A stretch of DNA of 64,000 nucleotides from Bacillota bacterium (lineage in GTDB: Bacteria > Bacillota > Clostridia > Acetivibrionales > DTU013). This document shows, in pieces, positions 1 to 64,000 of this stretch. Every line of letters starts with the position of its first letter. Position 1 is the stretch's first letter. Both the position numbers and the translations under genes were made by a program. The notes under the pieces were generated by a model. It made no database searches. It worked only from the letters and a program-made list of their open reading frames with translations, and was not told the origin of the DNA. Location of the stretch: positions 20,225-84,224 of the forward strand of contig JAEYOM010000123.1 in NCBI GenBank assembly GCA_023411715.1. Reading direction: 5' to 3'.

Positions 1-759
1 GATGACATTGCCCAAAGCCTTTGCCTCCTCTATTATTCCCTTCATGCGGCTTTCAAACTGCCCTCTGAACTGGGTCCCGGCTACGATCCCCGTCATATCG
101 AGCAGGTAGATCTCCGCATTGAACAGCTTTGCAGGTACCTGGCGCTTCGCTATCCTGACTGCGAGCCCTTCGGCAATGGCAGTCTTTCCTACACCCGGTT
201 CACCGATAAGCACCGGATTGTTCTTGGTCCTTCTGTTCAGTATCTGCACGACCCTGTCTATCTCGCGCTGTCTTCCGATGACCCTGTCTATTTTATCCTC
301 TTTGGCCAGATCGGTCAGATTCGTACCGTACATATCGAGATATTTCTTCTTTTTCAGGCTTTTCTTTTCCTGCGTCTTGACGCGGGTGCCGTTTTTATTG
401 TCCTTGTCGTCTGAAAGATCCTTGGGTTCGCCGTTTTCACCCGTTTCTTCGTTTTTAGGGAATACGTGGTTCAGAAAATTGAATATTGGATTGGCCTTAT
501 TCCCGTTTGGGGGTTCGATACCCGCAAGCCCGTTGTTTCCATGATCCATATCGATATTGTCAAACAGGCCGCTCATCTGTTTATTTATATTATCAATATC
601 CTCATCGGACATACCAGTCTGCTCTATCAACTGGTTGACAGGCTGTATACCCTGCTTTTTCGCGCATGACAAGCAAAGACCTTCCTGTATCTGCTTTCCG
701 TCAACGATTTTCGTAACAAATACCACTGCATAATTTTCCTTGCAAACTGAACACATCAT
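1..759 (-). CDS. Clp/Hsp100-family AAA+ chaperone ATPase, N-terminal part (3' end runs off the left window edge)
   Basis: Reverse translation from the ATG at 757-759 gives [37 protein letters not shown] (CxxC...CxxC head). It continues to ...[47 protein letters not shown], the Walker A of the first ClpA/B/C-type AAA+ module. It is absent from the ORF track because it is truncated by the edge. Confidence 0.8.
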
Positions 760-1054
760 CACAGTAATCAACTCCTTTCGCTCCTGCTGCTGTCTGTGCA
801 CGGTCAAACCATAAGAGGCCTGACACCTCATATATCAATCTATTATACGCTACATCCTTATCTTATGACTGCTGCACCCTGCTGATTAGATAAGTATAAC
901 ACAATCCGGCAGCCAAGGTCTACTTGAAAGATGAACCTTTTTGTCTCTATCGCAAAGTAAATTTTGTAACCGATTGAGACGCTGTGGAATATATTTATAC
1001 TAGCGAATAACAAATAACAAACTATTATGTTAATTACATGAGGAGGTGTTTGGA

Positions 1055-1177
1055 ATGGCAGACAGAGGAGGTTTCCTCGGCGGCTTTTGCGGCGATAATT
1101 GCGCCATTTTGTTCTTTATACTCGTATTTCTGATTTTGTTCGTGTGCCCGGTTGGCATATTTGCGGATCCCAAGTAA
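1055..1177 (+). CDS. tiny hydrophobic membrane peptide (40 aa), YjcZ/tiny-TM-like
   Basis: GAGGAGG lies 8 nt upstream of the ATG at 1055. Translation is MADRGGFLGGFCGDNCAILFFILVFLILFVCPVGIFADPK*: a Gly-rich head then one hydrophobic helix. A hairpin plus T-run follows. It is below the 60-aa cutoff of the ORF track. Confidence 0.45.
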   Translation: MADRGGFLGGFCGDNCAILFFILVFLILFVCPVGIFADPK

Positions 1178-1211
1178 ACGGAGGACATACACAGAACAAG
1201 TCAGTGATCCA

Positions 1212-1250
1212 AGTGAGCCAGGGATGCGTCCTTGACTCACTCGATTTTTT
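1212..1250 (+). terminator. rho-independent terminator after the 40-aa ORF
   Basis: AGTGAGCCAGGGA (1212-1224) pairs with TCCTTGACTCACT (1229-1241): 13 bp with one mismatch and one GU. A T6 run follows at 1245-1250. Confidence 0.6.
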
Positions 1251-1359
1251 GGAGATTGAGTTAAGGGACTGCTCTGCAACTCATCTGAAAAAACGAATTG
1301 TGGAACAGTCCCCTTACTTACTGTCTCCTGCTTCCTTTGATTCTTAAAGTTTACATATT

Positions 1360-4281
1360 TCAAGCCTGTTTCCTTTTAAGTTCATGTTCGGATCCGCTAT
1401 CGGGCTCCTGTACGGACTTTTTATTAAGCCGCTGTCCGGACTTTTTTTCAGGTTTGTTTTTCAATATTTTTTTAAGGAACTGCCCCGTATAGGATTCCGG
1501 TACGGTAGCCACCTCTTCCGGCGTACCGCTTGCGACTACCGTCCCTCCCTTGCCTCCGCCTTCCGGGCCCAGGTCGATCACGTAGTCTGCCGTTTTTATC
1601 ACGTCGAGATTGTGCTCGATAACCACAACCGAATTACCGGCGTCAACAAGGCGGTGCAGTATATCTACAAGCCTGTGAACATCCGCTATATGGAGTCCCG
1701 TCGTCGGCTCGTCCAATATATAAAGCGTCCTTCCGGTAGCCCTCTTTGACAGCTCGGTAGCAAGCTTGATACGTTGTGCTTCGCCGCCGGACAGTGTTGT
1801 CGACGGCTGTCCGACCTTGATATATCCCAGGCCTACGTCATATAAGGTTTCAATCTTTCTCTGTATGCGTGGGATGTTCCTGAAAAATTCAAGAGCATCT
1901 TCTACAGTCATGTCGAGCACTTCCGAGATATTCTTCCCCTTGTATTTCACATCGAGCGTTTCGCGGTTATAGCGCTTTCCCTTGCATACTTCGCATGGTA
2001 CGTATACATCAGGCAAAAAATGCATCTCTATTTTTATTATACCATCGCCGCCGCACGCCTCACAGCGCCCGCCCTTGACATTGAAGCTGAACCTTCCGGA
2101 TTTGAAGCCCCTCATTTTTGCTTCCGTCGTTTCGGCAAACACCTCGCGGATCAGGTCGAACACTCCCGTATAGGTTGCAGGGTTGGAGCGCGGTGTCCTG
2201 CCGATCGGTGATTGGTCGATATCGATCACCTTGTCGAGGTGTTCTATCCCCAGGATGGCATCATGTTCCCCTGCTCTTGTCCTGGCACCGTTCAGCTCCG
2301 ATGCCAGCTTCTTGTACAGTATCTCGTTTATGAGCGAGCTCTTGCCTGAACCCGAAACGCCTGTAACAGCTGTAAAAACACCAAGTGGTATGTTAACATT
2401 TATATTTTTAAGATTGTTTTCACGCGCGCCTGCGATCTTTATCCACTTACCGTTCGGCTTGCGCCTTTTTTCAGGTATCTCTATCCGCTTTTTACCGCTC
2501 AGATACAGACCTGTCTGTGAATTCTCATTGTTCTTGATATCGTCTATCGTTCCCTCAGCCACCACATATCCGCCGTGGATGCCCGGACCGGGTCCCATAT
2601 CTATGATATGGTCGGCTGCGTACATGGTATCCTCGTCATGCTCTACAACGATCAGCGTATTTCCCAGATCCCTGAGCCTTGCGAGCGTCTTCAGCAGCCT
2701 GTCGTTATCGCGCTGGTGAAGCCCTATGCTTGGTTCGTCCAGTATATAAAGAACGCCCATGAGCCCCGAACCGATCTGGGTCGCGAGCCTGATACGCTGC
2801 GCTTCTCCTCCCGAAAGCGTACCGGAAGACCTTGACAATGTAAGATAATCCAGACCAACATCTACAAGAAACCCTACCCTTGCATTGATCTCTTTCAATA
2901 TCTGGTGAGATATAATGGTATCTCTTTCGGAAAGTTTGAGGCCTGCAAAGAAATCCTTTATATCATTTATGGGAAGGCAGGTGAGCTCATTTATGTTTTT
3001 CTCTCCCACAGTTACAGCAAGAGTCTCCTTCTTAAGCCTCGCTCCGTGGCAGTCGGGACACGGATTGCTGCTCATGAATTCCTCATAATACTGCTTCATG
3101 CCGTCAGACTGCGTTTCCTTGTAGCGGCGTTCCATACTGTTGATAACGCCTTCAAAAGCTGCTGTGAACGTACCGCTGCCGTATTCCTTTTCATATGCTA
3201 TCTTGATCTTTTCGCCTTTTGTTCCATATAAAATAATATCGATTATATTCTCAGGCAATTTGTTGACAGGAGTCGATATCTTGAAGCCGTAATACTTTGC
3301 AAGCGCATTTAGGTACATCCTGGAGTAGCTGTCGCCATTCTCGAAATTCCAGCCTCCGACCTTGATGGCGCCTTCCTCAAGGGATTTACTACGGTCAGGT
3401 ATGATAAGGTCCGGATCCATTTTCATGAGAGTTCCGAGGCCGCTGCAGGTCGGGCATGCTCCGTAAGGGTTGTTGAAGGAAAACATTCTGGGCGTAAGCT
3501 CTTCTATGCTTATCCCGCAGTCGCTGCATGCAAAATTCTGGCTAAACAGCAATTCCTGTCCGTCTATCACATCAACTATCAGTATCCCGCCGCTCAGATG
3601 CAGCGAGGTTTCTACGGAGTCGGCCAGGCGCTTCATTATCTCAGGTTTCACTACCAGCCTGTCCACGACTATTTCAAGAGTATGCTTCCTGTTTTTATCC
3701 ATATTGATTTCTTCATTGATATCGCGTACTTCGCCGTCGACTCGGATCCTGACATAACCGTTTTTTCTGGCGTCTTCTATCAGCTTGTGATATTCGCCCT
3801 TCCTGCCTCTGACTACCGGAGCAAGCAGCTGAATTTTTGTACCCTCGTCGAGCGCCATTATGGAATCGACCATCTGGTCCACAGTCTGCTGCGATATCTC
3901 CTTGCCGCAGACTGGGCAGTGCGGTATGCCAACGCGGGCGTAAAGCAGCCTCAGGTAATCATAAATTTCAGTTACGGTCCCGACTGTAGATCTGGGATTC
4001 CTGCTGGTAGTTTTCTGATCTATCGATATTGCAGGCGATAACCCGCTTATATAGTCAACTTCGGGCTTTTCCATCTGTCCGAGGAATTGTCTGGCATATG
4101 CGGAAAGCGACTCGACATAACGACGCTGACCTTCCGCGTAGATAGTGTCAAATGCCAGCGAAGATTTGCCCGAGCCGCTCAGCCCTGTGATCACGACAAA
4201 TTTGTCCCTTGGTATCTCAATGTCGATATTTTTGAGATTGTGCTCTCTTGCTCCCTTTATGGAGATACTGTTCCTGTTCAT
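1360..4281 (-). CDS. uvrA: excinuclease ABC subunit A
   Basis: 973-aa ORF. N-terminus is [55 protein letters not shown]. It has two ABC ATPase modules (second P-loop [10 protein letters not shown]), LSGGEAQR signature motifs and Cys-cluster zinc modules. Confidence 0.98.
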
Positions 4282-4487
4282 TTGTTAACACCTGTCCCCT
4301 GTATATACTGCCTGATGCCAAGCACAGCTTTAGCGTCAAAAAAGGTACACCTGGACGCGGACGGGATTGCTTCTGACCGGGTAAGGTGTGTCCCATTTAG
4401 CTTTAGCACCAAAAAGGGACATATCTTGGCACAGACCTTTGCAAGATGTGTCCCTTCACATATTATACACAACGGCATATCAAAATG

Positions 4488-4501
4488 CAAACACTTGTTC
4501 G
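4488..4501 (-). promoter_or_regulatory. putative LexA (SOS) operator overlapping the uvrA promoter
   Basis: The minus strand reads CGAACAAGTGTTTG, a GAAC-N4-GTTT box of the clostridial/Bacillus Cheo type. It overlaps a TTTGCA -35 that sits 18 nt from a minus-strand TATAAT at about 4461-4466, roughly 200 nt upstream of the uvrA start. Confidence 0.6.
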
Positions 4502-4516
4502 ATATTTTTTTCAAAT

Positions 4517-5701
4517 TCAGTGCAGATGCTTCTTTATCAAGCCTGCCAATACTTTGATCCCCTCCGTGATCTTTTCCTCCGGCATATTTGAAAAGTTCAA
4601 TCTCATGGTATTTTTACCCCCGCCGTTCGGGAAGAAAGATTCTCCGGGCACAAAGGCCACATTGCTGTCAAGGCTCTCTGCGAGAAGCTCCCTCGTATTT
4701 ATATCGCCCTTGAGTTCGACCCATGTGAACAGTCCGCCTTCAGGATGAGTAAAACGGGTGCCTTCCGGGAATTCGGAAAGTATCGCCTCATGCATGGCGT
4801 CACGCCTGCCTTTATATACCTGCCTTATCCTGTCGATATCCTCGTCGAGGTCGAACAAATCCATGTATGCGGAAATATTGCGCTGAGTGATATTGGATGA
4901 ATGAAGGTCGGCGCCCTGCTTTACAAGTACATATTTCTCCAGTATTTTTTCGTCGGCGGCCACCCAGCCGATTCTCATACCCGGACAGAAAACCTTTGAA
5001 AAGGTACCCAGATATATGACGAAACCTTCCGTATCGAGAGATTTGAGGGAAGGCATAGTTATTCCGTCAAAGCGGAGCTCACTGTATGGAGCGTCCTCCA
5101 GCACGGGTATATTGCGCCCCTTAAGCAGTTCCATGAACCTTTCTCTGCGTACGGCAGACCATGTCCGTCCGCTTGGGTTCTGGAAATCCGGTATTGTGTA
5201 GATCAGCTTTATGTTTCTTTCCGTGTCAAGGATACGTTCAAGCTGTTCAGGCAGCATACCGTCGTCGTCGGTAGGCACCTCCAGCATTTTTGGGCTGTAT
5301 GCGTTGAAAGCATTTATCGCGCCAAGGTATGTCGGACTTTCACAGAGTATCGTATCACCCTCGTTTATGAATATTTTTCCCGTAAAGTCAAGGCCCTGCT
5401 GGGAGCCGCAGGTCACAAGGATGTTGTTTTCAGAAAGGCCCGTACCGAACCTGCGGTTCATTCTTTCGGCGATCTTGCGGCGCAGCGGCGTATAGCCCTC
5501 CGTAGCCGCATACTGCAGAGCGTCCGCACCGGATGCTTCGAGCACCCTGACCGTTACCTCCTTGAGCCTTTCTACGGGAAAAAGCTCCGGAGCCGGCAGG
5601 CCTCCCGCAAATGAGATCATTCCGGGTCTGTCCGTCAATTTAAGCAATTCTCTAATATCGGAAGCTTTCACGTTGTCCATTCGTCTGGCCAATTCAAACA
5701 T
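4517..5701 (-). CDS. PLP-dependent aminotransferase, class I/II (2-aminoadipate/aromatic aminotransferase-like)
   Basis: Motifs seen include ...LQYAATEGYTPLRRKIAE..., ...IYTIPDFQNPSG..., ...LGTFSKVFCPGMRIGW... (PLP-lysine SK motif) and ...MRLNFS.... The probable start is MFELARRMD at 5701; the ORF is open to 5719. Confidence 0.85.
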   Translation of the reverse strand: MFELARRMDNVKASDIRELLKLTDRPGMISFAGGLPAPELFPVERLKEVTVRVLEASGADALQYAATEGYTPLRRKIAERMNRRFGTGLSENNILVTCGSQQGLDFTGKIFINEGDTILCESPTYLGAINAFNAYSPKMLEVPTDDDGMLPEQLERILDTERNIKLIYTIPDFQNPSGRTWSAVRRERFMELLKGRNIPVLEDAPYSELRFDGITMPSLKSLDTEGFVIYLGTFSKVFCPGMRIGWVAADEKILEKYVLVKQGADLHSSNITQRNISAYMDLFDLDEDIDRIRQVYKGRRDAMHEAILSEFPEGTRFTHPEGGLFTWVELKGDINTRELLAESLDSNVAFVPGESFFPNGGGKNTMRLNFSNMPEEKITEGIKVLAGLIKKHLH

Positions 5702-5773
5702 ATTAACACCTCGCCTCATATTTATCCGGTTTATAGATATATTTATCCTATCCGGTTTATGGATAAGATTTAT

Positions 5774-7306
5774 CTAGATTATAGGCCCGAGCTCATTAAT
5801 GACGCTCCTGCCGTATTTTTTTTGTTCCCCGCTTATATCCCGATATGCCGCGGCAAGCCTTTTTACGCCTTCCCTGATCTGCGCGGGAGCAGGGTATGTA
5901 AAATTGAGTCTTATGTAATTGCCCGAAGGACTGCCGGGAAAAAATACGTTTCCCGGAACGAATGAAACGCCTTTTTCCATTGAATTTGCAAGAAGCCTGG
6001 TCTGCAGCATTCTTTCGGGAAGCCTGCACCACAGGTACAGACCGCCTTCAGGCCTGTTCCACCTCAACCCTTCAAGGTCCGCGCTTACCAGTTCCGAAAT
6101 CATAAGATCCCTGCGGCTTCTGTTTTCACAGTTTGCCTTTTCGATATGCTCCTTCAGCAGCCCCTCTCGCAGGAAGCGATCGATTATTAGCTGCGGAAGG
6201 CTGCTCGTATGCAGATCGGCCACCTGCTTGAGCATGGTAAGGCGGTACAATACCTGCGGCGGCGCCGTTATCCAGCCTACCCTGAATCCGGGAAACAGCA
6301 GCTTCGAAAAAGTGCTGAGATACAGCACATTACCGTAACCGTCCAATGCTTTCAGGGCAGGCAGGGCATTACCTTCATACCGCAGCATGCCGTAGGGGTC
6401 ATCCTCCAGGATTATAAGCTGGTTCCTTAAAGCCGCCGACAGCAGCTGCTTTCGCCTTTCCAGGCTCATTACCGCACCCGATGGATTCTGAAAATCCGGT
6501 ATTGTATATATCAGTTTCGGCTTGAACCTTTTGATGAGCATATCCAGCAGATCGGTGCGCATCCCGTCCTTATCGGTCGGGATTCCGATAACCCGCGCTC
6601 CAGCAGCTTTAAATATATGTACGGCGCTGAAAAAGGTCGGTTCTTCCGCCAGCACAACGTCGCCGGCGTCGATAAATGCTCTTGCCACAAGGTCGAGACC
6701 CTGCTGTGAACCTGTCAGTATCATTGTATCCGCTGCGTTTGCCTGTATCCCGCGGCCCCGCATAAGCTCACAGACACTTTCCCTCAAAGACGGGTATCCT
6801 TCAGTTGGTGTATGCTGGACCGCAACAATGCCATGACTCTTCAGCACCTCCGACTGTATGCGCCCCAGTGCTTCAAGCGAGTCCGGCCCCGGAACGGTCA
6901 CACCGGCCGCGAACAATATCGTATCCCTCCGGGCTGCCCCGAGAAGATCCCGCACCGTAGTATCCTGAATACGCATGGAACTTTCGCTGAAAAGCTGCTC
7001 CCACGGCATCGGCGGCATAGCGGCGCTGCTTCTGTCAGCGCTCTCCAAAACCGAATTTTCCGGGATCCGGCTCTGTGTTACAGTCGTTCCCTGGCCGATA
7101 TGCGAATCGACAAACCCGCCGGCTTTCAGTTCCCTGTACGCGTTAAGCACCGTAGTCCTGTTCACCTGGAGTTCTTCCGCCAGCTTTCTCTCCGGAGGCA
7201 GCCTGCTACCTGCGGGCAGAGAACCCGACAGGATGAGCTCCCTGATACTCAGGCTTATTTGCAGATACATCGGCGTTTTGCTTTCTCTGTCGATACTGAT
7301 TTGCAT
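5774..7306 (-). CDS. MocR/GabR-type transcriptional regulator (GntR wHTH fused to an aminotransferase-like domain)
   Basis: The N-terminal GntR helix-turn-helix is ...LPPERKLAEELQVNRTTVLNAYRELKAGGFV.... A fold-type-I aminotransferase domain follows (...IYTIPDFQNPSG..., ...LSTFSKLLFPGFRVGW...). The probable start is MQISIDRE at 7306; the ORF is open to 7345. Confidence 0.9.
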   Translation of the reverse strand: MQISIDRESKTPMYLQISLSIRELILSGSLPAGSRLPPERKLAEELQVNRTTVLNAYRELKAGGFVDSHIGQGTTVTQSRIPENSVLESADRSSAAMPPMPWEQLFSESSMRIQDTTVRDLLGAARRDTILFAAGVTVPGPDSLEALGRIQSEVLKSHGIVAVQHTPTEGYPSLRESVCELMRGRGIQANAADTMILTGSQQGLDLVARAFIDAGDVVLAEEPTFFSAVHIFKAAGARVIGIPTDKDGMRTDLLDMLIKRFKPKLIYTIPDFQNPSGAVMSLERRKQLLSAALRNQLIILEDDPYGMLRYEGNALPALKALDGYGNVLYLSTFSKLLFPGFRVGWITAPPQVLYRLTMLKQVADLHTSSLPQLIIDRFLREGLLKEHIEKANCENRSRRDLMISELVSADLEGLRWNRPEGGLYLWCRLPERMLQTRLLANSMEKGVSFVPGNVFFPGSPSGNYIRLNFTYPAPAQIREGVKRLAAAYRDISGEQKKYGRSVINELGPII

Positions 7307-7335
7307 AACAATCGGGCCTCTTTTCGATAATATGG

Positions 7336-7410
7336 TACCATCCAATTATAATTATACTGTATGAACAAGAGGAATAAACAACCAATTTGACAATATTGAT
7401 ACCATCCAAT
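7336..7410 (-). promoter_or_regulatory. direct repeat TACCATCCAAT x2, candidate MocR operator
   Basis: Identical 11-mers occur at 7336-7346 and 7400-7410, 64 bp start to start, just upstream of the regulator gene. B. subtilis GabR is known to bind ATACCA direct repeats. Confidence 0.4.
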
Positions 7411-7560
7411 ATGAAACTCCTATTTTTTTTGGCAAAAAAAATGCCACCGTAAAGGCAGTCCGTCGCAAAACAGTATTAAGTTAGATATGGAAGAATGGCA
7501 CAGCGTATAAACTTTGTCATTCTCTCGTCTACATTTTTGATACTTTCGGAAGGGTTATGA

Positions 7561-7589
7561 TTGTCTGGTAAAAAAATATGTTGTATAAT
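7561..7589 (+). promoter_or_regulatory. candidate sigma-A promoter of the Fic gene
   Basis: TTGTCT (7561-7566), then 17 nt, then TATAAT (7584-7589), about 105 nt upstream of the ATG. Confidence 0.35.
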
Positions 7590-7694
7590 ATTACCAATGA
7601 TGATGATTTGCAATATTTCCATCTCAATGTAAGCAGAATAGCAAGGGTAAATCCTGATATCTAAGCTGTAATTCATGAGGATAGGGGTAGAAAA

Positions 7695-9164
7695 ATGCAA
7701 AACAAAAGTATTTGGAGCCCAATGGAGTTTGACCCAAAATGGGACGATGTAAAAACGGATAAATTTGATAATATCTACCCATCCTGGGAAAAAAGACGTA
7801 AAGAACTGGATAAGCATCCAGAGCAATATAAGCGTTTTATTGATCAGTTAAAAAGAAAACAAGCTATTGATACCGGTATTATCGAAAGAATGTACGACCT
7901 GAAAAAAGGTGTAACAGAAACTTTCATAAAAGAAGGGTTTGTAGATTCATACCTCCAGCATGGAGATACGGATATTGCCCCAAGTTTGCTTATGGATTAC
8001 CTTCGGGATAATTTTGATGCTATTGATTTTATATTCGATTTTGTAAAAAATGACCGGCAATTGAGTGTTAGTTACATTAAAGAACTTCATAGTTTGATTA
8101 CTCAGCATCAGGATTCAACAGATGCAATTGACCAGTTTGGCAATCGTATCAAAGTGACTTTGCTTAAAGGACAATTTAAACAGTACCCCAATAATCCCAT
8201 GAGAGATGGCGTAATTTATAACTATTGTCCACCTGAACAGGTTGACGCTGAAATGGATAATTTAGTTGATATATTTAATAAAAAGCTTAAGAATTCGCAT
8301 GTTTTAATTAAAGCAGCTTTCCTTCATCATGCTTTTGTTCAAATACATCCGTTTCAGGACGGGAATGGACGTATTGCTCGCTTATTAGCAAGCTTTGTCC
8401 TTATAAAGGAAGGTCTCTTTCCACTTTCAATTGATCGTGATGATAGAACAAAATATATTGGCGCCTTGGAAAGCGCTGATATTCATGTTTATCAACCCAT
8501 AATCGACGTCTTTGCCAATAATCAAATTGCTTCAATAGAGCGATCGCTCAATTGGAAAACCGTTGAAGACACAACAGGGTATGATAATATGCTGGATATG
8601 CTGAGTAAAAAGCTATCTGATTATCGAGCTGAAGCGGCAGAACAGCAAAATAGGCGTATACTCAGCAATATGCTAAAGATTTTTGAAATAATAAAACTTC
8701 AAATTAGGCATTTCCAGGATAATTTAACTCAAAAACTGAACGCAAAAATTGATATCAATTTTTGTGCTCCAAACGAGCCCCAGTCTTACTACTACGCAAG
8801 ACAAATCATTGATTACGCTAACAAATTTGATTATTATGTGAATTTGTCCTTGAATAAATGTTGGGGACGAATGTTTATTGAAATTGACGATACGAAAAAA
8901 TACCGTCTGATATTATCTCTTCACCATTATGGCTATGACAGCAGCACTTTTGCCATCGGTGCATTTCTCTCTAAAGCAATCTTAGAGGGAGCAGAAAACC
9001 AAGCGGAAGGAGAAGTTCATAGGGAGTATATGGATATCCCGCTAGGCATCCCTCCCCTTACAATGTCTTCCGAAAAGGAAGTTACAGAATTAGCCCCATC
9101 TATTCGTCAGGAGATAGAAGCATCTGTTATGGCCGTCCTTGCTTTTATTGCAAATGAGCTTTAA
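7695..9164 (+). CDS. Fic/DOC family protein (AMPylase-type fold) with a roughly 250-aa uncharacterised C-terminal region
   Basis: HPFQDGNGRIARLL matches the canonical Fic motif HxFx(D/E)GNGRxxR. The 489-aa ORF lies in a visibly AT-rich segment. Confidence 0.9.
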   Translation: MQNKSIWSPMEFDPKWDDVKTDKFDNIYPSWEKRRKELDKHPEQYKRFIDQLKRKQAIDTGIIERMYDLKKGVTETFIKEGFVDSYLQHGDTDIAPSLLMDYLRDNFDAIDFIFDFVKNDRQLSVSYIKELHSLITQHQDSTDAIDQFGNRIKVTLLKGQFKQYPNNPMRDGVIYNYCPPEQVDAEMDNLVDIFNKKLKNSHVLIKAAFLHHAFVQIHPFQDGNGRIARLLASFVLIKEGLFPLSIDRDDRTKYIGALESADIHVYQPIIDVFANNQIASIERSLNWKTVEDTTGYDNMLDMLSKKLSDYRAEAAEQQNRRILSNMLKIFEIIKLQIRHFQDNLTQKLNAKIDINFCAPNEPQSYYYARQIIDYANKFDYYVNLSLNKCWGRMFIEIDDTKKYRLILSLHHYGYDSSTFAIGAFLSKAILEGAENQAEGEVHREYMDIPLGIPPLTMSSEKEVTELAPSIRQEIEASVMAVLAFIANEL

Positions 9165-9216
9165 CAGAAGCAGTACGCTTGCAACGAGGCATCATATACT
9201 TCCATGAAGTATATGG

Positions 9217-9264
9217 CCCACAAAACACTTTCCGCTTCACGGCGAAGTGTCTCGTGGGTTCTTT
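9217..9264. terminator. compound hairpin between the convergent fic and uvrB 3' ends
   Basis: CCCAC..ACACTT..CGC pairs with GCG..AAGTGT..GTGGG and is followed by TTCTTTG on the plus strand. A second perfect 10-bp hairpin lies at 9193-9215 (CATATACTTC/GAAGTATATG). Confidence 0.45.
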
Positions 9265-9272
9265 GAGTGAAC

Positions 9273-11255
<1,983 letters not shown>

Positions 11256-11372
11256 ATTACCTCCACTGCCCCTGTTCCTGCCAGGTCAGACTTACACTGC
11301 AACTGATGTCTGTGGGGAGCTGTTCCCTGACTTTTATTCCGCTTCATATTATAACATACTCCCCCGAAAAAT

Positions 11373-11386
11373 CAAACAGATGTTCG
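11373..11386 (-). promoter_or_regulatory. putative LexA (SOS) operator upstream of uvrB
   Basis: The minus strand reads CGAACATCTGTTTG (GAAC-N4-GTTT). It lies immediately upstream of, and overlaps, a -35-like element that is followed by a minus-strand TATAAT at about 11349-11354. Confidence 0.6.
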
Positions 11387-11438
11387 CACTTTATATCGGG
11401 AATGCAGCAAAACTCATATACACAAAACCAATTTTTCA

Positions 11439-11468
11439 TTGACAGGACCTTTTATATGATGTGATAAT
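11439..11468 (+). promoter_or_regulatory. sigma-A-type promoter of the aspartate kinase gene
   Basis: TTGACA (11439-11444), then 18 nt, then GATAAT (11463-11468). The leader is short, about 30 nt, which leaves no room for a riboswitch. Confidence 0.55.
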
Positions 11469-11501
11469 AATATGATATAAAGAGATCTGGGGGATTGAGG
11501 T

Positions 11502-12869
11502 ATGAAAGTTGCAAAATTTGGCGGAACGTCACTGGCATCCGCCGATCAGATAAAGAAAGTATGCAACATTATCACATCGGACCCGGAGCGCAGGCTGATC
11601 GTAGTATCCGCTCCAGGCAAGCGTTTCAAAGAAGACATAAAAGTTACCGACATGCTCATAGCTTGTGCCAAAGCCGGTTTGGAAAATGGCGATGCGGAAA
11701 AAGAATTGCAAGCCGTAACAGAAAGATTTGCAAATATAGCTTCTGAGCTTGGGGTAAACGGAGGCATCGTTGAAACAATCTCGGCAGACCTCAGAAAGCG
11801 CGCAGAGAGCGATAAAACCGATAAAGGAAGGTATATGGACAGTCTGAAGGCAGCTGGTGAAGACAATTGCGCGAAGCTCGTCGCGGAATACCTCAAAAGC
11901 GCAGGTTTTGATGCGCGTTATGTAAATCCGAAGGATGCCGGACTGCTGCTCAGCGATGAATTCGGAAATGCGCAGGTCCTGCCCCAGTCGTACGAAAATC
12001 TGAGAGCTCTATCCGACTACTCCGGAATAACCATATTCCCCGGATTTTTCGGCTATTCGCTTTCCGGAGAGGTCGTGACGCTTCCCCGCGGCGGTTCAGA
12101 CATAACGGGCTCAATCGTTGCGGCGGCTGTGAATGCCGATCTATATGAAAACTTTACCGATGTCGATTGCGTGTACTCCGTAAATCCGAATCTGATAAAA
12201 TCTCCCGTTCCGATACATGAAGTAACATACAGGGAGATGCGTGAGCTTTCCTATGCCGGCTTCGGAGTATTTCACGAGGAGGCGCTCGTTCCGGTCTTTT
12301 ATAAAGGCGTGCCCGTCTGTATCAAGAATACGAACAATCCTTCCGCTCCCGGGACAACAATAGTAAAAGAGCGCCGCACAAACGGCTTCCCTGTAGTCGG
12401 AATCGCAAGCGACACAGGCTTTTGCTTCATATATATAAGCAAATACCTTATGAACCGGGAGGTCGGCTTCGGTCGAAAGATCCTCCAGATACTCGAGGAA
12501 GAACATATCTCCTTCGAACATATCCCCTCCGGAATAGATAATATGTCGATAATCCTGAAACAGGATATGATGGACGAATATAAGGAAAAGAAGATCACCG
12601 GGCGTATCAGGAGCGAACTGGCAGCCGATGATATCTCTGTCGTCAAGAATATAGCACTGGTCATGATTGTCGGGGAAGGCATGCGAAATACCCTTGGAAT
12701 AACCTCGAGAGCCTCCGCGGCGCTTGCCGGTGCAGGCATCAACCTTGAAATGATCAACCAGGGGCCTTCAGAGGTAAGCATGATGTTCGGAGTAAAGGCG
12801 GATGTTTGCAATAAGGCTGTCTGCGCACTTTATGACGAATTTTTCATAAAGCAGATGAAAGACGCATAA
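11502..12869 (+). CDS. aspartate kinase
   Basis: MKVAKFGGTSLASADQIKKV is the amino-acid kinase N-terminus. Further on are ...LPRGGSDITGS... and C-terminal ACT-like repeats. 455 aa. Confidence 0.9.
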   Translation: MKVAKFGGTSLASADQIKKVCNIITSDPERRLIVVSAPGKRFKEDIKVTDMLIACAKAGLENGDAEKELQAVTERFANIASELGVNGGIVETISADLRKRAESDKTDKGRYMDSLKAAGEDNCAKLVAEYLKSAGFDARYVNPKDAGLLLSDEFGNAQVLPQSYENLRALSDYSGITIFPGFFGYSLSGEVVTLPRGGSDITGSIVAAAVNADLYENFTDVDCVYSVNPNLIKSPVPIHEVTYREMRELSYAGFGVFHEEALVPVFYKGVPVCIKNTNNPSAPGTTIVKERRTNGFPVVGIASDTGFCFIYISKYLMNREVGFGRKILQILEEEHISFEHIPSGIDNMSIILKQDMMDEYKEKKITGRIRSELAADDISVVKNIALVMIVGEGMRNTLGITSRASAALAGAGINLEMINQGPSEVSMMFGVKADVCNKAVCALYDEFFIKQMKDA

Positions 12870-12881
12870 CTGAAACACAGG

Positions 12882-12909
12882 GAAACGCAGCGAACCGTCC
12901 CTGCGTTTC
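12882..12909. terminator. hairpin between convergent genes (putative bidirectional terminator)
   Basis: GAAACGCAG (12882-12890) pairs with CTGCGTTTC (12901-12909). The flanking T-runs are weak. Confidence 0.45.
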
Positions 12910-12919
12910 GTCCCTCTGT

Positions 12920-13666
12920 TTAATCCCTTTTTTTAGGCAACCGCTTTATCTTGTCGATTATCCTGTCCTTGAGAAATAGTCCCGTCAGGAACAATACCAG
13001 CGCGGCTACCGAAAGAATTATCACCGTCACATAGTTGCCTTTTTCAGTGCTGCTGCCTATGACAGAGGATGCAAAAAGCGCAGGCAGCCGGGCTATTGTG
13101 ATGATTATGAAGAAATGCAGCGGTTTTACCGGCGTGATGCCCGCAATGTAGGTAAGCATATCCTTTGGGATGCCAGGTATCAGGAACAGCAGGAACATAG
13201 CCGCTTCCGACTTGTCATCATTTATCATGAAATTGAATTTTTTCAAATGCTCTGGCGATACTAGCATTTTCACCAGAGGATAACCAAGCAGCCTTGCTAT
13301 GAAGAAAACCAGAACGGATCCGATAAGGATGCCCGTTATCGAATATAACGTTCCGAACCAGGTCCCGTAAATATACCCTCCGGCGATCTGGATCACTTCC
13401 CCGGGTATCGCCGCTACCAGGACCTGCAGTATCTGTATGCCTATAAACACCAGGACGCCCTTCCAGCCGTAAGAACCCAGCCTGTCGCTCAGGCTTCCGG
13501 GATCTCTCATCAATTTCGTCAGCTGCGGTCCGAATTTTATTGTGAAGTACGCCATAGCTCCAAGGAACAGAGCTATCAGAACGATGTACAGCGCTATCCT
13601 GCTTTTGCTTTTTCCGTCTTTTACAACAATATTGCTTCCGGTCTCCTTTCCTGCTTCATTACTCAA
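12920..13666 (-). CDS. TVP38/TMEM64 (DedA-related, SNARE-associated) family membrane protein
   Basis: 248 aa and multi-pass hydrophobic. The conserved stretch ...LVAAIPGEVIQIAGGYIYG... is typical of this family. Confidence 0.75.
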   Translation of the reverse strand: MSNEAGKETGSNIVVKDGKSKSRIALYIVLIALFLGAMAYFTIKFGPQLTKLMRDPGSLSDRLGSYGWKGVLVFIGIQILQVLVAAIPGEVIQIAGGYIYGTWFGTLYSITGILIGSVLVFFIARLLGYPLVKMLVSPEHLKKFNFMINDDKSEAAMFLLFLIPGIPKDMLTYIAGITPVKPLHFFIIITIARLPALFASSVIGSSTEKGNYVTVIILSVAALVLFLTGLFLKDRIIDKIKRLPKKRD

Positions 13667-13761
13667 TCCGGTTACCTCGTTTCAAATATATTCGCACGTA
13701 ATGTGTAGACTTGATTTATATTATTATTTACGAAGCAGTTCGGATTTTGTCTAAAAACCGT

Positions 13762-15951
13762 CTATCCCTCGAACTTCATTGTCACCTGCTTGTCCTCGCC
13801 GTCTTCAGCCCTGAAATAGCAGCCTACTGCGGGTATAGACCTCGTACGGTAATAATCGGGATCCTTGATGCCCGATTCCTCAAGAGTTTTAACAGCGCAC
13901 AGCCGGCTCCCCTTTTTCTCCTTCAGCACCTGCACTCCCTGCGAATCGCGCGTGGATTTGGGGTTTATGCAGGAGGTATCGAATATCAGCACCTTGTTTA
14001 TGCTGCTGTAGGCGACAAGTTCCGTATCCGCCGGAAGATAACGCATGTCGACCAGAGGTGAAAGGTTGGAATATGCATTTGCGAGCTTTTTCCTGTTTGT
14101 TTTTGTTGCATAGCTTCCCAGCTCGATTTTGGCGAACTTACCGCTTTCGAATGAAAATAACAGCCAGCCGGTATAATTATCTGTCGCGGCCATATAAATT
14201 ATTCTCTCGCCGTTTTCGAGCTGCAGCAGGTTTGTAAGATATTCTCCGAGCGCGCTTGCCTTGCAGTCCGGGATATCATACATCCTTAACTTGTAGACCG
14301 TCTGGCGGTCCGAGAACAGAAGCAGTTCCGCCTTGTTGTGCGTCTCTATTTCCTGTACTATCCTGTCATCATCCTTGAGCTTGTGCTCAGGGTTCGCGCG
14401 CAGTGAGACGAGGGCGATCTTCTTGAGATAGTTCTGCTCTGTAAGGAACAGCTTCAGGTTATAATCGTCGATAAGATGTTCTTCCGTAATTTCCTCGACA
14501 TGTGTTTCCGGTATGATCTCCGTCTTCCTCGGCTGGCCGTACTTCTTTGATACCTCGCCGAGCTGCCTGGCGATGAGCTTCCTTATTTTCCTTTCATCGC
14601 CGAGCAGTTCCTTCAGGTCGGCTATTTCCTTCTGCAGCGTATCGACTTCCCCGACCTTGTCCAGAATGTACTCGCGGTTGAGGTTGCGCAGCTTGATCTC
14701 TGCAATGAATTCCGCCTGCAGCTGGTCGATCCCGAAACCGTCCATCAGGTTAGGCACTACCTGGGCGTCGTGCTCGGTGTTCCGTATGATCGCAATAGCT
14801 TTATCGATATCGAGCAGTATCTTTCGAAGGCCAAGCAATAGATGGAGCTTATCCTCCTTCTTTCCGATATCGAACGCGGTCTGCCTTTTGATACAATTGA
14901 CCCTGAATATAAGCCATTCGCGCAGGATTTCCCGGATGCCCATGACCCTGGGGCTTCCATTTATCAGTATATTGAAATTACAGTTGAACGTATCCTGCAG
15001 CGCAGTCAGTTTAAACAGCTTGTTCATGATCTCGTCGGGATCCACGTTCTTACGTATGTCAAGCGTGATCTTCAATCCATCGATGTCGGTCTCGTCGCGA
15101 ACATCCGTTATGTCCCTGAGCCTGCCATTCTTCACAAGCTCTATGACTGAGTCGATTATTGCCTCGGAAGCAGTCGTATAGGGTATCTCATATATCTCTA
15201 TGCAGCTGTTCTGCTTGTCATATTTGTATTTTGCCCTGACCTTGAAGCCGCCTCTTCCTGTTTCATAAATGCCCCTTAATTCGCTTTCATTTAAGATCAG
15301 GCAGCCGCCGGTAGAAAAATCGGGCGCCTTTATGTACTGCATAAGGTCGGCATTCTCATCGCCTATATAAGCTATGGCTGCATCGCAGACTTCCTTAAGG
15401 TTGAAGCTGCAAACATTTGAGGCCATGCCTACCGCAATACCCTGGTTCGCATTGACCAGAACACTTGGGAAAGTGGCGGGAAACAGTGTAGGTTCCTTCA
15501 TCGTTCCATCGTAATTGTCGACAAAGTCCACTGTGTTTTTATCAAGATCGCGGAACAGCTCTTCGCATATCTTTTCAAGCTTTACCTCGGTATACCTGGA
15601 GGCTGCGTACTGCATGTCCCTCGAATACTGTCTGCCGAAGTTACCCTTGGAGTCTATCATTGGGTGAAGCAGCGCGCCGTTTCCCCTCGTCAGTCTGACC
15701 AATGTCTCATAGATGGCCTGATCGCCATGCGGATTCAGCTTCATTGTCTGTCCGACCACGTTGGCCGACTTCGTCTTAGGTCCGGTCAGCAGCCCCATTT
15801 TGTACATGGTATAAAGCAGCTTCCTGTGGGACGGCTTGAAACCGTCTATCTCCGGGATGGCCCGTGAAACGATGACGCTCATCGCATAAGGCATGAAATT
15901 TTGTTCAATCGTATCGGGTATTTTTTGCAATACCATATTTTTATCCGACAT
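13762..15951 (-). CDS. type IIA DNA topoisomerase subunit A (ParC/GyrA family; short C-terminal domain suggests ParC-like)
   Basis: ...AMSVIVSRAIPEIDGFKPSHRKLLYTM... and ...YAASRYTE... (catalytic Tyr region). 729 aa, immediately downstream of the B subunit. Confidence 0.9.
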   Translation of the reverse strand: MSDKNMVLQKIPDTIEQNFMPYAMSVIVSRAIPEIDGFKPSHRKLLYTMYKMGLLTGPKTKSANVVGQTMKLNPHGDQAIYETLVRLTRGNGALLHPMIDSKGNFGRQYSRDMQYAASRYTEVKLEKICEELFRDLDKNTVDFVDNYDGTMKEPTLFPATFPSVLVNANQGIAVGMASNVCSFNLKEVCDAAIAYIGDENADLMQYIKAPDFSTGGCLILNESELRGIYETGRGGFKVRAKYKYDKQNSCIEIYEIPYTTASEAIIDSVIELVKNGRLRDITDVRDETDIDGLKITLDIRKNVDPDEIMNKLFKLTALQDTFNCNFNILINGSPRVMGIREILREWLIFRVNCIKRQTAFDIGKKEDKLHLLLGLRKILLDIDKAIAIIRNTEHDAQVVPNLMDGFGIDQLQAEFIAEIKLRNLNREYILDKVGEVDTLQKEIADLKELLGDERKIRKLIARQLGEVSKKYGQPRKTEIIPETHVEEITEEHLIDDYNLKLFLTEQNYLKKIALVSLRANPEHKLKDDDRIVQEIETHNKAELLLFSDRQTVYKLRMYDIPDCKASALGEYLTNLLQLENGERIIYMAATDNYTGWLLFSFESGKFAKIELGSYATKTNRKKLANAYSNLSPLVDMRYLPADTELVAYSSINKVLIFDTSCINPKSTRDSQGVQVLKEKKGSRLCAVKTLEESGIKDPDYYRTRSIPAVGCYFRAEDGEDKQVTMKFEG

Positions 15952-16083
15952 ATCTGCACCTTTCCATCATATGTATCTTGCCGTATTGAAGGCGTCAGAT
16001 GCGAGGAGTTCAAGGAAAGCAAGCAGCGAGCACCGCAGTTTAATATTATAAATGAGGAGCGCAACGGCACAGCTTGACTATAT

Positions 16084-16164
16084 ATTTCGTCTTCGACGAA
16101 ATGTTACATTAATGAAACATTTCTGCGAAGCAGAAATATATTGAAATCCGACGCATAAGGCGTC
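16084..16164 (-). other. nested-palindrome RNA/DNA structure element in the topoisomerase B-A intercistronic gap
   Basis: Hairpins: ATTTCGTC-ttc-GACGAAAT (16084-16102), ATTTCTGC-gaa-GCAGAAAT (16119-16137) and GACGC-ataag-GCGTC (16150-16164). A 26-nt near-palindrome GAAATGTTACATTAATGAAACATTTC (16098-16123) shares arms with the first two. Confidence 0.6.
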
Positions 16165-16165
16165 T

Positions 16166-18148
16166 TCAACTGACGTCTATCATGTCCATATACTTGGTCC
16201 CGTTCTCTTCGATAAAACTCTTTCTGCCCTGAAGGTTTTCTCCGAGCAGTAGGTCGAACATCAGCTCTGTTTTTTGCAAGTCGTCAGGCACGATCTTGAT
16301 GAGCCTTCTTGTTTCAGGGTTCATAGTCGTCTGCCACATCATTTCGGGTTCGTTTTCGCCCAGACCCTTTGACCGCTGTATTGCATATTTGACGCCATCC
16401 AGTTTCGACAATATCTGGACCTTTTCTTTTTCGGTGTAGGCAAACCAGGTCTTCCCCTTGCTGGTGATCTCAAACAGCGGAGATTCCGCTATGAACACCT
16501 TTCCTTCGTCTATAAGGGTCGGGACCAGGCGGTACAGCATCGCAAGGATCAGCGTCCGTATCTGGAAGCCATCCACGTCGGCGTCAGTACATATTATTAT
16601 CTTGTGCCACCTGAGGTTGTCCAATTCAAAGGTATTCAGGTCCTTGTTGTGGCGTGACTTGATTTCTACGCCGCAACCCAGAACCTTCAACAGGTCTACT
16701 ATTATCTCGCTCTTGAATATACTGTCGTATCCCGCCTTCAGACAGTTCAGTATCTTTCCCCTTACAGGCATGATAGCCTGGAATTCCGCATCCCTTCCCA
16801 TTTTACAGGAACCCAGGGCGGAATCGCCTTCCACTATATAAAGCTCTCGCCTGTTTGTATCCTTTGTCCTGCAGTCGACGAACTTTTTGACGCGGTTTGA
16901 CATGTCGATCGTACCGCCAAGCTTCTTCTTTATGTTGATGCGCGTCTTCTCCGCCGTTTCGCGGCTGCGCTTGTTTACCAGTATCTGGTCCACGATACGG
17001 TCGCTTTCGATTTTATTCTCTATGAGATATATCTCAAGCTGCTGGCGGATGAAATCAGTCATCGCCTCCTGGATGAATTTGTTCGTTATGGACTTCTTAG
17101 TCTGGTTTTCATAACTCGTGACCGTTGAAAATGAGTTTGTCACCAGGATAAGGCTGTCCTGTACATCGTTGAAGGTTATCTTTGCTTCATCCTTGTTGTA
17201 TTTGCCCTTGTTCCTGATAAACTTGTCCAGCTCATTGACGAATGCCGCTCTGACTGCGCGGTCAGGCGAGCCGCCGTGTTCGAGGAAGCTGGAATTGTGA
17301 TAGTACTCGAGTAGGTTCACCTCATTGTTGAAGCAGAATGCAACCTGCATCTTGACCTTGTATTCGGGCTTATCCTCGCGGTCCCTGCCCTTTGCAGAGG
17401 ATTCATAGAATTGTATGCCTGTAAAGCTCTTGTCCCCGCCTATTTCGGAGATATAATCGATTATCCCGTGTTCATAGCAGAACTCCTGGACGCTGCCGGA
17501 AGCTTCGTCGGTAAGTATGAATTTCAGGCCCGCGTTGACGACAGCCTGCTTCTTAAGCGTTGTTACGTAATACTCAAGTGGTATGTCGGTATCGGTAAAT
17601 ACTTCAAGATCGGGTTTCCAATGCTGTATCGAACCCGTGCTTTCGTACTTGCACTTTTCCCTGATCAGGCCGCCTGCGTTCTCCCCCTTTTCAAAGCGAA
17701 GATCGTAGCGGAAGCCGTCCCTGAAAACGGTGACATCCATAAATTCGGAGCTGTACTGCGTAGCGCAGCTGCCGAGGCCATTCAGCCCAAGGCTGAATTC
17801 ATAATTTTCCCCGGAATTCGTTTTATATTTGCCCCCTGCATAAAGTTCGCAAAAGACGAGCTCCCAGTTGTACCTGTCTTCCTTCTGGTTGAAGTCGACC
17901 GGTATACCCCTGCCGTAGTCCCTGACAGTGATCGAACGGTCGGAATGGCGGGTGACTTCTATTCTGTCGCCGTAGCCTTCCCTTGCCTCGTCTATGGAAT
18001 TGGAAAGTATTTCGAAAAAGGAATGCTCACAGCCTTCTATGCCGTCCGAGCCAAATATGACGCCGGGCCTCAAGCGGACCCTGTCGGCCCCCTTCAGTGA
18101 AGAAATGCTTTCATTGCCGTATTCCTCAGATTTTTTTCCCTTTGTCAT
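16166..18148 (-). CDS. type IIA DNA topoisomerase subunit B (ParE/GyrB family)
   Basis: ...LKGADRVRLRPGVIFGS..., a GHKL ATPase region, and a TOPRIM region (...ELYIVEGDSALGS...; ...IIICTDADVDGFQI...). 660 aa. Confidence 0.92.
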   Translation of the reverse strand: MTKGKKSEEYGNESISSLKGADRVRLRPGVIFGSDGIEGCEHSFFEILSNSIDEAREGYGDRIEVTRHSDRSITVRDYGRGIPVDFNQKEDRYNWELVFCELYAGGKYKTNSGENYEFSLGLNGLGSCATQYSSEFMDVTVFRDGFRYDLRFEKGENAGGLIREKCKYESTGSIQHWKPDLEVFTDTDIPLEYYVTTLKKQAVVNAGLKFILTDEASGSVQEFCYEHGIIDYISEIGGDKSFTGIQFYESSAKGRDREDKPEYKVKMQVAFCFNNEVNLLEYYHNSSFLEHGGSPDRAVRAAFVNELDKFIRNKGKYNKDEAKITFNDVQDSLILVTNSFSTVTSYENQTKKSITNKFIQEAMTDFIRQQLEIYLIENKIESDRIVDQILVNKRSRETAEKTRINIKKKLGGTIDMSNRVKKFVDCRTKDTNRRELYIVEGDSALGSCKMGRDAEFQAIMPVRGKILNCLKAGYDSIFKSEIIVDLLKVLGCGVEIKSRHNKDLNTFELDNLRWHKIIICTDADVDGFQIRTLILAMLYRLVPTLIDEGKVFIAESPLFEITSKGKTWFAYTEKEKVQILSKLDGVKYAIQRSKGLGENEPEMMWQTTMNPETRRLIKIVPDDLQKTELMFDLLLGENLQGRKSFIEENGTKYMDMIDVS

Positions 18149-18304
18149 TCGTATCCATCCTCCGGAAAATTTCTATCTGTAATTATTATTTATGAAAGAA
18201 TTTTCAAAGTCAAGTAGGTAAAGCAGCGGAAATGAACTAATTTACAGGTGTGATTTATATTGCCAGCATGAATGGATTAGTTTTTTCAAAAGATAATCAG
18301 CGAG

Positions 18305-18928
18305 GTGATAATAATGAAAAAAATGAAAATAAGAGCAATTTTGATCCTGATATTCGTACTGCTTTTTGCAACGACAGCATTGGCGCAATCTACTTATACC
18401 GTTAAATCAGGCGACACCATGTGGAAGATAGCAAGCAGGTATCAGGTCGGGATAAGCGAGATCATTTCCGCAAACCCGCAGATCAAGAACCCTGCTCTGA
18501 TCTACCCCGGCCAGAAAATAACGATACCGACGGTAACTACCACCGCCCAGGAAAACGAAGTGATACGGCTGGTCAACGTGGAAAGGGCAAGGGCCGGGCT
18601 GCAAACGCTTTCGTCCAATTGGCAGCTTTGCAGAGTCGCACGCTATAAATCCGCCGATATGGCTAACAGGGGCTACTTCAGCCATACCTCGCCGACATAT
18701 GGCACGCCGTTCCAGATGATGGAAAACTTCGGTCTGCGATTTACGGCTGCCGGTGAAAACATAGCTTATGGCCAGAGTACTCCGGCTCAGGTCATGAGAG
18801 ACTGGATGAATTCCCCCGGTCACAGGAACAATATACTGAGCGGCTCGTTTTCACAGATAGGTGTCGGACTCGCAAAGAGCAGCTCCGGCGTGTACTATTG
18901 GACACAGCAGTTCATACGTCCGATGTAA
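18305..18928 (+). CDS. secreted LysM domain + CAP/SCP (YkwD-like) domain protein
   Basis: The signal peptide is MKKMKIRAILILIFVLLFATTALA. The LysM domain is YTVKSGDTMWKIASRYQVGISEIISANPQIKNPALIYPGQKITIP. The CAP domain includes ...NVERARAGL...ENIAYG...WMNSPGHRNNIL.... Confidence 0.88.
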   Translation: MIIMKKMKIRAILILIFVLLFATTALAQSTYTVKSGDTMWKIASRYQVGISEIISANPQIKNPALIYPGQKITIPTVTTTAQENEVIRLVNVERARAGLQTLSSNWQLCRVARYKSADMANRGYFSHTSPTYGTPFQMMENFGLRFTAAGENIAYGQSTPAQVMRDWMNSPGHRNNILSGSFSQIGVGLAKSSSGVYYWTQQFIRPM

Positions 18929-18976
18929 GCCTGATCGGCGTACCATAGCCTAAAACAGCCGACAGGTAATTAAACA

Positions 18977-19024
18977 GGGGACAGAGCTTAGTCCGGTCAA
19001 TTAATCTGACTAAGCTCTGTCCCC
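18977..19024. terminator. strong bidirectional terminator hairpin
   Basis: A perfect 17-bp stem: GGGGACAGAGCTTAGTC (18977-18993) pairs with GACTAAGCTCTGTCCCC (19008-19024). T-rich sequence follows, and the hairpin lies between convergent genes. Confidence 0.85.
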
Positions 19025-19048
19025 CTTTCATTTTCTTACTTATATTTC

Positions 19049-19483
19049 CTATGCCTGCTTTGTCTTTTTCTTTTTTGAAATCCGCCGGAAAAAGGCTGTA
19101 ACCAACAGTATGCCGAATGCGATCGCGCCGGCCCCGCCGAGCGTATTTACCATCTTGACCGCCGCACTTGCCATATCGTTCTCAGTAATGGCCTGAATCA
19201 TTTCATATGCGGTTATCCCCGGCACCAGAGGCAGTATGCCCGGTATCGAAAAGACCGTAGAGGGGGACTTCAGGCAGCGCGCCGCAATTTCGCTGTAGAA
19301 GCCTACAGCCATAGCCCCGACAAAGGACGAAAATATGGAACTGCCTGAAATGCTGTATAAAAGGAGATAAACAAGCCAGCCTGCCGCCCCGGACAGTCCC
19401 GCGAAAATCAGTTTCCGTCCTTTTACGTTGAAGGTCAGGCCGGATCCAAGGCTGCCCAGAAATGCCATCAAAACAGTATGCAT
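19049..19483 (-). CDS. threonine/serine exporter family protein, small subunit (DUF3815-type)
   Basis: Hydrophobic 4-5 TM protein starting MHTVLMAFLGSLGSG. GGAGG lies upstream of the ATG at 19483, which abuts the upstream partner's stop. The ORF is open to 19567. Confidence 0.75.
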   Translation of the reverse strand: MHTVLMAFLGSLGSGLTFNVKGRKLIFAGLSGAAGWLVYLLLYSISGSSIFSSFVGAMAVGFYSEIAARCLKSPSTVFSIPGILPLVPGITAYEMIQAITENDMASAAVKMVNTLGGAGAIAFGILLVTAFFRRISKKKKTKQA

Positions 19484-19487
19484 CCGA

Positions 19488-20243
19488 TCACCACCCTCCT
19501 TTACCCACAGACAAAGCAATACCGACCCCCACAGCCAGTACGGTAACGAGAAGCAGCGCTTCGCCAAGCCTGGTAAGGCTGGCTACAAGATCGCCATAAA
19601 GGGCATCCTTGATACCGTTGGTTATGGAAACGCCCGGAAGGTATATCATTATCGAACCGATAATTATCTTGTATATGTTAAGCACCGGGAAAAGCCGGAC
19701 GGCAGCCAGGCTTATGAAGCCCGCCAGCATTCCAGCGATAAAAAGTTCAAGGAACTGATAAAGATTTTTTCTCGCCATCATTTCATTTGCCAGATAGGCA
19801 ACCGCGCCTATCATAGCAGCTGCAGCGCCGTCGAGCCAGGTCCCCTGGAACAGCACCGTGAAAGCAAAAGCGCTGACCGACGCGGCCACAAGCCTTGCCG
19901 GAAATGCATGCTGCCTAACGGTCTCAATATCGTTCAGGCTTCTTAAAACAGATTCATAATCGGGCCGACTGGCCTGCAGGCTTCTTGAAAGATTATTCAC
20001 ACTATCTATCCTGCTCAGGTCGACTTTTCTGTCATGTATCCTTTTAAAGGCAGTGTGCATACCGCCCTCACTGTCCCGGATCGATATAAAGATGCCTGTA
20101 GGCAGGACAAAACTCTCGCAATAAGTGTCATAGCTTTTGCATATCCTTACTATGGTTTCCTCTACCCTGTAGATCTCAGCTCCGCTGGTCAGCATTATTT
20201 CGCCGGCTTTCAGCGCAATACTCATAAGCTCGTTGGATTGCAT
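19488..20243 (-). CDS. threonine/serine exporter family protein, large subunit (ThrE/DUF1212-type)
   Basis: 251 aa. The head ...AGEIMLTSGAEIYRVEETI... is typical of ThrE-family N-domains. It forms a tight two-gene arrangement with the small subunit. Confidence 0.78.
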   Translation of the reverse strand: MQSNELMSIALKAGEIMLTSGAEIYRVEETIVRICKSYDTYCESFVLPTGIFISIRDSEGGMHTAFKRIHDRKVDLSRIDSVNNLSRSLQASRPDYESVLRSLNDIETVRQHAFPARLVAASVSAFAFTVLFQGTWLDGAAAAMIGAVAYLANEMMARKNLYQFLELFIAGMLAGFISLAAVRLFPVLNIYKIIIGSIMIYLPGVSITNGIKDALYGDLVASLTRLGEALLLVTVLAVGVGIALSVGKGGW

Positions 20244-20468
20244 CCGATTTCCCCGTCATGTTTTTCTCTTAGTATTGTATTCCCAGCAATATTATATCAT
20301 GTCTGAGCAGCTTTGACGCCTCCATTATACCTGATCGGCGTTCATATATTTTTGCCAATTATTATAGACATAAATCAGTATCATAAGTTCCGTTTTCATT
20401 ATCATATCTTATTAATAAAAATTATGGTATATTAAGTTTGTCCAGGAGTATAAAACCAGAGGTGAAGT

Positions 20469-21518
20469 ATGTTTAACAGTGAGTTCATTGTCAGCCTTAA
20501 GAAATTCGGTATTTTCTTCGTGATCTATACGGCTTTGTTTGCGCTGCTGTACTTCACCAGTACCTATACCTTCCCCTTTCTAGTAGCATTCGCAATCGCA
20601 TTCCTGATACAGCCGGTAGCCAAGTTCTTCCGTACCAGGCTGAAATTCAGGAGGAACACTCCCGCTCTGCTTGCATCCTTCATCGTATATCTTCTTATAT
20701 TTTTGATCCTTGGGCTCCTCTTTTACTCGATCGTATCCGAAGCGATGATGCTGCTTCGCAATCTGAAAACTGCAAATCTCGAAAGTATAATAAACCCTAT
20801 TAACAGTATAATCGGTGAAATAAGCGCATATTTTCAAAACATAGATCCGACTTTTATAGAGAAAAACAGCAGCCAGCTTACCAACATCCTAAAAAGCGGG
20901 CTTAATATCGCAGGCAGTACCCTTAGCGCTTTCCTGTCGATCGCGCTCTCCATCCCCTTGTGGATCACGATAATCTTTGTCGTCATACTATCAACCTATT
21001 TCTTTACCCGAGATATGTCCAGCATTAAAGCCCGCTTCATATCTGCCTTTTCGGAAAGCGGGAAGGAAAAAGTCACCAAGCTTTGGAGCCAGGGGATCGG
21101 GATGCTGTCGAAATATGTGAAAGCTTATTTCCTGATTTATTCCCTGACCTTTGTCCAGACTCTGATCGGTTTTTCGATACTGGGCGTCAGGTATGCGGTC
21201 ATGCTCAGCATAATCTGCGCGGTCGCCGACATTCTGCCTGTACTGGGCATAGGTCTTATATACCTTCCGCTTGCCATCATATACCTGCTCACGGGCAACT
21301 ACTTTACAGGCATCGGTATTCTTCTGCTCTTCCTGCTTATCAGTGTCGTAAGGCAAATAGTCGAACCCAAAATAGTTTCGACTTCTCTCGGCATCCACCC
21401 TATCGCCACACTTGTGGCCATATTTATAGGATTAAAGGCCGCAGGCCTGATCGGTATGGTATATCTTACATTCCTGATGGTACTTTACAGGGTCATGAAA
21501 AATACAAAAATACTCTGA
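20469..21518 (+). CDS. ytvI: AI-2E/PerM-family integral membrane protein, YtvI-like (sporulation membrane protein)
   Basis: 349 aa, about 8 TM, with length and architecture of AI-2E transporters. N-terminal and ...DILPVLGIGLIYLP... segments resemble YtvI. Confidence 0.7.
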   Translation: MFNSEFIVSLKKFGIFFVIYTALFALLYFTSTYTFPFLVAFAIAFLIQPVAKFFRTRLKFRRNTPALLASFIVYLLIFLILGLLFYSIVSEAMMLLRNLKTANLESIINPINSIIGEISAYFQNIDPTFIEKNSSQLTNILKSGLNIAGSTLSAFLSIALSIPLWITIIFVVILSTYFFTRDMSSIKARFISAFSESGKEKVTKLWSQGIGMLSKYVKAYFLIYSLTFVQTLIGFSILGVRYAVMLSIICAVADILPVLGIGLIYLPLAIIYLLTGNYFTGIGILLLFLLISVVRQIVEPKIVSTSLGIHPIATLVAIFIGLKAAGLIGMVYLTFLMVLYRVMKNTKIL

Positions 21519-21735
21519 GTCATGCCGGCATTTCAATATGGGAGATGCTCTGATAAGCGATTGTTTCAAATCAACAGAACGGGGAAAACAATATATCGGC
21601 AGCGGCACCAGCGCTCAAGACCCCTGCCTAAATATTGCCTGGAATTGATGGGCAAGCTATAGACTGCGATTCACATTATATAAAACGGGGTGATATTTTT
21701 TGGACGATTGCTTTGCCGGCTTTCAGGAAAAAAGG

Positions 21736-23082
21736 ATGAAAATTTTCGGCGAAATAGTAAAGATGTATTGGAACGGCCGCCTCAATACGGCTGGCGATCT
21801 TAACGGGCTTGCCGACGATATCAGGAATAAATATAACTTTAGCGATCGGGATATGCCTTTTATCAAGGACCATATCCGAATTGCACTGGGACAGGATCCG
21901 AAAGGCGGCAGGGAATTCTCCGACGAGCTTGATATCGTAAGAAAATCAGAGGCTGTCGGTGAACCGATCATCGCAAAGATAGACGGAGCCTGCGAATATT
22001 GTGAAAACCCCAGCTGCAGCGACCACTGTAAATATGAGGCCCAGATCTATAGAAGGAACGAAGGACCCGTCATCGAGAACAATAAATGCCTGGATTGCGG
22101 AGAATGCGTTGTCAGCTGCGACTTCGGCGCACTGGCCGACAAGATCGAGTTCGTCCCGCTGATCAACCTGCTGAAGGACAAAAGCAGGAAGGTTTTTGCC
22201 GTTGTTGCGCCGGCTATAGCCGGACAGTTCGGCGAGAACGTAACATTGGGGCAGCTAAGGTCAGCCTTCAGGGTAATGGGCTTCGAAGACATGATCGAGG
22301 TCGCAATGTTTGCCGATATCCTTTCAATACGCGAGGCGTTCGAATTCAGCCATCTCGTCAAAACAAAAAAAGATTTCTTCCTGACCAGCTGCTGCTGCCC
22401 GGTGTGGTTCAATCTGACCAGGAAAGGCTATCCGGAAATGTACAGGCACATGTCCCCCGCAGTCTCCCCCATGATCGCATCCGGCAGATTCCTCAAGGAG
22501 TTGTACAAGGACGCCAGAGTCGTCTTTTTCGCTCCCTGCATAGCGAAAAAGGCAGAGATCAATGAACCTGAACTGCGCGGCGCAATCGATTTCGTCGTTA
22601 ATTTCAGAGAGCTTGCCGAGGTCTTCAACGCTCTCGGAATACATCCGGAAGAACTTCCGGGCGACGAAAAGGATCAGGCGTCACTGGGCGGTCGGCTTTA
22701 TGCAAAAACAGGCGGCGTGAGCTTTTCAGTAAAAACCGTTGTTAACAGGCTTGAACCGAGCAGGGTCATCAAGCTCAAGTCGAAGCGCGTCGACGGTGTT
22801 AAAAACTGCAAGGAGCTTTTGGACAGACTGAATTCGGGAGAAGAAATAGACGCGAATTTCATAGAAGGCATGGGTTGCCCGGGAGGCTGTGTAGGCGGCC
22901 CGAGGACCAACATAGACGCAGACAGGGCAACCAGGATAGTGAATGAAACCGGGGAGGATTCTTTTATCCTGACACCTTTCGACAACCTGAACGTAATGAA
23001 AATCCTCAGACAATCAGGCATCCGTTCTATTGAAGAGATTGCTCAAAACGGGCATGTTTCAGAACTGCTGAAGCGTGAATAA
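21736..23082 (+). CDS. [FeFe]-hydrogenase family protein (ferredoxin-like 2x[4Fe-4S] domain + H-cluster domain)
   Basis: The H-cluster signatures are FLTSCCCPVW (L1, TSCCP), FFAPCIAKKAE (L2, PCxxKxxE) and EGMGCPGGCVGGP (L3). An upstream CxxCxxCxxxC ferredoxin motif is also present (CLDCGECVVSC). The start is taken at MKIFGE; the ORF is open to 21700. Confidence 0.8.
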   Translation: MKIFGEIVKMYWNGRLNTAGDLNGLADDIRNKYNFSDRDMPFIKDHIRIALGQDPKGGREFSDELDIVRKSEAVGEPIIAKIDGACEYCENPSCSDHCKYEAQIYRRNEGPVIENNKCLDCGECVVSCDFGALADKIEFVPLINLLKDKSRKVFAVVAPAIAGQFGENVTLGQLRSAFRVMGFEDMIEVAMFADILSIREAFEFSHLVKTKKDFFLTSCCCPVWFNLTRKGYPEMYRHMSPAVSPMIASGRFLKELYKDARVVFFAPCIAKKAEINEPELRGAIDFVVNFRELAEVFNALGIHPEELPGDEKDQASLGGRLYAKTGGVSFSVKTVVNRLEPSRVIKLKSKRVDGVKNCKELLDRLNSGEEIDANFIEGMGCPGGCVGGPRTNIDADRATRIVNETGEDSFILTPFDNLNVMKILRQSGIRSIEEIAQNGHVSELLKRE

Positions 23083-23206
23083 TGCGGGTTTGCATCCTCA
23101 GGTCACGGCCACTTTTCCCGTAGTTCTGTCAATCCTTCTCAACGCTTCAACCCCAAAACCAGTGTCCGGATGTCACCGAAATATGCATATAATTAAGTGT
23201 TTTCGG

Positions 23207-23235
23207 TTAAAATATTTTGCAGCAAAATATATTAA
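23207..23235. promoter_or_regulatory. 14-bp imperfect inverted repeat (operator-like palindrome) at the left edge of the AT-rich islet
   Basis: TTAAAATATTTTGC-a-GCAAAATATATTAA, 13 of 14 positions complementary, about 100 nt upstream of the next ORF. Confidence 0.3.
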
Positions 23236-23335
23236 TCTTCCATAGGCTACTCCACCTGCCACTGTGGCAAAACTATTGCTGGAACCATGAGTGGATTTGG
23301 CAGGGAGTTAAGAACAAACAGAAAGGATGCCAGTT

Positions 23336-23767
23336 ATGAATGAAGATACCGCTAAACTCTTGAAGGAATGCAATGCAGGGTGTAAATCGGCTACAAATAG
23401 TATGGAGCAGGTACAACCTTATATTACTGATGAAAAGCTTAAGTCTACTATCGATGAATATAATGACAAGCATATTAAAATTGGTGATGAATGTCATCAA
23501 ATGCTAAATGAGGTTAATGAGGAAGAGAAAGACCCCAAAGTTATGGCAAAAGCTTATTCATGGGTTAGTACTGAAGTGAAACTGATGATGAATAACAATT
23601 CCCATGAAATTGCTAATATAATGATTGATGGCTGTAATATGGGGATTAAATCAGTCAGTGAATATATCAATAAATATAAGGCAGCTTCTGAAGAAAGTGT
23701 GAATCTGGCAAAGGATCTCGTTAAGATGGAGCAGGAATTTATGGATGATATGCTTGTTTATATGTAA
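23336..23767 (+). CDS. hypothetical small all-helical protein (4 Cys; no family recognised)
   Basis: The 143-146 aa ORF is MNEDTAKLLKECNAGCKSATNSMEQV.... An AGGA lies 8-9 nt upstream of the second ATG. Codon usage is AT-rich. Confidence 0.5.
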   Translation: MNEDTAKLLKECNAGCKSATNSMEQVQPYITDEKLKSTIDEYNDKHIKIGDECHQMLNEVNEEEKDPKVMAKAYSWVSTEVKLMMNNNSHEIANIMIDGCNMGIKSVSEYINKYKAASEESVNLAKDLVKMEQEFMDDMLVYM

Positions 23768-23953
23768 AAATAAAGTAAGCTTATCTGATTAACACAGCAG
23801 GTCTTTCTATGATTTTGCCGTATGAAGCTGGCCAGATGGGGGGATGCGCTTTTTTCTTTCTTCAAGCACCCCCGACGGGCCAGCCGATAAAACGACGTGA
23901 AGAATACATGAGTGAGAATAATGAACTAAAAGTAAAAAATGTAAACCATTAAT

Positions 23954-24793
23954 CTATTTTATTGGCTTAAGCTTTTGATTTTGAATTAATAATTCTTTTA
24001 AAGCGTAAAAATTCTTATCAGGGTCTAAAAGTAATTCTGCAACCTTTTGAACTAACTTAACATCCTTACTACTCAAATTTCTCACAGCACTTAAAAACTC
24101 AGATTTAAGCTCCCAGTGAAGGGATTCTGTTAACTCTGTTTTTGGATTGTACCAAGGCTCACCATACAATATAGATAACAAGTCAATATTAAGGTATGAA
24201 ATTATGTATGCCATTCCCCAGCTTTCGTCCCAGCCATAGTCAAGTGGATTAATTTTGCCTTCTAATGCATCTAAATACACATTAGCAACATATTTAAATT
24301 CAGTCTTTGGAAAATCTACCTTTAAAAAATCAGCATCTAAAAGCATCCACTGTTCTTTTGTGTTATCCCAATATTCACATATCCAATGGTCAATGTTTAC
24401 ACCGTTATTCAGTATATACGGAGCAAATCCTGCCCTTGCTCTTGCAGGTATCCCTTTATATCGTAATACCGATACTAAAAGTAATGTAAAACCTCGACAT
24501 GTTATTATAACCCTATCTTTATAATCTTTATTGTCAATAATCCCATTTCTACTTTTTTCTGCTAGTTTCTTTAGAATCTCATATACCGTTTTAGGTTCAT
24601 TGTTCCAAATTTCGCTTTCATTAGGAGTTACACCCGGGTATTGATTTAATTTAGCAGGATGTATCAACTGCTGATTTACCAAGTAACAAATTTCAGTTAT
24701 GTTATTTGAAAAAACTCCATACATGTATGAATATTCTAACGGGTCTGTGTAATATGTCTGCTGTAGGTAGTGCTCAATTTGTTTTTTATCCAT
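23954..24793 (-). CDS. transglutaminase-like (papain-fold Cys-His-Asp) domain protein
   Basis: ...VITCRGFTLLLVSVLRYKGIPARARAGF...DHWICEYWD...WMLLDAD... shows the Cys/His/Asp order typical of bacterial transglutaminase-like cores. GGAGGA precedes the ATG at 24793 (MDKKQIEHY); the ORF is open to 24859. Confidence 0.7.
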   Translation of the reverse strand: MDKKQIEHYLQQTYYTDPLEYSYMYGVFSNNITEICYLVNQQLIHPAKLNQYPGVTPNESEIWNNEPKTVYEILKKLAEKSRNGIIDNKDYKDRVIITCRGFTLLLVSVLRYKGIPARARAGFAPYILNNGVNIDHWICEYWDNTKEQWMLLDADFLKVDFPKTEFKYVANVYLDALEGKINPLDYGWDESWGMAYIISYLNIDLLSILYGEPWYNPKTELTESLHWELKSEFLSAVRNLSSKDVKLVQKVAELLLDPDKNFYALKELLIQNQKLKPIK

Positions 24794-25539
24794 TTTGTTC
24801 CTCCAACGTTCAATTTGTGAATCTATAATACTATAAAAAAATGGAAATAAGAAAATCATTAATAACGGAATTTACATTTTGATATACTGTTAATGTGATT
24901 TGATTAACAATACTAAGCTAATGTTTAATGTATTAAGAGAAATCTAGTCACTTCGCGATTTTTATGATAAAGTATAATTACAAATTCGAAAAAATAATAT
25001 TTTTTTCCACGGCATAATAAAATAAGCACATAACAAAAATATCGAAAAGCTCAAGAGAATTACCTCCTGAGCATTATAAAAAGTCAATCTTAATCTCTGC
25101 ATCCTATTTTAGTCGTACATACGAAATCCTATTAATTATCTGCTTTGTCTGAGCTTGTATTAGAGTTCCCCTTTTGCTGGACTCTCCTACTTGCTCCTTA
25201 TATAAGTATGATTTGGATAGAGTTCCATTAAGACCAACCTTACCTTGTTGATCTTAGGCAAACCGATACGCATTACTTCTGCTGGGAGGAGCACATCCGT
25301 CATTCTCCAGCCTGGTTTACAGTTCAGAACTAACTGGGTAGGGTTATCCGTTCTATATAACAGTCGACGTTTTAAGAACAATTTTCCACTATAGTTGTTT
25401 CTTACATTGACCAACTATTTGTTAACAACTATAATTTAAAGTAAAAATTTTGAAGGGAGTTGATAGTTATGGGAATCGATAAAATGGTAGCTTGTAACAA
25501 TAATAAAAGGAGGGTGACCATAATTTAGCCCTCTTAAAA

Positions 25540-26379
25540 ATGGAGGAAGTTATGTTAAATAAATTAAGCGATTACTTAATAAAGCCAAAGCTCTATGCTC
25601 CAAGCACAGGTACGTTCTGGGATGATGAGCATATATCGAAAGGAATGCTTGAAGCACATCTCAATCCTAAATGGGATGCAGCAACCCGGAAACTCGATTT
25701 TGTTGATAAATCAGTAAAGTGGATTGCTTCCATAGCTCAACCTGCACAATTTGAACAATTACTTGATTTAGGTTGCGGACCGGGTATTTATGCAGAACGT
25801 TTTCGTAAGGCAGGTTATACGGTAACAGGTATTGATTTTTCAAAGCGTTCAATCGAGTATGCAAAAGAACAAACGTTACTTAATAAAAGCAATATCGAGT
25901 ATTATTACCAAAACTATTTGACAATTGATTACATAGAAAAGTTTGATGTAATCACATTGATTTATTGTGATTATGCACCTTTATCATTTACGGATAGGCT
26001 TATTCTATTGAGAAAAGTATATCAAGCATTAAAGCCGAACGGGAAGTTCATTTTTGATGTGTTTACACCTCTTATGAGAAAAGCAGAAAGTCGTTCATGG
26101 TATTACAGTGAAGAGAGTGGATTTTGGAACGAAAAGCCCCATATTTGCTTAGATGCCGTTTATCAATATGATGAAGATAATACGGAATTAAGGCAGTCTA
26201 TTGTGATAACCGAAGATACTGTAAATTGTTATAATATATGGGACCACTTTTTTACCAAGGAAGCATTGATATCAGAAATTCAACCCATAGGTTTCAATTC
26301 ATTTGAATTTTATGGTGATATTGCCGGAAAGGAATTTTCAGATACAGGAGAAACTATTTGTGGTGTTTTTACAAAGTAG
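25540..26379 (+). CDS. class I SAM-dependent methyltransferase
   Basis: Motif I is LLDLGCGPGIYAERF, followed by ...VTGIDFSKRSIEYAK... and ...LKPNGKFIFDV.... Confidence 0.85.
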   Translation: MEEVMLNKLSDYLIKPKLYAPSTGTFWDDEHISKGMLEAHLNPKWDAATRKLDFVDKSVKWIASIAQPAQFEQLLDLGCGPGIYAERFRKAGYTVTGIDFSKRSIEYAKEQTLLNKSNIEYYYQNYLTIDYIEKFDVITLIYCDYAPLSFTDRLILLRKVYQALKPNGKFIFDVFTPLMRKAESRSWYYSEESGFWNEKPHICLDAVYQYDEDNTELRQSIVITEDTVNCYNIWDHFFTKEALISEIQPIGFNSFEFYGDIAGKEFSDTGETICGVFTK

Positions 26380-26458
26380 AATCTTCGGATAGTTTAAGCA
26401 TTCGCTCGTGTTATAGGATTTCCAAATACCAGCGAAGAAAATAATAGTACTACACACA

Positions 26459-26497
26459 AAAGCGTACCCTTTGGCTCTGTGCTGAAAGGTACGCTTT
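26459..26497 (+). terminator. hairpin downstream of the methyltransferase gene
   Basis: AAAGCGTACC (26459-26468) pairs with GGTACGCTTT (26488-26497). A second hairpin, TAAAGAGGCAG/CTGCCTCTTTA, lies at 26684-26716. Confidence 0.5.
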
Positions 26498-26773
26498 ATC
26501 TATGTAATGTCATCTTAATAACCTGTTTAGCATCCTGTCCTAACGACCAGAATGTACTGCTTAAATCCATCGTAAAAAAAATATGCTATGATAGACATGG
26601 AGATACCATCACATTTGATATTGAATATTATTAAGAACTTTAAGTCATAATCGAATTTATCCCTGAATAATGGGTATTATATATAAAGAGGCAGAAATAT
26701 ACTAACTGCCTCTTTATACTATCAGAACAATTACACGGTAGTAAATCGTATTACATAAAGGAGGTGATGCCCT

Positions 26774-28843
26774 ATGACAACAAATAACAGAATGCCCAAT
26801 AGACTTCTACAGGAAAAGTCTCCTTATCTGTTACAGCACGCCTACAATCCAGTTGATTGGTATCCGTGGGGTAGCGAAGCATTTGCGAGAGCTGTAGCTG
26901 AAGATAAACCTATCTTTCTATCTATTGGGTATAGCTGAATTTGCTGTTAATTACGCACTTGTCACTGGTGCCATGTAATGGCGCATGAGAGCTTTGAGGA
27001 TACCGAGGTAGCAAACCTGCTGAATAAAGAGTATGTTACTGTCAAGGTGGACCGTGAGGAACGCCCGGATATAGACAGTATTTACATGTCGGTCTGTCAG
27101 GCGCTTACTGGACAGGGCGGCTGGCCGATGACGATCATAATGTCGCCGGATAAAAAGCCGTTCTTCGCCGGTACCTATTTCCCAAAACATAACCGCATGG
27201 GTATGCCGGGGCTTATCACCATTCTGGAGAGAACCTCCGAAGCCTGGAAGGACAGCCGCGAGAGTATCATGGATGTATGCGCCGAAATCACGGATTCCTT
27301 ATCGGAACAGCATGCGGCTTTGGAACAAATCGATTACAACCGTATGATAACAGCTGCATACGAGCAGTATAGGAATTCCTTCGACAGCATGCACGGTGGC
27401 TTCGGGAATGCACCGAAATTCCCTTCGCCGCATATATTGAGCTTTCTGCTGAGATACTGGAAGCTGGCCGGCAACCAGGCTGCGCTGAAAATGGCGGAAA
27501 AGACACTGGATGCCATGAAGCGCGGCGGGATATTCGACCACATCGGCTACGGTTTCTGCAGATATTCGACAAACAGGACCTGGCTCACACCGCATTTCGA
27601 AAAGATGCTTTATGACAATGCACTTTTGGCAATAGCCAATCTTGAAACCTACCAGGCTTCCGGCAACGGCAGTTATGCCAAGACGGCCAGGGAGATCTTC
27701 ACGTACGTGCTCAGGGACATGACCTCCCCGGAAGGCGGATTCTATTCGGCTGAAGATGCGGACTCCATGGATGACGAAGGGCACATGGAAGAAGGACGGT
27801 TCTATACCTGGACTCCCGGAGAAGTGAGGAGCGTACTCGGAGAAGGAAACGATGCCGAAAGGTTCATGGTACTTTTTGACATAACCGGTAGTGGAAACTT
27901 TGAGGGGCGCAGCATACCAAACACCATAAAGGGCAGCGTACCCGGAAGCGACCTGGATTTTGTGGAGCGTTGCCGGGAAAAGCTTTTTGAAAGCCGTGAA
28001 AAAAGAAAACATCCGTTCAAGGACGACAAAATACTGGCTTCCTGGAACGGTCTAATGATAGCCGCCATGGCAATGGGAGGCAGGATCCTCGGCGATCCGT
28101 CCTATACCTCTGCAGCTGAAAAGGCTGCGGAATTCATAATGTCAAAGCTTATCGATGAAAAAGGCCGGCTGCTGGCCGTCTACCGCGACGGAGCATCTCC
28201 TCTGAAGGCCTATGCGGACGACTATACATTTATGGTCTGGGGCATGCTCGAGCTATATGAGACGACTTATAGACCGCAGTACCTTCAGAGCGCCGTAAAG
28301 CTAAACGGTTCACTGCTCGATCTATTCTGGGATGACGACGCCGGCGGCCTTTTTATGTACGGCAGCGACAGCGAACAGCTCATCGCACGTCCCAAGGAAG
28401 GATACGACGGGGCTACGCCCTCGGCAAACTCTGTTGCCGCCAATAATCTGATAAGGCTTGCCAGGCTGACGGGCAAATACGAGTTCGAAGAGAAAGCTCA
28501 TCAGATAATCAAGGCTTTCTCAGGCAGTATAGACGCTTATCCGGCAGGGTTCAGCCATATGCTGAATGCCCTGATAATGCTTGAAGCAGGAGGCCATGAG
28601 GTGATCGTCACAGGGAGGCCCGAGGAAGGGGCGACAGAGCTTATCAATACACTCAGACAAGGTTTCAGGCCGTTTACCGTAACCCTGCATTACGACAAAT
28701 CTGCTGAGGATCTGGCAAAGCTGGTGCCTTACATTATGGATTATTCAACAGTCGGAGGCAAAGCTGCCGCATACGTTTGCAGAAACTTTACCTGCAACAG
28801 GCCCGCGACCGATGCCGCGGACCTGAAAGAATTACTGCAGTGA
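26774..28843 (+). pseudogene. YyaL/DUF255-type thioredoxin-domain protein, interrupted by a 21-nt in-frame insert with two stop codons
   Basis: The N-terminal 54 codons ([54 protein letters not shown]) end at 26935. Positions 26936-26956 (TGAATTTGCTGTTAATTACGC) read *ICC*LR in the same frame. From 26957 that frame continues [15 protein letters not shown]... to 28843. The start coordinate is +/-1 nt. Confidence 0.85.
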
Positions 28844-28845
28844 TA

Positions 28846-28917
28846 CTTTTACCGGGCTTAATGCTTTTGCCGGGCTTAATTCTTTTGCCGGGCTCAATTC
28901 TTTTGCCGATCTTAATT
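28846..28917. repeat. 4 x 18-bp tandem repeat (CTTTTGCCGGGCTTAATT consensus) in the convergent intergenic gap
   Basis: The units lie at 28846-63, 28864-81, 28882-99 and 28900-17, with 1-3 substitutions each. The last unit contains the stop codon of the minus-strand lipoprotein gene. Confidence 0.95.
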
Positions 28918-29919
28918 TTTGTCGACCGTTATATCGCCCGTGCCGGATTTGATCTCTATATCAGCTCCGCCTCCGTTGACGTCCTGCACCAGCGAGTCGC
29001 CTACTAAGCCTTCGCCGTTACTGATGAGATTCCCGTCTATACTGCCGACTCCGGTCGATGCATCGATACTGAATTTCGAATCTCCCGGCAGTCTGAGTAT
29101 CATTTTCCCTACGCCGCTCTTTATCGTAAGGTGTGAAAGCTCTTTTATGTCTCCGTCTATGGATATATCGCCTTTTCCGTTTGTAAAGGTGCATTCATCG
29201 GTCAGCGAAACATTTTTCAGGCTGATATCGCCAACTCCGTCCGCAATCTCGGCTTTACCCTTCAAAGCAGCGATCGTTATATCGCCAACGCCGTCTGCGA
29301 TCTTGAATTCCTTAATATTTTCCGGCACTTTTATATCAAGATCCACCGATACGTTCATAGCCTTGTAATGAGCGGAAAGCCAGTGCCAGAAATCTTCCGT
29401 TTCGTCGTCCCTCACCTTTACGTTGACTGTAAGTTCGTCCCCTTTGGTCTCAGTTTTAACCAGGATCTGATCCATTATCTCATCTATATTTGTGCCGAGT
29501 CCCCTCACTTCTTTGCTGTAATGTATTTCCACCTTGTCTTTCGAAGCCTTCGACAGCTTTATAGCGCCGACCCCATTGGTTACAATGAGTTTACTCAGAT
29601 CTTTACCTTCAACCGTGAGATCATCGGAAGCGTTGCCCGTATCCTGTTTTCCCGAGCTTACTTTGTCTGAAACATTAACAGTGTCCTGATTCACGGAGCC
29701 TTTGTCGGAAGCATTTCCAGTATCCTGATTCCCGGAGCCTTTGTCGGAAGCATTTCCCGTATCCTGATTCACGGAGCCTTTGTCGGAAGCATTTCCCGTA
29801 TCCTGATTCACGGAGCTTGCTCCGTCCGAATGAGCTGTAGGTATATCAAGGTCAATACTGCAGCCTGCGAAAGAGATCATGGAAACAGCCAACAAAACAA
29901 CCAAAATTAACTTTTTCAT
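28912..29919 (-). CDS. lipoprotein with N-terminal Asp/Gly/Asn/Thr-rich 13-aa repeats and a DUF4097-like beta-repeat ('putative adhesin') domain
   Basis: The lipobox is MKKLILVVLLAVSMISFAGCS. Repeats (SVNQDTGNASDKG)n follow. The C-terminal part has recurring ...GVGDI.../...GKGDISI.../...GTGDITV... strands like the DUF4097 protein at 31000. Confidence 0.8.
   Translation of the reverse strand: MKKLILVVLLAVSMISFAGCSIDLDIPTAHSDGASSVNQDTGNASDKGSVNQDTGNASDKGSGNQDTGNASDKGSVNQDTVNVSDKVSSGKQDTGNASDDLTVEGKDLSKLIVTNGVGAIKLSKASKDKVEIHYSKEVRGLGTNIDEIMDQILVKTETKGDELTVNVKVRDDETEDFWHWLSAHYKAMNVSVDLDIKVPENIKEFKIADGVGDITIAALKGKAEIADGVGDISLKNVSLTDECTFTNGKGDISIDGDIKELSHLTIKSGVGKMILRLPGDSKFSIDASTGVGSIDGNLISNGEGLVGDSLVQDVNGGGADIEIKSGTGDITVDKN
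29622..29816 (-). repeat. about 5 x 39-bp tandem coding repeats
   Basis: GTATCCTGATTCACGGAGCCTTTGTCGGAAGCATTTCCC recurs nearly perfectly. It encodes the 13-aa units of the lipoprotein. Confidence 0.9.
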
Positions 29920-30093
29920 ATATTTACCTCTTTTCGATATTCTAGAGAATTGTACGAAATTGGAAAATAATTGTCTGGCATTCTATCAAATAATGTTTAG
30001 TAAATATTTTTATTTGGTATCTTGCAATGCAATATAGCGTGTGATATCATATAGCCAGGGAAAATCAACCACCTTCAGGAAAGGAAGATAATT

Positions 30094-30414
30094 ATGAACA
30101 TTCAGCTGAAGAAAGGCGTTCTTGAATTGTGCGTACTCAGCATGCTAACAAATAAAGATTGTTATGGCTATGAACTTGTCAACGAGATCTCCAAAAACAT
30201 AATGATCGCTGAAGGCACCATATATCCCCTGCTTAAACGCCTTAAAGATGAGGGTTACCTCACCACCTATCTGGAAGAATCCCAGGAGGGACCATCGAGA
30301 AAATACTACAAATTAACGCCGCTTGGTATCAAAACAAAGGCCGAACTCGTCAAGGAATGGGTCTCCCTGGTCGAAGGGGTCAACAATATCATCGGCAAGG
30401 AGATGATAGCATGA
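30094..30414 (+). CDS. PadR family transcriptional regulator
   Basis: 106 aa. [28 protein letters not shown]...[20 protein letters not shown] is the canonical PadR winged helix. Confidence 0.93.
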
Positions 30415-31007
30415 ACAGGAATGAATTTATATCAACACTCAGAAACGGTTTAGGCAATATCTCTTCCACTTCAGTAGAGGAAATAATGTACGATTACCGT
30501 GAACACTTTGATATCGGCCTGGGGCAGGGAAAAACAGAAGATGAGATATCACGGTCGCTTGGCGATCCAAAGCTGATAGCAAGACAATACAGGGCCGAAT
30601 ATATCGTACATCAGGCGGATAAGCACAGTTCGGGCGCAAATGTACTGCGGGCGGTTTTTGCGGGAATAAGTCTGGGATTCTTCAATCTGATTTTTATGAT
30701 ACCGGTTTTGGCAGCCATAGCAGCAATACTGGCATCTTTTTACGCCGTCTCGCTGTCGCTGACAATCGCTGGGCTGCTTAGCTTCCTTGCGGCCACTCTA
30801 TCGTCGGTGATCCCGTGGATATCGATGCCTCCGATAAGTCCGGCTGTTATAGTATTTGCATCCATCAGTGTCGCATCGCTTGGACTGTTGATCGGATTGG
30901 GAACGATACAGCTCACGAAATGGTGTCTCAAACTGACTGCCGGATATATTAAAACAAATATCAATATAGTTTCAAAAAGAGAAGGAGAGAGTGTAAACGA
31001 TGTTTGA
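30411..31007 (+). CDS. DUF1700-type (HAAS) membrane sensor partner of PadR
   Basis: ATGA overlap with the padR stop. [57 protein letters not shown] is followed by 3-4 TM helices. Confidence 0.8.
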
Positions 31008-31992
31008 CAGTATAAACAGAAAAAAAGCTGTGGTTGTGTTATTGGTAGTAATGGCAGCCTCGGCAATACTTGCCGGAATCATATTCGTCGTACAATTCGG
31101 ATCGTCAGGCTTCAATATATTCAGCAGCGACTCTTCATACAAAAACAATATAGACGATGAAAAAACCTATGCCTCTGACGGTATCAGGACACTGACGGTA
31201 AAGAGCACCAGCGAGAATATTAACATCATCGCTGACGACTCTGCTGAAATAAGAGCGCATTTCTACGGCAGCTATTCTTCGAGCGACGAAACGTTCAAGC
31301 CCAAGCTGGTTGTGGAAAAGGACGGAGACAACCTGGTGGTCAGGATAGATAACGAATCAAAAATAAAAATGGTCCTTACCTTCATGAACAATATCAAGCT
31401 TGATGTGTATGTACCGAAAGCATACGATAAAAAACTCGATATAACGAGTACCTCCGGTGAAGTTACTTCTGAAGGTTTGAAGCTGGACAGTTTGCAGATA
31501 AAGACGACTTCCGGCACGATCTCCATAAAATCGATGGATGCCGCAAATACCGTGTTAAGATCCACTTCCGGCGAGATCAATGCGGAAGGCAGCTTCGGCG
31601 AGCTGGATATCGATTCGACTTCGGGAACGATCGTTTCGGAAAATTTAACTGCAACTGCGGCAAAAATCAACAGCACATCCGGAGAGATAAAGCTGAAAGG
31701 CTCCATCGACGGTATAACAGCAGGTGCTTCAAGCGGAACAATAGTTATAGCCACTGACCGGCTGACAAAAGACATGGCTGTCTCGACAACTTCAGGCGAA
31801 ATCGCAATAAAGCTGCCTGCGGACGCAGGGTTCATACTGGGAGCAAAATCCCAGTCAGGCGAGATAAACTGTGCATTCCCTGTCACAGTTACCGGGAATA
31901 AAAATGACAACCATCTTAACGGGACGGTCGGAAACGGCAGCTGCAACGTATCACTTTCTTCGATGTCCGGTAGTATAAATATTGCTAAATAA
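31000..31992 (+). CDS. DUF4097 family beta-strand-repeat protein (putative adhesin), membrane-anchored
   Basis: It overlaps the upstream gene by 8 nt. An N-terminal TM helix is followed by repeated ...TSGEI.../...TSGTI... strands. Confidence 0.8.
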   Translation: MFDSINRKKAVVVLLVVMAASAILAGIIFVVQFGSSGFNIFSSDSSYKNNIDDEKTYASDGIRTLTVKSTSENINIIADDSAEIRAHFYGSYSSSDETFKPKLVVEKDGDNLVVRIDNESKIKMVLTFMNNIKLDVYVPKAYDKKLDITSTSGEVTSEGLKLDSLQIKTTSGTISIKSMDAANTVLRSTSGEINAEGSFGELDIDSTSGTIVSENLTATAAKINSTSGEIKLKGSIDGITAGASSGTIVIATDRLTKDMAVSTTSGEIAIKLPADAGFILGAKSQSGEINCAFPVTVTGNKNDNHLNGTVGNGSCNVSLSSMSGSINIAK

Positions 31993-32053
31993 AGACTATC
32001 GCAGCAACAGAAAGATACCAAGTCAGATTCGAGCTTAGGAACAACAGCTCTGA

Positions 32054-32097
32054 AAAGGGATATTCTCCTCTTTACAATCGAGGATATCCCTTTTTCT
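32054..32097 (+). terminator. rho-independent terminator of the PadR operon
   Basis: A 14-bp stem: AAAGGGATATTCTC (32054-32067) pairs with GAGGATATCCCTTT (32080-32093). TTTTCT follows. Confidence 0.85.
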
Positions 32098-32172
32098 GCA
32101 CTTTCGACCCGCGCACCTTTTTTGCGGCGCCGGAATATAATGGTGTATCTATTTGTGAATAAGGTGAGATTG

Positions 32173-33693
32173 ATGTGGTATACCGTTCAGCCCGGTGATT
32201 CTATATTTTCGATTGCCCAGAAGTTTGGGATCTCTTCAAGGCAGCTCATAACGGCAAATCAGATAGTGGGAAGCACAATAATCCCAGGACAGTTACTATT
32301 TATACCGATACAGGTCTCTAAAGTAATTACTTACACGGTAAAGCCCGGCGACTCGCTGTACAAGATTGCAAGACAATTCGGTACGCTGGTCGAAAGCATC
32401 ATCGTGCTGAACAGGTTAACAAGTACAAACCTCGATATCGGACAGCGGCTGGTGATACCGCAATATACCGAGGCCGTAGTCAATGTAGGCAGGGCAAATG
32501 TGCGAAGCGGCCCAGGCACCAATTACGGAGTAATCACGACACTTTCATCAGGAGCAAAACTGCCGGTTACAGAGACCGCGCGCGACTGGCTCAGAGTTGG
32601 GCTGCATAACGGCATCTCCGGATGGATATCGCGAAGTGTGACCAACTTTCGGACCTATGACGGTTCAAAACCGATACAGAATATAGTCGGGTTCTATACG
32701 CTGTCGGAGGGGCCGGCCCTTCCGGGCTCCTTCCGCTCCTTTGCCGACAATACAACAAGACTGACCGAGGTTCCATTATTTCTGTACAGATTCGATCGGA
32801 ACAATCCGACAGCTATCGTAAAATTCGGCGAGTTCTCAGACAGCGATATTGAAACGCTGGTTTCGATAGCACACAGAAACAACATCATGATTTTGCCGGT
32901 CATACACAATTTGCTTTATGAATCAGGCGGTGCGGACGTAAGCAGGCAGGTCGTCAAAACAATGGTTGCGACGCCTGAGAGCCGCGCGACAGCTATTTCC
33001 AACATCGTCGCCCTTATAGACAGATACGGCTTCGACGGAGTCAATATCGATATAGAAGACGTGTTTTTGGAAGACAGCGGCAGACTTTCCCTGTTTTATG
33101 TGGAACTGGGCCGGGCGTTTAAGAGCCGCGGTTATTTCCTGTCAGCCTCAGTACCGTCGCGTATCAGAGATTATCCGCCGTTCAACCCGTTCTCGGATCC
33201 TTTCGATTACGCAACTATCGGCGCAGTCGTCGATCAGTTCGTCGTAATGCTGTATAACGAGCACGGGTGGCCTGGCAGCGGTCCGGGGCCGGTTGTTTCG
33301 AGCGGCTGGATGACAAAAGTCATATCCTATACGATCACTAAAATGCCCGCAAGCAAGGTTGTCGCAGCAATCTCTGTATTCGGCTTCGACTTTAATCTGA
33401 CGACCGGCAGGAATACCTATGTAAGTTACGCTGCAGCCGTCGACCTTGCAAGACGCTATAACAGAAGCATTATTTTCGATCAGGACACTCTTACGCCAAT
33501 GTTTGCCTATACCGACGAACAGGGAAATCAGCATGAGGTCTGGTTCGAAAATGCAGACAGCATTATTGCAAAAATACGGCTGGCCTGGCAGATGGGTATC
33601 TCGGGAGTTGCGCTCTGGCGGCTCGGCATAGAGGATCCCGCGCTATGGCCGCGTATCTCGTCCGAAATCGTAGTTAGAAGGATAAATTGGTAA
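32173..33693 (+). CDS. 2x LysM + SH3 + glycoside hydrolase family 18 protein (YaaH/YdhD-like spore peptidoglycan hydrolase)
   Basis: The LysM domains are YTVQPGDSIFSIAQKFGIS... and YTVKPGDSLYKIARQFGT.... The SH3b-like segment is NVRSGPGTNYGVITTL. The GH18 catalytic motif is FDGVNIDIEDV (DxxDxDxE). The start is taken at MWYTV; the ORF is open to 32122. Confidence 0.88.
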   Translation: MWYTVQPGDSIFSIAQKFGISSRQLITANQIVGSTIIPGQLLFIPIQVSKVITYTVKPGDSLYKIARQFGTLVESIIVLNRLTSTNLDIGQRLVIPQYTEAVVNVGRANVRSGPGTNYGVITTLSSGAKLPVTETARDWLRVGLHNGISGWISRSVTNFRTYDGSKPIQNIVGFYTLSEGPALPGSFRSFADNTTRLTEVPLFLYRFDRNNPTAIVKFGEFSDSDIETLVSIAHRNNIMILPVIHNLLYESGGADVSRQVVKTMVATPESRATAISNIVALIDRYGFDGVNIDIEDVFLEDSGRLSLFYVELGRAFKSRGYFLSASVPSRIRDYPPFNPFSDPFDYATIGAVVDQFVVMLYNEHGWPGSGPGPVVSSGWMTKVISYTITKMPASKVVAAISVFGFDFNLTTGRNTYVSYAAAVDLARRYNRSIIFDQDTLTPMFAYTDEQGNQHEVWFENADSIIAKIRLAWQMGISGVALWRLGIEDPALWPRISSEIVVRRINW

Positions 33694-33808
33694 ACGGGGA
33701 TTGCCAGTCGTTTGGGAAATACTTACAGATCAAAGACGGCAAAAAAGCCTTATTTGGCTTGTTGCCAGACATATTACCAATATTTTGCTTGTAAAGCTTA
33801 CAGTTCCG

Positions 33809-33842
33809 TGTTATAATAATTTTTGTATCGAAGGCGATACAA
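33809..33842 (+). promoter_or_regulatory. extended -10 promoter plus 5' stem-loop at the start of a roughly 130-nt leader
   Basis: TGtTATAAT lies at 33809-33817. An 8-bp hairpin, TTGTATCG-aagg-CGATACAA, lies at 33823-33842. The ATG is at 33951. Confidence 0.4.
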
Positions 33843-33950
33843 AGCACGATTTAATTTGTTTGTAGACCGAACCCTCCTTTTTCTGATCTGGATTTTTGGA
33901 GAAATAAGTCTAAACCAGTTAAATCCAACTGATCAAGGAGGTTATTTAAT

Positions 33951-34157
33951 ATGCCGGACAAAACATTGACGTGCAAAGACTGCAACAATGAATTCATCTT
34001 TTCGGAAGGCGAACAGGCTTTCTACAAAGAAAAAGGATTCGAAAACGAGCCGCAAAGGTGCCCTGAATGCAGAAAAGCCAAAAAGGCGCAGAGAAGGAAC
34101 AGCGGCGGTTTCAGCAACCAGCCCAGGAACAATTTCAGCGGCGGAAACAGATGGTAG
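33951..34157 (+). CDS. zinc-ribbon domain protein (CxxC...CxxC, basic Gly/Asn-rich tail)
   Basis: MPDKTLTCKDCNNEFIFSEGEQAFYKEKGFENEPQRCPECRKAKK matches the widespread 'probable zinc-ribbon' small-protein family. AAGGAGG precedes the ATG. Confidence 0.8.
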   Translation: MPDKTLTCKDCNNEFIFSEGEQAFYKEKGFENEPQRCPECRKAKKAQRRNSGGFSNQPRNNFSGGNRW

Positions 34158-34190
34158 AAAGAGAGAGTCGAAAGACTCTCTTTTTTATAT
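34158..34190 (+). terminator. rho-independent terminator
   Basis: AAAGAGAGAGTC-gaaa-GACTCTCTTTT followed by TTTAT. Confidence 0.85.
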
Positions 34191-34299
34191 TCCCCTGGAT
34201 TTTTTCAATAAGATCATTTATTTTGCAACTTGTACAATAAATGATATATAATAATATAGTCAGTTTTCAGCGTAATTCAATACCTTCGGGGAGGTTGTC

Positions 34300-36018
34300 A
34301 TGAAAAACATACCATTATACGAAGTACGAAAAGTAAAATCTATCAAAGATGTATTGTGTTCCAGTGCGGAGCTATACAGCGACAGGACCGCGTTCCTTCA
34401 AAAACGTAAGGGAAATGACAAATACGAACCCGTCACATACAGACAATTCAAGACAGAAGTAGACGCGTTAGGCACCGAATTGATCGATATGGGTCTAAAA
34501 GGCAGCAGGATAGCCATTATCAGTGAAAACCGCTACGACTGGGTTTTATCGTACATGGCGGTAGTAAACGGTACAGGTATCGTAGCGCCCCTGGATAAGG
34601 AACTCCCCGAAAACGAGATCGAAAACCTGCTGGTCAGATCGAAAGCAGACGCAATAATTTTCTCCGGAAATTTGCGCGAACACATCGAAAACATCTCCAA
34701 AAGAATCAGCTTCGTCAAATATTACATAGACATGGACGCCGAGTCTGAAGGCGGGAATGGTTTCGTTCCGCTCAAGTCGTTGGTGGACAAGGGTCGGAAA
34801 TTGGTCGATAAAGGCCGTGCCGATTTCATTAAAGCGGAGATCGATCCGGAAGCAATGAGCATTCTGCTTTTTACTTCTGCTACTACCGACAAATCCAAGG
34901 CAGTTATGCTGTGTCACAGAAATATCGCGGAAAACCTGATGGCTATGAGTTCCATGACGTACATAGACCCGTCGGACATATTCCTTTCGGTACTGCCACT
35001 TCACCATACTTACGAAAGTACCTGCGGTTTCCTCTGCCCATTCTACAGAGGCGCGGCAGTTGCGTTTTGCGAGGGTCTGCGGCATATACAGAAAAACCTG
35101 CAGGAAGTAGAAGCAACCGTCATGCTTGCAGTTCCGCTCATTCACGAATCTATCTACAAGCGCATCTGGGATCAGGCCGCAAAGGACCCGAAGCTTTTGA
35201 AAAAGCTGAAATTCGGAATAAAGCTCAGCAATACCATGAAAAAAGTCGGTATCGATATGACAAGAAAACTGTTTGCTCCGATACATAACAATTTTGGAGG
35301 TCACCTGAGACTTCTGATAAGCGGCGCGGCAGGGATCGACCCGGAAGTGTCCAGAGGCTTCAGAAGCCTTGGGATACTGTTCATACAGGGATACGGCCTG
35401 ACGGAATGCAGCCCTATTGTAGCATTGAACCGCAATGTCGATTTGAAGGATGAAGCCGCGGGCCTGCCTCTCCCCAACCTCGAGGTCAGGGTGGATGCTC
35501 CAAGCGCGGACGGCGTCGGCGAAATAATGGTCAAAGGTCCAAGCGTAATGCTTGGTTATTATGAAGACCCTGAAAATACTGCAAAAGTCATTAAGAACGG
35601 CTGGTTCTATACCGGCGATCTCGGATTTATAGACAGCGCCGGGTTTGTGCATATCACAGGCAGAAAAAAGAATGTTATTGTTACAAAAAACGGGAAGAAT
35701 ATTTACCCGGAAGAAATTGAAACCTTGCTTAGCAAGAGCCGGTTCATAAAGGAATGCATCGTCTATGGCAAGGATGATCCTGTTTATGGCGATGTAGTCG
35801 TTTCAGCGACTATCGTGCCGGAAGCGGAAGCCATACAGGCGCAGTTCGAGGGCCGCCAGCCGACTTCCGAGGAAGTGTATGAGCTTATCCGCAAGGAAGT
35901 TAAGGAAGTAAACAAGAGCCTTGTCATTTATAAATATGTCAAAGACTTTACCTTGCGCGAACAGGAATTTGCCAAGACTACCACGAAGAAAATCAAGAGA
36001 TACATGGAAAATAAATAA
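34300..36018 (+). CDS. AMP-dependent synthetase/ligase (long-chain fatty acid-CoA ligase-like)
   Basis: 572 aa. ...LLFTSATTDKSKAVMLCH... is the AMP-binding P-loop-like motif. ...GYGLTECSP..., ...WFYTGDLG... and ...GRKKNVIVTKNGKNIYPEEIE... are also present. Confidence 0.9.
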   Translation: MKNIPLYEVRKVKSIKDVLCSSAELYSDRTAFLQKRKGNDKYEPVTYRQFKTEVDALGTELIDMGLKGSRIAIISENRYDWVLSYMAVVNGTGIVAPLDKELPENEIENLLVRSKADAIIFSGNLREHIENISKRISFVKYYIDMDAESEGGNGFVPLKSLVDKGRKLVDKGRADFIKAEIDPEAMSILLFTSATTDKSKAVMLCHRNIAENLMAMSSMTYIDPSDIFLSVLPLHHTYESTCGFLCPFYRGAAVAFCEGLRHIQKNLQEVEATVMLAVPLIHESIYKRIWDQAAKDPKLLKKLKFGIKLSNTMKKVGIDMTRKLFAPIHNNFGGHLRLLISGAAGIDPEVSRGFRSLGILFIQGYGLTECSPIVALNRNVDLKDEAAGLPLPNLEVRVDAPSADGVGEIMVKGPSVMLGYYEDPENTAKVIKNGWFYTGDLGFIDSAGFVHITGRKKNVIVTKNGKNIYPEEIETLLSKSRFIKECIVYGKDDPVYGDVVVSATIVPEAEAIQAQFEGRQPTSEEVYELIRKEVKEVNKSLVIYKYVKDFTLREQEFAKTTTKKIKRYMENK

Positions 36019-36086
36019 TATCTCCTCGTAATCGACTGAATAAGGCACTGCAATTATCGGTCGGACTGCGAGAGTTATAGGTTAGG

Positions 36087-37025
36087 ATGAAAAGAAATTC
36101 AGAAAAAATGCCGCTTACTGCCCAAGAATTGGCAAAGCGCTATAAAAAGAGATACCATGTCGTACTGGGCATATTTATCGCTTTCTTTGCCCTTACGGCA
36201 TTTTATCTCTATTTGAATTACGACTATCTGGCGTTTAAGCATTTCCTGACGAGCAGCTACATTTACACCGATACTCTTAATGACGTTTACAAAAAGGAAT
36301 TGGGAAAGGATCTGTCGGGTAAATATTTTGCCAACTTCGACGACATGGTGATCGCAGTAGTCACAAACAGGATCCGTGCGGAAAAGGGAGACAGGTATAC
36401 GTACCTGTTCACTCCCGAAGGACTTCAGCATACGTACCAGGTCGAAAGAGAAGAAGCGGCCTATAACGAGATAAAAGTATTGAGCGACAGCACTTTATAC
36501 CTGAGGATAACAAATTTCTCGACCTACTCCCGGAAATTCGTCAGGGACAATATAGACAAACTCAAAAGCAGGCCGAATCTGATCATTGACCTGATGGATG
36601 ACCGCGGCGGCGATATAGATGCAATGGTAGATATCTCCGGATATTTTCTGCCAAGGAATGCCGTTATAGCAACCGATCATTTCCGCTGGCTCGACAGGGT
36701 CTACAAGTCCAACAAGGATCAACCGCTCAGGTATGACAGAATAGTCATCCTGCAGAATAAAAATACGGCCAGCGCTTCCGAAAACATGGTTGCCGCGTTG
36801 AAGGACAACCTCGGCAATGTGGAATTGATAGGCGCTAAAACTTTCGGCAAGGGCATAGGACAATTCACGCTGCCGCTTAAGCGCGGTTACGCGGTAAAAG
36901 CAACCATACTGAAGTGGTTTACCCCGAAAGGTATAAACATCCAGGGTTACGGTATCGATCCCGATATCGAATACACCGGCAGCGACATCGTGCAATTCGC
37001 GCTGGACAGGATAGAACGGAAATGA
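36087..37025 (+). CDS. S41 family (C-terminal processing/Tsp-like) peptidase, membrane-anchored
   Basis: An N-terminal TM helix, then ...LIIDLMDDRGGDIDA..., ...NKNTASASENMVAALK... (Ser nucleophile region) and ...TFGKGIGQ.... Confidence 0.75.
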   Translation: MKRNSEKMPLTAQELAKRYKKRYHVVLGIFIAFFALTAFYLYLNYDYLAFKHFLTSSYIYTDTLNDVYKKELGKDLSGKYFANFDDMVIAVVTNRIRAEKGDRYTYLFTPEGLQHTYQVEREEAAYNEIKVLSDSTLYLRITNFSTYSRKFVRDNIDKLKSRPNLIIDLMDDRGGDIDAMVDISGYFLPRNAVIATDHFRWLDRVYKSNKDQPLRYDRIVILQNKNTASASENMVAALKDNLGNVELIGAKTFGKGIGQFTLPLKRGYAVKATILKWFTPKGINIQGYGIDPDIEYTGSDIVQFALDRIERK

Positions 37026-37138
37026 AACAGGGGGACGGTTCTTTTGTTTCGTTGACTGAGTCAGGAGATGGTCCTTTGACTCATTTTCCATTAGTTACCT
37101 CGGCATAACTCGTATTGACCGGATCATGGTCAACCGTC

Positions 37139-38011
37139 TCAACCCCTGAGCATTTCCACCTCATCCGGCGACAGTTCCCTGCACTCCCCCGGTTTCAGCG
37201 ACTCGTCAAGCCTGAGACCGCCCATCTGGATACGTTTAAGGTATATGACTTTTTTACCCACAGCCTCGAACATTCTTTTGACCTGATGAAATTTGCCCTC
37301 ATGCAGCACGAGTTCTATCTCGGAGCGGATTACGCGGCTGATATCGATGTTTACTCCCTTGTAACTGTCATACATTGGGCTTTTCTCGAGTTCAGTGTAA
37401 TCGCGCTGTTTTGCACCTCTACCCTGCCCCAGTCGGCCATAATCACCAGTATTGCAGTACTGTTTCAGATTTTCATCCATACCTGTTGTACCAATGATTT
37501 CAAGTTCCGCCGGCATTGTTTTGTAACCGTCGTCAAGTACGACGCCTTGCTTGAAGCTTTCGATGTCATCCTGCGTCACAAGGCCGTCTATCAAGGCGTA
37601 ATATCGCTTATCCACATGTTTTACCGGTGAAAGCAGATTGTGCGCGAGCTGCCCGTCATTTGTCAGCAAAAGCATTCCTTCCGTATCTATATCCAGACGC
37701 CCTGCGGGAAACAGGTCAAAGCAGGCCAGTTCCTGCGGCAGAAGCTCTACAGCTGTTTTCAGTTTGGGATCGTATGTTGCGGAAATCACACCAGCAGGCT
37801 TATTCATCATTACATAAACAAACCTCCTGTAGTTGAGTAATTTTCCGTTCACCTCTATCCTGCTGTTTTCCGGATCCACGTGCATTGATGCGTCATTTAC
37901 GATGGTGCCATCCACCTTTACAAGTCCGTCTTTGATCACCTTTCGCAGCTCGCTTCTGGTACCGAAGCCGAAATTGGCCAGAACCTTGTCCAGCCGCTGT
38001 GTATTCCGCAT
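37139..38011 (-). CDS. RsuA/RluB-family rRNA pseudouridine synthase with an internal insertion of about 50 aa
   Basis: The S4 domain is QRLDKVLANFGFGTRSELRKVIKDGLVKVDG. The catalytic motif is AGRLDIDTEGMLLLTNDG. ...HEGKFHQVKRMF... is also present. The start is taken at MRNTQRLDK; the ORF is open to 38044. Confidence 0.88.
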   Translation of the reverse strand: MRNTQRLDKVLANFGFGTRSELRKVIKDGLVKVDGTIVNDASMHVDPENSRIEVNGKLLNYRRFVYVMMNKPAGVISATYDPKLKTAVELLPQELACFDLFPAGRLDIDTEGMLLLTNDGQLAHNLLSPVKHVDKRYYALIDGLVTQDDIESFKQGVVLDDGYKTMPAELEIIGTTGMDENLKQYCNTGDYGRLGQGRGAKQRDYTELEKSPMYDSYKGVNIDISRVIRSEIELVLHEGKFHQVKRMFEAVGKKVIYLKRIQMGGLRLDESLKPGECRELSPDEVEMLRG

Positions 38012-38153
38012 ATAATAAACCTCCAGCGGGGATATATCTGTCAACCTACTAACATTACAACCATAAATGATATATGATCAGCGCAATTTCTATACATCTC
38101 CATATTGTTTTAGATGGGTATATCATTTATTCTGCCCTATGGTCATACCGTTA

Positions 38154-39947
38154 TCAACTAAGCCTCCTCCAGCCTTTCGGGTATTGGTTTTTCAGCATGT
38201 CGCCTGTCTGTTTCGCCCAACCAAGAGTATACCCGTCCACGCAGATTGCCGTAAGACCCTTCTCCCCCTCCAGCATCAAAGTCTCGCCTTTCAGGTAGCT
38301 GCCGACTTCACGCGATCCGGCGCCCAGACTGAGAACCCGCTTGAAAGCGGAAGCGCCAAGAGCCGTCGCCATTGAATGGGAAGGTTCAAACCTGTTATCT
38401 TCAAACGTCCCCAAAAACCATCCGAATTTTGCAACCTTCAAACCGTTTAGAGACGGCGGCTGCTCCGGCAGTTGGTATAAATTACGACCCCTGATCATAT
38501 AGACGCCTTCCGGCATTTCGTTCATGTTCTCTTTTACAAACTCCCTGAAGCTTTCCGGCAGATCATCGTATGAAAGTACCTCTTCCCATTGCATATCTGA
38601 ACCTATTACCTTGCAGAAAGAATCCGGCGGCATGACATTATGGCAACAGATCTGCCCCGGATCTGCCTGATGACCGGCAAAATCCTCATTATTGCACGGA
38701 TCACCCGTGTTTCCCGTGTTGTCTGAATTACCCGTATTGCCCGTGTTGTCCGTGTTGCCCGTGTTGTCCGGATTGTCCGAAGCATCCCCCATTTTGACCA
38801 GCTTTGCAACGAAATGCCCCTCTCCCCTGACTCTATGCGGCCACAGTCTTGCCACCCTGGTAAAGTCATCGGCAACTTCGGATCGAATATTGTTGTAAGT
38901 AAGCCCGATACCGTTGCCGCTATTTTCCCGGCTGTTACCGCTATTCACCCAGCTGTTGCCGCCATTTTCCCGGCTGTTGCTGCTATTTACCTGCCCACTG
39001 CCGTTATTTTCCCGGCTGTTGCCGCTATTTACCTGCCCACAGCCGTTATTTTCCCGGCTGTTGCCGCTGCCTGTTGAACCGCCGCCAGCAGCGCCTACGT
39101 TGACCCATTGAGGCCTTCCGCCTTCAATGCCGGCAATTTTGGGTATCTCTACCAGTCTATAACCGGGATGCTCACGTAAAAAGCCGGCAATCATCCTCTC
39201 ATCTTCTTCTGGTGAAAACGTGCAGGTAGAATAGACCAGTGTGCCGCCCGGCTTCAGCAGCTTGTCGGCGCTGCGCAGGATAGGTTCCTGCAGTTTGGTG
39301 CAGCGCTCGCATTTGAAGCTCTCCCAGCTTCTGGCCGCCGCTTCGTCCTTTCTGAACATGCCCTCTCCGGAACATGGCGCGTCGATCAATATACGGTCAA
39401 AATAACCCTCAAAATTATGCAGCAGTTTCTCTGGCGATTCATTTAGAACTATCGCATTTTTAACGCCGCATAGTTCAATATTTTTCACAAGTGCCTTCAC
39501 ACGTTCGGCGTTGATATCGTTGGAGACCAGCAAACCTTTTCCCTTCATCGCGGCCGCAATCTGTACGGTTTTACCGCCGGGAGCCGCACACAGATCAAGT
39601 ATCCTCTCGCCGGGCTGTGCGCCGAGTATCTGTCCCGGCAGCATCGCGCTTGGTTCCTGTATATAATAGAGCCCCGCATGGTAATACGGATGCCTTCCAG
39701 GGGTATCCTCCCCCGATATGTAGAAGCCGTCCTCTGTCCAAGGCACAGGTTCGAGCTCGAAAGGCGAAAGCTTATTAAATTCCCCAACTCCGATTTTCAG
39801 CCTGTTCACTCGCAGCCCGTACTGCCTATCCCCATTCAAGGCCTCGATAAATTCACTGTATTCTCTTTCTCCGAGCAGGCCAAGCATTTTTTCCTTAAAT
39901 GCCACCGGAAGCTTCACTCTTTTATCCTCCTGTATATGCGGTGTCAA
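38154..39947 (-). CDS. RsmB/RsmF (NOL1/NOP2/Sun) family rRNA m5C methyltransferase with a roughly 130-aa low-complexity repeat insertion
   Basis: ...ILDLCAAPGGKT..., ...FDRILIDAPCSGEGMFRK... and ...LVYSTCTFSPEE... are the catalytic Cys motifs. A PUA-like C-terminal domain is present. The insert carries 7-aa GNSRENN/GxGQVNS units and DNTGNTG units. Confidence 0.9.
   Translation of the reverse strand: MTPHIQEDKRVKLPVAFKEKMLGLLGEREYSEFIEALNGDRQYGLRVNRLKIGVGEFNKLSPFELEPVPWTEDGFYISGEDTPGRHPYYHAGLYYIQEPSAMLPGQILGAQPGERILDLCAAPGGKTVQIAAAMKGKGLLVSNDINAERVKALVKNIELCGVKNAIVLNESPEKLLHNFEGYFDRILIDAPCSGEGMFRKDEAAARSWESFKCERCTKLQEPILRSADKLLKPGGTLVYSTCTFSPEEDERMIAGFLREHPGYRLVEIPKIAGIEGGRPQWVNVGAAGGGSTGSGNSRENNGCGQVNSGNSRENNGSGQVNSSNSRENGGNSWVNSGNSRENSGNGIGLTYNNIRSEVADDFTRVARLWPHRVRGEGHFVAKLVKMGDASDNPDNTGNTDNTGNTGNSDNTGNTGDPCNNEDFAGHQADPGQICCHNVMPPDSFCKVIGSDMQWEEVLSYDDLPESFREFVKENMNEMPEGVYMIRGRNLYQLPEQPPSLNGLKVAKFGWFLGTFEDNRFEPSHSMATALGASAFKRVLSLGAGSREVGSYLKGETLMLEGEKGLTAICVDGYTLGWAKQTGDMLKNQYPKGWRRLS
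38701..38780 (-). repeat. 9/18-nt tandem coding repeats (CCCGTGTTG-type; encode NTGNTDNTG...)
   Basis: Read directly: cccgtgtttcccgtgttgtc...cccgtattgcccgtgttgtccgtgttgcccgtgttgtcc. Confidence 0.85.
38911..39070 (-). repeat. about 7.5 x 21-nt tandem coding repeats alternating two unit types
   Basis: CCGTTATTTTCCCGGCTGTTG alternates with CCGCTATTTACCTGCCCACWG. These encode alternating GNSRENN and GxGQVNS heptads. Confidence 0.9.
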
Positions 39948-40011
39948 TCAATAATTATACCACATAATTTTCACTCTACACCGTACTAAATCTTCAGGGA
40001 ACGATCAAAAG

Positions 40012-40080
40012 CAATTCAAAAAACACAATTCAAAAAGCAATCTATTCAATTCACCAATTCACCAAAGAATCATCAATTGC
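40012..40080. repeat. cluster of CAATTCA heptamers (4 exact, 1-2 degenerate)
   Basis: Exact copies lie at 40012, 40026, 40047 and 40055, and CAATTGC at 40074. The cluster sits 65-130 nt upstream of the rsmF-like start. Confidence 0.7.
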
Positions 40081-40246
40081 AACAGTAAAGTATATTTTGA
40101 CTTTAATATGTACAAATAATGTGACAGGCTCATTTTGGGGGAAAAATAATTTTCCCTATCTTTGTCGCAGTAAAGAGCCATATCCCTGCGAGCCTTTGCA
40201 GGCTATGCCGTATCATAAATGAACAGAAGCGGAATTAATGGCTTAA

Positions 40247-40579
40247 GAAAAATCGATACCGATAAAGAAGAGGCCGGGAAGTTGTTTTGCCGACGAATAC
40301 CACTGGGAGGATGGGATAGGATCGAGGGAAAGCCGTCAAAAGATGATAAATACCCATTGGGACGGTATCGTTGAAGGCAACAGCTTAGGCACACATGAAT
40401 TTATGCGCTTCCGCGAACTGATAGGGGCCGAGCCCTATATCTTCGGAAACGTAGGCAGTGGAACAGTCCGGAAAATGCAGCAGCGGGGCGAATACATAAT
40501 CTTCGACGGAGTATCGCCTATGACGGAACTCAGAAAGCGGAGCGGCCGCAGCGAACCCTGCTACCACCGATGTTGGTAA
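40247..40579 (+). pseudogene. relic of a GH51 alpha-L-arabinofuranosidase gene (internal fragment of about 110 codons only)
   Basis: The frame reads [104 protein letters not shown]. This resembles the conserved ...[20 protein letters not shown]...NHFGTHEF...EPYISGNVGSGT...EYI.FDG.SPM... block of AbfA. It is bounded by stops and has no N- or C-terminal parts. Confidence 0.75.
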
Positions 40580-40623
40580 CAGCTGTTACGCTGAAATAGT
40601 GCATCCAAACCCTATAAAATAGT

Positions 40624-40663
40624 AAATGCTTGCATACGGACAACGTGTGCAAGCATTTGTTTT
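40624..40663. terminator. bidirectional terminator hairpin
   Basis: AAATGCTTGCA (40624-40634) pairs with TGCAAGCATTT (40648-40658), followed by GTTTTA. It lies just downstream of the minus-strand HAD gene. Confidence 0.75.
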
Positions 40664-40675
40664 ATCCAGCTGCTC

Positions 40676-41284
40676 TTACTCCTCAGCTTCCAGCTTTCTG
40701 ACGTACTCACGAATCTCCCCGATACGGTCGTTCGAGAACACTATGCCCTTGATACCGGCCTTTTTTGCTCCTTCGATATTCTGTGGCAAATCGTCGAAGA
40801 ATACCAGATTTTCAGGGCGTTCACCTGTTTTTTGTATGAGCCCCTGATAGATTCCGGCCTCGGGCTTGAAATACCCCATTTCATATGACAAAAAGTTGTA
40901 TTCGCTGTGGTCGAAGAAGCCTGTGATTTTCCGCTCGATCGCTACCTTGTGAAATTCGGCAAGATTGCTCAGGATATATATCTTTCTGCCCTTCTTCTTT
41001 AGATCCAGCATAAGGTCGAAGCCTTCGGGATTTATCCGGAAATAATCGACATGTAACTTGATCCATCCCTCATACGTAAGGTCCGTCATCACTCTTTTTA
41101 TGTGTTTCTCGAAGAAATCAACCGCCGCGATCCTTCCTGTTTGGACCTTATAGCTCAGTTCCTCAGCAAATAGAGCTCTTACCGCCTCTTCATCATATTC
41201 GCCTGAGCCGACCAGAAGCTGCACCAATGACTCATGATCATACTTTACAAGTACTCCGCCGATGTCAAAAATATAGCTGTACAT
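40676..41284 (-). CDS. HAD-superfamily hydrolase (subfamily IA-like)
   Basis: Motif I is IFDIGGVL, motif III ...K(G)RKIYILSN..., and motif IV ...VFFDDLPQNIEGA.... Confidence 0.8.
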   Translation of the reverse strand: MYSYIFDIGGVLVKYDHESLVQLLVGSGEYDEEAVRALFAEELSYKVQTGRIAAVDFFEKHIKRVMTDLTYEGWIKLHVDYFRINPEGFDLMLDLKKKGRKIYILSNLAEFHKVAIERKITGFFDHSEYNFLSYEMGYFKPEAGIYQGLIQKTGERPENLVFFDDLPQNIEGAKKAGIKGIVFSNDRIGEIREYVRKLEAEE

Positions 41285-41293
41285 AACAATCTC

Positions 41294-42682
41294 CTATAAC
41301 GTCGTGGCCTTGCTCCTATGTTTTGTCAAATCTCCATTCAGACTAACATTATTCTGATAGACGGCCTTTTTGCCCATCAATACTTTAAAAGTCTGCAGTA
41401 TTAGTTTAATATCCAGCAGCAGGCTGTAATCTTTTATATACAGAAGATCATACCTGAGCTTGTCCACCGGTGTAGTATCATACTTTCCGTATATCTGTGC
41501 GTATCCCGTGATTCCCGCCTTTACTAGATACCTATTGGCATACTCCGGTATCTCCTTGTTGAACTGTTCAACGAAAAACGGCCTTTCAGGCCTTGGCCCG
41601 ACAAAGCTCATATCGCCTTTAAGAACGTTGAAAAGCTGCGGAAGCTCATCTATTCTTAAGTTACGCAATACCCTGCCCACTCTTGTTATTCTCGGATCAT
41701 CGCCGTTTGAAAGAACCGGGCCGGTTTCTGCTTCAGCTCCGTCATACATTGTCCTGAACTTGATCACACTAAACTGTTTATTTCCTACTGTCAGCCGCGT
41801 TTGCCGATAGAATACGGGACCTTTCGACGTGAGCTTAACCAGACAAGCTGCCAGCAGCATCAAGGGGCTGGTCAAAATAATACCCAAAAATGCTACAACA
41901 ATATCAAACGTCCTTTTAAAGAAGCGCTGTTCCACTGTAAGTCCCAGTCTATCAACCATAAAAGCAGGCATGTCCTCGAACTGCACCATCCTGGCACCTG
42001 ACAAAGAAATTTCAAACAGACGCGGTACAATGTAAACCACTTTTTTTTGTGCCAGGCACTCGGTAATTATTTTCATTTTAACGTCATCGGAAACATTGTC
42101 GCTGATAAAGACCTCATCTACGTCCTTCAACCGTTTGAACGCTTTATTGATTTCATCCGACGGAATTGTACATTTTATGTGAAGTCTCGATTTCTTCAAA
42201 GAATGCTCAACCTTATCCAGAATAGAGCCCAGTTCATTCCTTTCCCCTATGACCATAAGATTTAAGTCGCTTACAACACGTTTCCTCACGTACAAGACAA
42301 AGCCCTTCCATATCAAAAGCAACACAAACTGGATCATAGGTGAAATTACAAGGATCAGCCTCGGAAATGAGAACCCCTGCAGATAATATGTGATCGTAAC
42401 AGCTGTAATAGCAAGTAAAAATATCGATTTCAGCAGAGCGACAGCAATTTCCTGCATAGACTTCCTATGGAACTTCAGAAGCCCAAATATGTCGAAATAA
42501 ATCAACGCCATTATTGTTATAAACGGCGCGGAAGCTATATAGGGGTTAAAATTGAATGCAGGCAATGTCCAATCGTAACGAATCAGGAATGCCAGCACAT
42601 ATGCAACATTTATAAGTGCAAGATCTACAAGTATGATTGCTATCTTATAGAATTTTTCAGTCTTTCGAATAAATGCCAGCAT
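41294..42682 (-). CDS. polyprenyl-phosphate glycosyl-1-phosphate transferase (WbaP/EpsL-type initiating sugar transferase)
   Basis: Four N-terminal TM helices plus a linker. The C-terminal catalytic domain includes ...KRTFDIVVAFLGIIL..., ...KFRTM... and ...DELPQLFNVLKGDMSFVGPRPERP.... Confidence 0.9.
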   Translation of the reverse strand: MLAFIRKTEKFYKIAIILVDLALINVAYVLAFLIRYDWTLPAFNFNPYIASAPFITIMALIYFDIFGLLKFHRKSMQEIAVALLKSIFLLAITAVTITYYLQGFSFPRLILVISPMIQFVLLLIWKGFVLYVRKRVVSDLNLMVIGERNELGSILDKVEHSLKKSRLHIKCTIPSDEINKAFKRLKDVDEVFISDNVSDDVKMKIITECLAQKKVVYIVPRLFEISLSGARMVQFEDMPAFMVDRLGLTVEQRFFKRTFDIVVAFLGIILTSPLMLLAACLVKLTSKGPVFYRQTRLTVGNKQFSVIKFRTMYDGAEAETGPVLSNGDDPRITRVGRVLRNLRIDELPQLFNVLKGDMSFVGPRPERPFFVEQFNKEIPEYANRYLVKAGITGYAQIYGKYDTTPVDKLRYDLLYIKDYSLLLDIKLILQTFKVLMGKKAVYQNNVSLNGDLTKHRSKATTL

Positions 42683-42798
42683 AATTGCCCCTGAAAAAAA
42701 ATATATAAATTACGTTAACATTATACCTTATTTTTTATAGTTTGTGCATCAATTTGAAATATGCTATTATTAGAAAAAATGAATTTTTAAGAGGCTGC

Positions 42799-43566
42799 AT
42801 GCTGGATTTATCTATTGTGATTGTTACTTATAATAATGAAAAGACTTTGAGACAATGTATTGAAAGTCTGCTCATGCATCTTTCTGATAAATTGACCTTT
42901 CAATTGTACGTGATAGATAATTGTTCATCCGATAAAACTATTAGTATCTTAAAAGAGTTTTCAAACAGTATTATCTTGATACAAAATGATAAGAATGTCG
43001 GGTTCGGCACTGCACATAATCAGATTCTTAGTTTAATTAAATCCAGATATCATCTAGTAGTTAACCCAGATATCGTTATTGAGAATAATTGTATTGGCGA
43101 AATGAAAAAATATATGGATCAACATCAGGAAATCGGTTTGCTTTCGCCGACGATAAAGTACCCCGATGGAAGGATACAATACCTGTGCAAAAGGAATCCT
43201 ACTTTTCTGGATTTATTTATTCGGCTGTTTTTCTCTCACTTATTCTCGAAACGGCAAAGCTATTTTGAAATGAGAGAGACCGGTTATAATAAGGAATTTG
43301 AAATCGAGTACGCAACAGGTTGCTTTATGTTCTTTAGGACAGATATATTCTGTAATCTTAATGGATTTGACGAAAAATTTTTTCTATACCTTGAGGACGC
43401 TGATATCACCAGACGCGTAAATGAAATCTCCAAAAGCATATTCTACCCTTATAACCACGTTGTGCATGAGTGGCAACGCGGATCTCACAAAAGCCTTAAG
43501 CTGGCGCTGATAGATATAATGTCGGCCAGGTATTATTTTAATAAATGGGGCTTCAGATTACTTTAA
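42799..43566 (+). CDS. glycosyltransferase family 2
   Basis: LSIVIVTYNNEKTLRQCIESL..., ...VIDNCSSDKT..., ...NVGFG... and ...YLEDADI... (DxD). The start is taken at MLDLSIV; the ORF is open to 42742. Confidence 0.88.
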   Translation: MLDLSIVIVTYNNEKTLRQCIESLLMHLSDKLTFQLYVIDNCSSDKTISILKEFSNSIILIQNDKNVGFGTAHNQILSLIKSRYHLVVNPDIVIENNCIGEMKKYMDQHQEIGLLSPTIKYPDGRIQYLCKRNPTFLDLFIRLFFSHLFSKRQSYFEMRETGYNKEFEIEYATGCFMFFRTDIFCNLNGFDEKFFLYLEDADITRRVNEISKSIFYPYNHVVHEWQRGSHKSLKLALIDIMSARYYFNKWGFRLL

Positions 43567-43646
43567 CATAAATCGTCTAACTGGATATCTATGATAAACG
43601 AAAACGATTCAAACCTATAATGATATGAACTGTTATTATTCATACA

Positions 43647-43907
43647 TTAATTTTTTGTTTCAGGTTCGAACTCGATAATTTCGTCTTCAACTTCTTTTTT
43701 TGCATTATCGTCGATATTAAGTACTTGCTTGGCCTTTTTCTTAGCTCTGCGCCAAACAATGCCTGCTGCTGCACCAACTGCAATCACAATGCCGGCAACA
43801 GCCTGTATTGTGTACGTCATAATTGATGGATCGATATACGCCAAAGCATTGCTCTCAAACAGAAACAGTAAACAAACGGCATAAAATAATACACGAAGTT
43901 TTTTCAT
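43647..43907 (-). CDS. small secreted/membrane protein of unknown function (86 aa)
   Basis: AGGAG precedes the ATG at 43907. The signal peptide is MKKLRVLFYAVCLLFLFESNALA. It is followed by YIDPS, a TM helix, the basic cluster WRRAKKKAK and an acidic tail. This is the last gene of the phosphonate operon. Confidence 0.55.
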   Translation of the reverse strand: MKKLRVLFYAVCLLFLFESNALAYIDPSIMTYTIQAVAGIVIAVGAAAGIVWRRAKKKAKQVLNIDDNAKKEVEDEIIEFEPETKN

Positions 43908-44017
43908 GGACCTTGCTCCTAACCTTATAGCTATATTTATCACAGATATTTTGTCGAAAGTATTTGCTCGTATAATATTACTCCAATTCAAATAGCTTTG
44001 CAACTATATACTTCCAA

Positions 44018-45157
44018 TTATAAAGCCTGCCGCAAAATATCAATTACGTCCGCTTTTGTAAATATTATTGGGTTATTGTCCATCCTTCCCTGAGTAAAAG
44101 TTTTCTCTGCTATAAAATCCAGATCTCTTTCAGTAATTCCAAAAGTTGATAACTTAAGGTCCATAACAGGTACCGATACATCTTTCAGCCATTTATTAAA
44201 TTCGTCTTTATTACCAAATATAGAATATATCCGACTAATTTCCGGTACTGCTGATTCGTTATGCTCTGCAACCTGCGCAATCGTAAGTGCGACTGCCAGG
44301 CCATGCTCTACTCCAAAGCACAGCGTTAGCGGATAAGATATGGAATGGCTTGCTGTAGTTCTGGTAATTGAAAAAGCCAGACCAGCAAGCAGCGAAGCCA
44401 GGCACATTCCCTGTCTCAGCTTTAAGTTACTACTATCTTTCAATACCTCAGGCAGGTATTCCTTAACGTAATCGATTGCTGATATTGCAATTGCCTGTGA
44501 TAACGGAGTTTTGCTCCTGGACCAAAAAGACTCCATTGCATGTGAAAGTGCATCCAATCCCGTAGAAAGTGTCAATCTGCCCGTCATCGTCGCAGTAAAT
44601 TCAGGAACCAGTAACGCCGCCTTCGGAAATATCTGAACACAATCCACTGATAGCTTTTCCTTATTTTCAAAATCCCAGACAGTTGCCCATTTTGTAACTT
44701 CTGAACCCGTTCCGGATGTGGTCGGCAAGGCAATAATATCGATAAAATAGTGTCCTAAAAGGTATTCCTTATTTTTTATGGCGTTGTATACTGATTGCTT
44801 CGACAGCATATCTGGCGGTATCAAAGAATACAAGGCACTAATGGCTTTTGCCAGATCAATACAGCTTCCGCCTCCTATTGCAATGATCTGATCAATTTGT
44901 ACTCCCTGCAGGTATTTCAAGCTTTCAAAGACGTCCGAAACCGAAGGGTTGGCCGGAATGCTATTTAAGTGGATAAGCTTACCGGACTTTTTCGTCTCTG
45001 ACAACCATTTATCCATTCCAGTTCTGTTCAGCATACCTTCACTAGCCAGTAGAAGGGTTTTATCCGTTCCTGATACCGCCTCATTTATATACTCTACAGC
45101 TTCTCCCCGAGTCAATATAGAGATTTCGACCGGTGAAAACGGCATATATTGTTTCAT
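44018..45157 (-). CDS. iron-containing (group III) alcohol dehydrogenase; by context a phosphonoacetaldehyde reductase
   Basis: ...IIAIGGGSCIDLAKA... is the Fe-ADH GGGS motif. Conserved His residues appear in ...LSHAMESFWS... and ...ASHSISYPLT.... It lies immediately downstream of pepM/ppd. Confidence 0.75.
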   Translation of the reverse strand: MKQYMPFSPVEISILTRGEAVEYINEAVSGTDKTLLLASEGMLNRTGMDKWLSETKKSGKLIHLNSIPANPSVSDVFESLKYLQGVQIDQIIAIGGGSCIDLAKAISALYSLIPPDMLSKQSVYNAIKNKEYLLGHYFIDIIALPTTSGTGSEVTKWATVWDFENKEKLSVDCVQIFPKAALLVPEFTATMTGRLTLSTGLDALSHAMESFWSRSKTPLSQAIAISAIDYVKEYLPEVLKDSSNLKLRQGMCLASLLAGLAFSITRTTASHSISYPLTLCFGVEHGLAVALTIAQVAEHNESAVPEISRIYSIFGNKDEFNKWLKDVSVPVMDLKLSTFGITERDLDFIAEKTFTQGRMDNNPIIFTKADVIDILRQAL

Positions 45158-45172
45158 TTCCTTCCTCCGCTA

Positions 45173-46465
45173 TTACTCGTTAGGAATCAATGTTAGTATT
45201 TTTTTGATTGGCATGCAGTATTCATCTGCTTCCAAAGATCTCGAGTTCGCAAGGATGGTTTCTGCAACCTTCTGCATCGCAGGGAACGCGCTTCTTAAAA
45301 GATGATTGGCATGTATAACAATATTTGCACCAGCTGCTGCCAGCTCTTCTTCAGTAATGCTGTTATACATTGTCGGAACTACGACTATCGGGATCAATTG
45401 ATTTGTCTTGCGAAATCTCCTGCAAAACTCCAAGATTTCGTCAGACTCTTTCCTGCATGAATGGATCATGATGCCGTCTACCCCGGCATCTACATAAGCG
45501 AGACATCTCTTAAGCGCATCTTCTATTCCCTTATCCAATATAAGGCTTTCACATCTGGCGATGATCATGAAATCCTTTGTTTTCAAAGCATTTTTACCAG
45601 CCCTGATCTTTTCACAAAAGTTTTCAATAGTTTCCTGTACTTGCTGAGCCTCGGTACCGAATAGAGAATTCTTTTTCAAACCTGTTTTGTCTTCGATTAT
45701 TACTGCCGAAACACCTATTCTTTCAAGTGTTCTTATATTGAAAATAAAATGCTCGGTAAGCCCACCTGTATCCCCGTCAAGTATAATGGGCTTTGTTGTT
45801 ACCTCCATGATTTCTTCCAGAGTATTGATCCTTGATGTCATGTCGACCAATTCTATATCAGGTTTACCTTTCGCCGTCGAATCGCAAAGGCTGGAGACCC
45901 AAATGGCGTCGAATTGCTTTATACCTTTTGGAGTCTCAACCTTGGTTTGTTCCACTATCAAACCTGTTAATCCATTGTGCGCTTCAAGCACGGAAAGACA
46001 TGGCTTATATTGCAGCAGCTTTTTTAACCTTGAACGACGGTTTTCAGGCATGTAAAGTTTCTGATCCAGGCTGCTCAGGGTTTCCTCCGTAGGGGTATGG
46101 GTATAAGGAAATTCAACCAGTTTACCCCCCCAGCCTCTTAAAACTTCAATTACTCTTTCTCGTATTCCGGCCTGATAACCCGTTATCCAATCATCCCCAT
46201 GTACAACAATATCCGGTTTTAACTGGTTCAGAACATCATCATACTCCAATTTGTCCTGAATCACCACATTTGACACACCTTTTATGTTTTGATACATTTG
46301 TATACGCTCATCCAACGGAATCAGGGGGTAGCGTTTGAATGTGGCAATCACTTCATCTGTCAGCACCCCGACAGTGAGTTCGCCCAGTTTTGAAGCGGCT
46401 TGTATGATATTCATATGGCCGTTATGGATGATATCCGTGCTGAAACACATATATACTTTTCCCAT
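45173..46465 (-). CDS. pepM: bifunctional cytidylyltransferase-like domain + phosphoenolpyruvate phosphomutase
   Basis: The N-terminus is MGKVYMCFSTDIIHNGHMNII (HxGH nucleotidyltransferase motif, TagD/ECT-like). The C-terminal domain has ...VLEAHNGLTGLIVEQ... and ...IWVSSLCDSTAKGKPDIE..., an ICL/PEP-mutase fold with the PepM-type EAHNGL motif. Confidence 0.85.
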   Translation of the reverse strand: MGKVYMCFSTDIIHNGHMNIIQAASKLGELTVGVLTDEVIATFKRYPLIPLDERIQMYQNIKGVSNVVIQDKLEYDDVLNQLKPDIVVHGDDWITGYQAGIRERVIEVLRGWGGKLVEFPYTHTPTEETLSSLDQKLYMPENRRSRLKKLLQYKPCLSVLEAHNGLTGLIVEQTKVETPKGIKQFDAIWVSSLCDSTAKGKPDIELVDMTSRINTLEEIMEVTTKPIILDGDTGGLTEHFIFNIRTLERIGVSAVIIEDKTGLKKNSLFGTEAQQVQETIENFCEKIRAGKNALKTKDFMIIARCESLILDKGIEDALKRCLAYVDAGVDGIMIHSCRKESDEILEFCRRFRKTNQLIPIVVVPTMYNSITEEELAAAGANIVIHANHLLRSAFPAMQKVAETILANSRSLEADEYCMPIKKILTLIPNE

Positions 46466-47196
46466 TACTCGTCCCCCATATCAAAAAGTTTTTGGAATCT
46501 TTCTGAAATAACCTTCAGGTCTTGCAAATTATCTATTTCATTACATAGCCTTCGGTTCAACTCCATCGGGTATAACCCTATTTGGTCACTGATCCCGTTA
46601 AGGGCATTTTCAGCATAAACTTTTGTAATACCAGCTTTGCAAAAAGCCTCAATCTCATTCATCCATAAAGCGAAATCTGTTTTGTTCAACTTATATGCCG
46701 GCTGGCAAGCTTCGCAGTCATCTCCGAAAAACTCTATTCCTACCGCTTTGATCTTATTGTTATTTATTTTTGCTTTAAAATCCTTTTCCGGCAGAAGAAG
46801 CAATCTATCGACCGCCACCACACTGCTTTTTGAATATAACAGGTCCGTAATAACAGATGGTTCCAATACAAGATCACCATGCAAAAGTAAAATATCATCA
46901 TTTAAAAACTCCTTTGCAAGGTACATTGAATAAATATAATTGGTATCTTTATAAACAGGGTTATTTATGAATGTAATATCTAAACCGTAGGAACCAGTCA
47001 GTGCATGTCCCTTTAGCAATTCCTCAAATGGGCCTGTTGTGATTACGACTTTTTTGATCCCGTTTCTTCGAATCAGTTCCAACTGCCAGCTGATAATGCT
47101 GTAACCATTTCCGATCGGACACATACACTTGGTTTTATCTTCAGTCAGCTTACCCATCCTGCTTCCTAGCCCGGAGTTTAAAAGCAATGCTTTCAC
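46465..47196 (-). CDS. LicC/MobA-like nucleotidyltransferase (probable phospho(no)-alcohol cytidylyltransferase)
   Basis: MKALLLNSGLGSRMGKLTEDKTKCM matches the G-x-G-(T/S)-R nucleotide-binding signature. 243 aa. Confidence 0.75.
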   Translation of the reverse strand: MKALLLNSGLGSRMGKLTEDKTKCMCPIGNGYSIISWQLELIRRNGIKKVVITTGPFEELLKGHALTGSYGLDITFINNPVYKDTNYIYSMYLAKEFLNDDILLLHGDLVLEPSVITDLLYSKSSVVAVDRLLLLPEKDFKAKINNNKIKAVGIEFFGDDCEACQPAYKLNKTDFALWMNEIEAFCKAGITKVYAENALNGISDQIGLYPMELNRRLCNEIDNLQDLKVISERFQKLFDMGDE

Positions 47197-47200
47197 GAGG

Positions 47201-48337
47201 TTATTTCCCCTCTCTGATAAATCTCATAAGTGCATCTTTATTTTCCTTAGGCGTTGTAGTCGGCCTGCCTAAATCATCCCTTGAGCCGAGAGCCACCAGT
47301 ATTTCTATAAAGCATATCCCCTGAACTTCCATGGCAGATCTGAGCACTTTCCGGAGTTCTGTCTGATCCGAAGCCCTGAAGCAGTTATTATATCCTGCTG
47401 CTTTGGCAAGTTCACAAAAATTGGTATTACCATATGCAACCGGCATACCGCCGACACTTTCATGTGCGCCATTATTGAAAACTATATGAACAAGGTTTTT
47501 GCATCCCGTTTTTGCCAAAATAACCGTACTACCCAAATGCATTATTGCGGCGCCATCGCCTTCTATACACCACACGCGCCTGTCCGGTGCTTCCATCGCT
47601 ATCCCCATGGCAATCATGGATGCATGTCCCATGGACCCTACAGTAAGAAAATCTTTTTCATGCCCCAGTTTCAAAGCCTCTCGGAGCTCAAACAATTCAC
47701 GCGAGGTCTTACCTGTAGTGGATACGAAAATATCCGTATCATCTGCAATTGTTATAATTGTCCTAAGTGCATCTTCCCGCTTCATCAAGTAATTATTTCC
47801 ATAATGAGGCGCGGCATCTGTCTCCAATGCACCCTTTCGAACGATGAAAGCTATACTCTTCCCCTCGGAAATAGTCGTCCTGCTCTCTTGGACAAATTTT
47901 AAAAATTCTTCCTGTTCCGTTTCCTTCGAAAGAATAAGGTATTTGATTTTCATTAATTCAAGAAGTTCTATCGTGACTTCGCCTTGAAAAGCATGCTGAG
48001 GCTCATCCTTGATTCCGGGTTCACCGCGCCAGCCTACTACGAAAACACAGGGAATTCCATATACCTTCTCATCCAATAAAGATGCCACAGGATTGATGAT
48101 ATTACCGATCCCGCTATTCTGAAGATATACCAAAGCAGGTCTTCCGGTGGCTATATAATGTCCGGAAGCCAGTCCGACTGCAGCACCTTCGTTAGCCGTA
48201 ACGACATGCCTATCACCCAGTTTATATTTCTCAAATAGAGTATTGCATAAAGCCTTAAGCTGGGAGTCCGGAACACCTGCATAATAATCTACTCCCAAGT
48301 ATTTTTGTAGAGTCTCCAAAAGCCAATCAATTTTCAT
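47201..48337 (-). CDS. ppd: phosphonopyruvate decarboxylase (ThDP-dependent)
   Basis: 378 aa. The ThDP motif is ...IEGDGAAIMHLGSTVILAKTGCKNLVHIVFNNGAHES.... Its size and its position beside pepM are characteristic. Confidence 0.85.
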   Translation of the reverse strand: MKIDWLLETLQKYLGVDYYAGVPDSQLKALCNTLFEKYKLGDRHVVTANEGAAVGLASGHYIATGRPALVYLQNSGIGNIINPVASLLDEKVYGIPCVFVVGWRGEPGIKDEPQHAFQGEVTIELLELMKIKYLILSKETEQEEFLKFVQESRTTISEGKSIAFIVRKGALETDAAPHYGNNYLMKREDALRTIITIADDTDIFVSTTGKTSRELFELREALKLGHEKDFLTVGSMGHASMIAMGIAMEAPDRRVWCIEGDGAAIMHLGSTVILAKTGCKNLVHIVFNNGAHESVGGMPVAYGNTNFCELAKAAGYNNCFRASDQTELRKVLRSAMEVQGICFIEILVALGSRDDLGRPTTTPKENKDALMRFIREGK

Positions 48338-50225
48338 TCCTATGCTCCCCTATTTCCTTTAATCTTCCAATAAGATATTTCCCGCCAACTTCTCCGCTGC
48401 TGCCAAAATTCGCAATATATTTTTCTACTATTGCAGTTATCTCTTCTCTATATTTTTCTGAAGAACTAAGCAGCCTTCTAATTTTATCCGGCAAATTTTC
48501 TAGATTGTCAGGTTCCATTTGAATACCGATCTTATCTCGGAGCAGAATTTCCAGCGGCTTTACAGAAAGTCTGTCGTACTCCGGATTGTTTATTTTGGGC
48601 GGTGTATTGATAAACACCGACGGTTTTTTTGTCACAAATGAAAACTCATATGCTGTACCTGACCAGTCAGTTATTACAACATCGGAATCAAATATGGAAT
48701 TATTGCTCGTAAAATCAAGTTCAAAACTCAGGTCTCCTCCGCCATATTCCCTATATCTGTCTACAATGGCATCCATCCGGTTGCCATATCGTTTTACATA
48801 CTCGGGATGCGGACGTACAACAACCTCAAAGCCTTGTCCCAAAAGAGCCTTAAGCAACTCATCAATGCAGCTGTCCAAAATATTATCCTGCTGCCATGAA
48901 GGCGCAACCAATATTTTTTTATGTAACCGGATCGACTCTCTCATCCTGCTATAACTCTCATATAGTTTCTCCAATTGTCCGTATCCTACGGCAATAAGCT
49001 TTTTCTCACGCAAATCATAGAGCTTTTCAGTCTCACGGATTTCGTCGAATTGGAATTCACCGACACAAAAGATGGTATCATAGTAGTTCAATGCTCCTTT
49101 ACGCAGCACCATATGAGTACTTAAGGGGTAATGGAACATATAAACGTATTCGATATCCTTTTTGACGTATGAACGCTTAATGTGAAAATTATTTAAGTCC
49201 GGCATGGTCATGACAACCATGTCAGCATCCATCTTCATCATCAAGGTGATAAAGCGCTTTTCACCAATGTAGTAGGGCTTGATACGGGGTTGGATCTTGG
49301 ATAGCTCAAATATTTGGTCGCCTGGATCGCTGGTAATGTAGTGTATCGTAACATTCGACCTTCGCAATATATCATTTATAACATTTTCGAAATATTTATA
49401 AAATCCGCTCTTTTCCGAATAGAATACCAAATGCTTGTTGACGATTGAAAAGAAACGTTTATAATCCGCTTTTTCGCGCTTCCTGTTGGGATCTTTCTCG
49501 TGCCAATTTTTCTTGCCAGCACTGCCTATACTGTTCAATTCCTTTAAAGTATACTTGCTCTTTTCCAGATCGTCATAGTCGACATACTTCCGAGGCGGTA
49601 TTATCGCATTTAAAAAAAGTTGCTGTAAAATGGTGAAAAGATTACTGCATATCCAATACAGGCCAACGCCGACTGAAACGAACATTCCAAGTAACAGAGA
49701 AATACCGACTGAAACCGCCATCGTGGAGATCTGGCTGATTCTATTTTGTTCTCTCTGCAATGGATTGATCCTGTCCTGGATGGTAGAAAGTATAAACGCT
49801 GATATACCGGCTGTCAGGGGCATAAGTAACGAAATTCCCTTCTCCTCGATAGGAATCAGTGCAAGGCTTGTACCCCCAAGGCTTTCATTGACAATACGAA
49901 TTAGTGCAATCAATAGAATGATTTGAATAAACATAGGTATAACACTGGCAAAAGCGTGATACTTTTCTCGTTTGTATAAACCATGCTGTTCCTCTGCTAT
50001 ACTGTCCCCGTCACCAAAGTATTTTACCATTATTCGATTCAACTCAGGCATCAGGTGAACCATTTTAATACTGTTTCTATGAACCCAGATAGATAGCGGA
50101 AGTAAAATTATTTTGGTTAACAGGGTGAACAGGATTATTGTTAAAGAATAATCATGTAGCATATCATAGCATACTTGCATTATATAACCAAGTATTTTGG
50201 TCAGTATTGATATTAGTGAATTCAT
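48327..50225 (-). CDS. fusion protein: YidC/Oxa1-type membrane insertase domain + TagB/TagF-type (CDP-alcohol) phosphotransferase domain
   Basis: Residues 1 to about 215 carry ...SLTIILFTLLTKIILLPLSIWVHRNSIKM...IPMFIQIILLIAL...VGVGLYWICSNLFTILQQLFLN..., which are YidC hallmarks. Residues from about 270 to 632 carry ...KILVAPSWQQ..., ...VVVRPHPEY... and ...DVVITDWSGTAYEFSFVTKKPSVFINTP..., a TagF-like Glyphos_transf pattern. It is one uninterrupted 632-aa ORF. Confidence 0.8.
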   Translation of the reverse strand: MNSLISILTKILGYIMQVCYDMLHDYSLTIILFTLLTKIILLPLSIWVHRNSIKMVHLMPELNRIMVKYFGDGDSIAEEQHGLYKREKYHAFASVIPMFIQIILLIALIRIVNESLGGTSLALIPIEEKGISLLMPLTAGISAFILSTIQDRINPLQREQNRISQISTMAVSVGISLLLGMFVSVGVGLYWICSNLFTILQQLFLNAIIPPRKYVDYDDLEKSKYTLKELNSIGSAGKKNWHEKDPNRKREKADYKRFFSIVNKHLVFYSEKSGFYKYFENVINDILRRSNVTIHYITSDPGDQIFELSKIQPRIKPYYIGEKRFITLMMKMDADMVVMTMPDLNNFHIKRSYVKKDIEYVYMFHYPLSTHMVLRKGALNYYDTIFCVGEFQFDEIRETEKLYDLREKKLIAVGYGQLEKLYESYSRMRESIRLHKKILVAPSWQQDNILDSCIDELLKALLGQGFEVVVRPHPEYVKRYGNRMDAIVDRYREYGGGDLSFELDFTSNNSIFDSDVVITDWSGTAYEFSFVTKKPSVFINTPPKINNPEYDRLSVKPLEILLRDKIGIQMEPDNLENLPDKIRRLLSSSEKYREEITAIVEKYIANFGSSGEVGGKYLIGRLKEIGEHRNEN

Positions 50226-50337
50226 TGTTGGTATTACACACCTTTTATATTATTCGAATAATGTATTATTCAGAAAGCATCCCCGTCGATCCCACCTTAT
50301 CGAGGATAAACGTAATTATCTTAATTAATATTATATT

Positions 50338-51240
50338 TTAGCTTATTTTATTAGTTGCCGGATCATAGTGTACGGAATATGTCGCTTTTTGAAATGTGCC
50401 CGCATCTTCAATAATGACCGTGCATGTTGAATTTTTTAACTTTTCTTGGGGAATAGTCACTTTGAAGCCACTGCTAAAATACTTTTGATTTTTAAAATTT
50501 TGTGATACATCAGGTCTTTCATAGCTTATTGTATCATATGTTTGAATTTCGCCATCGTTATTCTTGAATTCCAAATAAACATTTTGGAACAGTGTCGAGT
50601 GATTATTCACATAGGCCCATCCGTCCAAAATAACATTTCCATCAGCTTGAGTCGGGGCTATAGCAAACCAGACATTATCAGATTTATTTGTATCATCAAT
50701 ATTTTTAACCTGACCTGGAGTATATTCTCTTAAGCCTTTATTGTCCTTTATATATTTCCTTCCGGTTCTTGCCAAACCACTGCTGTAATCATTTTCCCAA
50801 TCATAAATAAGTAATTCATAAATACCATTTTTCATATTCAATGTTGAGAATTGTGTGCCGAACCCGTTATTATCGCCTTTGACCGTTAGCTCTGGGAAAA
50901 CTGATTTCAATTGGAATGAGGTCAGTTTGGCCGGGGCTATATAAGAATCATTTGAGCCTCTGAAAATAATACTTATTTTTTTATCAGAATTCAGATCTGC
51001 TGTTTCACAAAATGCCCAACCATTACAAGCAAAATCTTCTGCCATGTTTTCATATGCTTTTGAAAATCCTATGGCTTGATAAGCATCTGTATTTATAATC
51101 AAAGAACTTATCTCAGTTTTTTCCAGTTTTGCACTGCCTGATAATAGTATGATTACGTCGTTTGCATAAATTAAATAAATTATAAATAAAATCAGAGAAG
51201 CTATATAAATTATACTCCTCTTTTTAGATTTAATATTCAT
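50338..51240 (-). CDS. membrane-anchored protein of unknown function with two related beta-rich modules
   Basis: An N-terminal TM helix (IIYIASLILFIIYLIY). Two modules start ...CNGWAFCE... and ...LDGWAYVN.... ATGA overlap with the upstream gene. Confidence 0.5.
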   Translation of the reverse strand: MNIKSKKRSIIYIASLILFIIYLIYANDVIILLSGSAKLEKTEISSLIINTDAYQAIGFSKAYENMAEDFACNGWAFCETADLNSDKKISIIFRGSNDSYIAPAKLTSFQLKSVFPELTVKGDNNGFGTQFSTLNMKNGIYELLIYDWENDYSSGLARTGRKYIKDNKGLREYTPGQVKNIDDTNKSDNVWFAIAPTQADGNVILDGWAYVNNHSTLFQNVYLEFKNNDGEIQTYDTISYERPDVSQNFKNQKYFSSGFKVTIPQEKLKNSTCTVIIEDAGTFQKATYSVHYDPATNKIS

Positions 51241-52652
51241 TGGTTCGGTACCTCCACAGTTGGGAGATTAATGTTGAATAGCTTGCCAATCACTAACCTT
51301 GCCGTATTAACACCCGATTGATCTTTTATCTCATCGAACCTTTCATCCATATAATAAACTGCATTAAGAATATTACGCGCGTCAATATTTTCTACAATTG
51401 AATTACTGTTATTATCTTGAGTCCATCTTGCACTATGATCAGATTGTAAAATTATAATTGATTTAGGATCGTTTTTTATAACGTGCTTGATTGTTTCATC
51501 AGCGAGCTTCGTAATATACTTGTATTGATTCAAGTAATAATTATGATCTTTCCAGTCGCTGAGGCCAGCGAAATCAGGCATTTTACCATTTTCATCGAAT
51601 ACAAATGGTGCATGCGGGCTTTCGATGTGAGCGTATGTTAAAACTGGAACATCGCTATTTTCATTTGTTTCCTGAAGTTGATTGAAAGCATTTATTACAT
51701 TCTGACGATTTGCTAATTCATCACTTACACCCAGGAAGGGATAAAACATAGTATTTTCAAGCAATATTTTTGTAAAATCACCATAGCGGGCATTTACTTT
51801 ATTTTTTGCCCCTCCCACCACTCCATTCCATGTTATAAGGGATGACATATTGACAATTTCGTAGCCGTGATTGCTGAATAAACGGAACATCTCTGGATTT
51901 TGTCCGTAAGATAACCGTTTAGCTTGAATCATATTGTCTGTGACGACATAATTCAAATTGACAATATTCGTTGTAATTGTTATAGTATCGATACTTTCAT
52001 TATGACTTCCTAATGAAACGTTGAATCCCTCATTTTCCAGTGTCTGAGCAAAACCCGAATTATCATACACATAATATTTTTTAATGGAGTTAAAACTTGA
52101 ATATTCATCGAGTATTATATAATATACATTTGGATATAGTTTTTTTTCTGCAAACTTGGTATCGATTTTTGTTTTGTTATCAACCAATTTTGTTTTTTCT
52201 ATAATCGTTGGCATAGCAATAAGAAAATTAAGCAGAATAAGTGCACAAAATGCAATAGTAGTTACCATGTTAAATATTTTAGCTATTTCTACATTCATTT
52301 TTTTGTAAATCAGATAAGCAAAATGCAAAAATACAACGATCAATATCGGAGCTATATGCCAATATTTTAAAGGCATAAATAACTTAACGACTTTTTCGAT
52401 CAATACATAATTCAGAAACAATAACATAAATATGTTAACGATTAAGGCTGTTTTATTTGTATCTCTTACAAATAAGTAAAATATAAAACTTAGGATAATA
52501 GCTATACCAATAAAAATTATAAGAGGGTAAAGCATTTCATTTGCTGAAGTTTCGCCCACATTTTGGGTGTATAGAAAGATAATTGGGAAAACGGATAAAG
52601 CAAAAACAGAAAAGGTAGGGATAAGAATATCTTTTTTCTTATTGGTATACAA
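51237..52652 (-). CDS. LtaS/sulfatase-like (alkaline-phosphatase superfamily) polytopic membrane protein
   Basis: About 5 N-terminal TM helices, then an extracytoplasmic domain with ...YYIILDEYSS..., ...HIESPHAPF... and ...ILQSDHSAR... (metal/nucleophile-type motifs). The family assignment rests on pattern only. Confidence 0.55.
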   Translation of the reverse strand: MYTNKKKDILIPTFSVFALSVFPIIFLYTQNVGETSANEMLYPLIIFIGIAIILSFIFYLFVRDTNKTALIVNIFMLLFLNYVLIEKVVKLFMPLKYWHIAPILIVVFLHFAYLIYKKMNVEIAKIFNMVTTIAFCALILLNFLIAMPTIIEKTKLVDNKTKIDTKFAEKKLYPNVYYIILDEYSSFNSIKKYYVYDNSGFAQTLENEGFNVSLGSHNESIDTITITTNIVNLNYVVTDNMIQAKRLSYGQNPEMFRLFSNHGYEIVNMSSLITWNGVVGGAKNKVNARYGDFTKILLENTMFYPFLGVSDELANRQNVINAFNQLQETNENSDVPVLTYAHIESPHAPFVFDENGKMPDFAGLSDWKDHNYYLNQYKYITKLADETIKHVIKNDPKSIIILQSDHSARWTQDNNSNSIVENIDARNILNAVYYMDERFDEIKDQSGVNTARLVIGKLFNINLPTVEVPNQ

Positions 52653-52841
52653 TTATATTACTCCTTTGCTTCTAATCTAAAATTATTCGAACTCAGCACC
52701 ATGAGTAAATCATTTTATTAGTATAGTATCTTTTCATACCCCCTTAGTCAACCTATTATGTATTATTTTATTTCTACTATTATATGCACTTATATTATGC
52801 TAGAATATAAAATAGTCTTGATTTAAGGGAGGTAATATGAA

Positions 52842-53837
52842 TTGGAGCACAATAATAATTTCAATTTAATGAGATTGATTTTCAGTATTATGGTAGTTTT
52901 TTCCCATTCATACGGCTTACTTGCTCTTAGTGAACCAATCATTTTAAACCGTACATTCGGTAACTTTGCTGTTCATTGCTTTTTTGTATTGAGCGGATAT
53001 TTGATAACAAATAGTTTTCTAAAGTCAAAAGGAATTATTGAATTTACATACAGAAGAGTACTAAGGATATTACCAGCTTTTCTAGTTGCTTATATACTAT
53101 CTAAAATATTAGTAAAAATATTTAATGGTTTTTCAAATAATCCGGTACCTTATATAGTTAACGGTAATGTATGGACCTTATCATGGGAAATCCTTGCTTA
53201 TATAATTTGCGCTTTCGTAGGATTTTTAGGTTTACTTAAAGCTGAATCATTAGGTACAATTTGGTTAGCAGCTTGGGTCGGTATTATAATTTTTATCGAT
53301 AGCCAATTACCAATGTATCAAATAGTGGTTCCCATGCTTTTCCTGTTCCTTGCGGGGAGCTTTCTGGCTGTAAACGGAGAAAAACTAAAAATACCTTATA
53401 CAGGTTTATTAAGTGTTTTGCTATTAATTTTAATGGAAATCAAGCCACAGGCCATATCAAAAATAATCGGTTTTTTCCCATGGCTATATTCTCCCAGCCT
53501 GCCTTACAATGTAATTAACTACTTTTTATATTTACTTATACTGCCATTTGCCTTGATTTATATCGGTAAATATTTACCCTTCAAGCTAAATCTGAAGAAT
53601 GATATATCTTATGGAGTCTATATTTATACTTGGCCGATACAACAGGTCATTGTGTTCATTTTTCTAAAACAGGCTATACCCTTATCGCCCTTACTCTTAT
53701 TTGTACTTTCCATTTTAACGTCATCAATTATTTCAGGCATTTCGTGGAAGTTTATAGAAAAACCTGCACTATCGTTAAAGCGCATAGATTTATACAGTCT
53801 ATTTACAAGCCAGAAAGATAAATTACTGAAGGGATAA
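52842..53837 (+). CDS. acyltransferase family 3 (membrane O-acyltransferase)
   Basis: NLMRLIFSIMVVFSHSY... is the AT3 conserved His. About 10 TM helices. The start is TTG at 52842 or ATG at 52869. Confidence 0.85.
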   Translation: MEHNNNFNLMRLIFSIMVVFSHSYGLLALSEPIILNRTFGNFAVHCFFVLSGYLITNSFLKSKGIIEFTYRRVLRILPAFLVAYILSKILVKIFNGFSNNPVPYIVNGNVWTLSWEILAYIICAFVGFLGLLKAESLGTIWLAAWVGIIIFIDSQLPMYQIVVPMLFLFLAGSFLAVNGEKLKIPYTGLLSVLLLILMEIKPQAISKIIGFFPWLYSPSLPYNVINYFLYLLILPFALIYIGKYLPFKLNLKNDISYGVYIYTWPIQQVIVFIFLKQAIPLSPLLLFVLSILTSSIISGISWKFIEKPALSLKRIDLYSLFTSQKDKLLKG

Positions 53838-53842
53838 TGACG

Positions 53843-53886
53843 AAGAAGCTGATATAAGCAAACCGCTTATATCAGCTTCTTTTTTT
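53843..53886. terminator. strong terminator hairpin
   Basis: A perfect 16-bp stem: AGAAGCTGATATAAGC (53844-53859) pairs with GCTTATATCAGCTTCT (53865-53880). T6 follows. Confidence 0.9.
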
Positions 53887-55033
53887 AACCTCTTTTAATT
53901 TTAAAATAAATTTTCTTAAGTGTTTTATATAATGATGAATTCTTATCAAATAATATAGTAGATATGATTTTGGCTTTATTGGCTTTTATATATTTTTCAA
54001 CGTCAAAGTCATTCTTACTGCCTACTACCATATCTTTAGGCAATAATCCCAATAAATCAACCTTGCATGAGATATCATGGAAGTCTTTTAATGAAAAATT
54101 ATATGACTTTTTGAATGTTTCATATATACCTGGCTCATCATAAACCCTCATGAAATAATTTATGGCTGCTAATAAAGGGATTTGAGGCATATAGTATTTT
54201 CCATCGAGCAGCAGGAAGAACTTTTCACAACATAGTTCCGTATAGGAGCTGGCGTTTTTATTCCTGAACATCTCGTGAAAAGCTTCCTTGAATAGTGGAT
54301 CCGGCATTCCTTCAAAAAAATTTGATAAAATGAAATAGGATTCCATTACATCCCGTATGGAATTGGTGATCTTCGGAGAACTCGTGTTTTCACCCGCGTG
54401 TATAAAGCGTCTGTGCTTAACCAGATATTCCTGGAATATATAAATCGGGTATTTCTTCACGATACGTGTCCACATGTCAAAATCCGGGAGCTGGCGCAAA
54501 GCTAAATTGTAGACACCTAATTCCTCATATATCTTTTTTCGTATAAGAATACTAGGGTGGCAAATACAATTGCCCTTAGTGAAAAAATACTGTACCCATT
54601 GGGCCTGAGTCCGGTTTGGCTGTTTGAAAACATTTATCCCAATATCCAGCATATTATCGTTTTCATCAATAAATTCAGCCCAGGCAAAGCAAGCGCCGCA
54701 TTCCTCATGTGATTCCAAATAGGCAACTTGTTTTTCCAGTCTTGTCGGTGCCCATACATCATCAGAATTGATGAGCGCTACATATTTTCCGGTTGTTTTT
54801 TCGATTACAAATTTATGGTTTATTGTAGCACCTTGGTTTTCATCGAATCTATAAAGTTGTATCCGCGGATCCTTATATTTTTTAATTACATTGATCGTAT
54901 CGTCAGTTGAGCAATCATCTGAAATCAAGAACTCAAAGTCTTGAAAAGTCTGCTGTAAAACACTGTCAATTGCTATAGACACATAATTTTGATGATTGTA
55001 CGACGGTAAAATAACACTCACCAGATGCGACAC
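53885..55033 (-). CDS. glycosyltransferase family 2
   Basis: VSVILPSYNHQNYVSIAIDSVLQQTF...ISDDCSTDDT...NSDDVW... Confidence 0.88.
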   Translation of the reverse strand: MSHLVSVILPSYNHQNYVSIAIDSVLQQTFQDFEFLISDDCSTDDTINVIKKYKDPRIQLYRFDENQGATINHKFVIEKTTGKYVALINSDDVWAPTRLEKQVAYLESHEECGACFAWAEFIDENDNMLDIGINVFKQPNRTQAQWVQYFFTKGNCICHPSILIRKKIYEELGVYNLALRQLPDFDMWTRIVKKYPIYIFQEYLVKHRRFIHAGENTSSPKITNSIRDVMESYFILSNFFEGMPDPLFKEAFHEMFRNKNASSYTELCCEKFFLLLDGKYYMPQIPLLAAINYFMRVYDEPGIYETFKKSYNFSLKDFHDISCKVDLLGLLPKDMVVGSKNDFDVEKYIKANKAKIISTILFDKNSSLYKTLKKIYFKIKRG

Positions 55034-55048
55034 TGGCCTGACCTCCTT

Positions 55049-55708
55049 TTACTTGAAAACTATCCTATCATTATTTTCCCTTTTTAGTCTAGCTGGGTTT
55101 CCCGTATAAATTCCATTTTTCTCGACGGAGCGATACACAACTGAACCCATCGATACGATAGACCATTCGCCGACCTCAACTTTTTCCCTTATTACCGATC
55201 CGGCCCCGATAAAACAATTTTCATGAATTCTGCATCTTCCTGCAACAGTCACACCTATTGATAAAACAGAGTTCTTGCCTATCATGCTATCATGCGCGAC
55301 AGTAGATTGATTATAAATTAGTACATTATTTTTTATATCCGCGTTAGATGATACACATACGAATGGATATAGTATAATGCCTCTTCCGATCCGAACAGCT
55401 GGAGAAATCACAGCTGTAATGTCTATCACGTTTGCAAGCTCGTAACCATCAGATAGGATCTTGTGTGAAATATTCTCACGGGCAGAAGGCTCACCATTAG
55501 CAATTACAATTTCAGCATCACTCGAAGAAAAAAGCTTGACAAAACTTTTATACGGGTAAACCCTTCTATCATAAAACCAGCCTTGCTCTTTTGTATCATC
55601 AATGAAACAAATTTCGTCCCATTGCGATTTCTTATCATTTGCTCTGACTGCGATATCACAGACCTCTCTGCCAACTCCCCCGGCACAGTAAATAAAAAGT
55701 TTCCTCAT
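55049..55708 (-). CDS. NeuD/PglD/VioB-family sugar N-acetyltransferase (left-handed beta-helix)
   Basis: MRKLFIYCAGGVGREVCDI is a Rossmann-like N-domain. Hexapeptide repeats follow (...IGKNSVLSIGVTVAGRCRIHENCFIGAGSVI...). Confidence 0.85.
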   Translation of the reverse strand: MRKLFIYCAGGVGREVCDIAVRANDKKSQWDEICFIDDTKEQGWFYDRRVYPYKSFVKLFSSSDAEIVIANGEPSARENISHKILSDGYELANVIDITAVISPAVRIGRGIILYPFVCVSSNADIKNNVLIYNQSTVAHDSMIGKNSVLSIGVTVAGRCRIHENCFIGAGSVIREKVEVGEWSIVSMGSVVYRSVEKNGIYTGNPARLKRENNDRIVFK

Positions 55709-55717
55709 GCCTTTTAC

Positions 55718-56644
55718 CTAACCTTTCAGCTTGTCCCATATCTTCGGCGGAGTAAGGATCTTGAAAATATATATTATAATTGGAGGAGTAAAATCTTTAA
55801 TGCTTTTAAAAGCCATACGGATTTTTGTAAATTTAGAGCTTTTTAATATCTGCACTGGAATAGCAACACTTTGCCTTATTTCCAACCTTCTTTTATGTTC
55901 TAAAAATTCTGCCTCAAAAATATGGTTGGTAAACTCGTTATATGTATCAATAAGAGCAATCAGCTTTTCGTTTTTCTCCGCTTCCTTGCTACCACTCCAA
56001 ACTCCATTGGAGTGAATCCTGTATATGCTCATCACATCAGAAAGATAGCCGATCATTCCATTCTTCCCTACAACTATATTGGTGATCCAGTCATAGGATG
56101 TCATTTCAAACAGGCCATCCGGTAAAGCATCTATTGCAGTTTTTCTATATACGCATGTCGAAAAGTTCCCGATCAGATTATCTCTGACAATATCTCGTGA
56201 AGTGATGAGCTGATACCTGTTTGACGGTTCCCAGCAAGGCTGCACGTTATATTTTGCATCTTCAAAATCAGCTACCAGATACCTGTTGAATGTCATCGGA
56301 CATTCATAATGATGGTCGAGAAAATTGACATGCTTTTGTAGCCTGTACGGGTCAGTCCATATATCGTCACCCTCCATAACGGCAACGTACTGAGCATCAC
56401 ATGCGCAGAAAGCCCGCTCATAATTCTTTGTGATGCCCAGATTCTTTTCCGATTCCAGATAAATGAACGGAATGCTTGAACTTTTCTCGTAAGATCTGAT
56501 TTTTTCGATTGTACCATCTGTTGACATGTCATCTGCCACGATGATATTAAAATCAAAATTTGTCTGCTGCGCTAATATACTTTCGAGGGATTCTCCAATA
56601 TAATTCGAGTGATTGTATGTAACCAGGATTACGTTCAGTTTCAT
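55718..56644 (-). CDS. glycosyltransferase family 2
   Basis: MKLNVILVTYNHSNYIGESLESILAQ...VADDMSTDGT...EGDDIW... Confidence 0.88.
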   Translation of the reverse strand: MKLNVILVTYNHSNYIGESLESILAQQTNFDFNIIVADDMSTDGTIEKIRSYEKSSSIPFIYLESEKNLGITKNYERAFCACDAQYVAVMEGDDIWTDPYRLQKHVNFLDHHYECPMTFNRYLVADFEDAKYNVQPCWEPSNRYQLITSRDIVRDNLIGNFSTCVYRKTAIDALPDGLFEMTSYDWITNIVVGKNGMIGYLSDVMSIYRIHSNGVWSGSKEAEKNEKLIALIDTYNEFTNHIFEAEFLEHKRRLEIRQSVAIPVQILKSSKFTKIRMAFKSIKDFTPPIIIYIFKILTPPKIWDKLKG

Positions 56645-56697
56645 GTTTGCCGACCTCCCATTAGCCTAAAATTTGAAATAATATGCCTGTTTGGGCA

Positions 56698-58530
56698 CTA
56701 TATTTTAAACTTAATGTTTCGACCGAATATTTTCCACCATACGGTGTTTTCTATTAGCTTTCTTTGAAGTTGATAATCCAGGATCTTTTCTTCCATATCG
56801 TCGATCACTTTATCTTTCCTATCATTCTCTTCCTTCAACTTTGTATATTCAGCACTTAATCTGTCAGCATCCGCCATGATCATAGAATAATGGTTTTTCA
56901 GTTCTTTATAACTATTCTCCATCTCACCATATGTTATTTCTTTCCTTTCGTTATTCTCTTTCAGTTCCAGGTACTCTTTTCGGATATTCTTAGCATCTGT
57001 CTCGACCAGAGAATAACGTTCCTGTAACTCCTTATAACCATTCTCCAGTTCGCCATATGTTATCTCTTTACTGTCGTTATACTCTTTCAGTTCCAGGTAT
57101 TCTTTTCGGATATTTTTAGCATCTGTCTCGACTAAAGCATATTTCTTTTGTAATTCCTTGTAGTCGGATTCCAAGTTGGAATAACTTTTTTGGATGTGCT
57201 TGGTATAGTATTCAAGCGAAACGTACTGTTCCTTTAACTTAGAATAAGCTTCCTTCGATTCGTTATTTATATCAGAACAGACAAACCACATATTTTTTTC
57301 GTAATCTAAGATTTCCTGTTCTATCAATTGCATCAGCAACTGTTTTGATTTATCGTCCAGCAATGTGGCCTTTTCCGATAAGAAAACGCCTCTGGAAACC
57401 ATTTGAATCTGTTCATTACTGCAGATTCTTTTTTCTATCAAGTAGTCGTAAGCCGCTTCTTGCGTTACTATTATTTTTCTAAAAAAATTCGATTTAGTAA
57501 CCCTGCGCAATAGCTTGTCTGAATCAGGGTTGTTTAGCTTGAAGGTTCCTTCAGTACATAATTCGAAAATGAAAGGTATTTGATTCTGTTCGATCGATTC
57601 TATCAGGAGATTATTATCGAATGAGCAAAAATAGGCAAGTTTAGCCTGTATTGTTTCAGGAAGTCTGTATCCGTTCCAATTGGTTTTTTCATGTCCTATG
57701 CCCGGATTATATTCAAGATATTCAGTAAATCCGCTATTGTTAAAAGTACATATCTGGTAAGGAAAAGTATCATCAACAATTACAAGATCAACTGGATCCC
57801 ACGAATTTTTTAAACTAGAGTAGATCTGCACACCGGACCTAATTATTTTATCTTTATTTGACACATTTTCAGTATTATCTTTTGTTTTGTCAGCTATTAA
57901 TATAATTCCGTAATTATCTGTTTCAAAAACAGGTATATATTTTTCCTTAGCCTTTTTATAAACAATACTCACACTAGGCCAATCAATGTCATCGAAAATT
58001 ATAATACCACCATTTCGAACCAACGGAATGTAATTTATGGCATCCGACTCTACAAACGATGTATCATGATTTCCATCAATATGGAGCATGTCGATTTCAA
58101 TACCGTTTTTAATAAAAAAATCCACCGATCCCTCAGATGTATCTCTGATAAGATCAACTATATTATCAAACCCAAAACGGCCCTTCAAATAAGCAACTTC
58201 CTGATAAAGCCTTTCAAAATTCAGAGTAGATGTAGCTTCTTCAACATATTTTTTAACTGTATCAACCGCGTTTTTCTCATCAAGGCAGCTTGCTAGGTAT
58301 GGATCAATACCATATGCCTTTCCGCCGTTTTCCTTTATAGCAACTGAGACAGAATATAGACTCTTTCCCCTGTATACTCCGATTTCAACATAATTTTTAA
58401 ACTTGCATTCCTTAAAAATATATGCCATCAGAAAGCATTTATCGAGACTGCCTCCGCCTAATATATCAGCATATATGCTGTCATAAATACTTTTTACTTT
58501 ATTATAAAACTCCTGCATGGGTAGGCTCAA
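56698..58530 (-). CDS. class I SAM-dependent methyltransferase (Methyltransf_24-like) + uncharacterised middle domain + C-terminal coiled coil built from 42-aa repeats
   Basis: The N-terminus has ...YVEIGVYRGKSLYS..., ...LHIDGNHD... and ...GGIIIFDDIDW.... The C-terminus has KNIRKEYLELKE(Y/N)N(D/E)(S/R)KEITYGE(L/M)EN(G/S)YKEL... twice plus degenerate copies, with heptad-like spacing. Confidence 0.8.
   Translation of the reverse strand: MSLPMQEFYNKVKSIYDSIYADILGGGSLDKCFLMAYIFKECKFKNYVEIGVYRGKSLYSVSVAIKENGGKAYGIDPYLASCLDEKNAVDTVKKYVEEATSTLNFERLYQEVAYLKGRFGFDNIVDLIRDTSEGSVDFFIKNGIEIDMLHIDGNHDTSFVESDAINYIPLVRNGGIIIFDDIDWPSVSIVYKKAKEKYIPVFETDNYGIILIADKTKDNTENVSNKDKIIRSGVQIYSSLKNSWDPVDLVIVDDTFPYQICTFNNSGFTEYLEYNPGIGHEKTNWNGYRLPETIQAKLAYFCSFDNNLLIESIEQNQIPFIFELCTEGTFKLNNPDSDKLLRRVTKSNFFRKIIVTQEAAYDYLIEKRICSNEQIQMVSRGVFLSEKATLLDDKSKQLLMQLIEQEILDYEKNMWFVCSDINNESKEAYSKLKEQYVSLEYYTKHIQKSYSNLESDYKELQKKYALVETDAKNIRKEYLELKEYNDSKEITYGELENGYKELQERYSLVETDAKNIRKEYLELKENNERKEITYGEMENSYKELKNHYSMIMADADRLSAEYTKLKEENDRKDKVIDDMEEKILDYQLQRKLIENTVWWKIFGRNIKFKI
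56914..57165 (-). repeat. 2 x 126-bp tandem coding repeat (plus degenerate flanking copies)
   Basis: 56914-57039 and 57040-57165 align by eye with few substitutions. 126 nt corresponds to 42 aa. Confidence 0.85.
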
Positions 58531-58541
58531 AGTATTCCTCC

Positions 58542-59666
58542 TTAAATTAACTTACTTTTCAGATTGCGGATTATATCACAGATCACACTAATATTTTCAT
58601 CTTCAAGTCCGGCATACATCGGGAGTGCAAGCACCCTGCCCGCAACATAACGAGATATCGGAAGCTCATATTGCTTGAACCTGTCTCGATAGCATTCCAA
58701 GTCTGATGTTAATGGGTAAAAATATTTTCGTGTAAAGATATTATGCTTTTTTAGCGCATCGAAAAGATCATCTCTAGTGTAACCAGTAATTTTTTCATTT
58801 ATAACGACGGGAAAGTAGGAATAGTTATGTAAAACATTTGCGTCGCTGTTTATATTCAGTGTTTTTACTCCATTACAATCGGCTAAATAACTTTCATACA
58901 TTTCTGCAACATGTTTTCTGATCTGAACATTTTCATCGATATGGTGAAGATTGCAAATCCCCATGGCTGCCTGAAATTCATTCATTTTCGCATTCAAACC
59001 GACACTTACTACACTTTCTGGTCCTTCAATACCGAAATTCCGTAAATTTTTTAAATTCCTTTCGAGGCCTTTATCCGCGAATACCAGGGCACCGCCTTCT
59101 ATCGTGTTGAATACTTTAGTTGCGTGGAATGAGAACATTGAAATGTCTCCATAGTTTGCTATTGATTTCCCATTCACCTTAACTCCAAACGCATGCGCTG
59201 CATCATATATTAATTTCAAATTGTACTTCTTGGCAATTTTATCCAGCGTTTCCAAATTGCATGGCTGTCCATAAACGTGCACTGGTAGGATTGCGCAAGT
59301 CTTTTCGGTTATTAGCGCTTCCAACTTACTTTCATCTATAGTATAGTCACTATATTTAATATCACAGAAAACAGGCGTCAAACCATTCATAACTATAGAA
59401 TGAGTCGTTGAAACAAACGTGAAAGGTGTTGTTATAACCTCGCCTTTCAACTCAAGTGCTTTCAATGCTATATCCAGAGCCATGTGCCCATTAACGTAAA
59501 GCTGCAGGTTCTCACAATCAAAATAATTTTTTAGAGCTTCCTCCAGTTCGATATAGAGCGGGCCGTTATTAGTCATCCATCCGCTTTCCCATATTGTTTT
59601 TATTTTTTCAATATACTCTTCAAAGGGCGGAACTGATGAACGAGTCACCAATATATTTTTATTCAT
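58542..59666 (-). CDS. DegT/DnrJ/EryC1/StrS-family sugar aminotransferase
   Basis: ...LYVNGHMALDIALKAL..., ...DAAHAFG... and ...SFHATKVFNTIEGG... (PLP-Lys). 374 aa. Confidence 0.9.
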   Translation of the reverse strand: MNKNILVTRSSVPPFEEYIEKIKTIWESGWMTNNGPLYIELEEALKNYFDCENLQLYVNGHMALDIALKALELKGEVITTPFTFVSTTHSIVMNGLTPVFCDIKYSDYTIDESKLEALITEKTCAILPVHVYGQPCNLETLDKIAKKYNLKLIYDAAHAFGVKVNGKSIANYGDISMFSFHATKVFNTIEGGALVFADKGLERNLKNLRNFGIEGPESVVSVGLNAKMNEFQAAMGICNLHHIDENVQIRKHVAEMYESYLADCNGVKTLNINSDANVLHNYSYFPVVINEKITGYTRDDLFDALKKHNIFTRKYFYPLTSDLECYRDRFKQYELPISRYVAGRVLALPMYAGLEDENISVICDIIRNLKSKLI

Positions 59667-59693
59667 AGCTTACTCTCCCAATTAAATTTTTGA

Positions 59694-60416
59694 TCAGTAG
59701 AATGACTGGTACTGTTCACATACCTCATCTGCATCCCCAATCATCTTAAGCCTGCCATTTTCAAGCCATATAACACGATCACACAACTCCCTTATCTGTT
59801 CCAGGCTATGAGAAACAAATAAAACTGTGGTTCCGCCACTCATAAGCTCAACCATTCTTTCCTTGCTCTTTTTTTGGAATGCTTCATCTCCTATGGACAG
59901 GATCTCATCTACGATAAGTATTTCCGGTTCCACCACGGTCGCAATAGAAAATGCAAGGCGCATCATCATTCCAGAAGAATAGTTGCGAATGGGCACGTCA
60001 ATGAACTTTTCCAGTTCTGAAAACTCAACTATCTCGTCATATTTATCACGTAAAAACTTTTCCGAAAAACCTAAAATGGCTCCATTAAGAAAAATATTTT
60101 CTCTGCCGGACAAATCGGAATCAAACCCGGAACCCAACTCTAACATTGGCACAATATTACCTTCTACCCTGACTTGTCCTATTGTAGGTTTCAAAATTCC
60201 GGATATCACTTTCAAAAGGGTGCTTTTTCCTGCACCGTTACGTCCGATTATACCCATTACTTCACCTTTTCGCACTTCGAAACTGATGCCTTTTAAAGCC
60301 CAGAATTCTTCATAGGCCAATTTACTTTTAAGTAAGGCAACAGTATATTCTTTAAGGCTTTGTATGCGGTCATGAGATATCATATATCTAACGGAAACAT
60401 CTTCAACTACTATCAT
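59694..60416 (-). CDS. polysaccharide/teichoic-acid export ABC transporter ATP-binding protein (Wzt/TagH-like, no C-terminal carbohydrate-binding domain)
   Basis: Walker A is GRNGAGKST, the signature is YSSGMMMRLAF, and Walker B is ILIVDE. Only 240 aa. Confidence 0.9.
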   Translation of the reverse strand: MIVVEDVSVRYMISHDRIQSLKEYTVALLKSKLAYEEFWALKGISFEVRKGEVMGIIGRNGAGKSTLLKVISGILKPTIGQVRVEGNIVPMLELGSGFDSDLSGRENIFLNGAILGFSEKFLRDKYDEIVEFSELEKFIDVPIRNYSSGMMMRLAFSIATVVEPEILIVDEILSIGDEAFQKKSKERMVELMSGGTTVLFVSHSLEQIRELCDRVIWLENGRLKMIGDADEVCEQYQSFY

Positions 60417-60429
60417 AAATGCTCCTGTC

Positions 60430-61875
60430 CTATATTTTTAATATAAACTTATCCTGCGATTTTTTAAAAATCAATATCCCAGCTATCAGCGGTATAAACG
60501 CAGCTATTATGCAAAACAGATAAGCTTGGGGTTCGGGTGAAACTCCATCAAGCATAATAGTCCTGGTAAACCTGATAAAATGATAAAGCGGGTTCATTTT
60601 AAACAATGGTAACAGTTGCTGTGGCAGAATACTCTCAGGGTAAAAAATCGGTGTCGCATACATCCATAATACACTAATCACATTCCAAAGGAATTGTGTA
60701 TCCCTAAAATATACCATCGCCGCCGATAAAATGAAACTCAGTCCTATGCATAACACAACAGTACAAATAATGCTGAATGGTAAAAGCAAAAGTGCCGGTC
60801 TTATAGGTGCATGCGTTACTAATGCTGCAATAAATAACGGAATCATCGATATTAGGAAATTAATTACAGATGATAAAACTCTTGAAACAGGGAAAATATA
60901 TTTTGGAATATATACTTTCGTGATCAACGATGTATTGCCGATAATCGACATTAATCCCATACTTGTCGCCTCAGAGAAAAAGCTGAAAAACACTATTCCA
61001 ATTAACAAGTAAACCACGAAATTAGGTATATGGTTATTGAACAGTGTAGAAAAAATAATATATTGGACTAACATTGTCAGAAGGGGATTGAGAAAACTCC
61101 ACAGCACTCCCAGTACGGAACGTTTATACTTAGTTTTAAAATCTCTGGCGACCAGTTGCTTTAATAAGAAGCTGTAACGGGTAAAGTTCATTATTACTGT
61201 CAGGGTCAAGCTCCTTCTATTTTTTTTCTGTTTATTGATAAGTACCATGGAGTAAATGGCAAACAGTATTCCTAAGATACTCATTATTACCCAGTAATAA
61301 CGTCCAAAACCGATATTATTGCGCCCATAATAACTTACGCATAAAGTACCTTTCTGCTTTTGACCGTTTATATTTAATACTCCACCGCCCGAAAAAACAC
61401 TTTTCTGATCATACCATACAGAAATTGTATTGCCTGGCGTACCGGCAGGGACATTCAGAACCAACCCTATTTCTTTTCCTTTTACCGATTTGATCGGGGA
61501 GTTAAGTGCAATGCTGCTGTATGCATTGTCCGAAAGCTCGGAAAATGATACATTTTTCTGTCCCAGGAGTTTTCCGCTCAATATATCTACCAGCTTTAGT
61601 TCCAGTGTACCTTGCTCATGTATCCCGCCAGTCGAAGATAAAATAGATATGGCTTCTATTTCATCCGTCGCCGGAATAAATGTCTGCGTAACTACGATAT
61701 CCTTCGTCATTTCTCCGATAGGAATGGTCGACGAATCAGTCCCCTTATATTCGATCAAGGCTGAATGTTTTAGCGCTTCTCCGCCTATAAAATAAAAACA
61801 GACTACGACAATTATATAAATGAATAAAGAAACAATACATCCCTGTTTTAAAGTCAGTCGCTTATTAATCTTCAT
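60430..61875 (-). CDS. ABC-2 type polysaccharide export permease (Wzm/TagG-like) with an N-terminal TM-domain-TM extension of about 215 aa
   Basis: The C-terminal half has ...LLKQLVARDFKTKYKRSVLGVLWSFLNPLL... (ABC-2 entry motif) plus 6 TM helices. The N-terminal half has one TM helix, about 170 aa of beta-rich sequence, then a second TM helix. Confidence 0.85.
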   Translation of the reverse strand: MKINKRLTLKQGCIVSLFIYIIVVVCFYFIGGEALKHSALIEYKGTDSSTIPIGEMTKDIVVTQTFIPATDEIEAISILSSTGGIHEQGTLELKLVDILSGKLLGQKNVSFSELSDNAYSSIALNSPIKSVKGKEIGLVLNVPAGTPGNTISVWYDQKSVFSGGGVLNINGQKQKGTLCVSYYGRNNIGFGRYYWVIMSILGILFAIYSMVLINKQKKNRRSLTLTVIMNFTRYSFLLKQLVARDFKTKYKRSVLGVLWSFLNPLLTMLVQYIIFSTLFNNHIPNFVVYLLIGIVFFSFFSEATSMGLMSIIGNTSLITKVYIPKYIFPVSRVLSSVINFLISMIPLFIAALVTHAPIRPALLLLPFSIICTVVLCIGLSFILSAAMVYFRDTQFLWNVISVLWMYATPIFYPESILPQQLLPLFKMNPLYHFIRFTRTIMLDGVSPEPQAYLFCIIAAFIPLIAGILIFKKSQDKFILKI

Positions 61876-61890
61876 CTATTTTATTAACCC

Positions 61891-62736
61891 TCATATTTCA
61901 ATCTCTTTCAAATACCTTTTCACTGCATCCTGCCAATCTGGCAAACGCTTGAATCCCGCTTCATCCAAGCTTGCTTTGCTCATTCTTGAATTCATGGGGC
62001 GTATAGCTCTGGCTGGATATTCAGCAGTCAGTATGGAATTTACCCTTGTCTCGTACCCAGCTACCTTGAATATTTCCGTTGCCAATTCGGTCCAGGAACA
62101 AAAGCCCTCATTTGTGGCATGGTATGTTCCATATTTTTCTGTAATAACCATGTCGCAAAGCAGTGGAGCAAGATCCGCAGTATACGTCGGTGAGCCGATC
62201 TGGTCGCATACTACACTGACTTCCTTTCTCTCTTTACCCAACCGTAACATAGTTTTAATGAAATTATTTCCGTTCTTACCGAATACCCACGAAATCCGAA
62301 CAATAAAATATCTGGTCAAAAGCTCCCGGACAGCAAGCTCTCCTTTAAGCTTCGTCTGGCCGTATACACTTATCGGCCCTGTTGAGTCGTTCACCTCATA
62401 TTCTCGGTTGCCTAAACCTGGGAACACGTAATCTGTACTTATGTAGACCATTTTGGCATTTATTTCATTGCAGACAGCAGCTATATTTCTTGGTCCCTGA
62501 GCATTAACAGCCTCACATAATTCAACATTATCTTCAGCTTTATCCACTGCCGTATAGGCCGAGCAATGGATCACCACATCCGGGTAATAATTCTTTATAA
62601 ATATAGATGTTGCTACCAAATCCGTTATATCAAAATCTTCTATATCGGAACCACGGCATTCTATGCCGCGTGACTGCAACGATTTTAACACATCATAACC
62701 TAGCTGACCCTTAACACCGGTAACCAATACTTTCAT
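61891..62736 (-). CDS. rfbD: dTDP-4-dehydrorhamnose reductase
   Basis: MKVLVTGVKGQLG..., ...STDYVF... and ...YGQTKLKGE.... 281 aa, adjacent to rfbB and rfbC. Confidence 0.93.
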   Translation of the reverse strand: MKVLVTGVKGQLGYDVLKSLQSRGIECRGSDIEDFDITDLVATSIFIKNYYPDVVIHCSAYTAVDKAEDNVELCEAVNAQGPRNIAAVCNEINAKMVYISTDYVFPGLGNREYEVNDSTGPISVYGQTKLKGELAVRELLTRYFIVRISWVFGKNGNNFIKTMLRLGKERKEVSVVCDQIGSPTYTADLAPLLCDMVITEKYGTYHATNEGFCSWTELATEIFKVAGYETRVNSILTAEYPARAIRPMNSRMSKASLDEAGFKRLPDWQDAVKRYLKEIEI

Positions 62737-62780
62737 TTATAATAAACCCCTTTATTCCTGCCTTGATAAAAAGCCTTCGA

Positions 62781-63815
62781 TCATGCAATATACGCCGAAC
62801 GGTTCCCATAAATTCTGTCATAATATTGCTGATACTCGCCGTTAATAATGTGTTCCCACCATGTTTTGTTTTCAAGATACCATTTTATCGTCTTTCTGAT
62901 ACCCTCGTCAAATTTAGTTTGTGGTAACCAGCCGAGCTCTCTGTGTATTTTAGACGGATCAATCGCATAACGCATATCATGCCCAGGTCGGTCGGAAACG
63001 AAATTGATCAGGCTCTCCGGCTTACCGAGCTCACGAAGGATGGTCCTAACCACCTCAAGGTTCGTACGTTCATTATGTCCTCCGATATTGTATACCTCAC
63101 CCTCGCAACCCTTATGTATTATCAGGTCAATTGCGGAACAATGGTCTTCTACATAAAGCCAATCCCGGACATTTTCGCCTTTTCCGTAAACAGGCAGAGG
63201 CTTATCATTTAAGGCATTTGCAATCATAAGCGGTATTAATTTCTCAGGAAAATGATACGGCCCATAATTATTGGAGCAGCGTGAAATAGTAATTGGCAGT
63301 TTAAATGTCCGATAATATGCCAGAGCAAGCAAATCTGCAGAAGCTTTTGAAGAAGAATATGGACTTGAAGTATGAAGCGGCGTTTCCTCCGTAAAAAACA
63401 GATCAGGTCTGTCAAGCGGGAGATCACCGTATACCTCGTCGGTAGATACCTGATGAAATCGCTGTATTCCGTATTTTCTGCAAGCATCAAGCAAGACACC
63501 GGTACCAACTATATTAGTCTGCAGGAAAAGTCCCGGATTTTCTATAGATCGGTCCACATGTGATTCGGCGGCAAAGTTTACAATGATATCAGGTCGCTCA
63601 TTTTCAATCAGATCGTAAACTGTATCTCTAACCGAAATATCCCCTTTCACGAATAAGAAATCAGGGTTATCCATAATGTCTTCCAGGGTTTCCATATTGC
63701 CTGCGTAGGTTAACGCATCCAAGCAAATAATTTTATATCCATCATGTTTTTTTAGCATATAATGTACGAAGTTGCCACCGATAAAACCAGCGCCGCCTGT
63801 CACCAATATCTTCAT
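62781..63815 (-). CDS. rfbB: dTDP-glucose 4,6-dehydratase
   Basis: MKILVTGGAGFIGGNF..., ...QVSTDEVYG... and ...SPYSSSKASADLL.... 344 aa. Confidence 0.95.
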   Translation of the reverse strand: MKILVTGGAGFIGGNFVHYMLKKHDGYKIICLDALTYAGNMETLEDIMDNPDFLFVKGDISVRDTVYDLIENERPDIIVNFAAESHVDRSIENPGLFLQTNIVGTGVLLDACRKYGIQRFHQVSTDEVYGDLPLDRPDLFFTEETPLHTSSPYSSSKASADLLALAYYRTFKLPITISRCSNNYGPYHFPEKLIPLMIANALNDKPLPVYGKGENVRDWLYVEDHCSAIDLIIHKGCEGEVYNIGGHNERTNLEVVRTILRELGKPESLINFVSDRPGHDMRYAIDPSKIHRELGWLPQTKFDEGIRKTIKWYLENKTWWEHIINGEYQQYYDRIYGNRSAYIA

Positions 63816-64000
63816 TTCGATCCTCCATAAATAAAATCGACATCACTTTCGCCTAATTTCGGCGCCTTCTGGTCCTTAACAGAAAGTATTGGGTTATCTA
63901 TACCCCAGCTTATGCCTATCTCAGGATCGTTCCAGATTATGCTTCTCTCCGCCTCGGGTATATACGGATTATCTGTCTTATATAAAAATTCCACATTGTC
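63812..64000 (-). CDS. rfbC: dTDP-4-dehydrorhamnose 3,5-epimerase, C-terminal part (5' end beyond the window)
   Basis: ...FLYKTDNPYIPEAERSIIWNDPEIGISW...LSVKDQKAPKL... matches the RmlC C-terminus. 4-nt overlap with rfbB. Confidence 0.85.
   Translation of the reverse strand, partial: DNVEFLYKTDNPYIPEAERSIIWNDPEIGISWGIDNPILSVKDQKAPKLGESDVDFIYGGSK

Follow-up and report, generated by a model that had tools for sequence, protein, structure and literature searches.

Organisation of the locus

The window analysed here, a 64-kb stretch of bacterial DNA, carries an intact open reading frame of 489 amino acids (7695–9164, plus strand) that encodes a Fic-domain protein, with the ribosome-binding site AGGGGTAG preceding its ATG. 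The gene is bordered by a MocR-type regulator gene (5774–7345, minus strand) and by uvrB (9273–11255, minus strand). The first-pass annotation of this DNA had placed it between uvrB and uvrA. In fact, uvrA (1360–4281) lies two genes further away, with the MocR-type gene and an aminotransferase gene standing between it and the Fic gene. The features of the region are as follows:

7333–7410, no strand: left boundary of the host sequence, with two direct repeats TG(G/A)TACCATCCAAT that represent a MocR-type operator region belonging to the host and lying outside the insert
7411–7520, no strand: left, non-conserved part of the insert, with an A8/T8 palindrome (7422–7442) and a terminator-like hairpin of the minus strand followed by T8 (7444–7458)
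7521–7694, plus strand: promoter, 5'UTR of about 100 nt and ribosome-binding site, from the promoter scan and conservation among copies
7695–9164, plus strand: Fic gene, 489 aa, comprising an N-terminal extension, inhibitory helix, Fic core and alpha/beta C-terminal domain
8562–9161, plus strand: coding region of the C-terminal domain (residues 290–489), from the AF2 model and conservation
9165–9268, no strand: two hairpins (9193–9215 and about 9220–9262) between the convergent Fic and uvrB genes

The GC content over 7200–9200 is 0.35–0.37, compared with 0.48–0.58 in the immediate flanks. At a GC content of about 36% against about 50%, the segment from about 7.4 to 9.3 kb is AT-richer than its surroundings, as had been noticed earlier. 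This local drop is real but not unique, as 16% of the 1.8-kb windows across the 64 kb are equally AT-rich.

Evidence for a horizontally acquired single-gene cassette

Comparison with related genomes revealed that the spacer between the MocR-type gene and uvrB is empty in six relatives (G003, G018, G022, G024, G012 and G019). In two congeners (G001 and G002), the same spacer holds genes for an AraC-like regulator and a methyltransferase instead. The Fic gene is therefore a lineage-specific insertion at a variable site. Similarity to the relatives stops directly after position 7410, and the TG(G/A)TACCATCCAAT repeats are kept upstream of the MocR-type gene in G001, G003 and G018. Elsewhere, close copies of the Fic gene occur in at least five unrelated contexts, and the promoter, 5'UTR, open reading frame and both 3' hairpins are shared with copies located in such contexts. 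Since the sharing extends from promoter to hairpins, this unit of about 1.7 kb moves as one self-contained cassette. The comparison of presence and absence among relatives, which had been suggested as a check, thus bears out the proposal of a horizontally acquired single-gene cassette. The region from about 7411 to 9270 is very probably such a one-gene cassette, inserted in a normally short MocR–uvrB spacer and encoding a solitary class II-type Fic enzyme.

A promoter scan located the sequence TTGTCT-17-TATAAT at 7561–7589. The −10 block of this promoter, an element of the kind first proposed for the gene, is kept in five of six independent cassette copies. A block GATTGT...TGTATAATAT is common to the copies in the window, in D. 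gibsoniae, in G018 and at loci L204 and L026, while the 5'UTR is conserved with the D. gibsoniae copy and partly with that at L206. No known RNA or riboswitch was matched in the 5'UTR in Rfam. The Fic promoter contains no LexA/Cheo box, and the two good boxes of the region are found upstream of uvrA and uvrB; SOS control was rejected on this basis.

At the other end, the two hairpins with which the segment was said to end are both present and move with the gene, being conserved in the D. gibsoniae and L204 copies. The empty site of G003 has a different hairpin, and the hairpins of the cassette take the place of the native uvrB terminator. Neither flanking direct repeats nor terminal inverted repeats were seen at the cassette ends, and transposon- or integron-like ends were rejected for this reason. 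The presence of its own promoter also separates the unit from a typical integron cassette. The left part of the insert (7411–7520) could be aligned neither to the empty sites nor to the other cassette copies, and its probable role is to shield the divergent MocR promoter from the cassette.

In comparison with the D. gibsoniae copy, the Fic gene shows a dN of 0.054 and a dS of 0.68 (dN/dS of about 0.08) and is under strong purifying selection. The locus represents a clean example of how a bare promoter–ORF–terminator unit spreads by landing in a short intergenic spacer, and sister species have independently captured other cargo in the same spacer. For the host genome the find is an ordinary one, a single accessory gene. 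Overall, the horizontal acquisition of this gene, a member of a large unstudied Fic subfamily, is genuine, if fairly ordinary.

Distribution and genomic neighbourhood of the family

Fic enzymes constitute a major and poorly understood class of bacterial protein modifiers. Most of them, BtFic among them, have to our knowledge no established target or activating signal. The gene of the window had been described as an orphan, which is misleading: its family comprises at least 530 representative clusters (50% identity) at E ≤ 1e-30, with proteins of mostly about 490 aa, spread over many phyla in a phylogenetically scattered manner. Of 400 other genomes taken from across the phylum, only one had a member, as did one of the 40 relatives compared. 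Full-length copies were detected neither in 50,697 phage records (INPHARED) nor in 72,556 plasmid records (PLSDB), and IMG/VR yielded only two full-length relatives. The family is uncharacterised, large and locally rare.

The absence of an adjacent small antitoxin gene, already remarked on in the first-pass annotation, was confirmed. No credible small partner ORF lies on either side of the Fic gene, where only frames of 20–46 codons occur, lacking a ribosome-binding site and the (S/T)xxxE(G/N) motif. These frames are not conserved, since indels break them in the D. gibsoniae copy. An all-against-all BLAST at 51 loci revealed no recurrent neighbour. Likewise, among 135 immediate neighbours at 45 loci, searched with Pfam and PADLOC, no family appeared more than twice; these neighbours are mostly metabolic or housekeeping genes, with a handful matching defence models.

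The Fic core

The loop H218-PFQDGNGRIAR229 (HPFQDGNGRIARLL) corresponds to the canonical HxFxDGNGRxxR motif, and residues 123–236 match the Pfam Fic model (PF02661) with 79.1 bits against a cut-off of 24 (E 4.5e-22). The active-site motif is therefore as perfect as originally reported. All 77 relatives examined retain H218, P219, D222, N224, G225, R226 and R229. The full-length AF2 model (pLDDT 93.4, pTM 0.90) retrieved 3cuc as the top Foldseek match, with 281 columns and a target-normalised TM of 0.78, followed by FICD, CdFic and SoFic, all four with a probability of 1.00. The closest structure by sequence is likewise 3CUC (E values of 7e-23 and 2.4e-26), again followed by FICD. By its loop, profile match and modelled fold, the protein can be assigned to the Fic/Fido superfamily (PF02661) as a putative enzyme of the AMPylating type, with AMP transfer as its predicted activity.

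Other Fic types were considered. A Doc-type kinase or an AnkX-type phosphocholinase was rejected because the loop is the canonical GNGR form and not HxFx(D/N)(A/G)NKR or HxFxDANGR; the DOC_P1 model scored 14.5 bits against a cut-off of 38.65. A class III protein resembling NmFic, of about 190 aa with a C-terminal inhibitory helix, was rejected in view of the length of 489 aa. The C-terminal segment S469-IRQ-E473-I lacks the G/N, its E473 is not conserved in the family consensus, and PDB matches to NmFic reached only E values of about 0.2.

The putative inhibitory helix

The putative inhibitory helix, T60-G-I-I-E64-R65, is located N-terminal to the Fic core, with E64 lying 154 residues before H218. 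Of the 77 relatives, 76 retain T60, and all retain G61 and E64. Three canonical short class II Fic proteins have SGRIEN, SNRIEG and SGKIEN at this place, with their Ile and Glu aligned to I63 and E64. The alignment with class II Fic proteins, part of a check that had been recommended, thus brings TGIIER into register with the class II motif and shows by sequence comparison that it occupies the position of the (S/T)xxxE(G/N) inhibitory helix. The G/N that class II proteins carry right after the inhibitory Glu is here R65. Arg is the majority state of the family at this position: of the 77 relatives, 52 have R, 9 have G, 7 have N and the remaining 9 some other residue.

TGIIER had been described as the only similar N-terminal element, keeping the Glu without the final G/N. 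The second half of this description stands, whereas the first does not, as T76-FIK-E80-G81 also fits the (S/T)xxxE(G/N) pattern literally. This second element was rejected as the true inhibitory motif and regarded as a chance match, because E80 is kept in only 34 of the 77 relatives. Homology to proteins whose inhibition mechanism has been described for classes I–III (PMC3667792) suggests an inhibitory role for Glu64. Nevertheless, auto-AMPylation is on record for CdFic even though its inhibitory Glu is intact (table in PMC8097203), and inhibition of the window protein at rest is therefore not guaranteed.

The C-terminal domain

The C-terminal region, first given as about 250 aa that match nothing recognisable, indeed has no known match, but its extent is closer to 200 aa (residues about 290–489). 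Structure prediction, one of the checks proposed, yielded a confident fold (AF2, pLDDT 94.0, pTM 0.86) made up of an antiparallel beta-sheet and two long helices, one N-terminal and one C-terminal. Within it, H410 and G413 are invariant, and A375, Y380 and W390 are conserved. Foldseek searches returned nothing significant in the PDB (best E 4e-3, TM 0.31) or in BFVD, and neither PDB sequences nor Pfam provided a match. A YfbU domain (PF03887) was rejected at 17.2 bits against a cut-off of 25 (E 0.0057), with any match present in only 2 of 77 relatives and no fold support.

This domain almost never occurs without the Fic part, the exceptions being 24 short hits that are mostly fragments. A stand-alone version was likewise rejected, as its best candidate (P0291), located next to an IS200-type transposase, probably arose by truncation. 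The domain may act as a sensor, or it could instead serve as a target-docking or dimerisation module. Since the subfamily is large and its C-terminal domain has neither annotation nor a structural relative in the PDB or BFVD, solving the structure or finding the target of a single member would annotate thousands of genes.

Possible mechanism and function

In class II Fic proteins, the side chain of the inhibitory Glu blocks the site of the ATP gamma-phosphate, and replacing this Glu by Gly activates the enzyme. By analogy with SoFic, NmFic and FICD, Glu64 would reach into the active site at rest and hold ATP in a non-productive pose. A signal would relieve this inhibition, either through binding of a ligand or partner or through a change of oligomeric state transmitted by the C-terminal domain. 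The released enzyme would then move AMP from ATP onto a Thr, Tyr or Ser of a target protein, which may belong to the host or to a phage. The reverse step, removal of AMP, may occur as well while Glu64 is engaged, as is the case for FICD, EfFic and SoFic.

Among the roles such an enzyme could have, we tentatively regard as possible that of an accessory regulatory enzyme that puts AMP on an endogenous protein and takes it off again, comparable to FICD acting on BiP or SoFic on EF-Tu, with the C-terminal domain docking the substrate and a possible link to DNA damage or stress. The strong purifying selection is consistent with this role, as is the intact inhibitory Glu, which is required for deAMPylation in FICD, EfFic and SoFic (PMC6826200; 10.64898/2026.07.09.737422). 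A solitary gene with its own promoter and mostly housekeeping neighbours also fits. In a mouse-gut relative (L028–L030), the Fic gene stands between WYL and GyrI-like genes on one side and SRAP and IMS (Y-family) polymerase genes on the other, and the uvrB neighbour in the window likewise hints at DNA damage or stress. However, the adjacency to uvrB is an accident of insertion, because the MocR–uvrB site is empty in relatives, and the Fic promoter lacks a LexA/Cheo box. For a core regulator, an occurrence in roughly one of every 400 genomes of the phylum, and in one of 40 relatives, would also be odd.

A role in conflict or anti-phage defence, raised at the outset, found no specific support. 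In its explicit form, a SoFic-like single-gene abortive-infection system would be released from auto-inhibition by phage infection and would AMPylate an essential host factor (e.g. EF-Tu) or a phage protein, halting phage growth. Such defence is established for SoFic (10.1101/2022.05.11.491447; PMC12249575), and the horizontal acquisition and patchy distribution of the gene agree with it. Some close copies have surroundings of a mobile or defence-like kind. The D. gibsoniae copy lies amid HNH, PD-(D/E)XK and AAA_15/21 genes, and other close copies are found near a prophage portal and terminase or near a Mob_Pre relaxase. The PADLOC SoFic and PDC-S04 models match with E values of about 1e-25, but the PADLOC and NCBIfam matches cover the Fic core alone and the architecture is unlike that of SoFic. 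Further points against defence are the mostly metabolic or housekeeping neighbours, with no neighbour recurring at the 45 to 51 loci, the absence of a small downstream anti-toxin like AS1 of EcSofic, and the lack of full-length copies in the phage and plasmid collections. An anti-phage role is thus neither supported nor excluded by these data, and we consider the explicit SoFic-like form unlikely.

In a further scenario, which we regard as quite improbable, the C-terminal domain would represent a new fold for sensing or target recognition, confined to this Fic subfamily, through which a specific signal (such as a small ligand, a phage component or a damaged macromolecule) would release the Arg-variant inhibitory helix. 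If true, one-gene, signal-gated AMPylation switches of this kind, travelling on a minimal promoter-to-terminator cassette, would form a class of their own, new and widespread. Finally, the toxin of a type II toxin–antitoxin pair (class I Fic, VbhT/VbhA- or FicT/FicA-like) with an overlooked antitoxin gene is extremely improbable and already contradicted: although Fic toxins with small antitoxins are common and the protein weakly matches the NCBIfam model "mobile mystery protein B" (42.9 bits against a cut-off of 124), the flanks hold no small ORF with a ribosome-binding site, inhibitory motif or conservation, the 51 loci share no neighbour, and the inhibitory helix is supplied in cis.

Comparison with known Fic systems

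The solitary class II-type enzyme proposed here can be compared with several characterised or closely related Fic proteins. SoFic (Shewanella oneidensis SO_4266; PDB 3EQX/3ZCN) is also a solitary class II Fic with an inhibitory Glu in cis, and its activity is under the control of the C-terminal domain and of dimerisation (PMC12249575). It differs in having an N-terminal Fic_N (DUF4172) domain and a C-terminal winged-helix domain, to which the C-terminal fold of the window protein is unrelated, and the window locus has no AS1-like downstream gene. Membership in the SoFic single-gene defence family was rejected, as NF046030 scored 38.2 bits against a cut-off of 550 and the PADLOC SoFic model was matched only at positions 98–219 of 361.

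Human FICD/HYPE and Fic-1 of C. elegans, class II enzymes that AMPylate and deAMPylate BiP, share the Fic core and the N-terminal TxxIE(G/N) helix (PMC8097203), and FICD was matched structurally with an E value of about 3e-9. As a precedent, these enzymes change between AMPylation and deAMPylation by a Glu-dependent switch that responds to the oligomeric state (PMC6826200). FICD acts in the eukaryotic ER, on a known target. Unlike the window protein, it carries an N-terminal TPR domain, is anchored in the membrane and lacks a C-terminal domain.

Short class II Fic proteins of 255–269 aa from the same and related genomes (e.g. G000:C135, G021:C152 and G007:C66) align over about residues 18–262, with SNRIEG and SGRIEN falling opposite TGIIER at the inhibitory motif. 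They carry the canonical G/N, lack the C-terminal domain and are 21–23% identical.

The best match in both sequence and fold is the class II protein BtFic of Bacteroides thetaiotaomicron (BT_2513, PDB 3CUC). At 291 aa and 24% identity, BtFic lacks the 200-aa C-terminal alpha/beta domain, and the window protein has an Arg instead of G/N after the inhibitory Glu. Nevertheless, the HPFxDGNGRIARLL loop is common to both, and the fold match spans the whole of residues 1–285, including the N-terminal part.

Genomic setting of the Fic gene

The window represents contig 22 of a 210-contig, 4.18-Mb assembly and carries an intact 489-codon ORF preceded by a ribosome-binding site (AGGGGTAG). The encoded protein contains a Fic domain at residues 123–236 (Pfam; E 4.5e-22, 79 bits against a cut-off of 24) and the canonical catalytic loop H218-PFQDGNGRIAR229. 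The first-pass annotation had placed the gene between uvrB and uvrA, which holds only loosely, since the gene order (uvrA, aminotransferase, MocR, Fic, uvrB) makes the MocR gene and uvrB its immediate neighbours.

Features of the window around the Fic gene
1360–4281, minus strand: uvrA
4488–4501: Cheo/LexA-box-like site (CAAACACTTGTTCG) upstream of uvrA
4517–5719, minus strand: aminotransferase gene
5774–7345, minus strand: MocR/GabR-type regulator gene
7333–7410: MocR-type operator direct repeats TGNTACCATCCAAT, present twice (TGGTACCATCCAAT and TGATACCATCCAAT, 64 bp apart); host sequence
7695–9164, plus strand: Fic gene
9273–11255, minus strand: uvrB
11373–11386: Cheo/LexA-box-like site (CAAACAGATGTTCG) upstream of uvrB

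The GC content across ~7200–9200 is 0.35–0.37, compared with 0.48–0.58 in the flanks on either side, and the segment is therefore locally AT-richer, as first described. Equally AT-rich composition was observed in 16% of the 1.8-kb windows within the 64-kb window, so the dip is real relative to the flanks but not extreme. In comparison with the Desulfoscipio gibsoniae copy, the Fic gene exhibits a dN of 0.054 and a dS of 0.68 (ratio ~0.08), and it is a functional gene and not a relic.

No LexA/Cheo box was identified in the Fic promoter, whereas good boxes are present at uvrA and uvrB; the adjacency to uvrB thus looks accidental. A 67%-identical homologue (loci L028–L030, 4076–9636), observed on many contigs, at least one of them from a mouse-gut sample, is located between a WYL regulator with a GyrI-like protein and SRAP, an SOS-response peptidase, with a Y-family polymerase. 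This DNA-damage-type neighbourhood provides the only pointer towards a functional connection with uvrB here.

Insertion at the MocR–uvrB spacer

Among 40 relatives, the Fic gene was absent from all three congeners, and a full-length orthologue was found in one genome only, G018 from another genus, whose 83%-identical copy occupies another site, flanked by a deoC-like gene and by SDR genes. The MocR–uvrB spacer is short (~85 to ~520 bp) and ORF-free in six relatives (G003, G018, G012, G022, G024 and G019). In the congeners G001 and G002, this spacer is occupied by a different two-gene insert, comprising an AraC/GyrI-like regulator and a SAM-dependent methyltransferase (L021 2101–3870 and L022 2299–4065, respectively, corresponding to window 7411–9272). 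Given this different cargo at the same site, the spacer is a recurrent landing site for foreign genes. The proposal of horizontal acquisition is therefore sound, with the spacer of other relatives either empty or filled with other genes.

The MocR operator repeats, which all of these genomes keep ahead of their MocR orthologue, congeners and other genera (G018) alike, end at window 7410, and similarity to relatives starts again at the uvrB stop codon (9273). These boundaries place the foreign segment at ~7411–9270, in agreement with the limits proposed in the first-pass annotation. Neither a target-site duplication nor terminal inverted repeats were found at the insert. The hairpins of the cassette stand in place of the native uvrB terminator, which is present in G003, where the site is empty.

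At its left, non-conserved end (7422–7458), the insert contains an A8/T8 palindrome (ATTTTTTTTG/CAAAAAAAAT) and a minus-strand terminator-like hairpin followed by T8, both facing the MocR promoter. Additionally, the linker that joins the HTH domain of the G019 MocR orthologue (L200 1–798) to its aminotransferase-like domain carries a long insertion of low complexity, rich in Gly, Met and Ser.

A mobile promoter-to-terminator cassette

Close homologues (77–89% amino-acid identity) were identified in at least five other, unrelated contexts.

Contexts of close homologues
Desulfoscipio gibsoniae copy: amid HNH, PD-(D/E)XK and DUF3841 genes
G018 and two JGI contigs: deoC–SDR context
L204 copy: adjoining a Mob_Pre relaxase gene
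L206 copy: between dUTPase and TetR genes
L026 copy: prophage edge, adjoining portal and terminase genes

Flank alignment revealed a promoter, TTGTCT-17-TATAAT, at 7561–7589, with the -10 block kept in five of the six copies. The ~100-nt 5'UTR is shared for the most part with D. gibsoniae and in part with L206, and both 3' hairpins (9193–9215 and ~9220–9262) are common to the D. gibsoniae and L204 copies. The promoter-like element and hairpin end noted earlier thus recur in other contexts, and the conserved unit extends from ~7520 to ~9265 of the window, or ~1.7 kb. Across the wider family, the Fic gene is nearly always AT-richer than its flanks, as in L026 (GC 0.36 vs 0.55) and L061 (0.43 vs 0.59).

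At L204 1244–2455, the relaxase gene directly beside the 85%-identical homologue represents a plausible transfer vehicle. Flank similarity between the D. gibsoniae and L204 copies reaches further than that with the window copy and takes in extra hairpins (GGGCCAACTTGGCCC on the upstream side and GTGTGG..CCACAC on the downstream side). A perfect 10-nt inverted repeat was also observed, with one arm in the 5'UTR (ATTTGCAATA, 7606–7615), also kept in D. gibsoniae and L206, and the other in the last codons, IANEL (TATTGCAAAT, 9146–9155). It may reflect chance, an operator, or 5'–3' mRNA pairing.

Fic core and inhibitory helix

The best PDB relative by sequence is BtFic (3CUC; E 7e-23, or 2.4e-26 with the family profile), with FICD next. 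The AlphaFold2 model of the whole protein, based on 77 diverse full-length relatives, is highly confident (pLDDT 93.4, pTM 0.90), and its first ~285 residues match the entire BtFic (Foldseek: 281 columns, target-normalised TM 0.78), with FICD, Fic-1, CdFic and SoFic as the next matches. BtFic, the closest characterised structure, has no known function (PMC8097203).

In Fic proteins, the inhibitory Glu forces ATP into a non-productive pose, and an E-to-G substitution relieves inhibition in all three classes (PMC3667792). The suggestion that TGIIER is the inhibitory element was confirmed and sharpened: T60 is conserved in 76 of the 77 relatives and G61 and E64 in all of them. When the protein was aligned together with three canonical short class II Fic proteins, drawn from this genome and related ones, I63 and E64 fell in register with their SGRIEN, SNRIEG and SGKIEN motifs. 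At position 65, 52 relatives carry Arg, 9 carry Gly and 7 carry Asn, so that the textbook TxxxE(G/N) occurs in a minority of the family. Arg65 represents the normal state of the subfamily and not a lesion of the window copy, and the protein is predicted to be class II-like, departing from the strict motif at one position. A literal pattern match twelve residues downstream, T76-FIKEG81, is a coincidence, as E80 is kept in only 34/77.

A private C-terminal domain

In the model, residues ~290–489 open with a long helix, continue into an antiparallel sheet of five to six strands accompanied by two short helices, and end in a second long helix at the C-terminus. A separate model of this domain, based on 50 sequences from the retrieved loci, reached a pLDDT of 94.0 and a pTM of 0.86. 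H410 and G413 are invariant, and A375, Y380, W390 and P454 nearly so. The first-pass annotation had recognised nothing in the C-terminal region, and no known domain was matched in Pfam, in the PDB (coiled-coil noise only by sequence; best Foldseek E 4e-3, TM 0.31, not significant) or in BFVD. A YfbU match was rejected, being sub-threshold and seen in 2 of the 77 relatives only. Of the proteins detected with the domain profile, only 24 were shorter than the full-length family, and most of these were truncations or fragments at contig ends; the domain is essentially confined to this Fic subfamily.

Distribution, neighbours and possible role

An exhaustive HMMER search against 1.84 billion representatives yielded 9277 matches at E <= 1e-3, of which 530 reached E <= 1e-30, the top matches being mostly ~490 aa and aligned end to end. 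Members in named genomes include Bacillota, Bacteroidota, Verrucomicrobiota, Cyanobacteria, Chloroflexota, Acidobacteriota, Planctomycetota, Myxococcota and Alpha-/Gammaproteobacteria, yet the C-terminal profile was present in only one of 400 other genomes sampled evenly from the phylum of the window. This wide but locally rare and patchy distribution is the hallmark of an accessory gene that spreads horizontally.

When the ORFs within 4 kb at 51 loci were compared all-against-all by BLAST, no recurrent neighbour emerged, the largest cluster being generic SDRs (5 loci). Similarly, no Pfam family occurred more than twice among 135 immediate neighbours from 45 loci, which were chiefly metabolic or housekeeping proteins (ribosomal S2, RuvB, purH, UbiA, oxidoreductases). 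PADLOC detected only scattered defence types among the neighbours (one C5-methylase, one type I S subunit, one AbiEi and few others). For the Fic protein itself, PADLOC/NCBIfam matches (SoFic, PDC-S04, mobile mystery protein B) covered the Fic core only and scored far under the equivalog cut-offs. Neither the 50,697 phage records nor the 72,556 plasmid records searched contained a full-length copy, and IMG/VR contained two full-length family members only.

As to function, endogenous regulation is a tentative proposal. Phage defence, the role speculated on at first, is somewhat less probable: single-gene Fic defence has precedent (10.1101/2022.05.11.491447; PMC12249575), but the neighbour, phage/plasmid and PADLOC/NCBIfam results lend it no specific support here.

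The Fic enzyme encoded here stands alone, without a partner gene, and is under selection. Its AMPylation loop is complete, its inhibitory helix is supplied in cis, its C-terminal domain is private, and the gene has its own promoter and terminators; we hold this structural and evolutionary description, as a whole, with good confidence. The resting enzyme would be held off by Glu64 until a signal, acting via the C-terminal domain or a change in oligomeric state, frees it to AMPylate a target protein; while the Glu is engaged, the enzyme may work as a deAMPylase. Precedents for such release are FICD (PMC6826200) and EcSofic (PMC12249575). While the Fic part is well known, the libraries searched contain no description of the C-terminal fold of the subfamily or of the inhibitory motif in its Arg form.

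Follow-up and report, generated by a model that had tools for sequence, protein, structure and literature searches.

We analysed a 64-kb window (64,000 nucleotides of DNA) entirely in silico, concentrating on eight ORFs that span positions 43647-52652 and were verified there, all on the minus strand. They lie within an ABC-transporter-type rhamnose-glycan locus and are separated, along the operon, by -4, 112, -11, 4, -1, 15 and 110 nt. The genes and the adjoining intergenic region are as follows.

43647..43907, minus strand: conserved membrane protein of 86 aa (ATG start; identical product on record)
44018..45157, minus strand: PhpC-type Fe/Zn alcohol dehydrogenase (ADH), by best NCBIfam family (TIGR03405) and PhpC residues
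45173..46465, minus strand: Fom1-type cytidylyltransferase::PEP mutase (CyTase aa 4-125 with HNGH; PEP mutase aa 143-430 with EDKTGLKKNS)
46465..47196, minus strand: LicC/PntC-like nucleotidyltransferase of 243 aa (NTP_transferase / NTP_transf_3)
47201..48337, minus strand: phosphonopyruvate decarboxylase, Ppd (TIGR03297; TPP_enzyme_N and TPP_enzyme_C domains)
48327..50225, minus strand: YidC::TagF-like fusion (five-TM YidC-like part, aa ~1-235; cytoplasmic GT-B part resembling TagF, aa ~246-632)
50338..51240, minus strand: N-terminally anchored 300-aa protein with repeated extracytoplasmic domains, recognized from co-occurrence and fusions
51237..52652, minus strand: EptA/MCR-1/LtaS-like membrane phosphotransferase of 471 aa (five TM helices at the N-terminus; extracytoplasmic domain of the alkaline-phosphatase superfamily)
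52653..52841, no strand: AT-rich divergent intergenic region, separating the operon from a plus-strand Acyl_transf_3 gene

An earlier note on this DNA had read the eight co-directional genes as one operon. We confirm that observation and reject a chance grouping, because the identical gene set recurs in synteny across many genomes; the accompanying interpretation is supported in part. Each of the profile checks proposed there for the ORFs that was run passed. The divergent region likely holds the operon promoter; minus-strand promoter-like consensus matches occur at 52681-52652, 52709-52682 and 52751-52723, none enriched over shuffles, and the consensus promoter and terminator scans as a whole gave no such enrichment.

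The product of 45173-46465 combines a CTP_transf_like domain (Pfam; aa 11-102, 1.7e-16; HNGH at aa 14) with a PEP mutase that scores 410 bits against NCBIfam TIGR02320 (cut-off 319.55) and carries EDKTGLKKNS at aa 258. The first domain matches the CyTase domain of Fom1 (PDB 5x3d, E=5.8e-38) and the second the PEP mutases 5unc and 1m1b (1e-42 to 1e-37), in agreement with the proposed fusion of a PEP mutase to an HxGH cytidylyltransferase. An isocitrate or methylisocitrate lyase identity was considered and rejected, since prpB reaches 91 bits vs 410 for TIGR02320 and EDKxxxxxNS is present; the domain is a genuine PEP mutase. The Ppd assignment also holds, at 458 bits against an equivalog cut-off of 312.5 (NCBIfam TIGR03297).

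The Fe-ADH that had been recognized in the operon matches the Fe-ADH profile, and its best family is the PhpC-type TIGR03405 (240.9 bits, 60 bits over the next family and under the 423.7 equivalog cut-off). Residues K168, D202, H206, T267, H271, Y275 and H285 correspond to PhpC K157, D191, H195, T256, H260, Y264 and H274, in a mapping that is a constant +11 offset rather than a true alignment and in which the Arg349 equivalent is shifted by two residues. The enzyme thus has the PhpC metal ligands together with the Lys, Thr and Tyr that bind HEP in PhpC; sulfoacetaldehyde reductases have Phe in place of this Tyr (PMC13576164). It is predicted to convert phosphonoacetaldehyde into 2-hydroxyethylphosphonate (HEP). 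Among 82 distinct related loci, those with PepM and Ppd comprise 25 with a PhpC-signature ADH (25/25 of the PepM+Ppd-linked ADHs carry the signature), three with an AEP transaminase instead, and none with both.

The second, LicC-like nucleotidyltransferase is likewise real: it matches PF00483 (36.8 bits) and PF12804 (31.2 bits), and in the PDB LicC (1jyk, 7.4e-12) and PntC-AEPT (6pd1, 5.2e-7). Both nucleotidyltransferases are conserved, and in many related loci the LicC/PntC-like enzyme is joined to CT::PepM as a triple fusion of ~670 aa.

Based on these assignments, the PEP mutase would turn PEP into phosphonopyruvate, Ppd would decarboxylate it to phosphonoacetaldehyde, the PhpC-type ADH would yield HEP, and the PepM-fused Fom1-type cytidylyltransferase would form CMP-HEP from HEP and CTP, a step that may be carried out instead, or in addition, by the separate LicC/PntC-like enzyme. 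We consider it very improbable that the phosphonate is instead AEP or another derivative made with a transaminase encoded elsewhere, or a free bioactive small molecule reached through early fosfomycin-like steps. Surface phosphonates are most often AEP, by a wide margin (56% of neighbourhoods; PMC8942020), the AEP-specific PntC belongs to the LicC/PntC-like family (PMC6697681), and fosfomycin biosynthesis begins with Fom1-like and FomC-like enzymes; yet the operon's PhpC-signature ADH is conserved, and mutually exclusive with the AEP transaminase among related cassettes, and all neighbours are envelope-assembly genes. Moreover, a scan of those ORFs that were taken as genes and are 150 aa or longer, covering most of the 64-kb window, found no class-V (AEP-type) aminotransferase, radical-SAM methyltransferase, epoxidase or HEP dioxygenase, in keeping with the reported lack of an AepZ-like transaminase beside pepM/ppd and of phosphonate-antibiotic tailoring enzymes. 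Because the window has no AEP transaminase and the ADH and that transaminase exclude each other in related loci, CMP-HEP is the well-supported prediction for the donor, as had been proposed. This donor chemistry, HEP synthesis and CMP activation, is already known and less novel than the earlier note implied: of all Ppm, 23.6% are CTP_transf_like::PepM fusions, and 8.5% of the ppm neighbourhoods surveyed are of HEP type (PMC6697681, PMC8942020); Fom1 itself has been shown to make CMP-HEP (PMC6697681, citing Cho 2017).

The new part of the window is a conserved machine of four proteins, for which no description was found in the literature searched. One of them is the product of 48327-50225, in which both halves of the predicted YidC::TagF-like phosphotransferase were matched: 60KD_IMP (PF02096) at aa 26-206 with 109 bits (TIGR03592, 91 bits vs cut-off 84.3), and Glyphos_transf (PF04464) at aa 400-540 with 29.9 bits (GA 22.1), a partial match to profile positions 150-293 of 367. 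The YidC part matches YidC2 (PDB 3wo7, 3e-11), its invariant K38 aligning with the groove Arg. In the AF2 model (pLDDT 87.1), the best Foldseek match of the C-terminal domain in the PDB is TagF (3l7k, 7.5e-10, TM 0.57); TagF was not found in a search of PDB sequences with a profile of this domain. The partial Pfam match and the TM score of 0.57 together suggest a TagF-like, highly divergent domain.

The 471-aa protein, previously called LtaS/sulfatase-like, has no Pfam or NCBIfam match of its own; the likeness is upheld by PF00884 in ~40% of its homologues, by profile matches to sulfatase 6s21 (5e-6) and EptC (0.069), and by an AF2 model (pLDDT 91.8) whose best Foldseek PDB matches are MCR-1 (9nww), EptC (6a82) and EptA (5fgn). 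Invariant positions D182, T223, H347 and D405-H406 are the predicted metal and nucleophile residues. The 300-aa protein matches nothing in Pfam, NCBIfam or PDB sequences. It was rightly described as anchored, but rather than an unknown protein it appears to be a conserved machine part, an accessory within its subfamily, as it occurs together with the 471-aa enzyme in seven loci (L005, L014, L016, L036, L040, L042, L051) and is fused N-terminally to YidC::TagF in two proteins (P0253, P0262). The gene at 43647-43907 is real, but the reading of its product as a small secreted protein was rejected: a signal-peptide-like helix ending in AxA leads into YIDPSxMTY, after which come a single TM helix and a basic/acidic tail in the cytoplasm, giving a highly conserved membrane protein. 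Homologues with a near-invariant consensus occur in 77 of 85 loci, and in bare triads the gene adjoins the YidC::TagF fusion, marking its product as a constant partner of that fusion.

The YidC::TagF fusion is encoded by 450 species-representative genomes, and carriers of the machine are mostly gut and rumen Clostridia; Angelakisella massiliensis Marseille-P3217 (L040) is one carrier. The accompanying donor cassettes vary (HEP, AEP, choline-type, amino-alcohol-type, or none), with NT::AEPT, HTH-NT::choline kinase and NT::Aminotran_1_2 as alternatives beside the fusion; bare triads exist without any donor genes. Of 85 loci, 63 have a sulfatase-family ORF, which in ~35 ends <150 nt upstream of the fusion. 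The machine is widespread and appears to decorate the cell envelope, and it is generic, the window holding the version with a HEP-donor cassette. Of the earlier idea of a phosphonate module, the donor cassette therefore stands, but the machine is not phosphonate-specific.

We propose, with a probability of about 0.6, that HEP-donor synthesis and the four-protein machine together decorate a polymer of the cell envelope with a hydroxyethylphosphonyl ester. The donor-synthesis steps are well supported, and the transfer steps are inferred. The TagF-like domain, tethered by the YidC-type domain, would consume CMP-HEP on the cytoplasmic face, so that the fusion is the proposed CMP-HEP:acceptor hydroxyethylphosphonyl transferase, and would form one working unit with the extracytoplasmic EptA/LtaS-like phosphotransferase, the repeat-domain anchored protein and the 86-aa protein. 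Transfer could be direct or pass through a flipped lipid intermediate. In the favoured route, the TagF-like domain would charge a membrane-bound acceptor with the phosphonyl group, the head group would reach the outer face through the YidC-type groove, and the EptA/LtaS-like enzyme would hand it to the polymer via a Thr-linked intermediate. YidC-type insertases scramble lipids (PMC11047089); the YidC domain may also be a simple anchor. The lipid relay and the roles given to the YidC domain and the 86-aa protein are architectural suggestions.

Lipid-linked polymers at the cytoplasmic face are the normal substrates of TagF-family enzymes, and the locus uses an ABC transporter, and therefore its whole glycan is assembled inside the cell. 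Both points favour direct cytoplasmic decoration, in which the TagF-like domain adds HEP-phosphonyl directly to the polysaccharide while it is still undecaprenyl-linked and awaiting ABC export, the YidC part only anchors, and the EptA/LtaS-like enzyme works independently on ordinary phospholipid (glycerol-phosphate taken from phosphatidylglycerol, as by GacH, is an example). YidC is present in 54 of the best 150 TagF-domain cluster representatives and the other 96 are standalone (~386 aa), and no sulfatase-type gene lies nearby in ~20% of the loci with full flanks; these figures also fit such decoration. We nevertheless regard it as unlikely: 16 of the 54 YidC-bearing representatives (of the best 150) include the sulfatase-type module as a third fused part, in either of two orders that are each topologically consistent, the 86-aa partner is constant, and bare triads lie remote from glycan genes, all of which argue for one coupled process.

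For that coupled process, the acceptor in the host genome is most plausibly the rhamnose-containing polysaccharide of the flanking locus; a streptococcal rhamnose polysaccharide is decorated by the LtaS-like GacH (bioRxiv 10.1101/337519). The earlier choice of the flanking glycan was a reasonable guess, weakened by the machine's occurrence elsewhere outside any glycan locus. The presence of the machine in housekeeping contexts that have no glycan genes (L084, L085), the use of membrane lipids by the EptA/LtaS family and the earlier placement of Selenomonas pepM clusters with multiple sulfatases in a phosphonolipid group (PMC8942020) would suit a phosphonolipid, or a lipid-anchored, lipoteichoic-acid-like HEP polymer, as end product. 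We hold this to be improbable, given the Bac_transf and glycosyltransferase genes that adjoin the module both here and in the nearest relatives of the window (L001/L004, L006, L044) and the polymer recognition suggested by the 300-aa repeat-domain partner. The host, a gut-type anaerobe, has an operon that very probably makes CMP-activated HEP and would pass it to a membrane machine.

Among known systems, the fosfomycin pathway (Streptomyces wedmorensis) shares the PF01467 cytidylyltransferase domain N-terminally fused to PEP mutase (Fom1), the Fe-ADH step from phosphonoacetaldehyde to HEP (FomC) and CMP-HEP as activated intermediate (PMC6697681). In contrast, the window lacks Fom3, Fom4 or FomD-type tailoring genes, has an extra LicC-like nucleotidyltransferase, and lies in an envelope-assembly context rather than an antibiotic cluster; its CMP-HEP is a predicted group donor instead of a transient methylation handle. 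A Ppm-Ppd-PhpC route to HEP on a polysaccharide is also described for the phosphonoglycan exopolysaccharide of Stackebrandtia nassauensis (PMC8942020), an actinobacterium, unlike the window host; the MIBiG 'phosphonoglycans' cluster BGC0000806 was reported, without analysis, as widespread in mammalian gut metagenomes (PMC11448209).

The Pnt pathway (Treponema denticola, Atopobium rimae, Olsenella uli) similarly uses a cytidylyl-activated phosphonate for cell-surface tailoring, with two nucleotidyltransferases, one fused to Ppm and the other separate and of LicC-like fold, as in the window (6pd1 at 5.2e-7). Pnt systems, however, make CMP-AEP, and their schemes show LicD-like phosphotransferases or glycosyltransferases (PMC6697681), whereas the window has HEP as predicted head group and a YidC::TagF fusion paired with an EptA/LtaS-like enzyme.

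TagF/TagB-type CDP-glycerol glycerophosphotransferases resemble the window domain in GT-B fold (3l7k being its best structural match), PF04464 match and, as proposed here, a CMP-linked donor at the cytoplasmic membrane face; the window domain differs in being very divergent, with no profile-level match to TagF sequences, and YidC-fused. Domains of its type accompany AEP-type and choline-type donors, which cannot be polymerised, so it is probably a single-addition transferase, not a polymerase. Finally, EptA/MCR-1/EptC and LtaS/GacH share with the 471-aa enzyme five TM helices, an extracytoplasmic alkaline-phosphatase-type domain and the Asp / Thr / His / Asp-His active-site pattern, and GacH decorates a rhamnose polysaccharide extracellularly (10.1101/337519). 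Bulk phospholipids supply the head group to the known members, whereas the 471-aa type is linked genetically, and in some cases by fusion, to a YidC domain and a cytoplasmic transferase with a nucleotide donor, a linkage that implies a dedicated donor supply.

The eight minus-strand open reading frames proposed as one operon in the earlier note are real, each found at exactly the coordinates below, with spacings along the operon of -4, 112, -11, 4, -1, 15 and 110 nt. In the list, PepM denotes PEP mutase, HEP 2-hydroxyethylphosphonate and AEP 2-aminoethylphosphonate.

51237-52652, minus strand: 471-aa protein, EptA/LtaS-like, sulfatase-type
50338-51240, minus strand: 300-aa repeat protein
48327-50225, minus strand: YidC::TagF-like fusion, 632 aa
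47201-48337, minus strand: phosphonopyruvate decarboxylase (Ppd)
46465-47196, minus strand: second nucleotidyltransferase, 243 aa
45173-46465, minus strand: cytidylyltransferase-PEP mutase fusion (CT::PepM)
44018-45157, minus strand: PhpC-type Fe-alcohol dehydrogenase (ADH)
43647-43907, minus strand: 86-aa protein
40676-63815: surrounding locus, an ABC-transporter-dependent rhamnose-type cell-wall polysaccharide cluster
Flanking genes, assembly: Bac_transf priming transferase and four GT2 glycosyltransferases
Flanking genes, further enzymes: PglD-like acetyltransferase, DegT aminotransferase, 610-aa Methyltransf_24 methyltransferase, Acyl_transf_3 protein
Flanking genes, export and rhamnose: ABC-2 exporter pair (permease and ATPase), RmlB- and RmlD-like enzymes

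The operon is embedded in a low-GC surface-glycan locus (gene GC 0.32-0.44 vs 0.46 on the left side of the window, where housekeeping genes lie), and its flanks make up a cell-wall polysaccharide locus of the ABC-transporter type with rhamnose as a component. The remaining window genes are ordinary housekeeping ones, among them those for UvrA/B, a ParC/E-like topoisomerase, aspartokinase and, as is typical of an anaerobe, an Fe-only hydrogenase; a 489-aa Fic-domain protein (7695-9164) is encoded between uvrB on one side and aminotransferase/MocR-type genes on the other, and the 335-aa ORF at 28912-29919 has no Pfam match. Scans for promoter and terminator consensus sequences revealed no enrichment over shuffles; one promoter-like match, which has a TG extension, falls in the 3'-terminal portion of the ADH gene (44062-44034).

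The PepM portion of 45173-46465 scores 410.1 bits against the PEP-mutase equivalog TIGR02320 (cut-off 319.55), compared with 141.7 bits for phosphonopyruvate hydrolase and 91.3 bits for prpB, and residues 258-267 (EDKTGLKKNS) reproduce the Ppm-specific motif EDKxxxxxNS (PMC6697681). It is thus a true PEP mutase, not an isocitrate or methylisocitrate lyase. The HxGH cytidylyltransferase domain fused to it is evident from HNGH at residue 14 and from a PF01467 score of 61.1 bits (GA 21); residues 4-125 match the Fom1 cytidylyltransferase structure 5x3d at 5.8e-38 and TagD (1coz) at 4e-4. Fom1 is the enzyme shown to turn HEP and CTP into CMP-HEP (Rice et al., PMC6697681). The CT::PepM fusion alone cannot prove a HEP substrate, since an AEP-type cassette in a related locus (L068) carries the same fusion. 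The decarboxylase at 47201-48337 reaches 458.2 bits against TIGR03297 (cut-off 312.5) and contains both TPP domains, PF02776 and PF02775.

The assignment of the group-III Fe-ADH as HEP-forming is supported by family rank and by residues. Its top family is TIGR03405 (PhpC/PsrA type), 60 bits over the runner-up, but its score of 240.9 bits falls short of the equivalog cut-off of 423.7. A 2026 study of PhpC identified Asp191, His195, His260 and His274 as metal ligands and Lys157, Thr256, Tyr264 and Arg349 as HEP-binding residues, with Tyr264 replaced by Phe in sulfoacetaldehyde reductases (PMC13576164). By offset mapping rather than structural alignment, K168, D202, H206, T267, H271, Y275 and H285 of the ADH correspond to PhpC residues at a constant +11, and an arginine is present at R358, two residues off the position expected from Arg349. 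The 243-aa enzyme is LicC-like, as suggested previously, with matches to LicC (1jyk, 7.4e-12) and PntC (6pd1, 5.2e-7) that are confined to the N-terminal ~120 residues and a PF12804 score of 31.2 bits (GA 27); the same two-nucleotidyltransferase pattern occurs in oral anaerobes (Rice et al., PMC6697681). Among the window ORFs that were counted as genes and reach 150 aa or more, we found no class-V aminotransferase and no Fom3, Fom4 or HEPD-type tailoring enzyme, in agreement with the earlier reading that no AEP-type transaminase adjoins pepM/ppd and that antibiotic tailoring enzymes are lacking. Based on the PepM, cytidylyltransferase, Ppd and ADH matches and the absent AEP route, the predicted chemistry from PEP through phosphonopyruvate, phosphonoacetaldehyde and HEP to CMP-HEP is well supported in silico.

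This donor chemistry is itself not very new. PF01467::Ppm fusions make up 23.6% of all Ppm (PMC6697681), Ppm-Ppd-PhpC accounts for 8.5% of surveyed neighborhoods, and Stackebrandtia has a known HEP-bearing exopolysaccharide (PMC8942020); the commonness of "phosphonoglycan"-like clusters in metagenomes of the mammalian gut has been noted but not analyzed (PMC11448209). How phosphonyl tailoring continues after activation was said to "remain enigmatic" (Rice et al. 2019, PMC6697681).

The adjoining YidC::TagF-like protein bears out the fusion call, both Pfam families scoring above GA. As judged from sequence, its N-terminal part is a YidC/Oxa1-family domain with a five-helix core and a putative insertase or scramblase role (PF02096, 109.3 bits, GA 35; TIGR03592, 91 bits, cut-off 84.3; PDB 3wo7, 3e-11), and K38, invariant in 54 sequences, aligns with the groove arginine of Bacillus halodurans YidC2. 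The C-terminal part matches PF04464 at 29.9 bits (GA 22.1), covering just profile positions 150-293 of 367; in the AF2 model of the fusion (pLDDT 87) the N-terminal part is YidC and this domain is closest to TagF, the top Foldseek match being 3l7k_D (7.5e-10, TMt 0.57). Neither phmmer nor a 23-sequence profile of the TagF-like domain matched TagF among PDB sequences. TagF of Staphylococcus epidermidis has two catalytic histidines, H444 and H584; in the fusion, the invariant H365 (FHYPLSTH) and H473 (RPHPEY) are candidate counterparts.

The 471-aa protein had been labeled LtaS/sulfatase-like, a call that holds at the level of predicted fold rather than of Pfam score: PF00884 gave no match at E<=0.01, whereas ~40% of its homologues have that domain. 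Its AF2 model (pLDDT 91.8, helices across residues 3-157 forming a five-TM N-domain) retrieves full-length MCR-1, EptC and EptA first in Foldseek, followed by sulfatases and LtaS. The active-site pattern D182, T223, H347 and D405-H406 is present (D182, H347 and D405 invariant, T223 and H406 kept in at least 90% of sequences), and the sulfatase Cys/Ser motif C/S-x-P-x-R is absent. Pfam, NCBIfam and PDB sequence searches with the 300-aa protein were all blank; it is linked to the other components by neighborhood and by fusion, being joined to the N terminus of YidC::TagF in two proteins (P0253 and P0262). The 86-aa protein has a near-invariant consensus, in which a signal-peptide-like helix ending in AxA leads into YIDPSVMTY and a single TM helix then precedes the tail WRRAKKKV..KLGIDENAKKEVE; the ORF 43647-44003 (118 aa, TTG start) is overlong, and the conserved product begins at the ATG at 43907.

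GC content is 0.32-0.33 in the two genes encoding the 471-aa and 300-aa proteins, vs 0.38-0.44 in the donor genes. In the loci that hold the donor genes' closest relatives (L001/L004; PepM 88% and fusion 79% identical), a single 1001-aa sulfatase-type protein at 6993-9998 stands in place of these two genes (window 50338-52652). The locus is therefore mosaic, its extracytoplasmic partner having been exchanged by recombination. In two HEP-type loci (L001 4062-6917, L002 4084-6987) the sulfatase-type gene is immediately preceded by GDP-heptose-type genes (GHMP kinase, SIS isomerase, NTP_transferase and HAD phosphatase), which hints that the polymer decorated there is a heptose-containing glycan.

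The fusion has thousands of close homologues and is encoded in 450 species-representative genomes, mostly of gut and rumen Clostridia, its nearest relatives (74-79% identity) belonging to Bacillota and Oscillospiraceae MAGs. One locus from Anaerotruncus sp. G3 (L050) has two divergently oriented copies of 628 and 631 aa, at ~6796 and ~10001. Clostridia-like fusions (49-54% identity) also appear in loci labeled Caulobacteraceae, Planctomycetia, Methanocorpusculum, Victivallales, Alistipes and Eggerthellaceae (L044, L045, L047, L068, L080 and L083), the cause being contamination during MAG binning or else horizontal transfer.

We fetched 85 loci around fusion homologues, of which 82 are distinct after removal of three duplicates. 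The 86-aa gene has a homologue in 77 of the 85, and a sulfatase-family ORF occurs in 63 of the 85, ending <150 nt upstream of the fusion in ~35; PepM is encoded in only 34 of the 82 distinct loci. Other donor cassettes adjoin the same fusion, namely PepM-Ppd-NT::AEP-transaminase (NT, nucleotidyltransferase), HTH-NT::choline-kinase (LicC/LicA-like), NT::Aminotran_1_2 fusions, and a PPDK-like protein with an NT. The phosphonate genes thus form a cassette that slots into a platform of generic character. Where PepM and Ppd occur together, 25 loci have an ADH, with the PhpC signature in 25/25, three have an AEP transaminase instead, none has both and two have neither; in these two the gene may lie off the contig, since the contigs end near the cassette. 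Cassette content thus tracks the head group, which strengthens the HEP assignment in the window.

Several cassettes have architectures of their own. NT::Aminotran_1_2 fusions of ~600 aa lie beside YidC::TagF in loci without PepM (L061 11945-13756, L076 12829-14691, L041 8550-10355) and, speculatively, may supply a CDP-amino-alcohol donor via decarboxylation of a cytidylylated phospho-amino acid. An HTH-NTP_transf_3-choline kinase fusion (LicC/LicA-like; L074 12246-14027) adjoins YidC::TagF and suggests a phosphocholine version of the machine, in which a TagF-like transferase is used in place of a LicD-type one. One locus encodes an NT::CT::PepM triple fusion (L008 11829-13898) without Ppd or ADH within the flank, and another a 775-aa PPDK_N/PEP-utilizer protein and an NT beside the fusion (L049 3346-7059).

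The TagF-like domain alone, searched against 1.84 billion cluster representatives, yielded 2170 clusters. In the best 150 of these, 54 have a YidC domain, and 16 of the 54 are triple fusions with a sulfatase-type module, split evenly (eight and eight) between the two possible orders. The topology is coherent in either case: a leading sulfatase-type module ends on the outer side of the membrane, where YidC also starts, and in the reverse order the TagF domain ends inside, where the sulfatase-type TM domain starts. Such fusions are evidence that the platform proteins act jointly.

The analysis shows, in silico, the donor enzyme identities, the fold of each of the two large machine proteins and the tight genomic and physical linkage between them. 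We propose, tentatively and with a probability of roughly three in ten, that the fusion, the EptA/LtaS-like enzyme and the 86-aa protein (here with the 300-aa protein) form a previously unrecognized trans-membrane head-group relay. The TagF-like domain, placed in the cytoplasm because of YidC topology, would charge a membrane carrier with a CMP- or CDP-activated head group (HEP, AEP, phosphocholine or an amino-alcohol phosphate); a YidC paralogue dedicated to this task in place of protein insertion would flip the head group through its hydrophilic groove; and the EptA/LtaS-like enzyme would install it on envelope polymers outside the cell. The carrier might be the 86-aa protein itself, comparable to DltX, the microprotein carrier of the Dlt system. 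In the window, the TagF-like domain presumably uses CMP-HEP. It probably adds single groups without polymerization, since the AEP- and choline-type groups delivered by sister cassettes do not allow extension. A teichoic-acid-like poly-HEP made by a TagF-type polymerase is unlikely for a related reason: the fusion family pairs with AEP/choline-type cassettes, whose head groups lack a hydroxyl on which a chain could grow.

The main rival is direct decoration of an undecaprenyl-linked glycan in the cytoplasm, with YidC a mere anchor. We favor the three-step relay of loading inside, flipping through the YidC groove and transfer to polymer outside, with the EptA/LtaS-like enzyme as the likely final transferase, because EptA, MCR-1, LtaS and GacH draw head groups from membrane lipids and because YidC-type insertases scramble lipids. 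The latter activity is described in PMC11047089. In the window genome the acceptor is most plausibly the flanking polysaccharide; it may instead be a lipid or LTA-type molecule, given the bare triads in two other genomes (L084 and L085), where the sulfatase-type gene, YidC::TagF and the small protein sit among unrelated housekeeping genes.

In the library searched, no relevant paper turned up on a YidC-TagF or YidC-glycerophosphotransferase fusion or on a phosphonate link to such a fusion, and the coupling of a HEP cassette to a conserved, modular YidC::TagF/EptA-like/microprotein machine appears to be undescribed. How CMP-activated phosphonates arrive at the surface is an acknowledged gap (PMC6697681). 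In this locus a textbook cassette for HEP-donor synthesis is tied to a defined candidate for the transfer machine, one that is conserved, fusion-linked and spread over about 450 species, cultured strains included, which makes the question of surface transfer directly testable. All our conclusions are computational, and cultured carriers make the machine accessible to experiment: Lachnospiraceae bacterium LC2019 (L026), Angelakisella massiliensis Marseille-P3217 (L040), which shares the window's subtype of 471-aa and 300-aa proteins, and Anaerotruncus sp. G3(2012) (L050). If true, the relay would be the missing "Pnt" transfer step of surface phosphonates and a general decoration pathway in gut Clostridia. 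These results also suggest a noncanonical job for a YidC paralogue and hydrolysis-resistant C-P groups on the envelope of many gut commensals, which would bear on phage receptors, host lectins and antibodies, and gut phosphorus cycling. The organization of the flanking locus resembles that of streptococcal and enterococcal rhamnopolysaccharide loci, and the proposed relay would parallel GacH, which decorates the streptococcal rhamnose polysaccharide (10.1101/337519).

Follow-up and report, generated by a model that had tools for sequence, protein, structure and literature searches.

Characterised enzymes of the TagF family (TagF, TagB and TarL; PF04464) take lipid-linked glycopolymers as substrates on the cytoplasmic side of the membrane. 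TagF and TarL each have two invariant catalytic histidines (H444 and H584 in TagF, H300 and H433 in TarL), and the loop that follows the His chooses the donor polyol (PMC10901376). These enzymes use CDP-glycerol or CDP-ribitol and hold to the membrane through monotopic amphipathic helices. LtaS and GacH take a head group from a membrane lipid via a Thr intermediate, and GacH decorates a rhamnose polysaccharide extracellularly (10.1101/337519). In the Dlt pathway (DltA/C, the MBOAT protein DltB, DltX and DltD), an invariant Tyr of the microprotein DltX carries D-Ala between DltB and DltD (PMC12148441), and the extracellular transferase forms a covalent intermediate before it modifies the wall polymer. 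Purified E. coli YidC scrambles glycerophospholipids (PMC11047089). Among phosphonate pathways, the cytidylyltransferase (CyTase) domain of Fom1 yields CMP-2-hydroxyethylphosphonate (CMP-HEP; PMC6697681) and Fe-dependent alcohol dehydrogenases (Fe-ADHs) of the PhpC type produce HEP (PMC8942020). In the Pnt pathways, whose product is AEP, the transfer that follows CMP activation has been called enigmatic or given to LicD-like enzymes.

The window, the whole 64,000-nucleotide stretch of DNA analysed here, holds an operon on its minus strand with the following genes.

51237..52652, minus strand: membrane LtaS/EptA-like enzyme of the alkaline phosphatase superfamily, 471 aa (AlphaFold2 [AF2], Foldseek, homologues with PF00884)
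50338..51240, minus strand: 300-aa protein with an N-terminal TM segment and a predicted extracellular region, between the LtaS-like gene and the fusion
48327..50225, minus strand: YidC-TagF-like fusion, 632 aa
47201..48337, minus strand: phosphonopyruvate decarboxylase, Ppd (TIGR03297, 458 bits against a cutoff of 312.5)
46465..47196, minus strand: LicC/PntC-like nucleotidyltransferase, 243 aa (PF00483, PF12804)
45173..46465, minus strand: Fom1-like bifunctional CyTase (PF01467)-PEP mutase (TIGR02320, 410 bits; PF01467 at aa 11-102; PF13714)
44018..45157, minus strand: Fe-ADH of the PhpC/FomC type (PF00465, PF25137)
43647..43907, minus strand: YIDPS microprotein, 86 aa, last gene of the operon (HMM E 6e-16; ATG at 43907, RBS taggag)

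Comparison with related loci reveals a module whose recurrent parts are a variable nucleotide-activated head-group cassette, a TagF-like phosphotransferase, a YidC-fold domain, the YIDPS microprotein and an extracellular LtaS/EptA-like transferase. This module, of which no description was found in the searchable literature, probably decorates sugars of the cell wall with phosphonate or phospho-alcohol groups.

The YidC-TagF-like fusion

A preliminary description of this DNA had proposed a single polypeptide that joins a YidC core to a TagF-like domain. This is borne out by one intact ORF with an ATG and without an internal stop, in which both Pfam domains score above their cutoffs. Every motif quoted in that description is present in the translation, which contains VGLYWICSNLFTILQQ, LLTKIILLPLS, APSW, RPHP, ITDWSGTAYEF and KKPSVF. 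The protein divides into three parts.

49581..50225, minus strand: YidC/Oxa1-like domain, aa 1-215 (PF02096, TIGR03592, PDB YidC matches, AF2 helices)
49440..49580, minus strand: inter-domain linker, aa 216-262 (low pLDDT in AF2, least conserved)
48327..49439, minus strand: TagF-like GT-B domain, aa 263-632 and stop codon (PF04464, Foldseek match to TagF 3L7K)

The AF2 model has a pLDDT of 85.7, which falls below 50 at aa 235-240 of the basic linker. The mean top-residue frequency among 50 divergent representatives is 0.50 in the YidC domain, 0.42 in the linker and 0.55 in the TagF-like domain. Both domains lie in one continuous frame at the DNA level in all 80 genome loci examined, and the best 120 database homologues are 580-700 aa long and almost all carry both Pfam domains. 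Because these loci and homologues of matching length keep the two domains together, a sequencing or frameshift artefact is ruled out. The fusion occurs in at least 564 species.

The assignment of the N-terminal domain to YidC is confirmed by HMM comparison and PDB alignment alike. PF02096 (60KD_IMP) matches aa 26-206 (model positions 1-162 of 163, E 2.5e-31, 109 bits against a cutoff of 35) and the NCBIfam model TIGR03592 scores 91 bits against 84.3, while phmmer against the PDB finds E. coli YidC and B. halodurans YidC2 (3WO6/3WO7, E about 1e-11), with which the domain aligns from end to end. The domain is made up of an N-terminal amphipathic helix, TM1 with the groove residue Lys38, the C1 cytoplasmic hairpin and TM2-TM5, and the AF2 model has helices at 26-40, 42-68/73-86, 95-115, 130-153, 162-182 and 185-208. 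The fusion shares with YidC, SpoIIIJ and YidC2 insertases a complete five-TM core, the C1 hairpin, a positive groove residue and an N-out/C-in topology, the last of which is independently implied by a Sulfatase-YidC-TagF permutation. It differs from them in lacking a lipoprotein or N-terminal TM segment, in bearing an enzyme domain in place of the C-terminal tail and in belonging, as a gene, to envelope-glycan operons. Retention of the groove arginine had been suggested as a check, and it is the charge rather than the residue that is kept: Lys38 aligns with Arg72 of B. halodurans YidC2 and R366 of E. coli, and the position is Lys in 131 of 136 loci and Arg in the other 5, whereas the solved YidCs have Arg. 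Polar TM residues of the domain are also conserved.

The C-terminal domain is a very divergent relative of TagF, TagB and TarL. PF04464 (Glyphos_transf) matches aa 400-540 (E 3.7e-7, 29.9 bits against a cutoff of 22.1), covering only model positions 150-293 of 367 in the window protein and reaching 11-294 in its relatives. A profile of the domain family detected no relative in the PDB by sequence. Foldseek with the AF2 model gave TagF 3L7K as the best PDB match (E 4e-10, target-normalised TM-score 0.54), followed by other GT-B enzymes, so that predicted structure and PF04464 both point to the TagF-type phosphotransferase fold claimed for it. Conservation among the 50 representatives is 95% or more at H365, R471-P-H473-P, D520-W-S and E527, and APSW and ITDWSG are further conserved motifs. 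In the AF2 model strand 359-363 precedes the F-H-Y-P-L motif with H365, and strand 466-470 the R-P-H-P motif with H473, an arrangement that fits W443-H444..P447-L448 and H584 described in TagF. From motif and secondary-structure position, F364-H365 is predicted to hold the catalytic base and Y-P367-L368 to form the head-group loop. The GT-B fold and the association with cytidylyltransferase genes are common to the fusion and the TagF family; the aromatic-His motif with its P-L loop and the second conserved His in R-P-H-P are putative counterparts of the TagF motifs. The fusion, in contrast, is an integral membrane protein by way of its YidC domain, and its predicted donor in the window is a CMP-phosphonate.

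Donor cassette and range of head groups

The window cassette matches described phosphonoglycan and phosphonolipid clusters in its PF01467-PepM protein, Ppd, Fe-ADH and LicC/PntC-like gene. The Fe-ADH, whose best NCBIfam match is Phn_Fe-ADH (241 bits, under that model's cutoff), is predicted to reduce phosphonoacetaldehyde to HEP, and no AEP transaminase is present in the window operon. The Fom1-like CyTase-PepM, Ppd and Fe-ADH predict CMP-HEP as donor, where the Pnt pathways lead to AEP, and the TagF-like domain is the candidate for the transfer step. The placing of the fusion in a phosphonate operon thus holds. It had also been placed directly between ppd and the LtaS-like gene; ppd does adjoin it, overlapping the fusion stop by 11 nt, but the 300-aa ORF separates it from the LtaS-like gene.

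A phosphonate-transfer role does not extend to the whole family. pepM adjoins the fusion in 26 of 80 genome loci and 8 of 80 metagenome loci, and other loci have choline-kinase/LicC-like, IspD-like, NTP-transferase–aminotransferase or LicD genes. The head-group cassette differs between loci, and the fusion family is not phosphonate-specific. The survey of pepM co-occurrence proposed earlier therefore finds the fusion mostly away from pepM, which is half of what the preliminary description said would refute its reading, yet the companion notion of an ordinary teichoic-acid primase anchor is not supported; teichoic-acid primases and polymerases lack the constant pairing with an LtaS-like enzyme and a microprotein that marks the fusion family.

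Where pepM is present, the LicC/PntC-like gene lies between it and the fusion in most loci. The loop after the predicted catalytic His appears to covary with pepM: in raw counts that ignore kinship, H-[YA]-P-L is found in 12 long-flank loci with pepM and 4 without, and other loops in 8 with and 38 without. Together with the adjacent cytidylyltransferase genes, this covariation gives indirect support to the predicted use of a CMP-phosphonate by the TagF-like domain.

The LtaS/EptA-like partner and the YIDPS microprotein

The most constant partners of the fusion are the LtaS/EptA-like enzyme and a previously unrecognised microprotein. The AF2 model of the former (pLDDT 89.6) opens with five long helices and continues into an alpha/beta domain, and Foldseek ranks EptC, MCR-1, EptA and LtaP/LtaS on top. 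A profile alignment against the PDB matches its metal motifs PNvYYiIlDeY, PHaPF and SDHg with sulfatases, and it has no CxPxR sulfatase motif. D182, T223, H347 and D405-H406 vary little or not at all in the family and constitute the predicted catalytic set; the putative nucleophile T223 is placed by motif spacing, which resembles that of E255, T300 and D475-H476 in LtaS. The five TM helices, the extracellular alkaline phosphatase fold and the metal-ligand motifs are those of LtaS, GacH and EptA/MCR-1, and the putative Thr nucleophile would be another shared feature. Unlike these enzymes, the window copy is too divergent for Pfam, and the partner is encoded near a nucleotide-dependent transferase of the cytoplasm or joined to it, while the YIDPS hairpin is either part of the partner or encoded with it.

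In 54 of 80 loci a membrane gene of the sulfatase fold is found no more than 3.5 kb from the fusion, usually as its direct neighbour and in the same orientation; no LtaS-like gene was found within 10 kb in 11 of 71 assessable loci. In 16 of 49 cluster representatives the LtaS-like enzyme is fused to the YidC-TagF protein itself, in two orders. Among 50 representatives of clusters at 50% identity the architectures are YidC-TagF (32), Sulfatase-YidC-TagF (8), YidC-TagF-microprotein-Sulfatase (4) and YidC-TagF-Sulfatase (4), and the larger fusions are continuous frames in the DNA of L032, L038 and L060. Both orders fit the topology of their parts, YidC being N-out/C-in and LtaS-type proteins N-in with the catalytic domain outside. 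These repeated fusions argue that the parts act together. An LtaS-like enzyme tied to a nucleotide-dependent transferase also suggests that its donor lipid is made to order and is not bulk phospholipid.

The microprotein, which has no Pfam or NCBIfam family, consists of a signal-peptide-like segment ending in ALA, the sequence Y-I-D-P-S-I-M-T-Y, a TM helix, a basic WRRAKKKAK stretch and an acidic tail. The family motif is AxA|Y-I-D-P-S, and the mature N-terminus of the window copy is predicted to be Y-I-D-P-S-I-M-T-Y. The N-terminal Tyr is invariant, but the Ser and Thr of the motif are not. It is found in 116 of 159 related loci, with 83 copies beginning no more than 400 nt after the fusion, and in Coriobacteriia it forms the N-terminal part of the LtaS-like protein. 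The preliminary description did not pick out either this microprotein or the LtaS/EptA-like enzyme as a constant partner.

Stand-alone TagF-like forms

Fused and stand-alone TagF-like forms are interleaved by similarity. A separate yidC paralogue lies beside the stand-alone homologue in four of the six operons looked up (L162, L164, L165 and L166). These unfused paralogues are short and divergent, score under the TIGR03592 cutoff and have a groove Asn instead of Lys/Arg, unlike the Arg of canonical YidC. The microprotein gene always precedes them, its stop overlapping the start of yidC. The modules of L161 (Natronincola), L163 and L104 have no YidC nearby; in L161 the stand-alone enzyme stands in an equivalent phosphonate operon whose 7 kb contain neither a YidC nor a sulfatase gene. 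Some lineages can therefore do without the YidC part, and the groove Asn weakens a charge-based groove mechanism. The earlier suggestion that the YidC part is more than an anchor nevertheless gains support, since paralogues are kept with stand-alone enzymes, conservation of the YidC domain approaches that of the TagF-like domain and the groove position is Lys or Arg in 136 of 136 fusion loci.

A proposed relay and its alternatives

The fusion may be the cytoplasm-facing part of a conserved, undescribed envelope decoration module that works as a trans-membrane relay to a rhamnose polysaccharide, a tentative model whose chances are put slightly below even. HEP would be made by PepM, Ppd and the Fe-ADH and then activated to CMP-HEP by the Fom1-like CyTase domain, the LicC-like enzyme or both. 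At the inner membrane face, the TagF-like domain, with His365 as base, would move the phosphonyl group to a hydroxyl of a membrane-embedded carrier and release CMP. In the simplest case this carrier would be a lipid, for example diacylglycerol or a glycolipid. The small anionic head group could then cross the bilayer via the hydrophilic, positive YidC groove; that the groove handles a lipid-linked acceptor, as suggested earlier, is an inference. Outside, the LtaS-like enzyme, together with the microprotein, would receive the group on its Thr nucleophile and transfer it to the rhamnose-containing wall polysaccharide made by the surrounding ABC-transporter-type cluster.

Such a relay has precedents in the lipid-derived head groups used by LtaS and GacH and in the lipid scrambling by purified E. 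coli YidC. In its logic it would resemble the Dlt pathway, where an activated donor in the cytoplasm is followed by a polytopic membrane protein, then by a microprotein with an invariant Tyr at the outer face, and outside the cell by a transferase that modifies the wall polymer by way of a covalent intermediate. The protein families are unrelated, however, and phosphoryl or phosphonyl transfer replaces acyl transfer. The Tyr is C-terminal in DltX and N-terminal in the YIDPS microprotein, for which a role as shuttle is pure conjecture by analogy.

The YidC-less modules, the Asn groove of the separate paralogues and the loci without an LtaS-like gene nearby all count against the relay, as does the cytoplasmic action of TagF-family precedents, given that an ABC-transporter route permits decoration before export. 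A rival scheme, judged rather unlikely, treats the YidC domain as a five-helix membrane anchor or scaffold put to new use, perhaps beside polysaccharide assembly and ABC export; the TagF-like domain would phosphonylate an undecaprenyl-linked polysaccharide directly in the cytoplasm, and the LtaS-like enzyme and microprotein would do another job. Known TagF-family enzymes do use lipid-linked glycopolymers at the cytoplasmic face (PMC10901376), the cluster around the window operon includes an ABC-2 transporter, a Bac_transf priming enzyme and GT2s, and the L161 operon and the interleaving of fused and stand-alone forms fit such a scheme. It leaves unexplained the yidC paralogues in the operons of stand-alone enzymes, the near-invariant groove Lys/Arg with its polar TM residues, and the repeated fusion to LtaS-like enzymes in two permutations.

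The YidC domain could instead be a dedicated insertase or chaperone, with the microprotein as main client and perhaps the LtaS-like enzyme as another, fused only for co-assembly; this is considered unlikely. With a conserved Asp in its short N-out tail, a single TM segment and a basic cluster on the cytoplasmic side, the microprotein has a topology of the Pf3-coat/M13-procoat type, which YidC can insert unaided. The microprotein gene stands immediately before the separate yidC genes, and MifM, a small YidC client, is encoded upstream of yidC2 in B. subtilis. The signal peptide is missing from some microproteins, which begin M-x-Y-I-D-P-S, and a signal peptidase I gene adjoins in 9 loci. In fused loci, however, the microprotein gene follows the fusion instead of preceding it, and the housekeeping YidC would be able to insert such a protein. 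The microprotein might at the same time be a shuttle, for which the DltX Tyr is a precedent (PMC12148441), but a protein carrier exposed to the outside would be hard for a cytoplasmic enzyme to recharge, and the Ser and Thr of its motif vary. That the fusion is itself a housekeeping general insertase with an accessory C-terminal domain is highly improbable, although homologues are publicly annotated as 'membrane protein insertase YidC' and have the complete core and positive groove residue. Its gene lies in a polysaccharide/phosphonate operon and not in a context of the rnpA-yidC-jag type, the groove residue is mostly Lys instead of the Arg of solved YidCs, conservation of the C-domain equals or exceeds that of the YidC domain, and the L023 genome has two fusion copies adjoining each other.

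The 300-aa protein encoded at 50338..51240 has no Pfam or NCBIfam match; its homologues lie beside LtaS-like genes of the window type in 4-5 loci.

An intact YidC–TagF fusion in a phosphonate operon

The YidC–TagF fusion is encoded by one reading frame preceded by the ribosome-binding site AAGGTG. As the preliminary description had claimed, it is a single polypeptide: its codons are unbroken in the window, and both domains share one frame in all 80 loci retrieved, which rules out a frameshift or assembly artefact. The YidC/Oxa1 features reported for about 215 N-terminal residues proved to form a complete YidC core, matched by PF02096 over its whole length (E 2.5e-31). The TIGR03592 score exceeds the curated cutoff, and phmmer matches the domain to B. 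halodurans YidC2, a solved structure, and to E. coli YidC. In these alignments the groove arginine of YidCs (tiLIRlaLLPL, tfIVRgiMYPL) is aligned with Lys38 of the fusion (LLTKIILLPL), so that the positive charge of the groove is retained but the arginine itself is not. No second yidC gene was found within the window.

The fusion belongs to a minus-strand operon of eight genes (52652 to 43647) separated by short gaps or overlapping. Their order is LtaS/EptA-like enzyme, 300-aa protein, fusion, Ppd, LicC/PntC-like nucleotidyltransferase, PF01467-cytidylyltransferase–PEP mutase fusion, Fe-dependent alcohol dehydrogenase and an 86-aa microprotein. The fusion had been placed directly between ppd and the LtaS-like gene; this is correct on the ppd side, but a 300-aa ORF intervenes on the other.

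Features of the operon (window positions)
51237..52652, minus: LtaS-like partner, 471 aa
50338..51240, minus: 300-aa ORF with an N-terminal TM segment, overlapping the LtaS-like gene by 4 nt
50225 down to 48327, minus: YidC–TagF fusion ORF, intact, ATG start, 632 codons
Operon gene after the fusion, minus: Ppd (TIGR03297, 458 bits)
Within the operon, minus: PF01467-cytidylyltransferase–PEP mutase fusion (TIGR02320, 410 bits)
43647..43907, minus: microprotein, 86 aa, after the phosphonate cassette

Neither Pfam nor NCBIfam recognises the 300-aa ORF, and its weak homologues (24–30% identity, some duplicated to ~450 aa) lie beside a window-type LtaS-like gene in four to five other loci. An AEP transaminase is absent from the operon. 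PhpC-type Fe-dependent alcohol dehydrogenases convert phosphonoacetaldehyde to 2-hydroxyethylphosphonate (HEP) (PMC8942020), and the cytidylyltransferase domain of Fom1 (PF01467) converts HEP to CMP-HEP (PMC6697681). By homology, a PhpC-type dehydrogenase together with a Fom1-type PF01467 domain thus points to CMP-HEP as the predicted donor.

The surrounding region (40.6–64 kb) is an ABC-transporter-type cluster for a rhamnose-containing wall polysaccharide and encodes RmlB/RmlD-type enzymes, an ABC-2 transporter pair, GT2 glycosyltransferases, a Bac_transf priming enzyme, an acetyltransferase, an aminotransferase and an acyltransferase. In the polysaccharide exporter, the ABC-2 permease (60430..61875, minus) carries an N-terminal extension of ~235 aa, itself devoid of a family match, before its ABC2_membrane domain (aa 238–441). 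A 610-aa protein (56698..58530, minus) has an N-terminal Methyltransf_24 domain, followed in its C-terminal half by coiled-coil-looking near-tandem repeats of ~45 aa (…YGELENGYKELQERYSLVETDAKNIRKEYLELKE…). Farther along, a 597-aa protein resembling RsmB/NOP2-type methyltransferases (38154..39947, minus) has two low-complexity inserts with repeated GNSRENNG(S/C)GQVNS and NTGNTDNTG units.

A variable head-group cassette and a divergent TagF-like domain

Recruitment of the YidC fold for phosphonate transfer, as initially suggested, does not hold as a family-wide role. The gene pepM adjoins the fusion in only 26 of 80 genome loci, mostly loci whose fusion is most closely related to that of the window, and in 8 of 80 metagenome loci; a phosphonate-specific family was therefore rejected. 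Among 140 ORFs scanned in non-pepM loci, the commonest same-strand neighbours include nucleotidyltransferases (NTP_transf_3, 19; NTP_transferase, 16; IspD, 5), a number of which are fusions with a class I/II aminotransferase. Choline-kinase/APH-type kinases, LicD, GT2 glycosyltransferases and rhamnose-pathway genes are also common. The variable part of the locus is therefore a cassette making a nucleotide-activated small head group.

The TagF-type assignment of the C-terminal domain is borne out. The C-terminal 370 residues score above cutoff with PF04464, the match being confined to the middle of the model, and the PDB structure closest to the AlphaFold2 model of the fusion (built on 30 homologues, pLDDT 85.7) is TagF 3L7K, followed by other GT-B enzymes. 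The family profile of the C-domain has no significant match among PDB sequences, which marks a very divergent TagF member whose assignment therefore draws on Pfam, fold and motifs. After one β-strand, F364-H365-Y-P367-L368 compares with W443-H444..P447-L448 of TagF, and after another, R471-P-H473-P compares with TagF H584 (PMC10901376). H365 and H473 are each at least 95% conserved in 50 divergent representatives and are plausible equivalents of the catalytic pair of the TagF family.

The loop after the catalytic histidine chooses glycerol or ribitol in TagF and TarL (PMC10901376). In the fusion family this loop varies with genomic context, which fits a domain that would bind the head group of the nucleotide-activated donor.

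Loop after the histidine and genomic context (long-flank loci only; raw locus counts, uncorrected for shared ancestry)
Loop; pepM loci; non-pepM loci
H-[YA]-P-L; 12; 4
Other loops (e.g. PHDMMS, PHGMDS); 8; 38

Constant partners of the fusion

The LtaS-like gene and a small membrane microprotein are more constant partners of the fusion than pepM. A multi-TM sulfatase-fold gene lies within 3.5 kb of the fusion in 54 of 80 loci, in most cases right beside it in the same orientation; it is farther off in 6 and absent from 11, while 9 loci are too short to judge. The 471-aa partner in the window has no Pfam match of its own, and its homologues carry PF00884 (database protein P0271 is a 100%-identical homologue). 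Its model (pLDDT 89.6) shows five N-terminal helices and an α/β domain, with EptC, MCR-1, EptA, LtaP and LtaS as best fold matches, interspersed with sulfatases. The residues D182 (YYIILDEY), T223, H347 (SPHAPF) and D405-H406 (QSDHS) are invariant or nearly so, and the metal motifs align with those of sulfatases in the profile. D and T are 41 residues apart, a spacing similar to that of E255/T300 in LtaS (10.1101/337519), the threonine being read at the level of the motif. A true sulfatase was rejected on the absence of the CxPxR formylglycine motif, the TM domain and the top folds (EptC, MCR-1, LtaS), and the partner is read as a predicted Thr-nucleophile phosphotransferase. Selenomonas pepM neighbourhoods with 'multiple sulfatases' have provisionally been called phosphonolipid clusters (PMC8942020), and these sulfatases may be the same LtaS-like partners (compare L164:388-2394, a related locus).

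The microprotein, named YIDPS after its motif, was first noticed in operons with stand-alone TagF-like genes. A signal-peptide-like segment ending in AxA is followed by the motif Y-[ILV]-[DN]-P-[SAGN], a TM helix (…IQAVAG…) and a basic cluster, and the tail is often acidic. In some copies the signal segment is missing and the protein starts with M-x-Y-I-D-P-S. An HMM found it in 116 of 159 loci, where 83 copies begin no more than 400 nt past the end of the fusion. The phosphonate cassette in the window looks like an insertion between the fusion and this usual downstream gene. Membership in a known family was rejected, as neither Pfam nor NCBIfam yields a match below E 0.002; the microprotein represents a new, widespread, unannotated family with a conserved extracellular motif.

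In nine loci (L043/L046:12172-12798, minus, and seven other non-pepM loci), the fusion has a signal peptidase I (S26) gene no more than a few hundred bases away, which fits cleavage between AxA and Y that would expose an N-terminal tyrosine. In Coriobacteriia no separate microprotein gene was found in the loci; there the LtaS-like protein encoded downstream begins with the microprotein hairpin (…AYA-YVDPSVMTYTIQALAG…). Possible roles for the microprotein are those of a subunit of the LtaS-like enzyme and of a client of the YidC domain, and it could combine the two. In DltX, a tyrosine shuttles D-alanine between DltB and DltD (PMC12148441). The likeness lies in an invariant tyrosine, but that of the microprotein is N-terminal, and the comparison is limited by the fact that an extracellular tyrosine is not readily reached by a cytoplasmic enzyme.

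Larger fusions tie the parts of the module together. Three of the long ORFs are continuous in genome DNA, those at L032 and L038 (1408 codons) and at L060 (1269 codons).

Domain architectures among 50 cluster representatives
YidC-TagF: 32
Sulfatase-YidC-TagF: 8
YidC-TagF-microprotein-Sulfatase: 4
YidC-TagF-Sulfatase: 4

Both permutations fit the expected topologies. In Sulfatase-YidC-TagF, the catalytic domain lies outside the cell, where the N-out YidC part begins; in YidC-TagF-(microprotein)-Sulfatase, the TagF-like domain is cytoplasmic and is joined by an in-out-in hairpin to the LtaS-like part, whose TM domain is N-in.

A possible relay across the membrane

A trans-membrane relay, the most parsimonious scheme to employ every part of the module, is a serious possibility, if still short of probable. 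The TagF-like domain would move a phosphonyl or phospho-alcohol group from a CMP or CDP donor to a hydroxyl of a membrane carrier. The YidC groove would aid passage of this small anionic head group across the bilayer (we infer both passage and carrier), and the LtaS-like enzyme would take the group on its threonine and hand it to a wall glycan. The two ends of this relay are supported by what is known of the families: TagF enzymes use CDP donors and membrane-bound acceptors (PMC10901376), and LtaS and GacH take the group from a membrane lipid, releasing diacylglycerol, GacH thereby decorating a rhamnose polysaccharide (10.1101/337519). Purified YidC scrambles phospholipids in vitro (PMC11047089).

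Direct cytoplasmic decoration, with the YidC domain as an anchor or scaffold, is unlikely. Stand-alone TagF-like homologues (~375–400 aa, same motifs) were placed in context by exact look-ups on six contigs; a narrower profile scan returned mostly fused genes and was used to count partners. Four of the six (L162:4044-4709, L164:2848-3447, L165:2554-3243, L166:4840-5517) have a separate short yidC gene (199–229 aa, PF02096) in an operon with PepM, Ppd, Fe-dependent alcohol dehydrogenase and the TagF-like gene. It is directly preceded by a microprotein gene (YLDP/YLNP) whose stop overlaps its start, and L164 has a sulfatase gene as well. These separate genes, the conservation of the YidC domain (0.50, against 0.55 for the enzyme domain and 0.42 for the linker) and a K or R at the groove position in 136 of 136 readable loci argue that the YidC part is not merely a passive tether. 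Other loci argue that it is not always needed. Natronincola peptidivorans (L161) has the phosphonate cassette, microprotein and stand-alone gene and, over 7 kb, neither a YidC nor a sulfatase gene; L163 and L104 pair the stand-alone enzyme with a sulfatase-fold gene only; and the unfused YidC paralogues, ~20% identical to the window domain, carry Asn in place of the groove Arg and do not reach the TIGR03592 cutoff. The nearby lpxC in L166 places the module in a diderm as well.

A dedicated-insertase role for the YidC domain is more unlikely still, and could coexist with the relay. It would make the microprotein a client of the domain, in line with its topology, which matches that of classical YidC-only substrates; the pair invites comparison with MifM–YidC2. 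A housekeeping YidC or an artefact carries very little weight. Returning to the relay, its fullest form is doubtful: in hundreds of gut Clostridia and Coriobacteriia, the YidC fold would have been recruited to pass a non-protein cargo through the bilayer. Bound to a lipid or, by analogy with DltX, to the N-terminal tyrosine of the microprotein, a phosphonyl or phospho-alcohol head group would travel through this dedicated conduit from a cytoplasmic TagF-like loader to an extracellular LtaS-like unloader. If true, the insertase groove would here have its first physiological, pathway-specific role in translocating small molecules or lipids, and a new route would be defined by which cell-wall glycans acquire phosphonates, phosphocholine-like groups and other decorations.

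Novelty, distribution and naming

Each domain belongs to a known superfamily; what is new, within the searchable literature, is the architecture and the four-part module, of which no description was found there. The phosphonate genomics papers covered, PMC8942020 among them, make no mention of YidC or TagF. We place the module within a known kind of process, in which TagF-like and LtaS-like transferases use nucleotide-activated head groups to decorate envelope glycans. The later tailoring steps that attach phosphonates after nucleotide activation have been called enigmatic (PMC6697681); the family is a concrete candidate transferase for attaching phosphonates and phospho-head groups to surface glycans, and the locus names its partner genes. 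The fusion is also a natural experiment on further functions of the YidC groove, in which a YidC paralogue joined to a lipid-facing enzyme pair would make the physiological relevance of lipid scrambling directly testable.

The best 120 database homologues are 580–700 aa long and nearly all have both Pfam domains. At least 564 encoding loci were found in a scan with one genome per species, and 1.84 billion cluster representatives, searched exhaustively with HMMER, yielded 586 matches at E ≤ 1e-30. Among the loci listed, Lachnospiraceae, Oscillospiraceae, Christensenellales and Eggerthellaceae/Coriobacteriaceae predominate. The family is abundant among Clostridia and Coriobacteriia of human and animal guts, whose surface chemistry shapes phage and immune interactions. 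Public names are 'membrane protein insertase YidC' or 'CDP-glycerol glycerophosphotransferase family protein'; members under the former are currently mislabelled.

The locus closest to the window fusion is L001, from a 'Bacillota bacterium' MAG (79% identity). Anaerotruncus sp. G3(2012) (L023) has two divergently oriented YidC–TagF paralogues ~1.3 kb apart (6796-8682, minus; 9998-11893, plus), with C-domains ~53% identical to that of the window; one adjoins a pepM cassette. The Clostridia-type module also occurs in MAGs titled Caulobacteraceae, Planctomycetia, Paludibacteraceae and Bacteroidaceae (L019, L020, L060 and L063), the genes of L019 being 67–85% identical to those of the window across the cassette, which suggests binning contamination or recent horizontal transfer.
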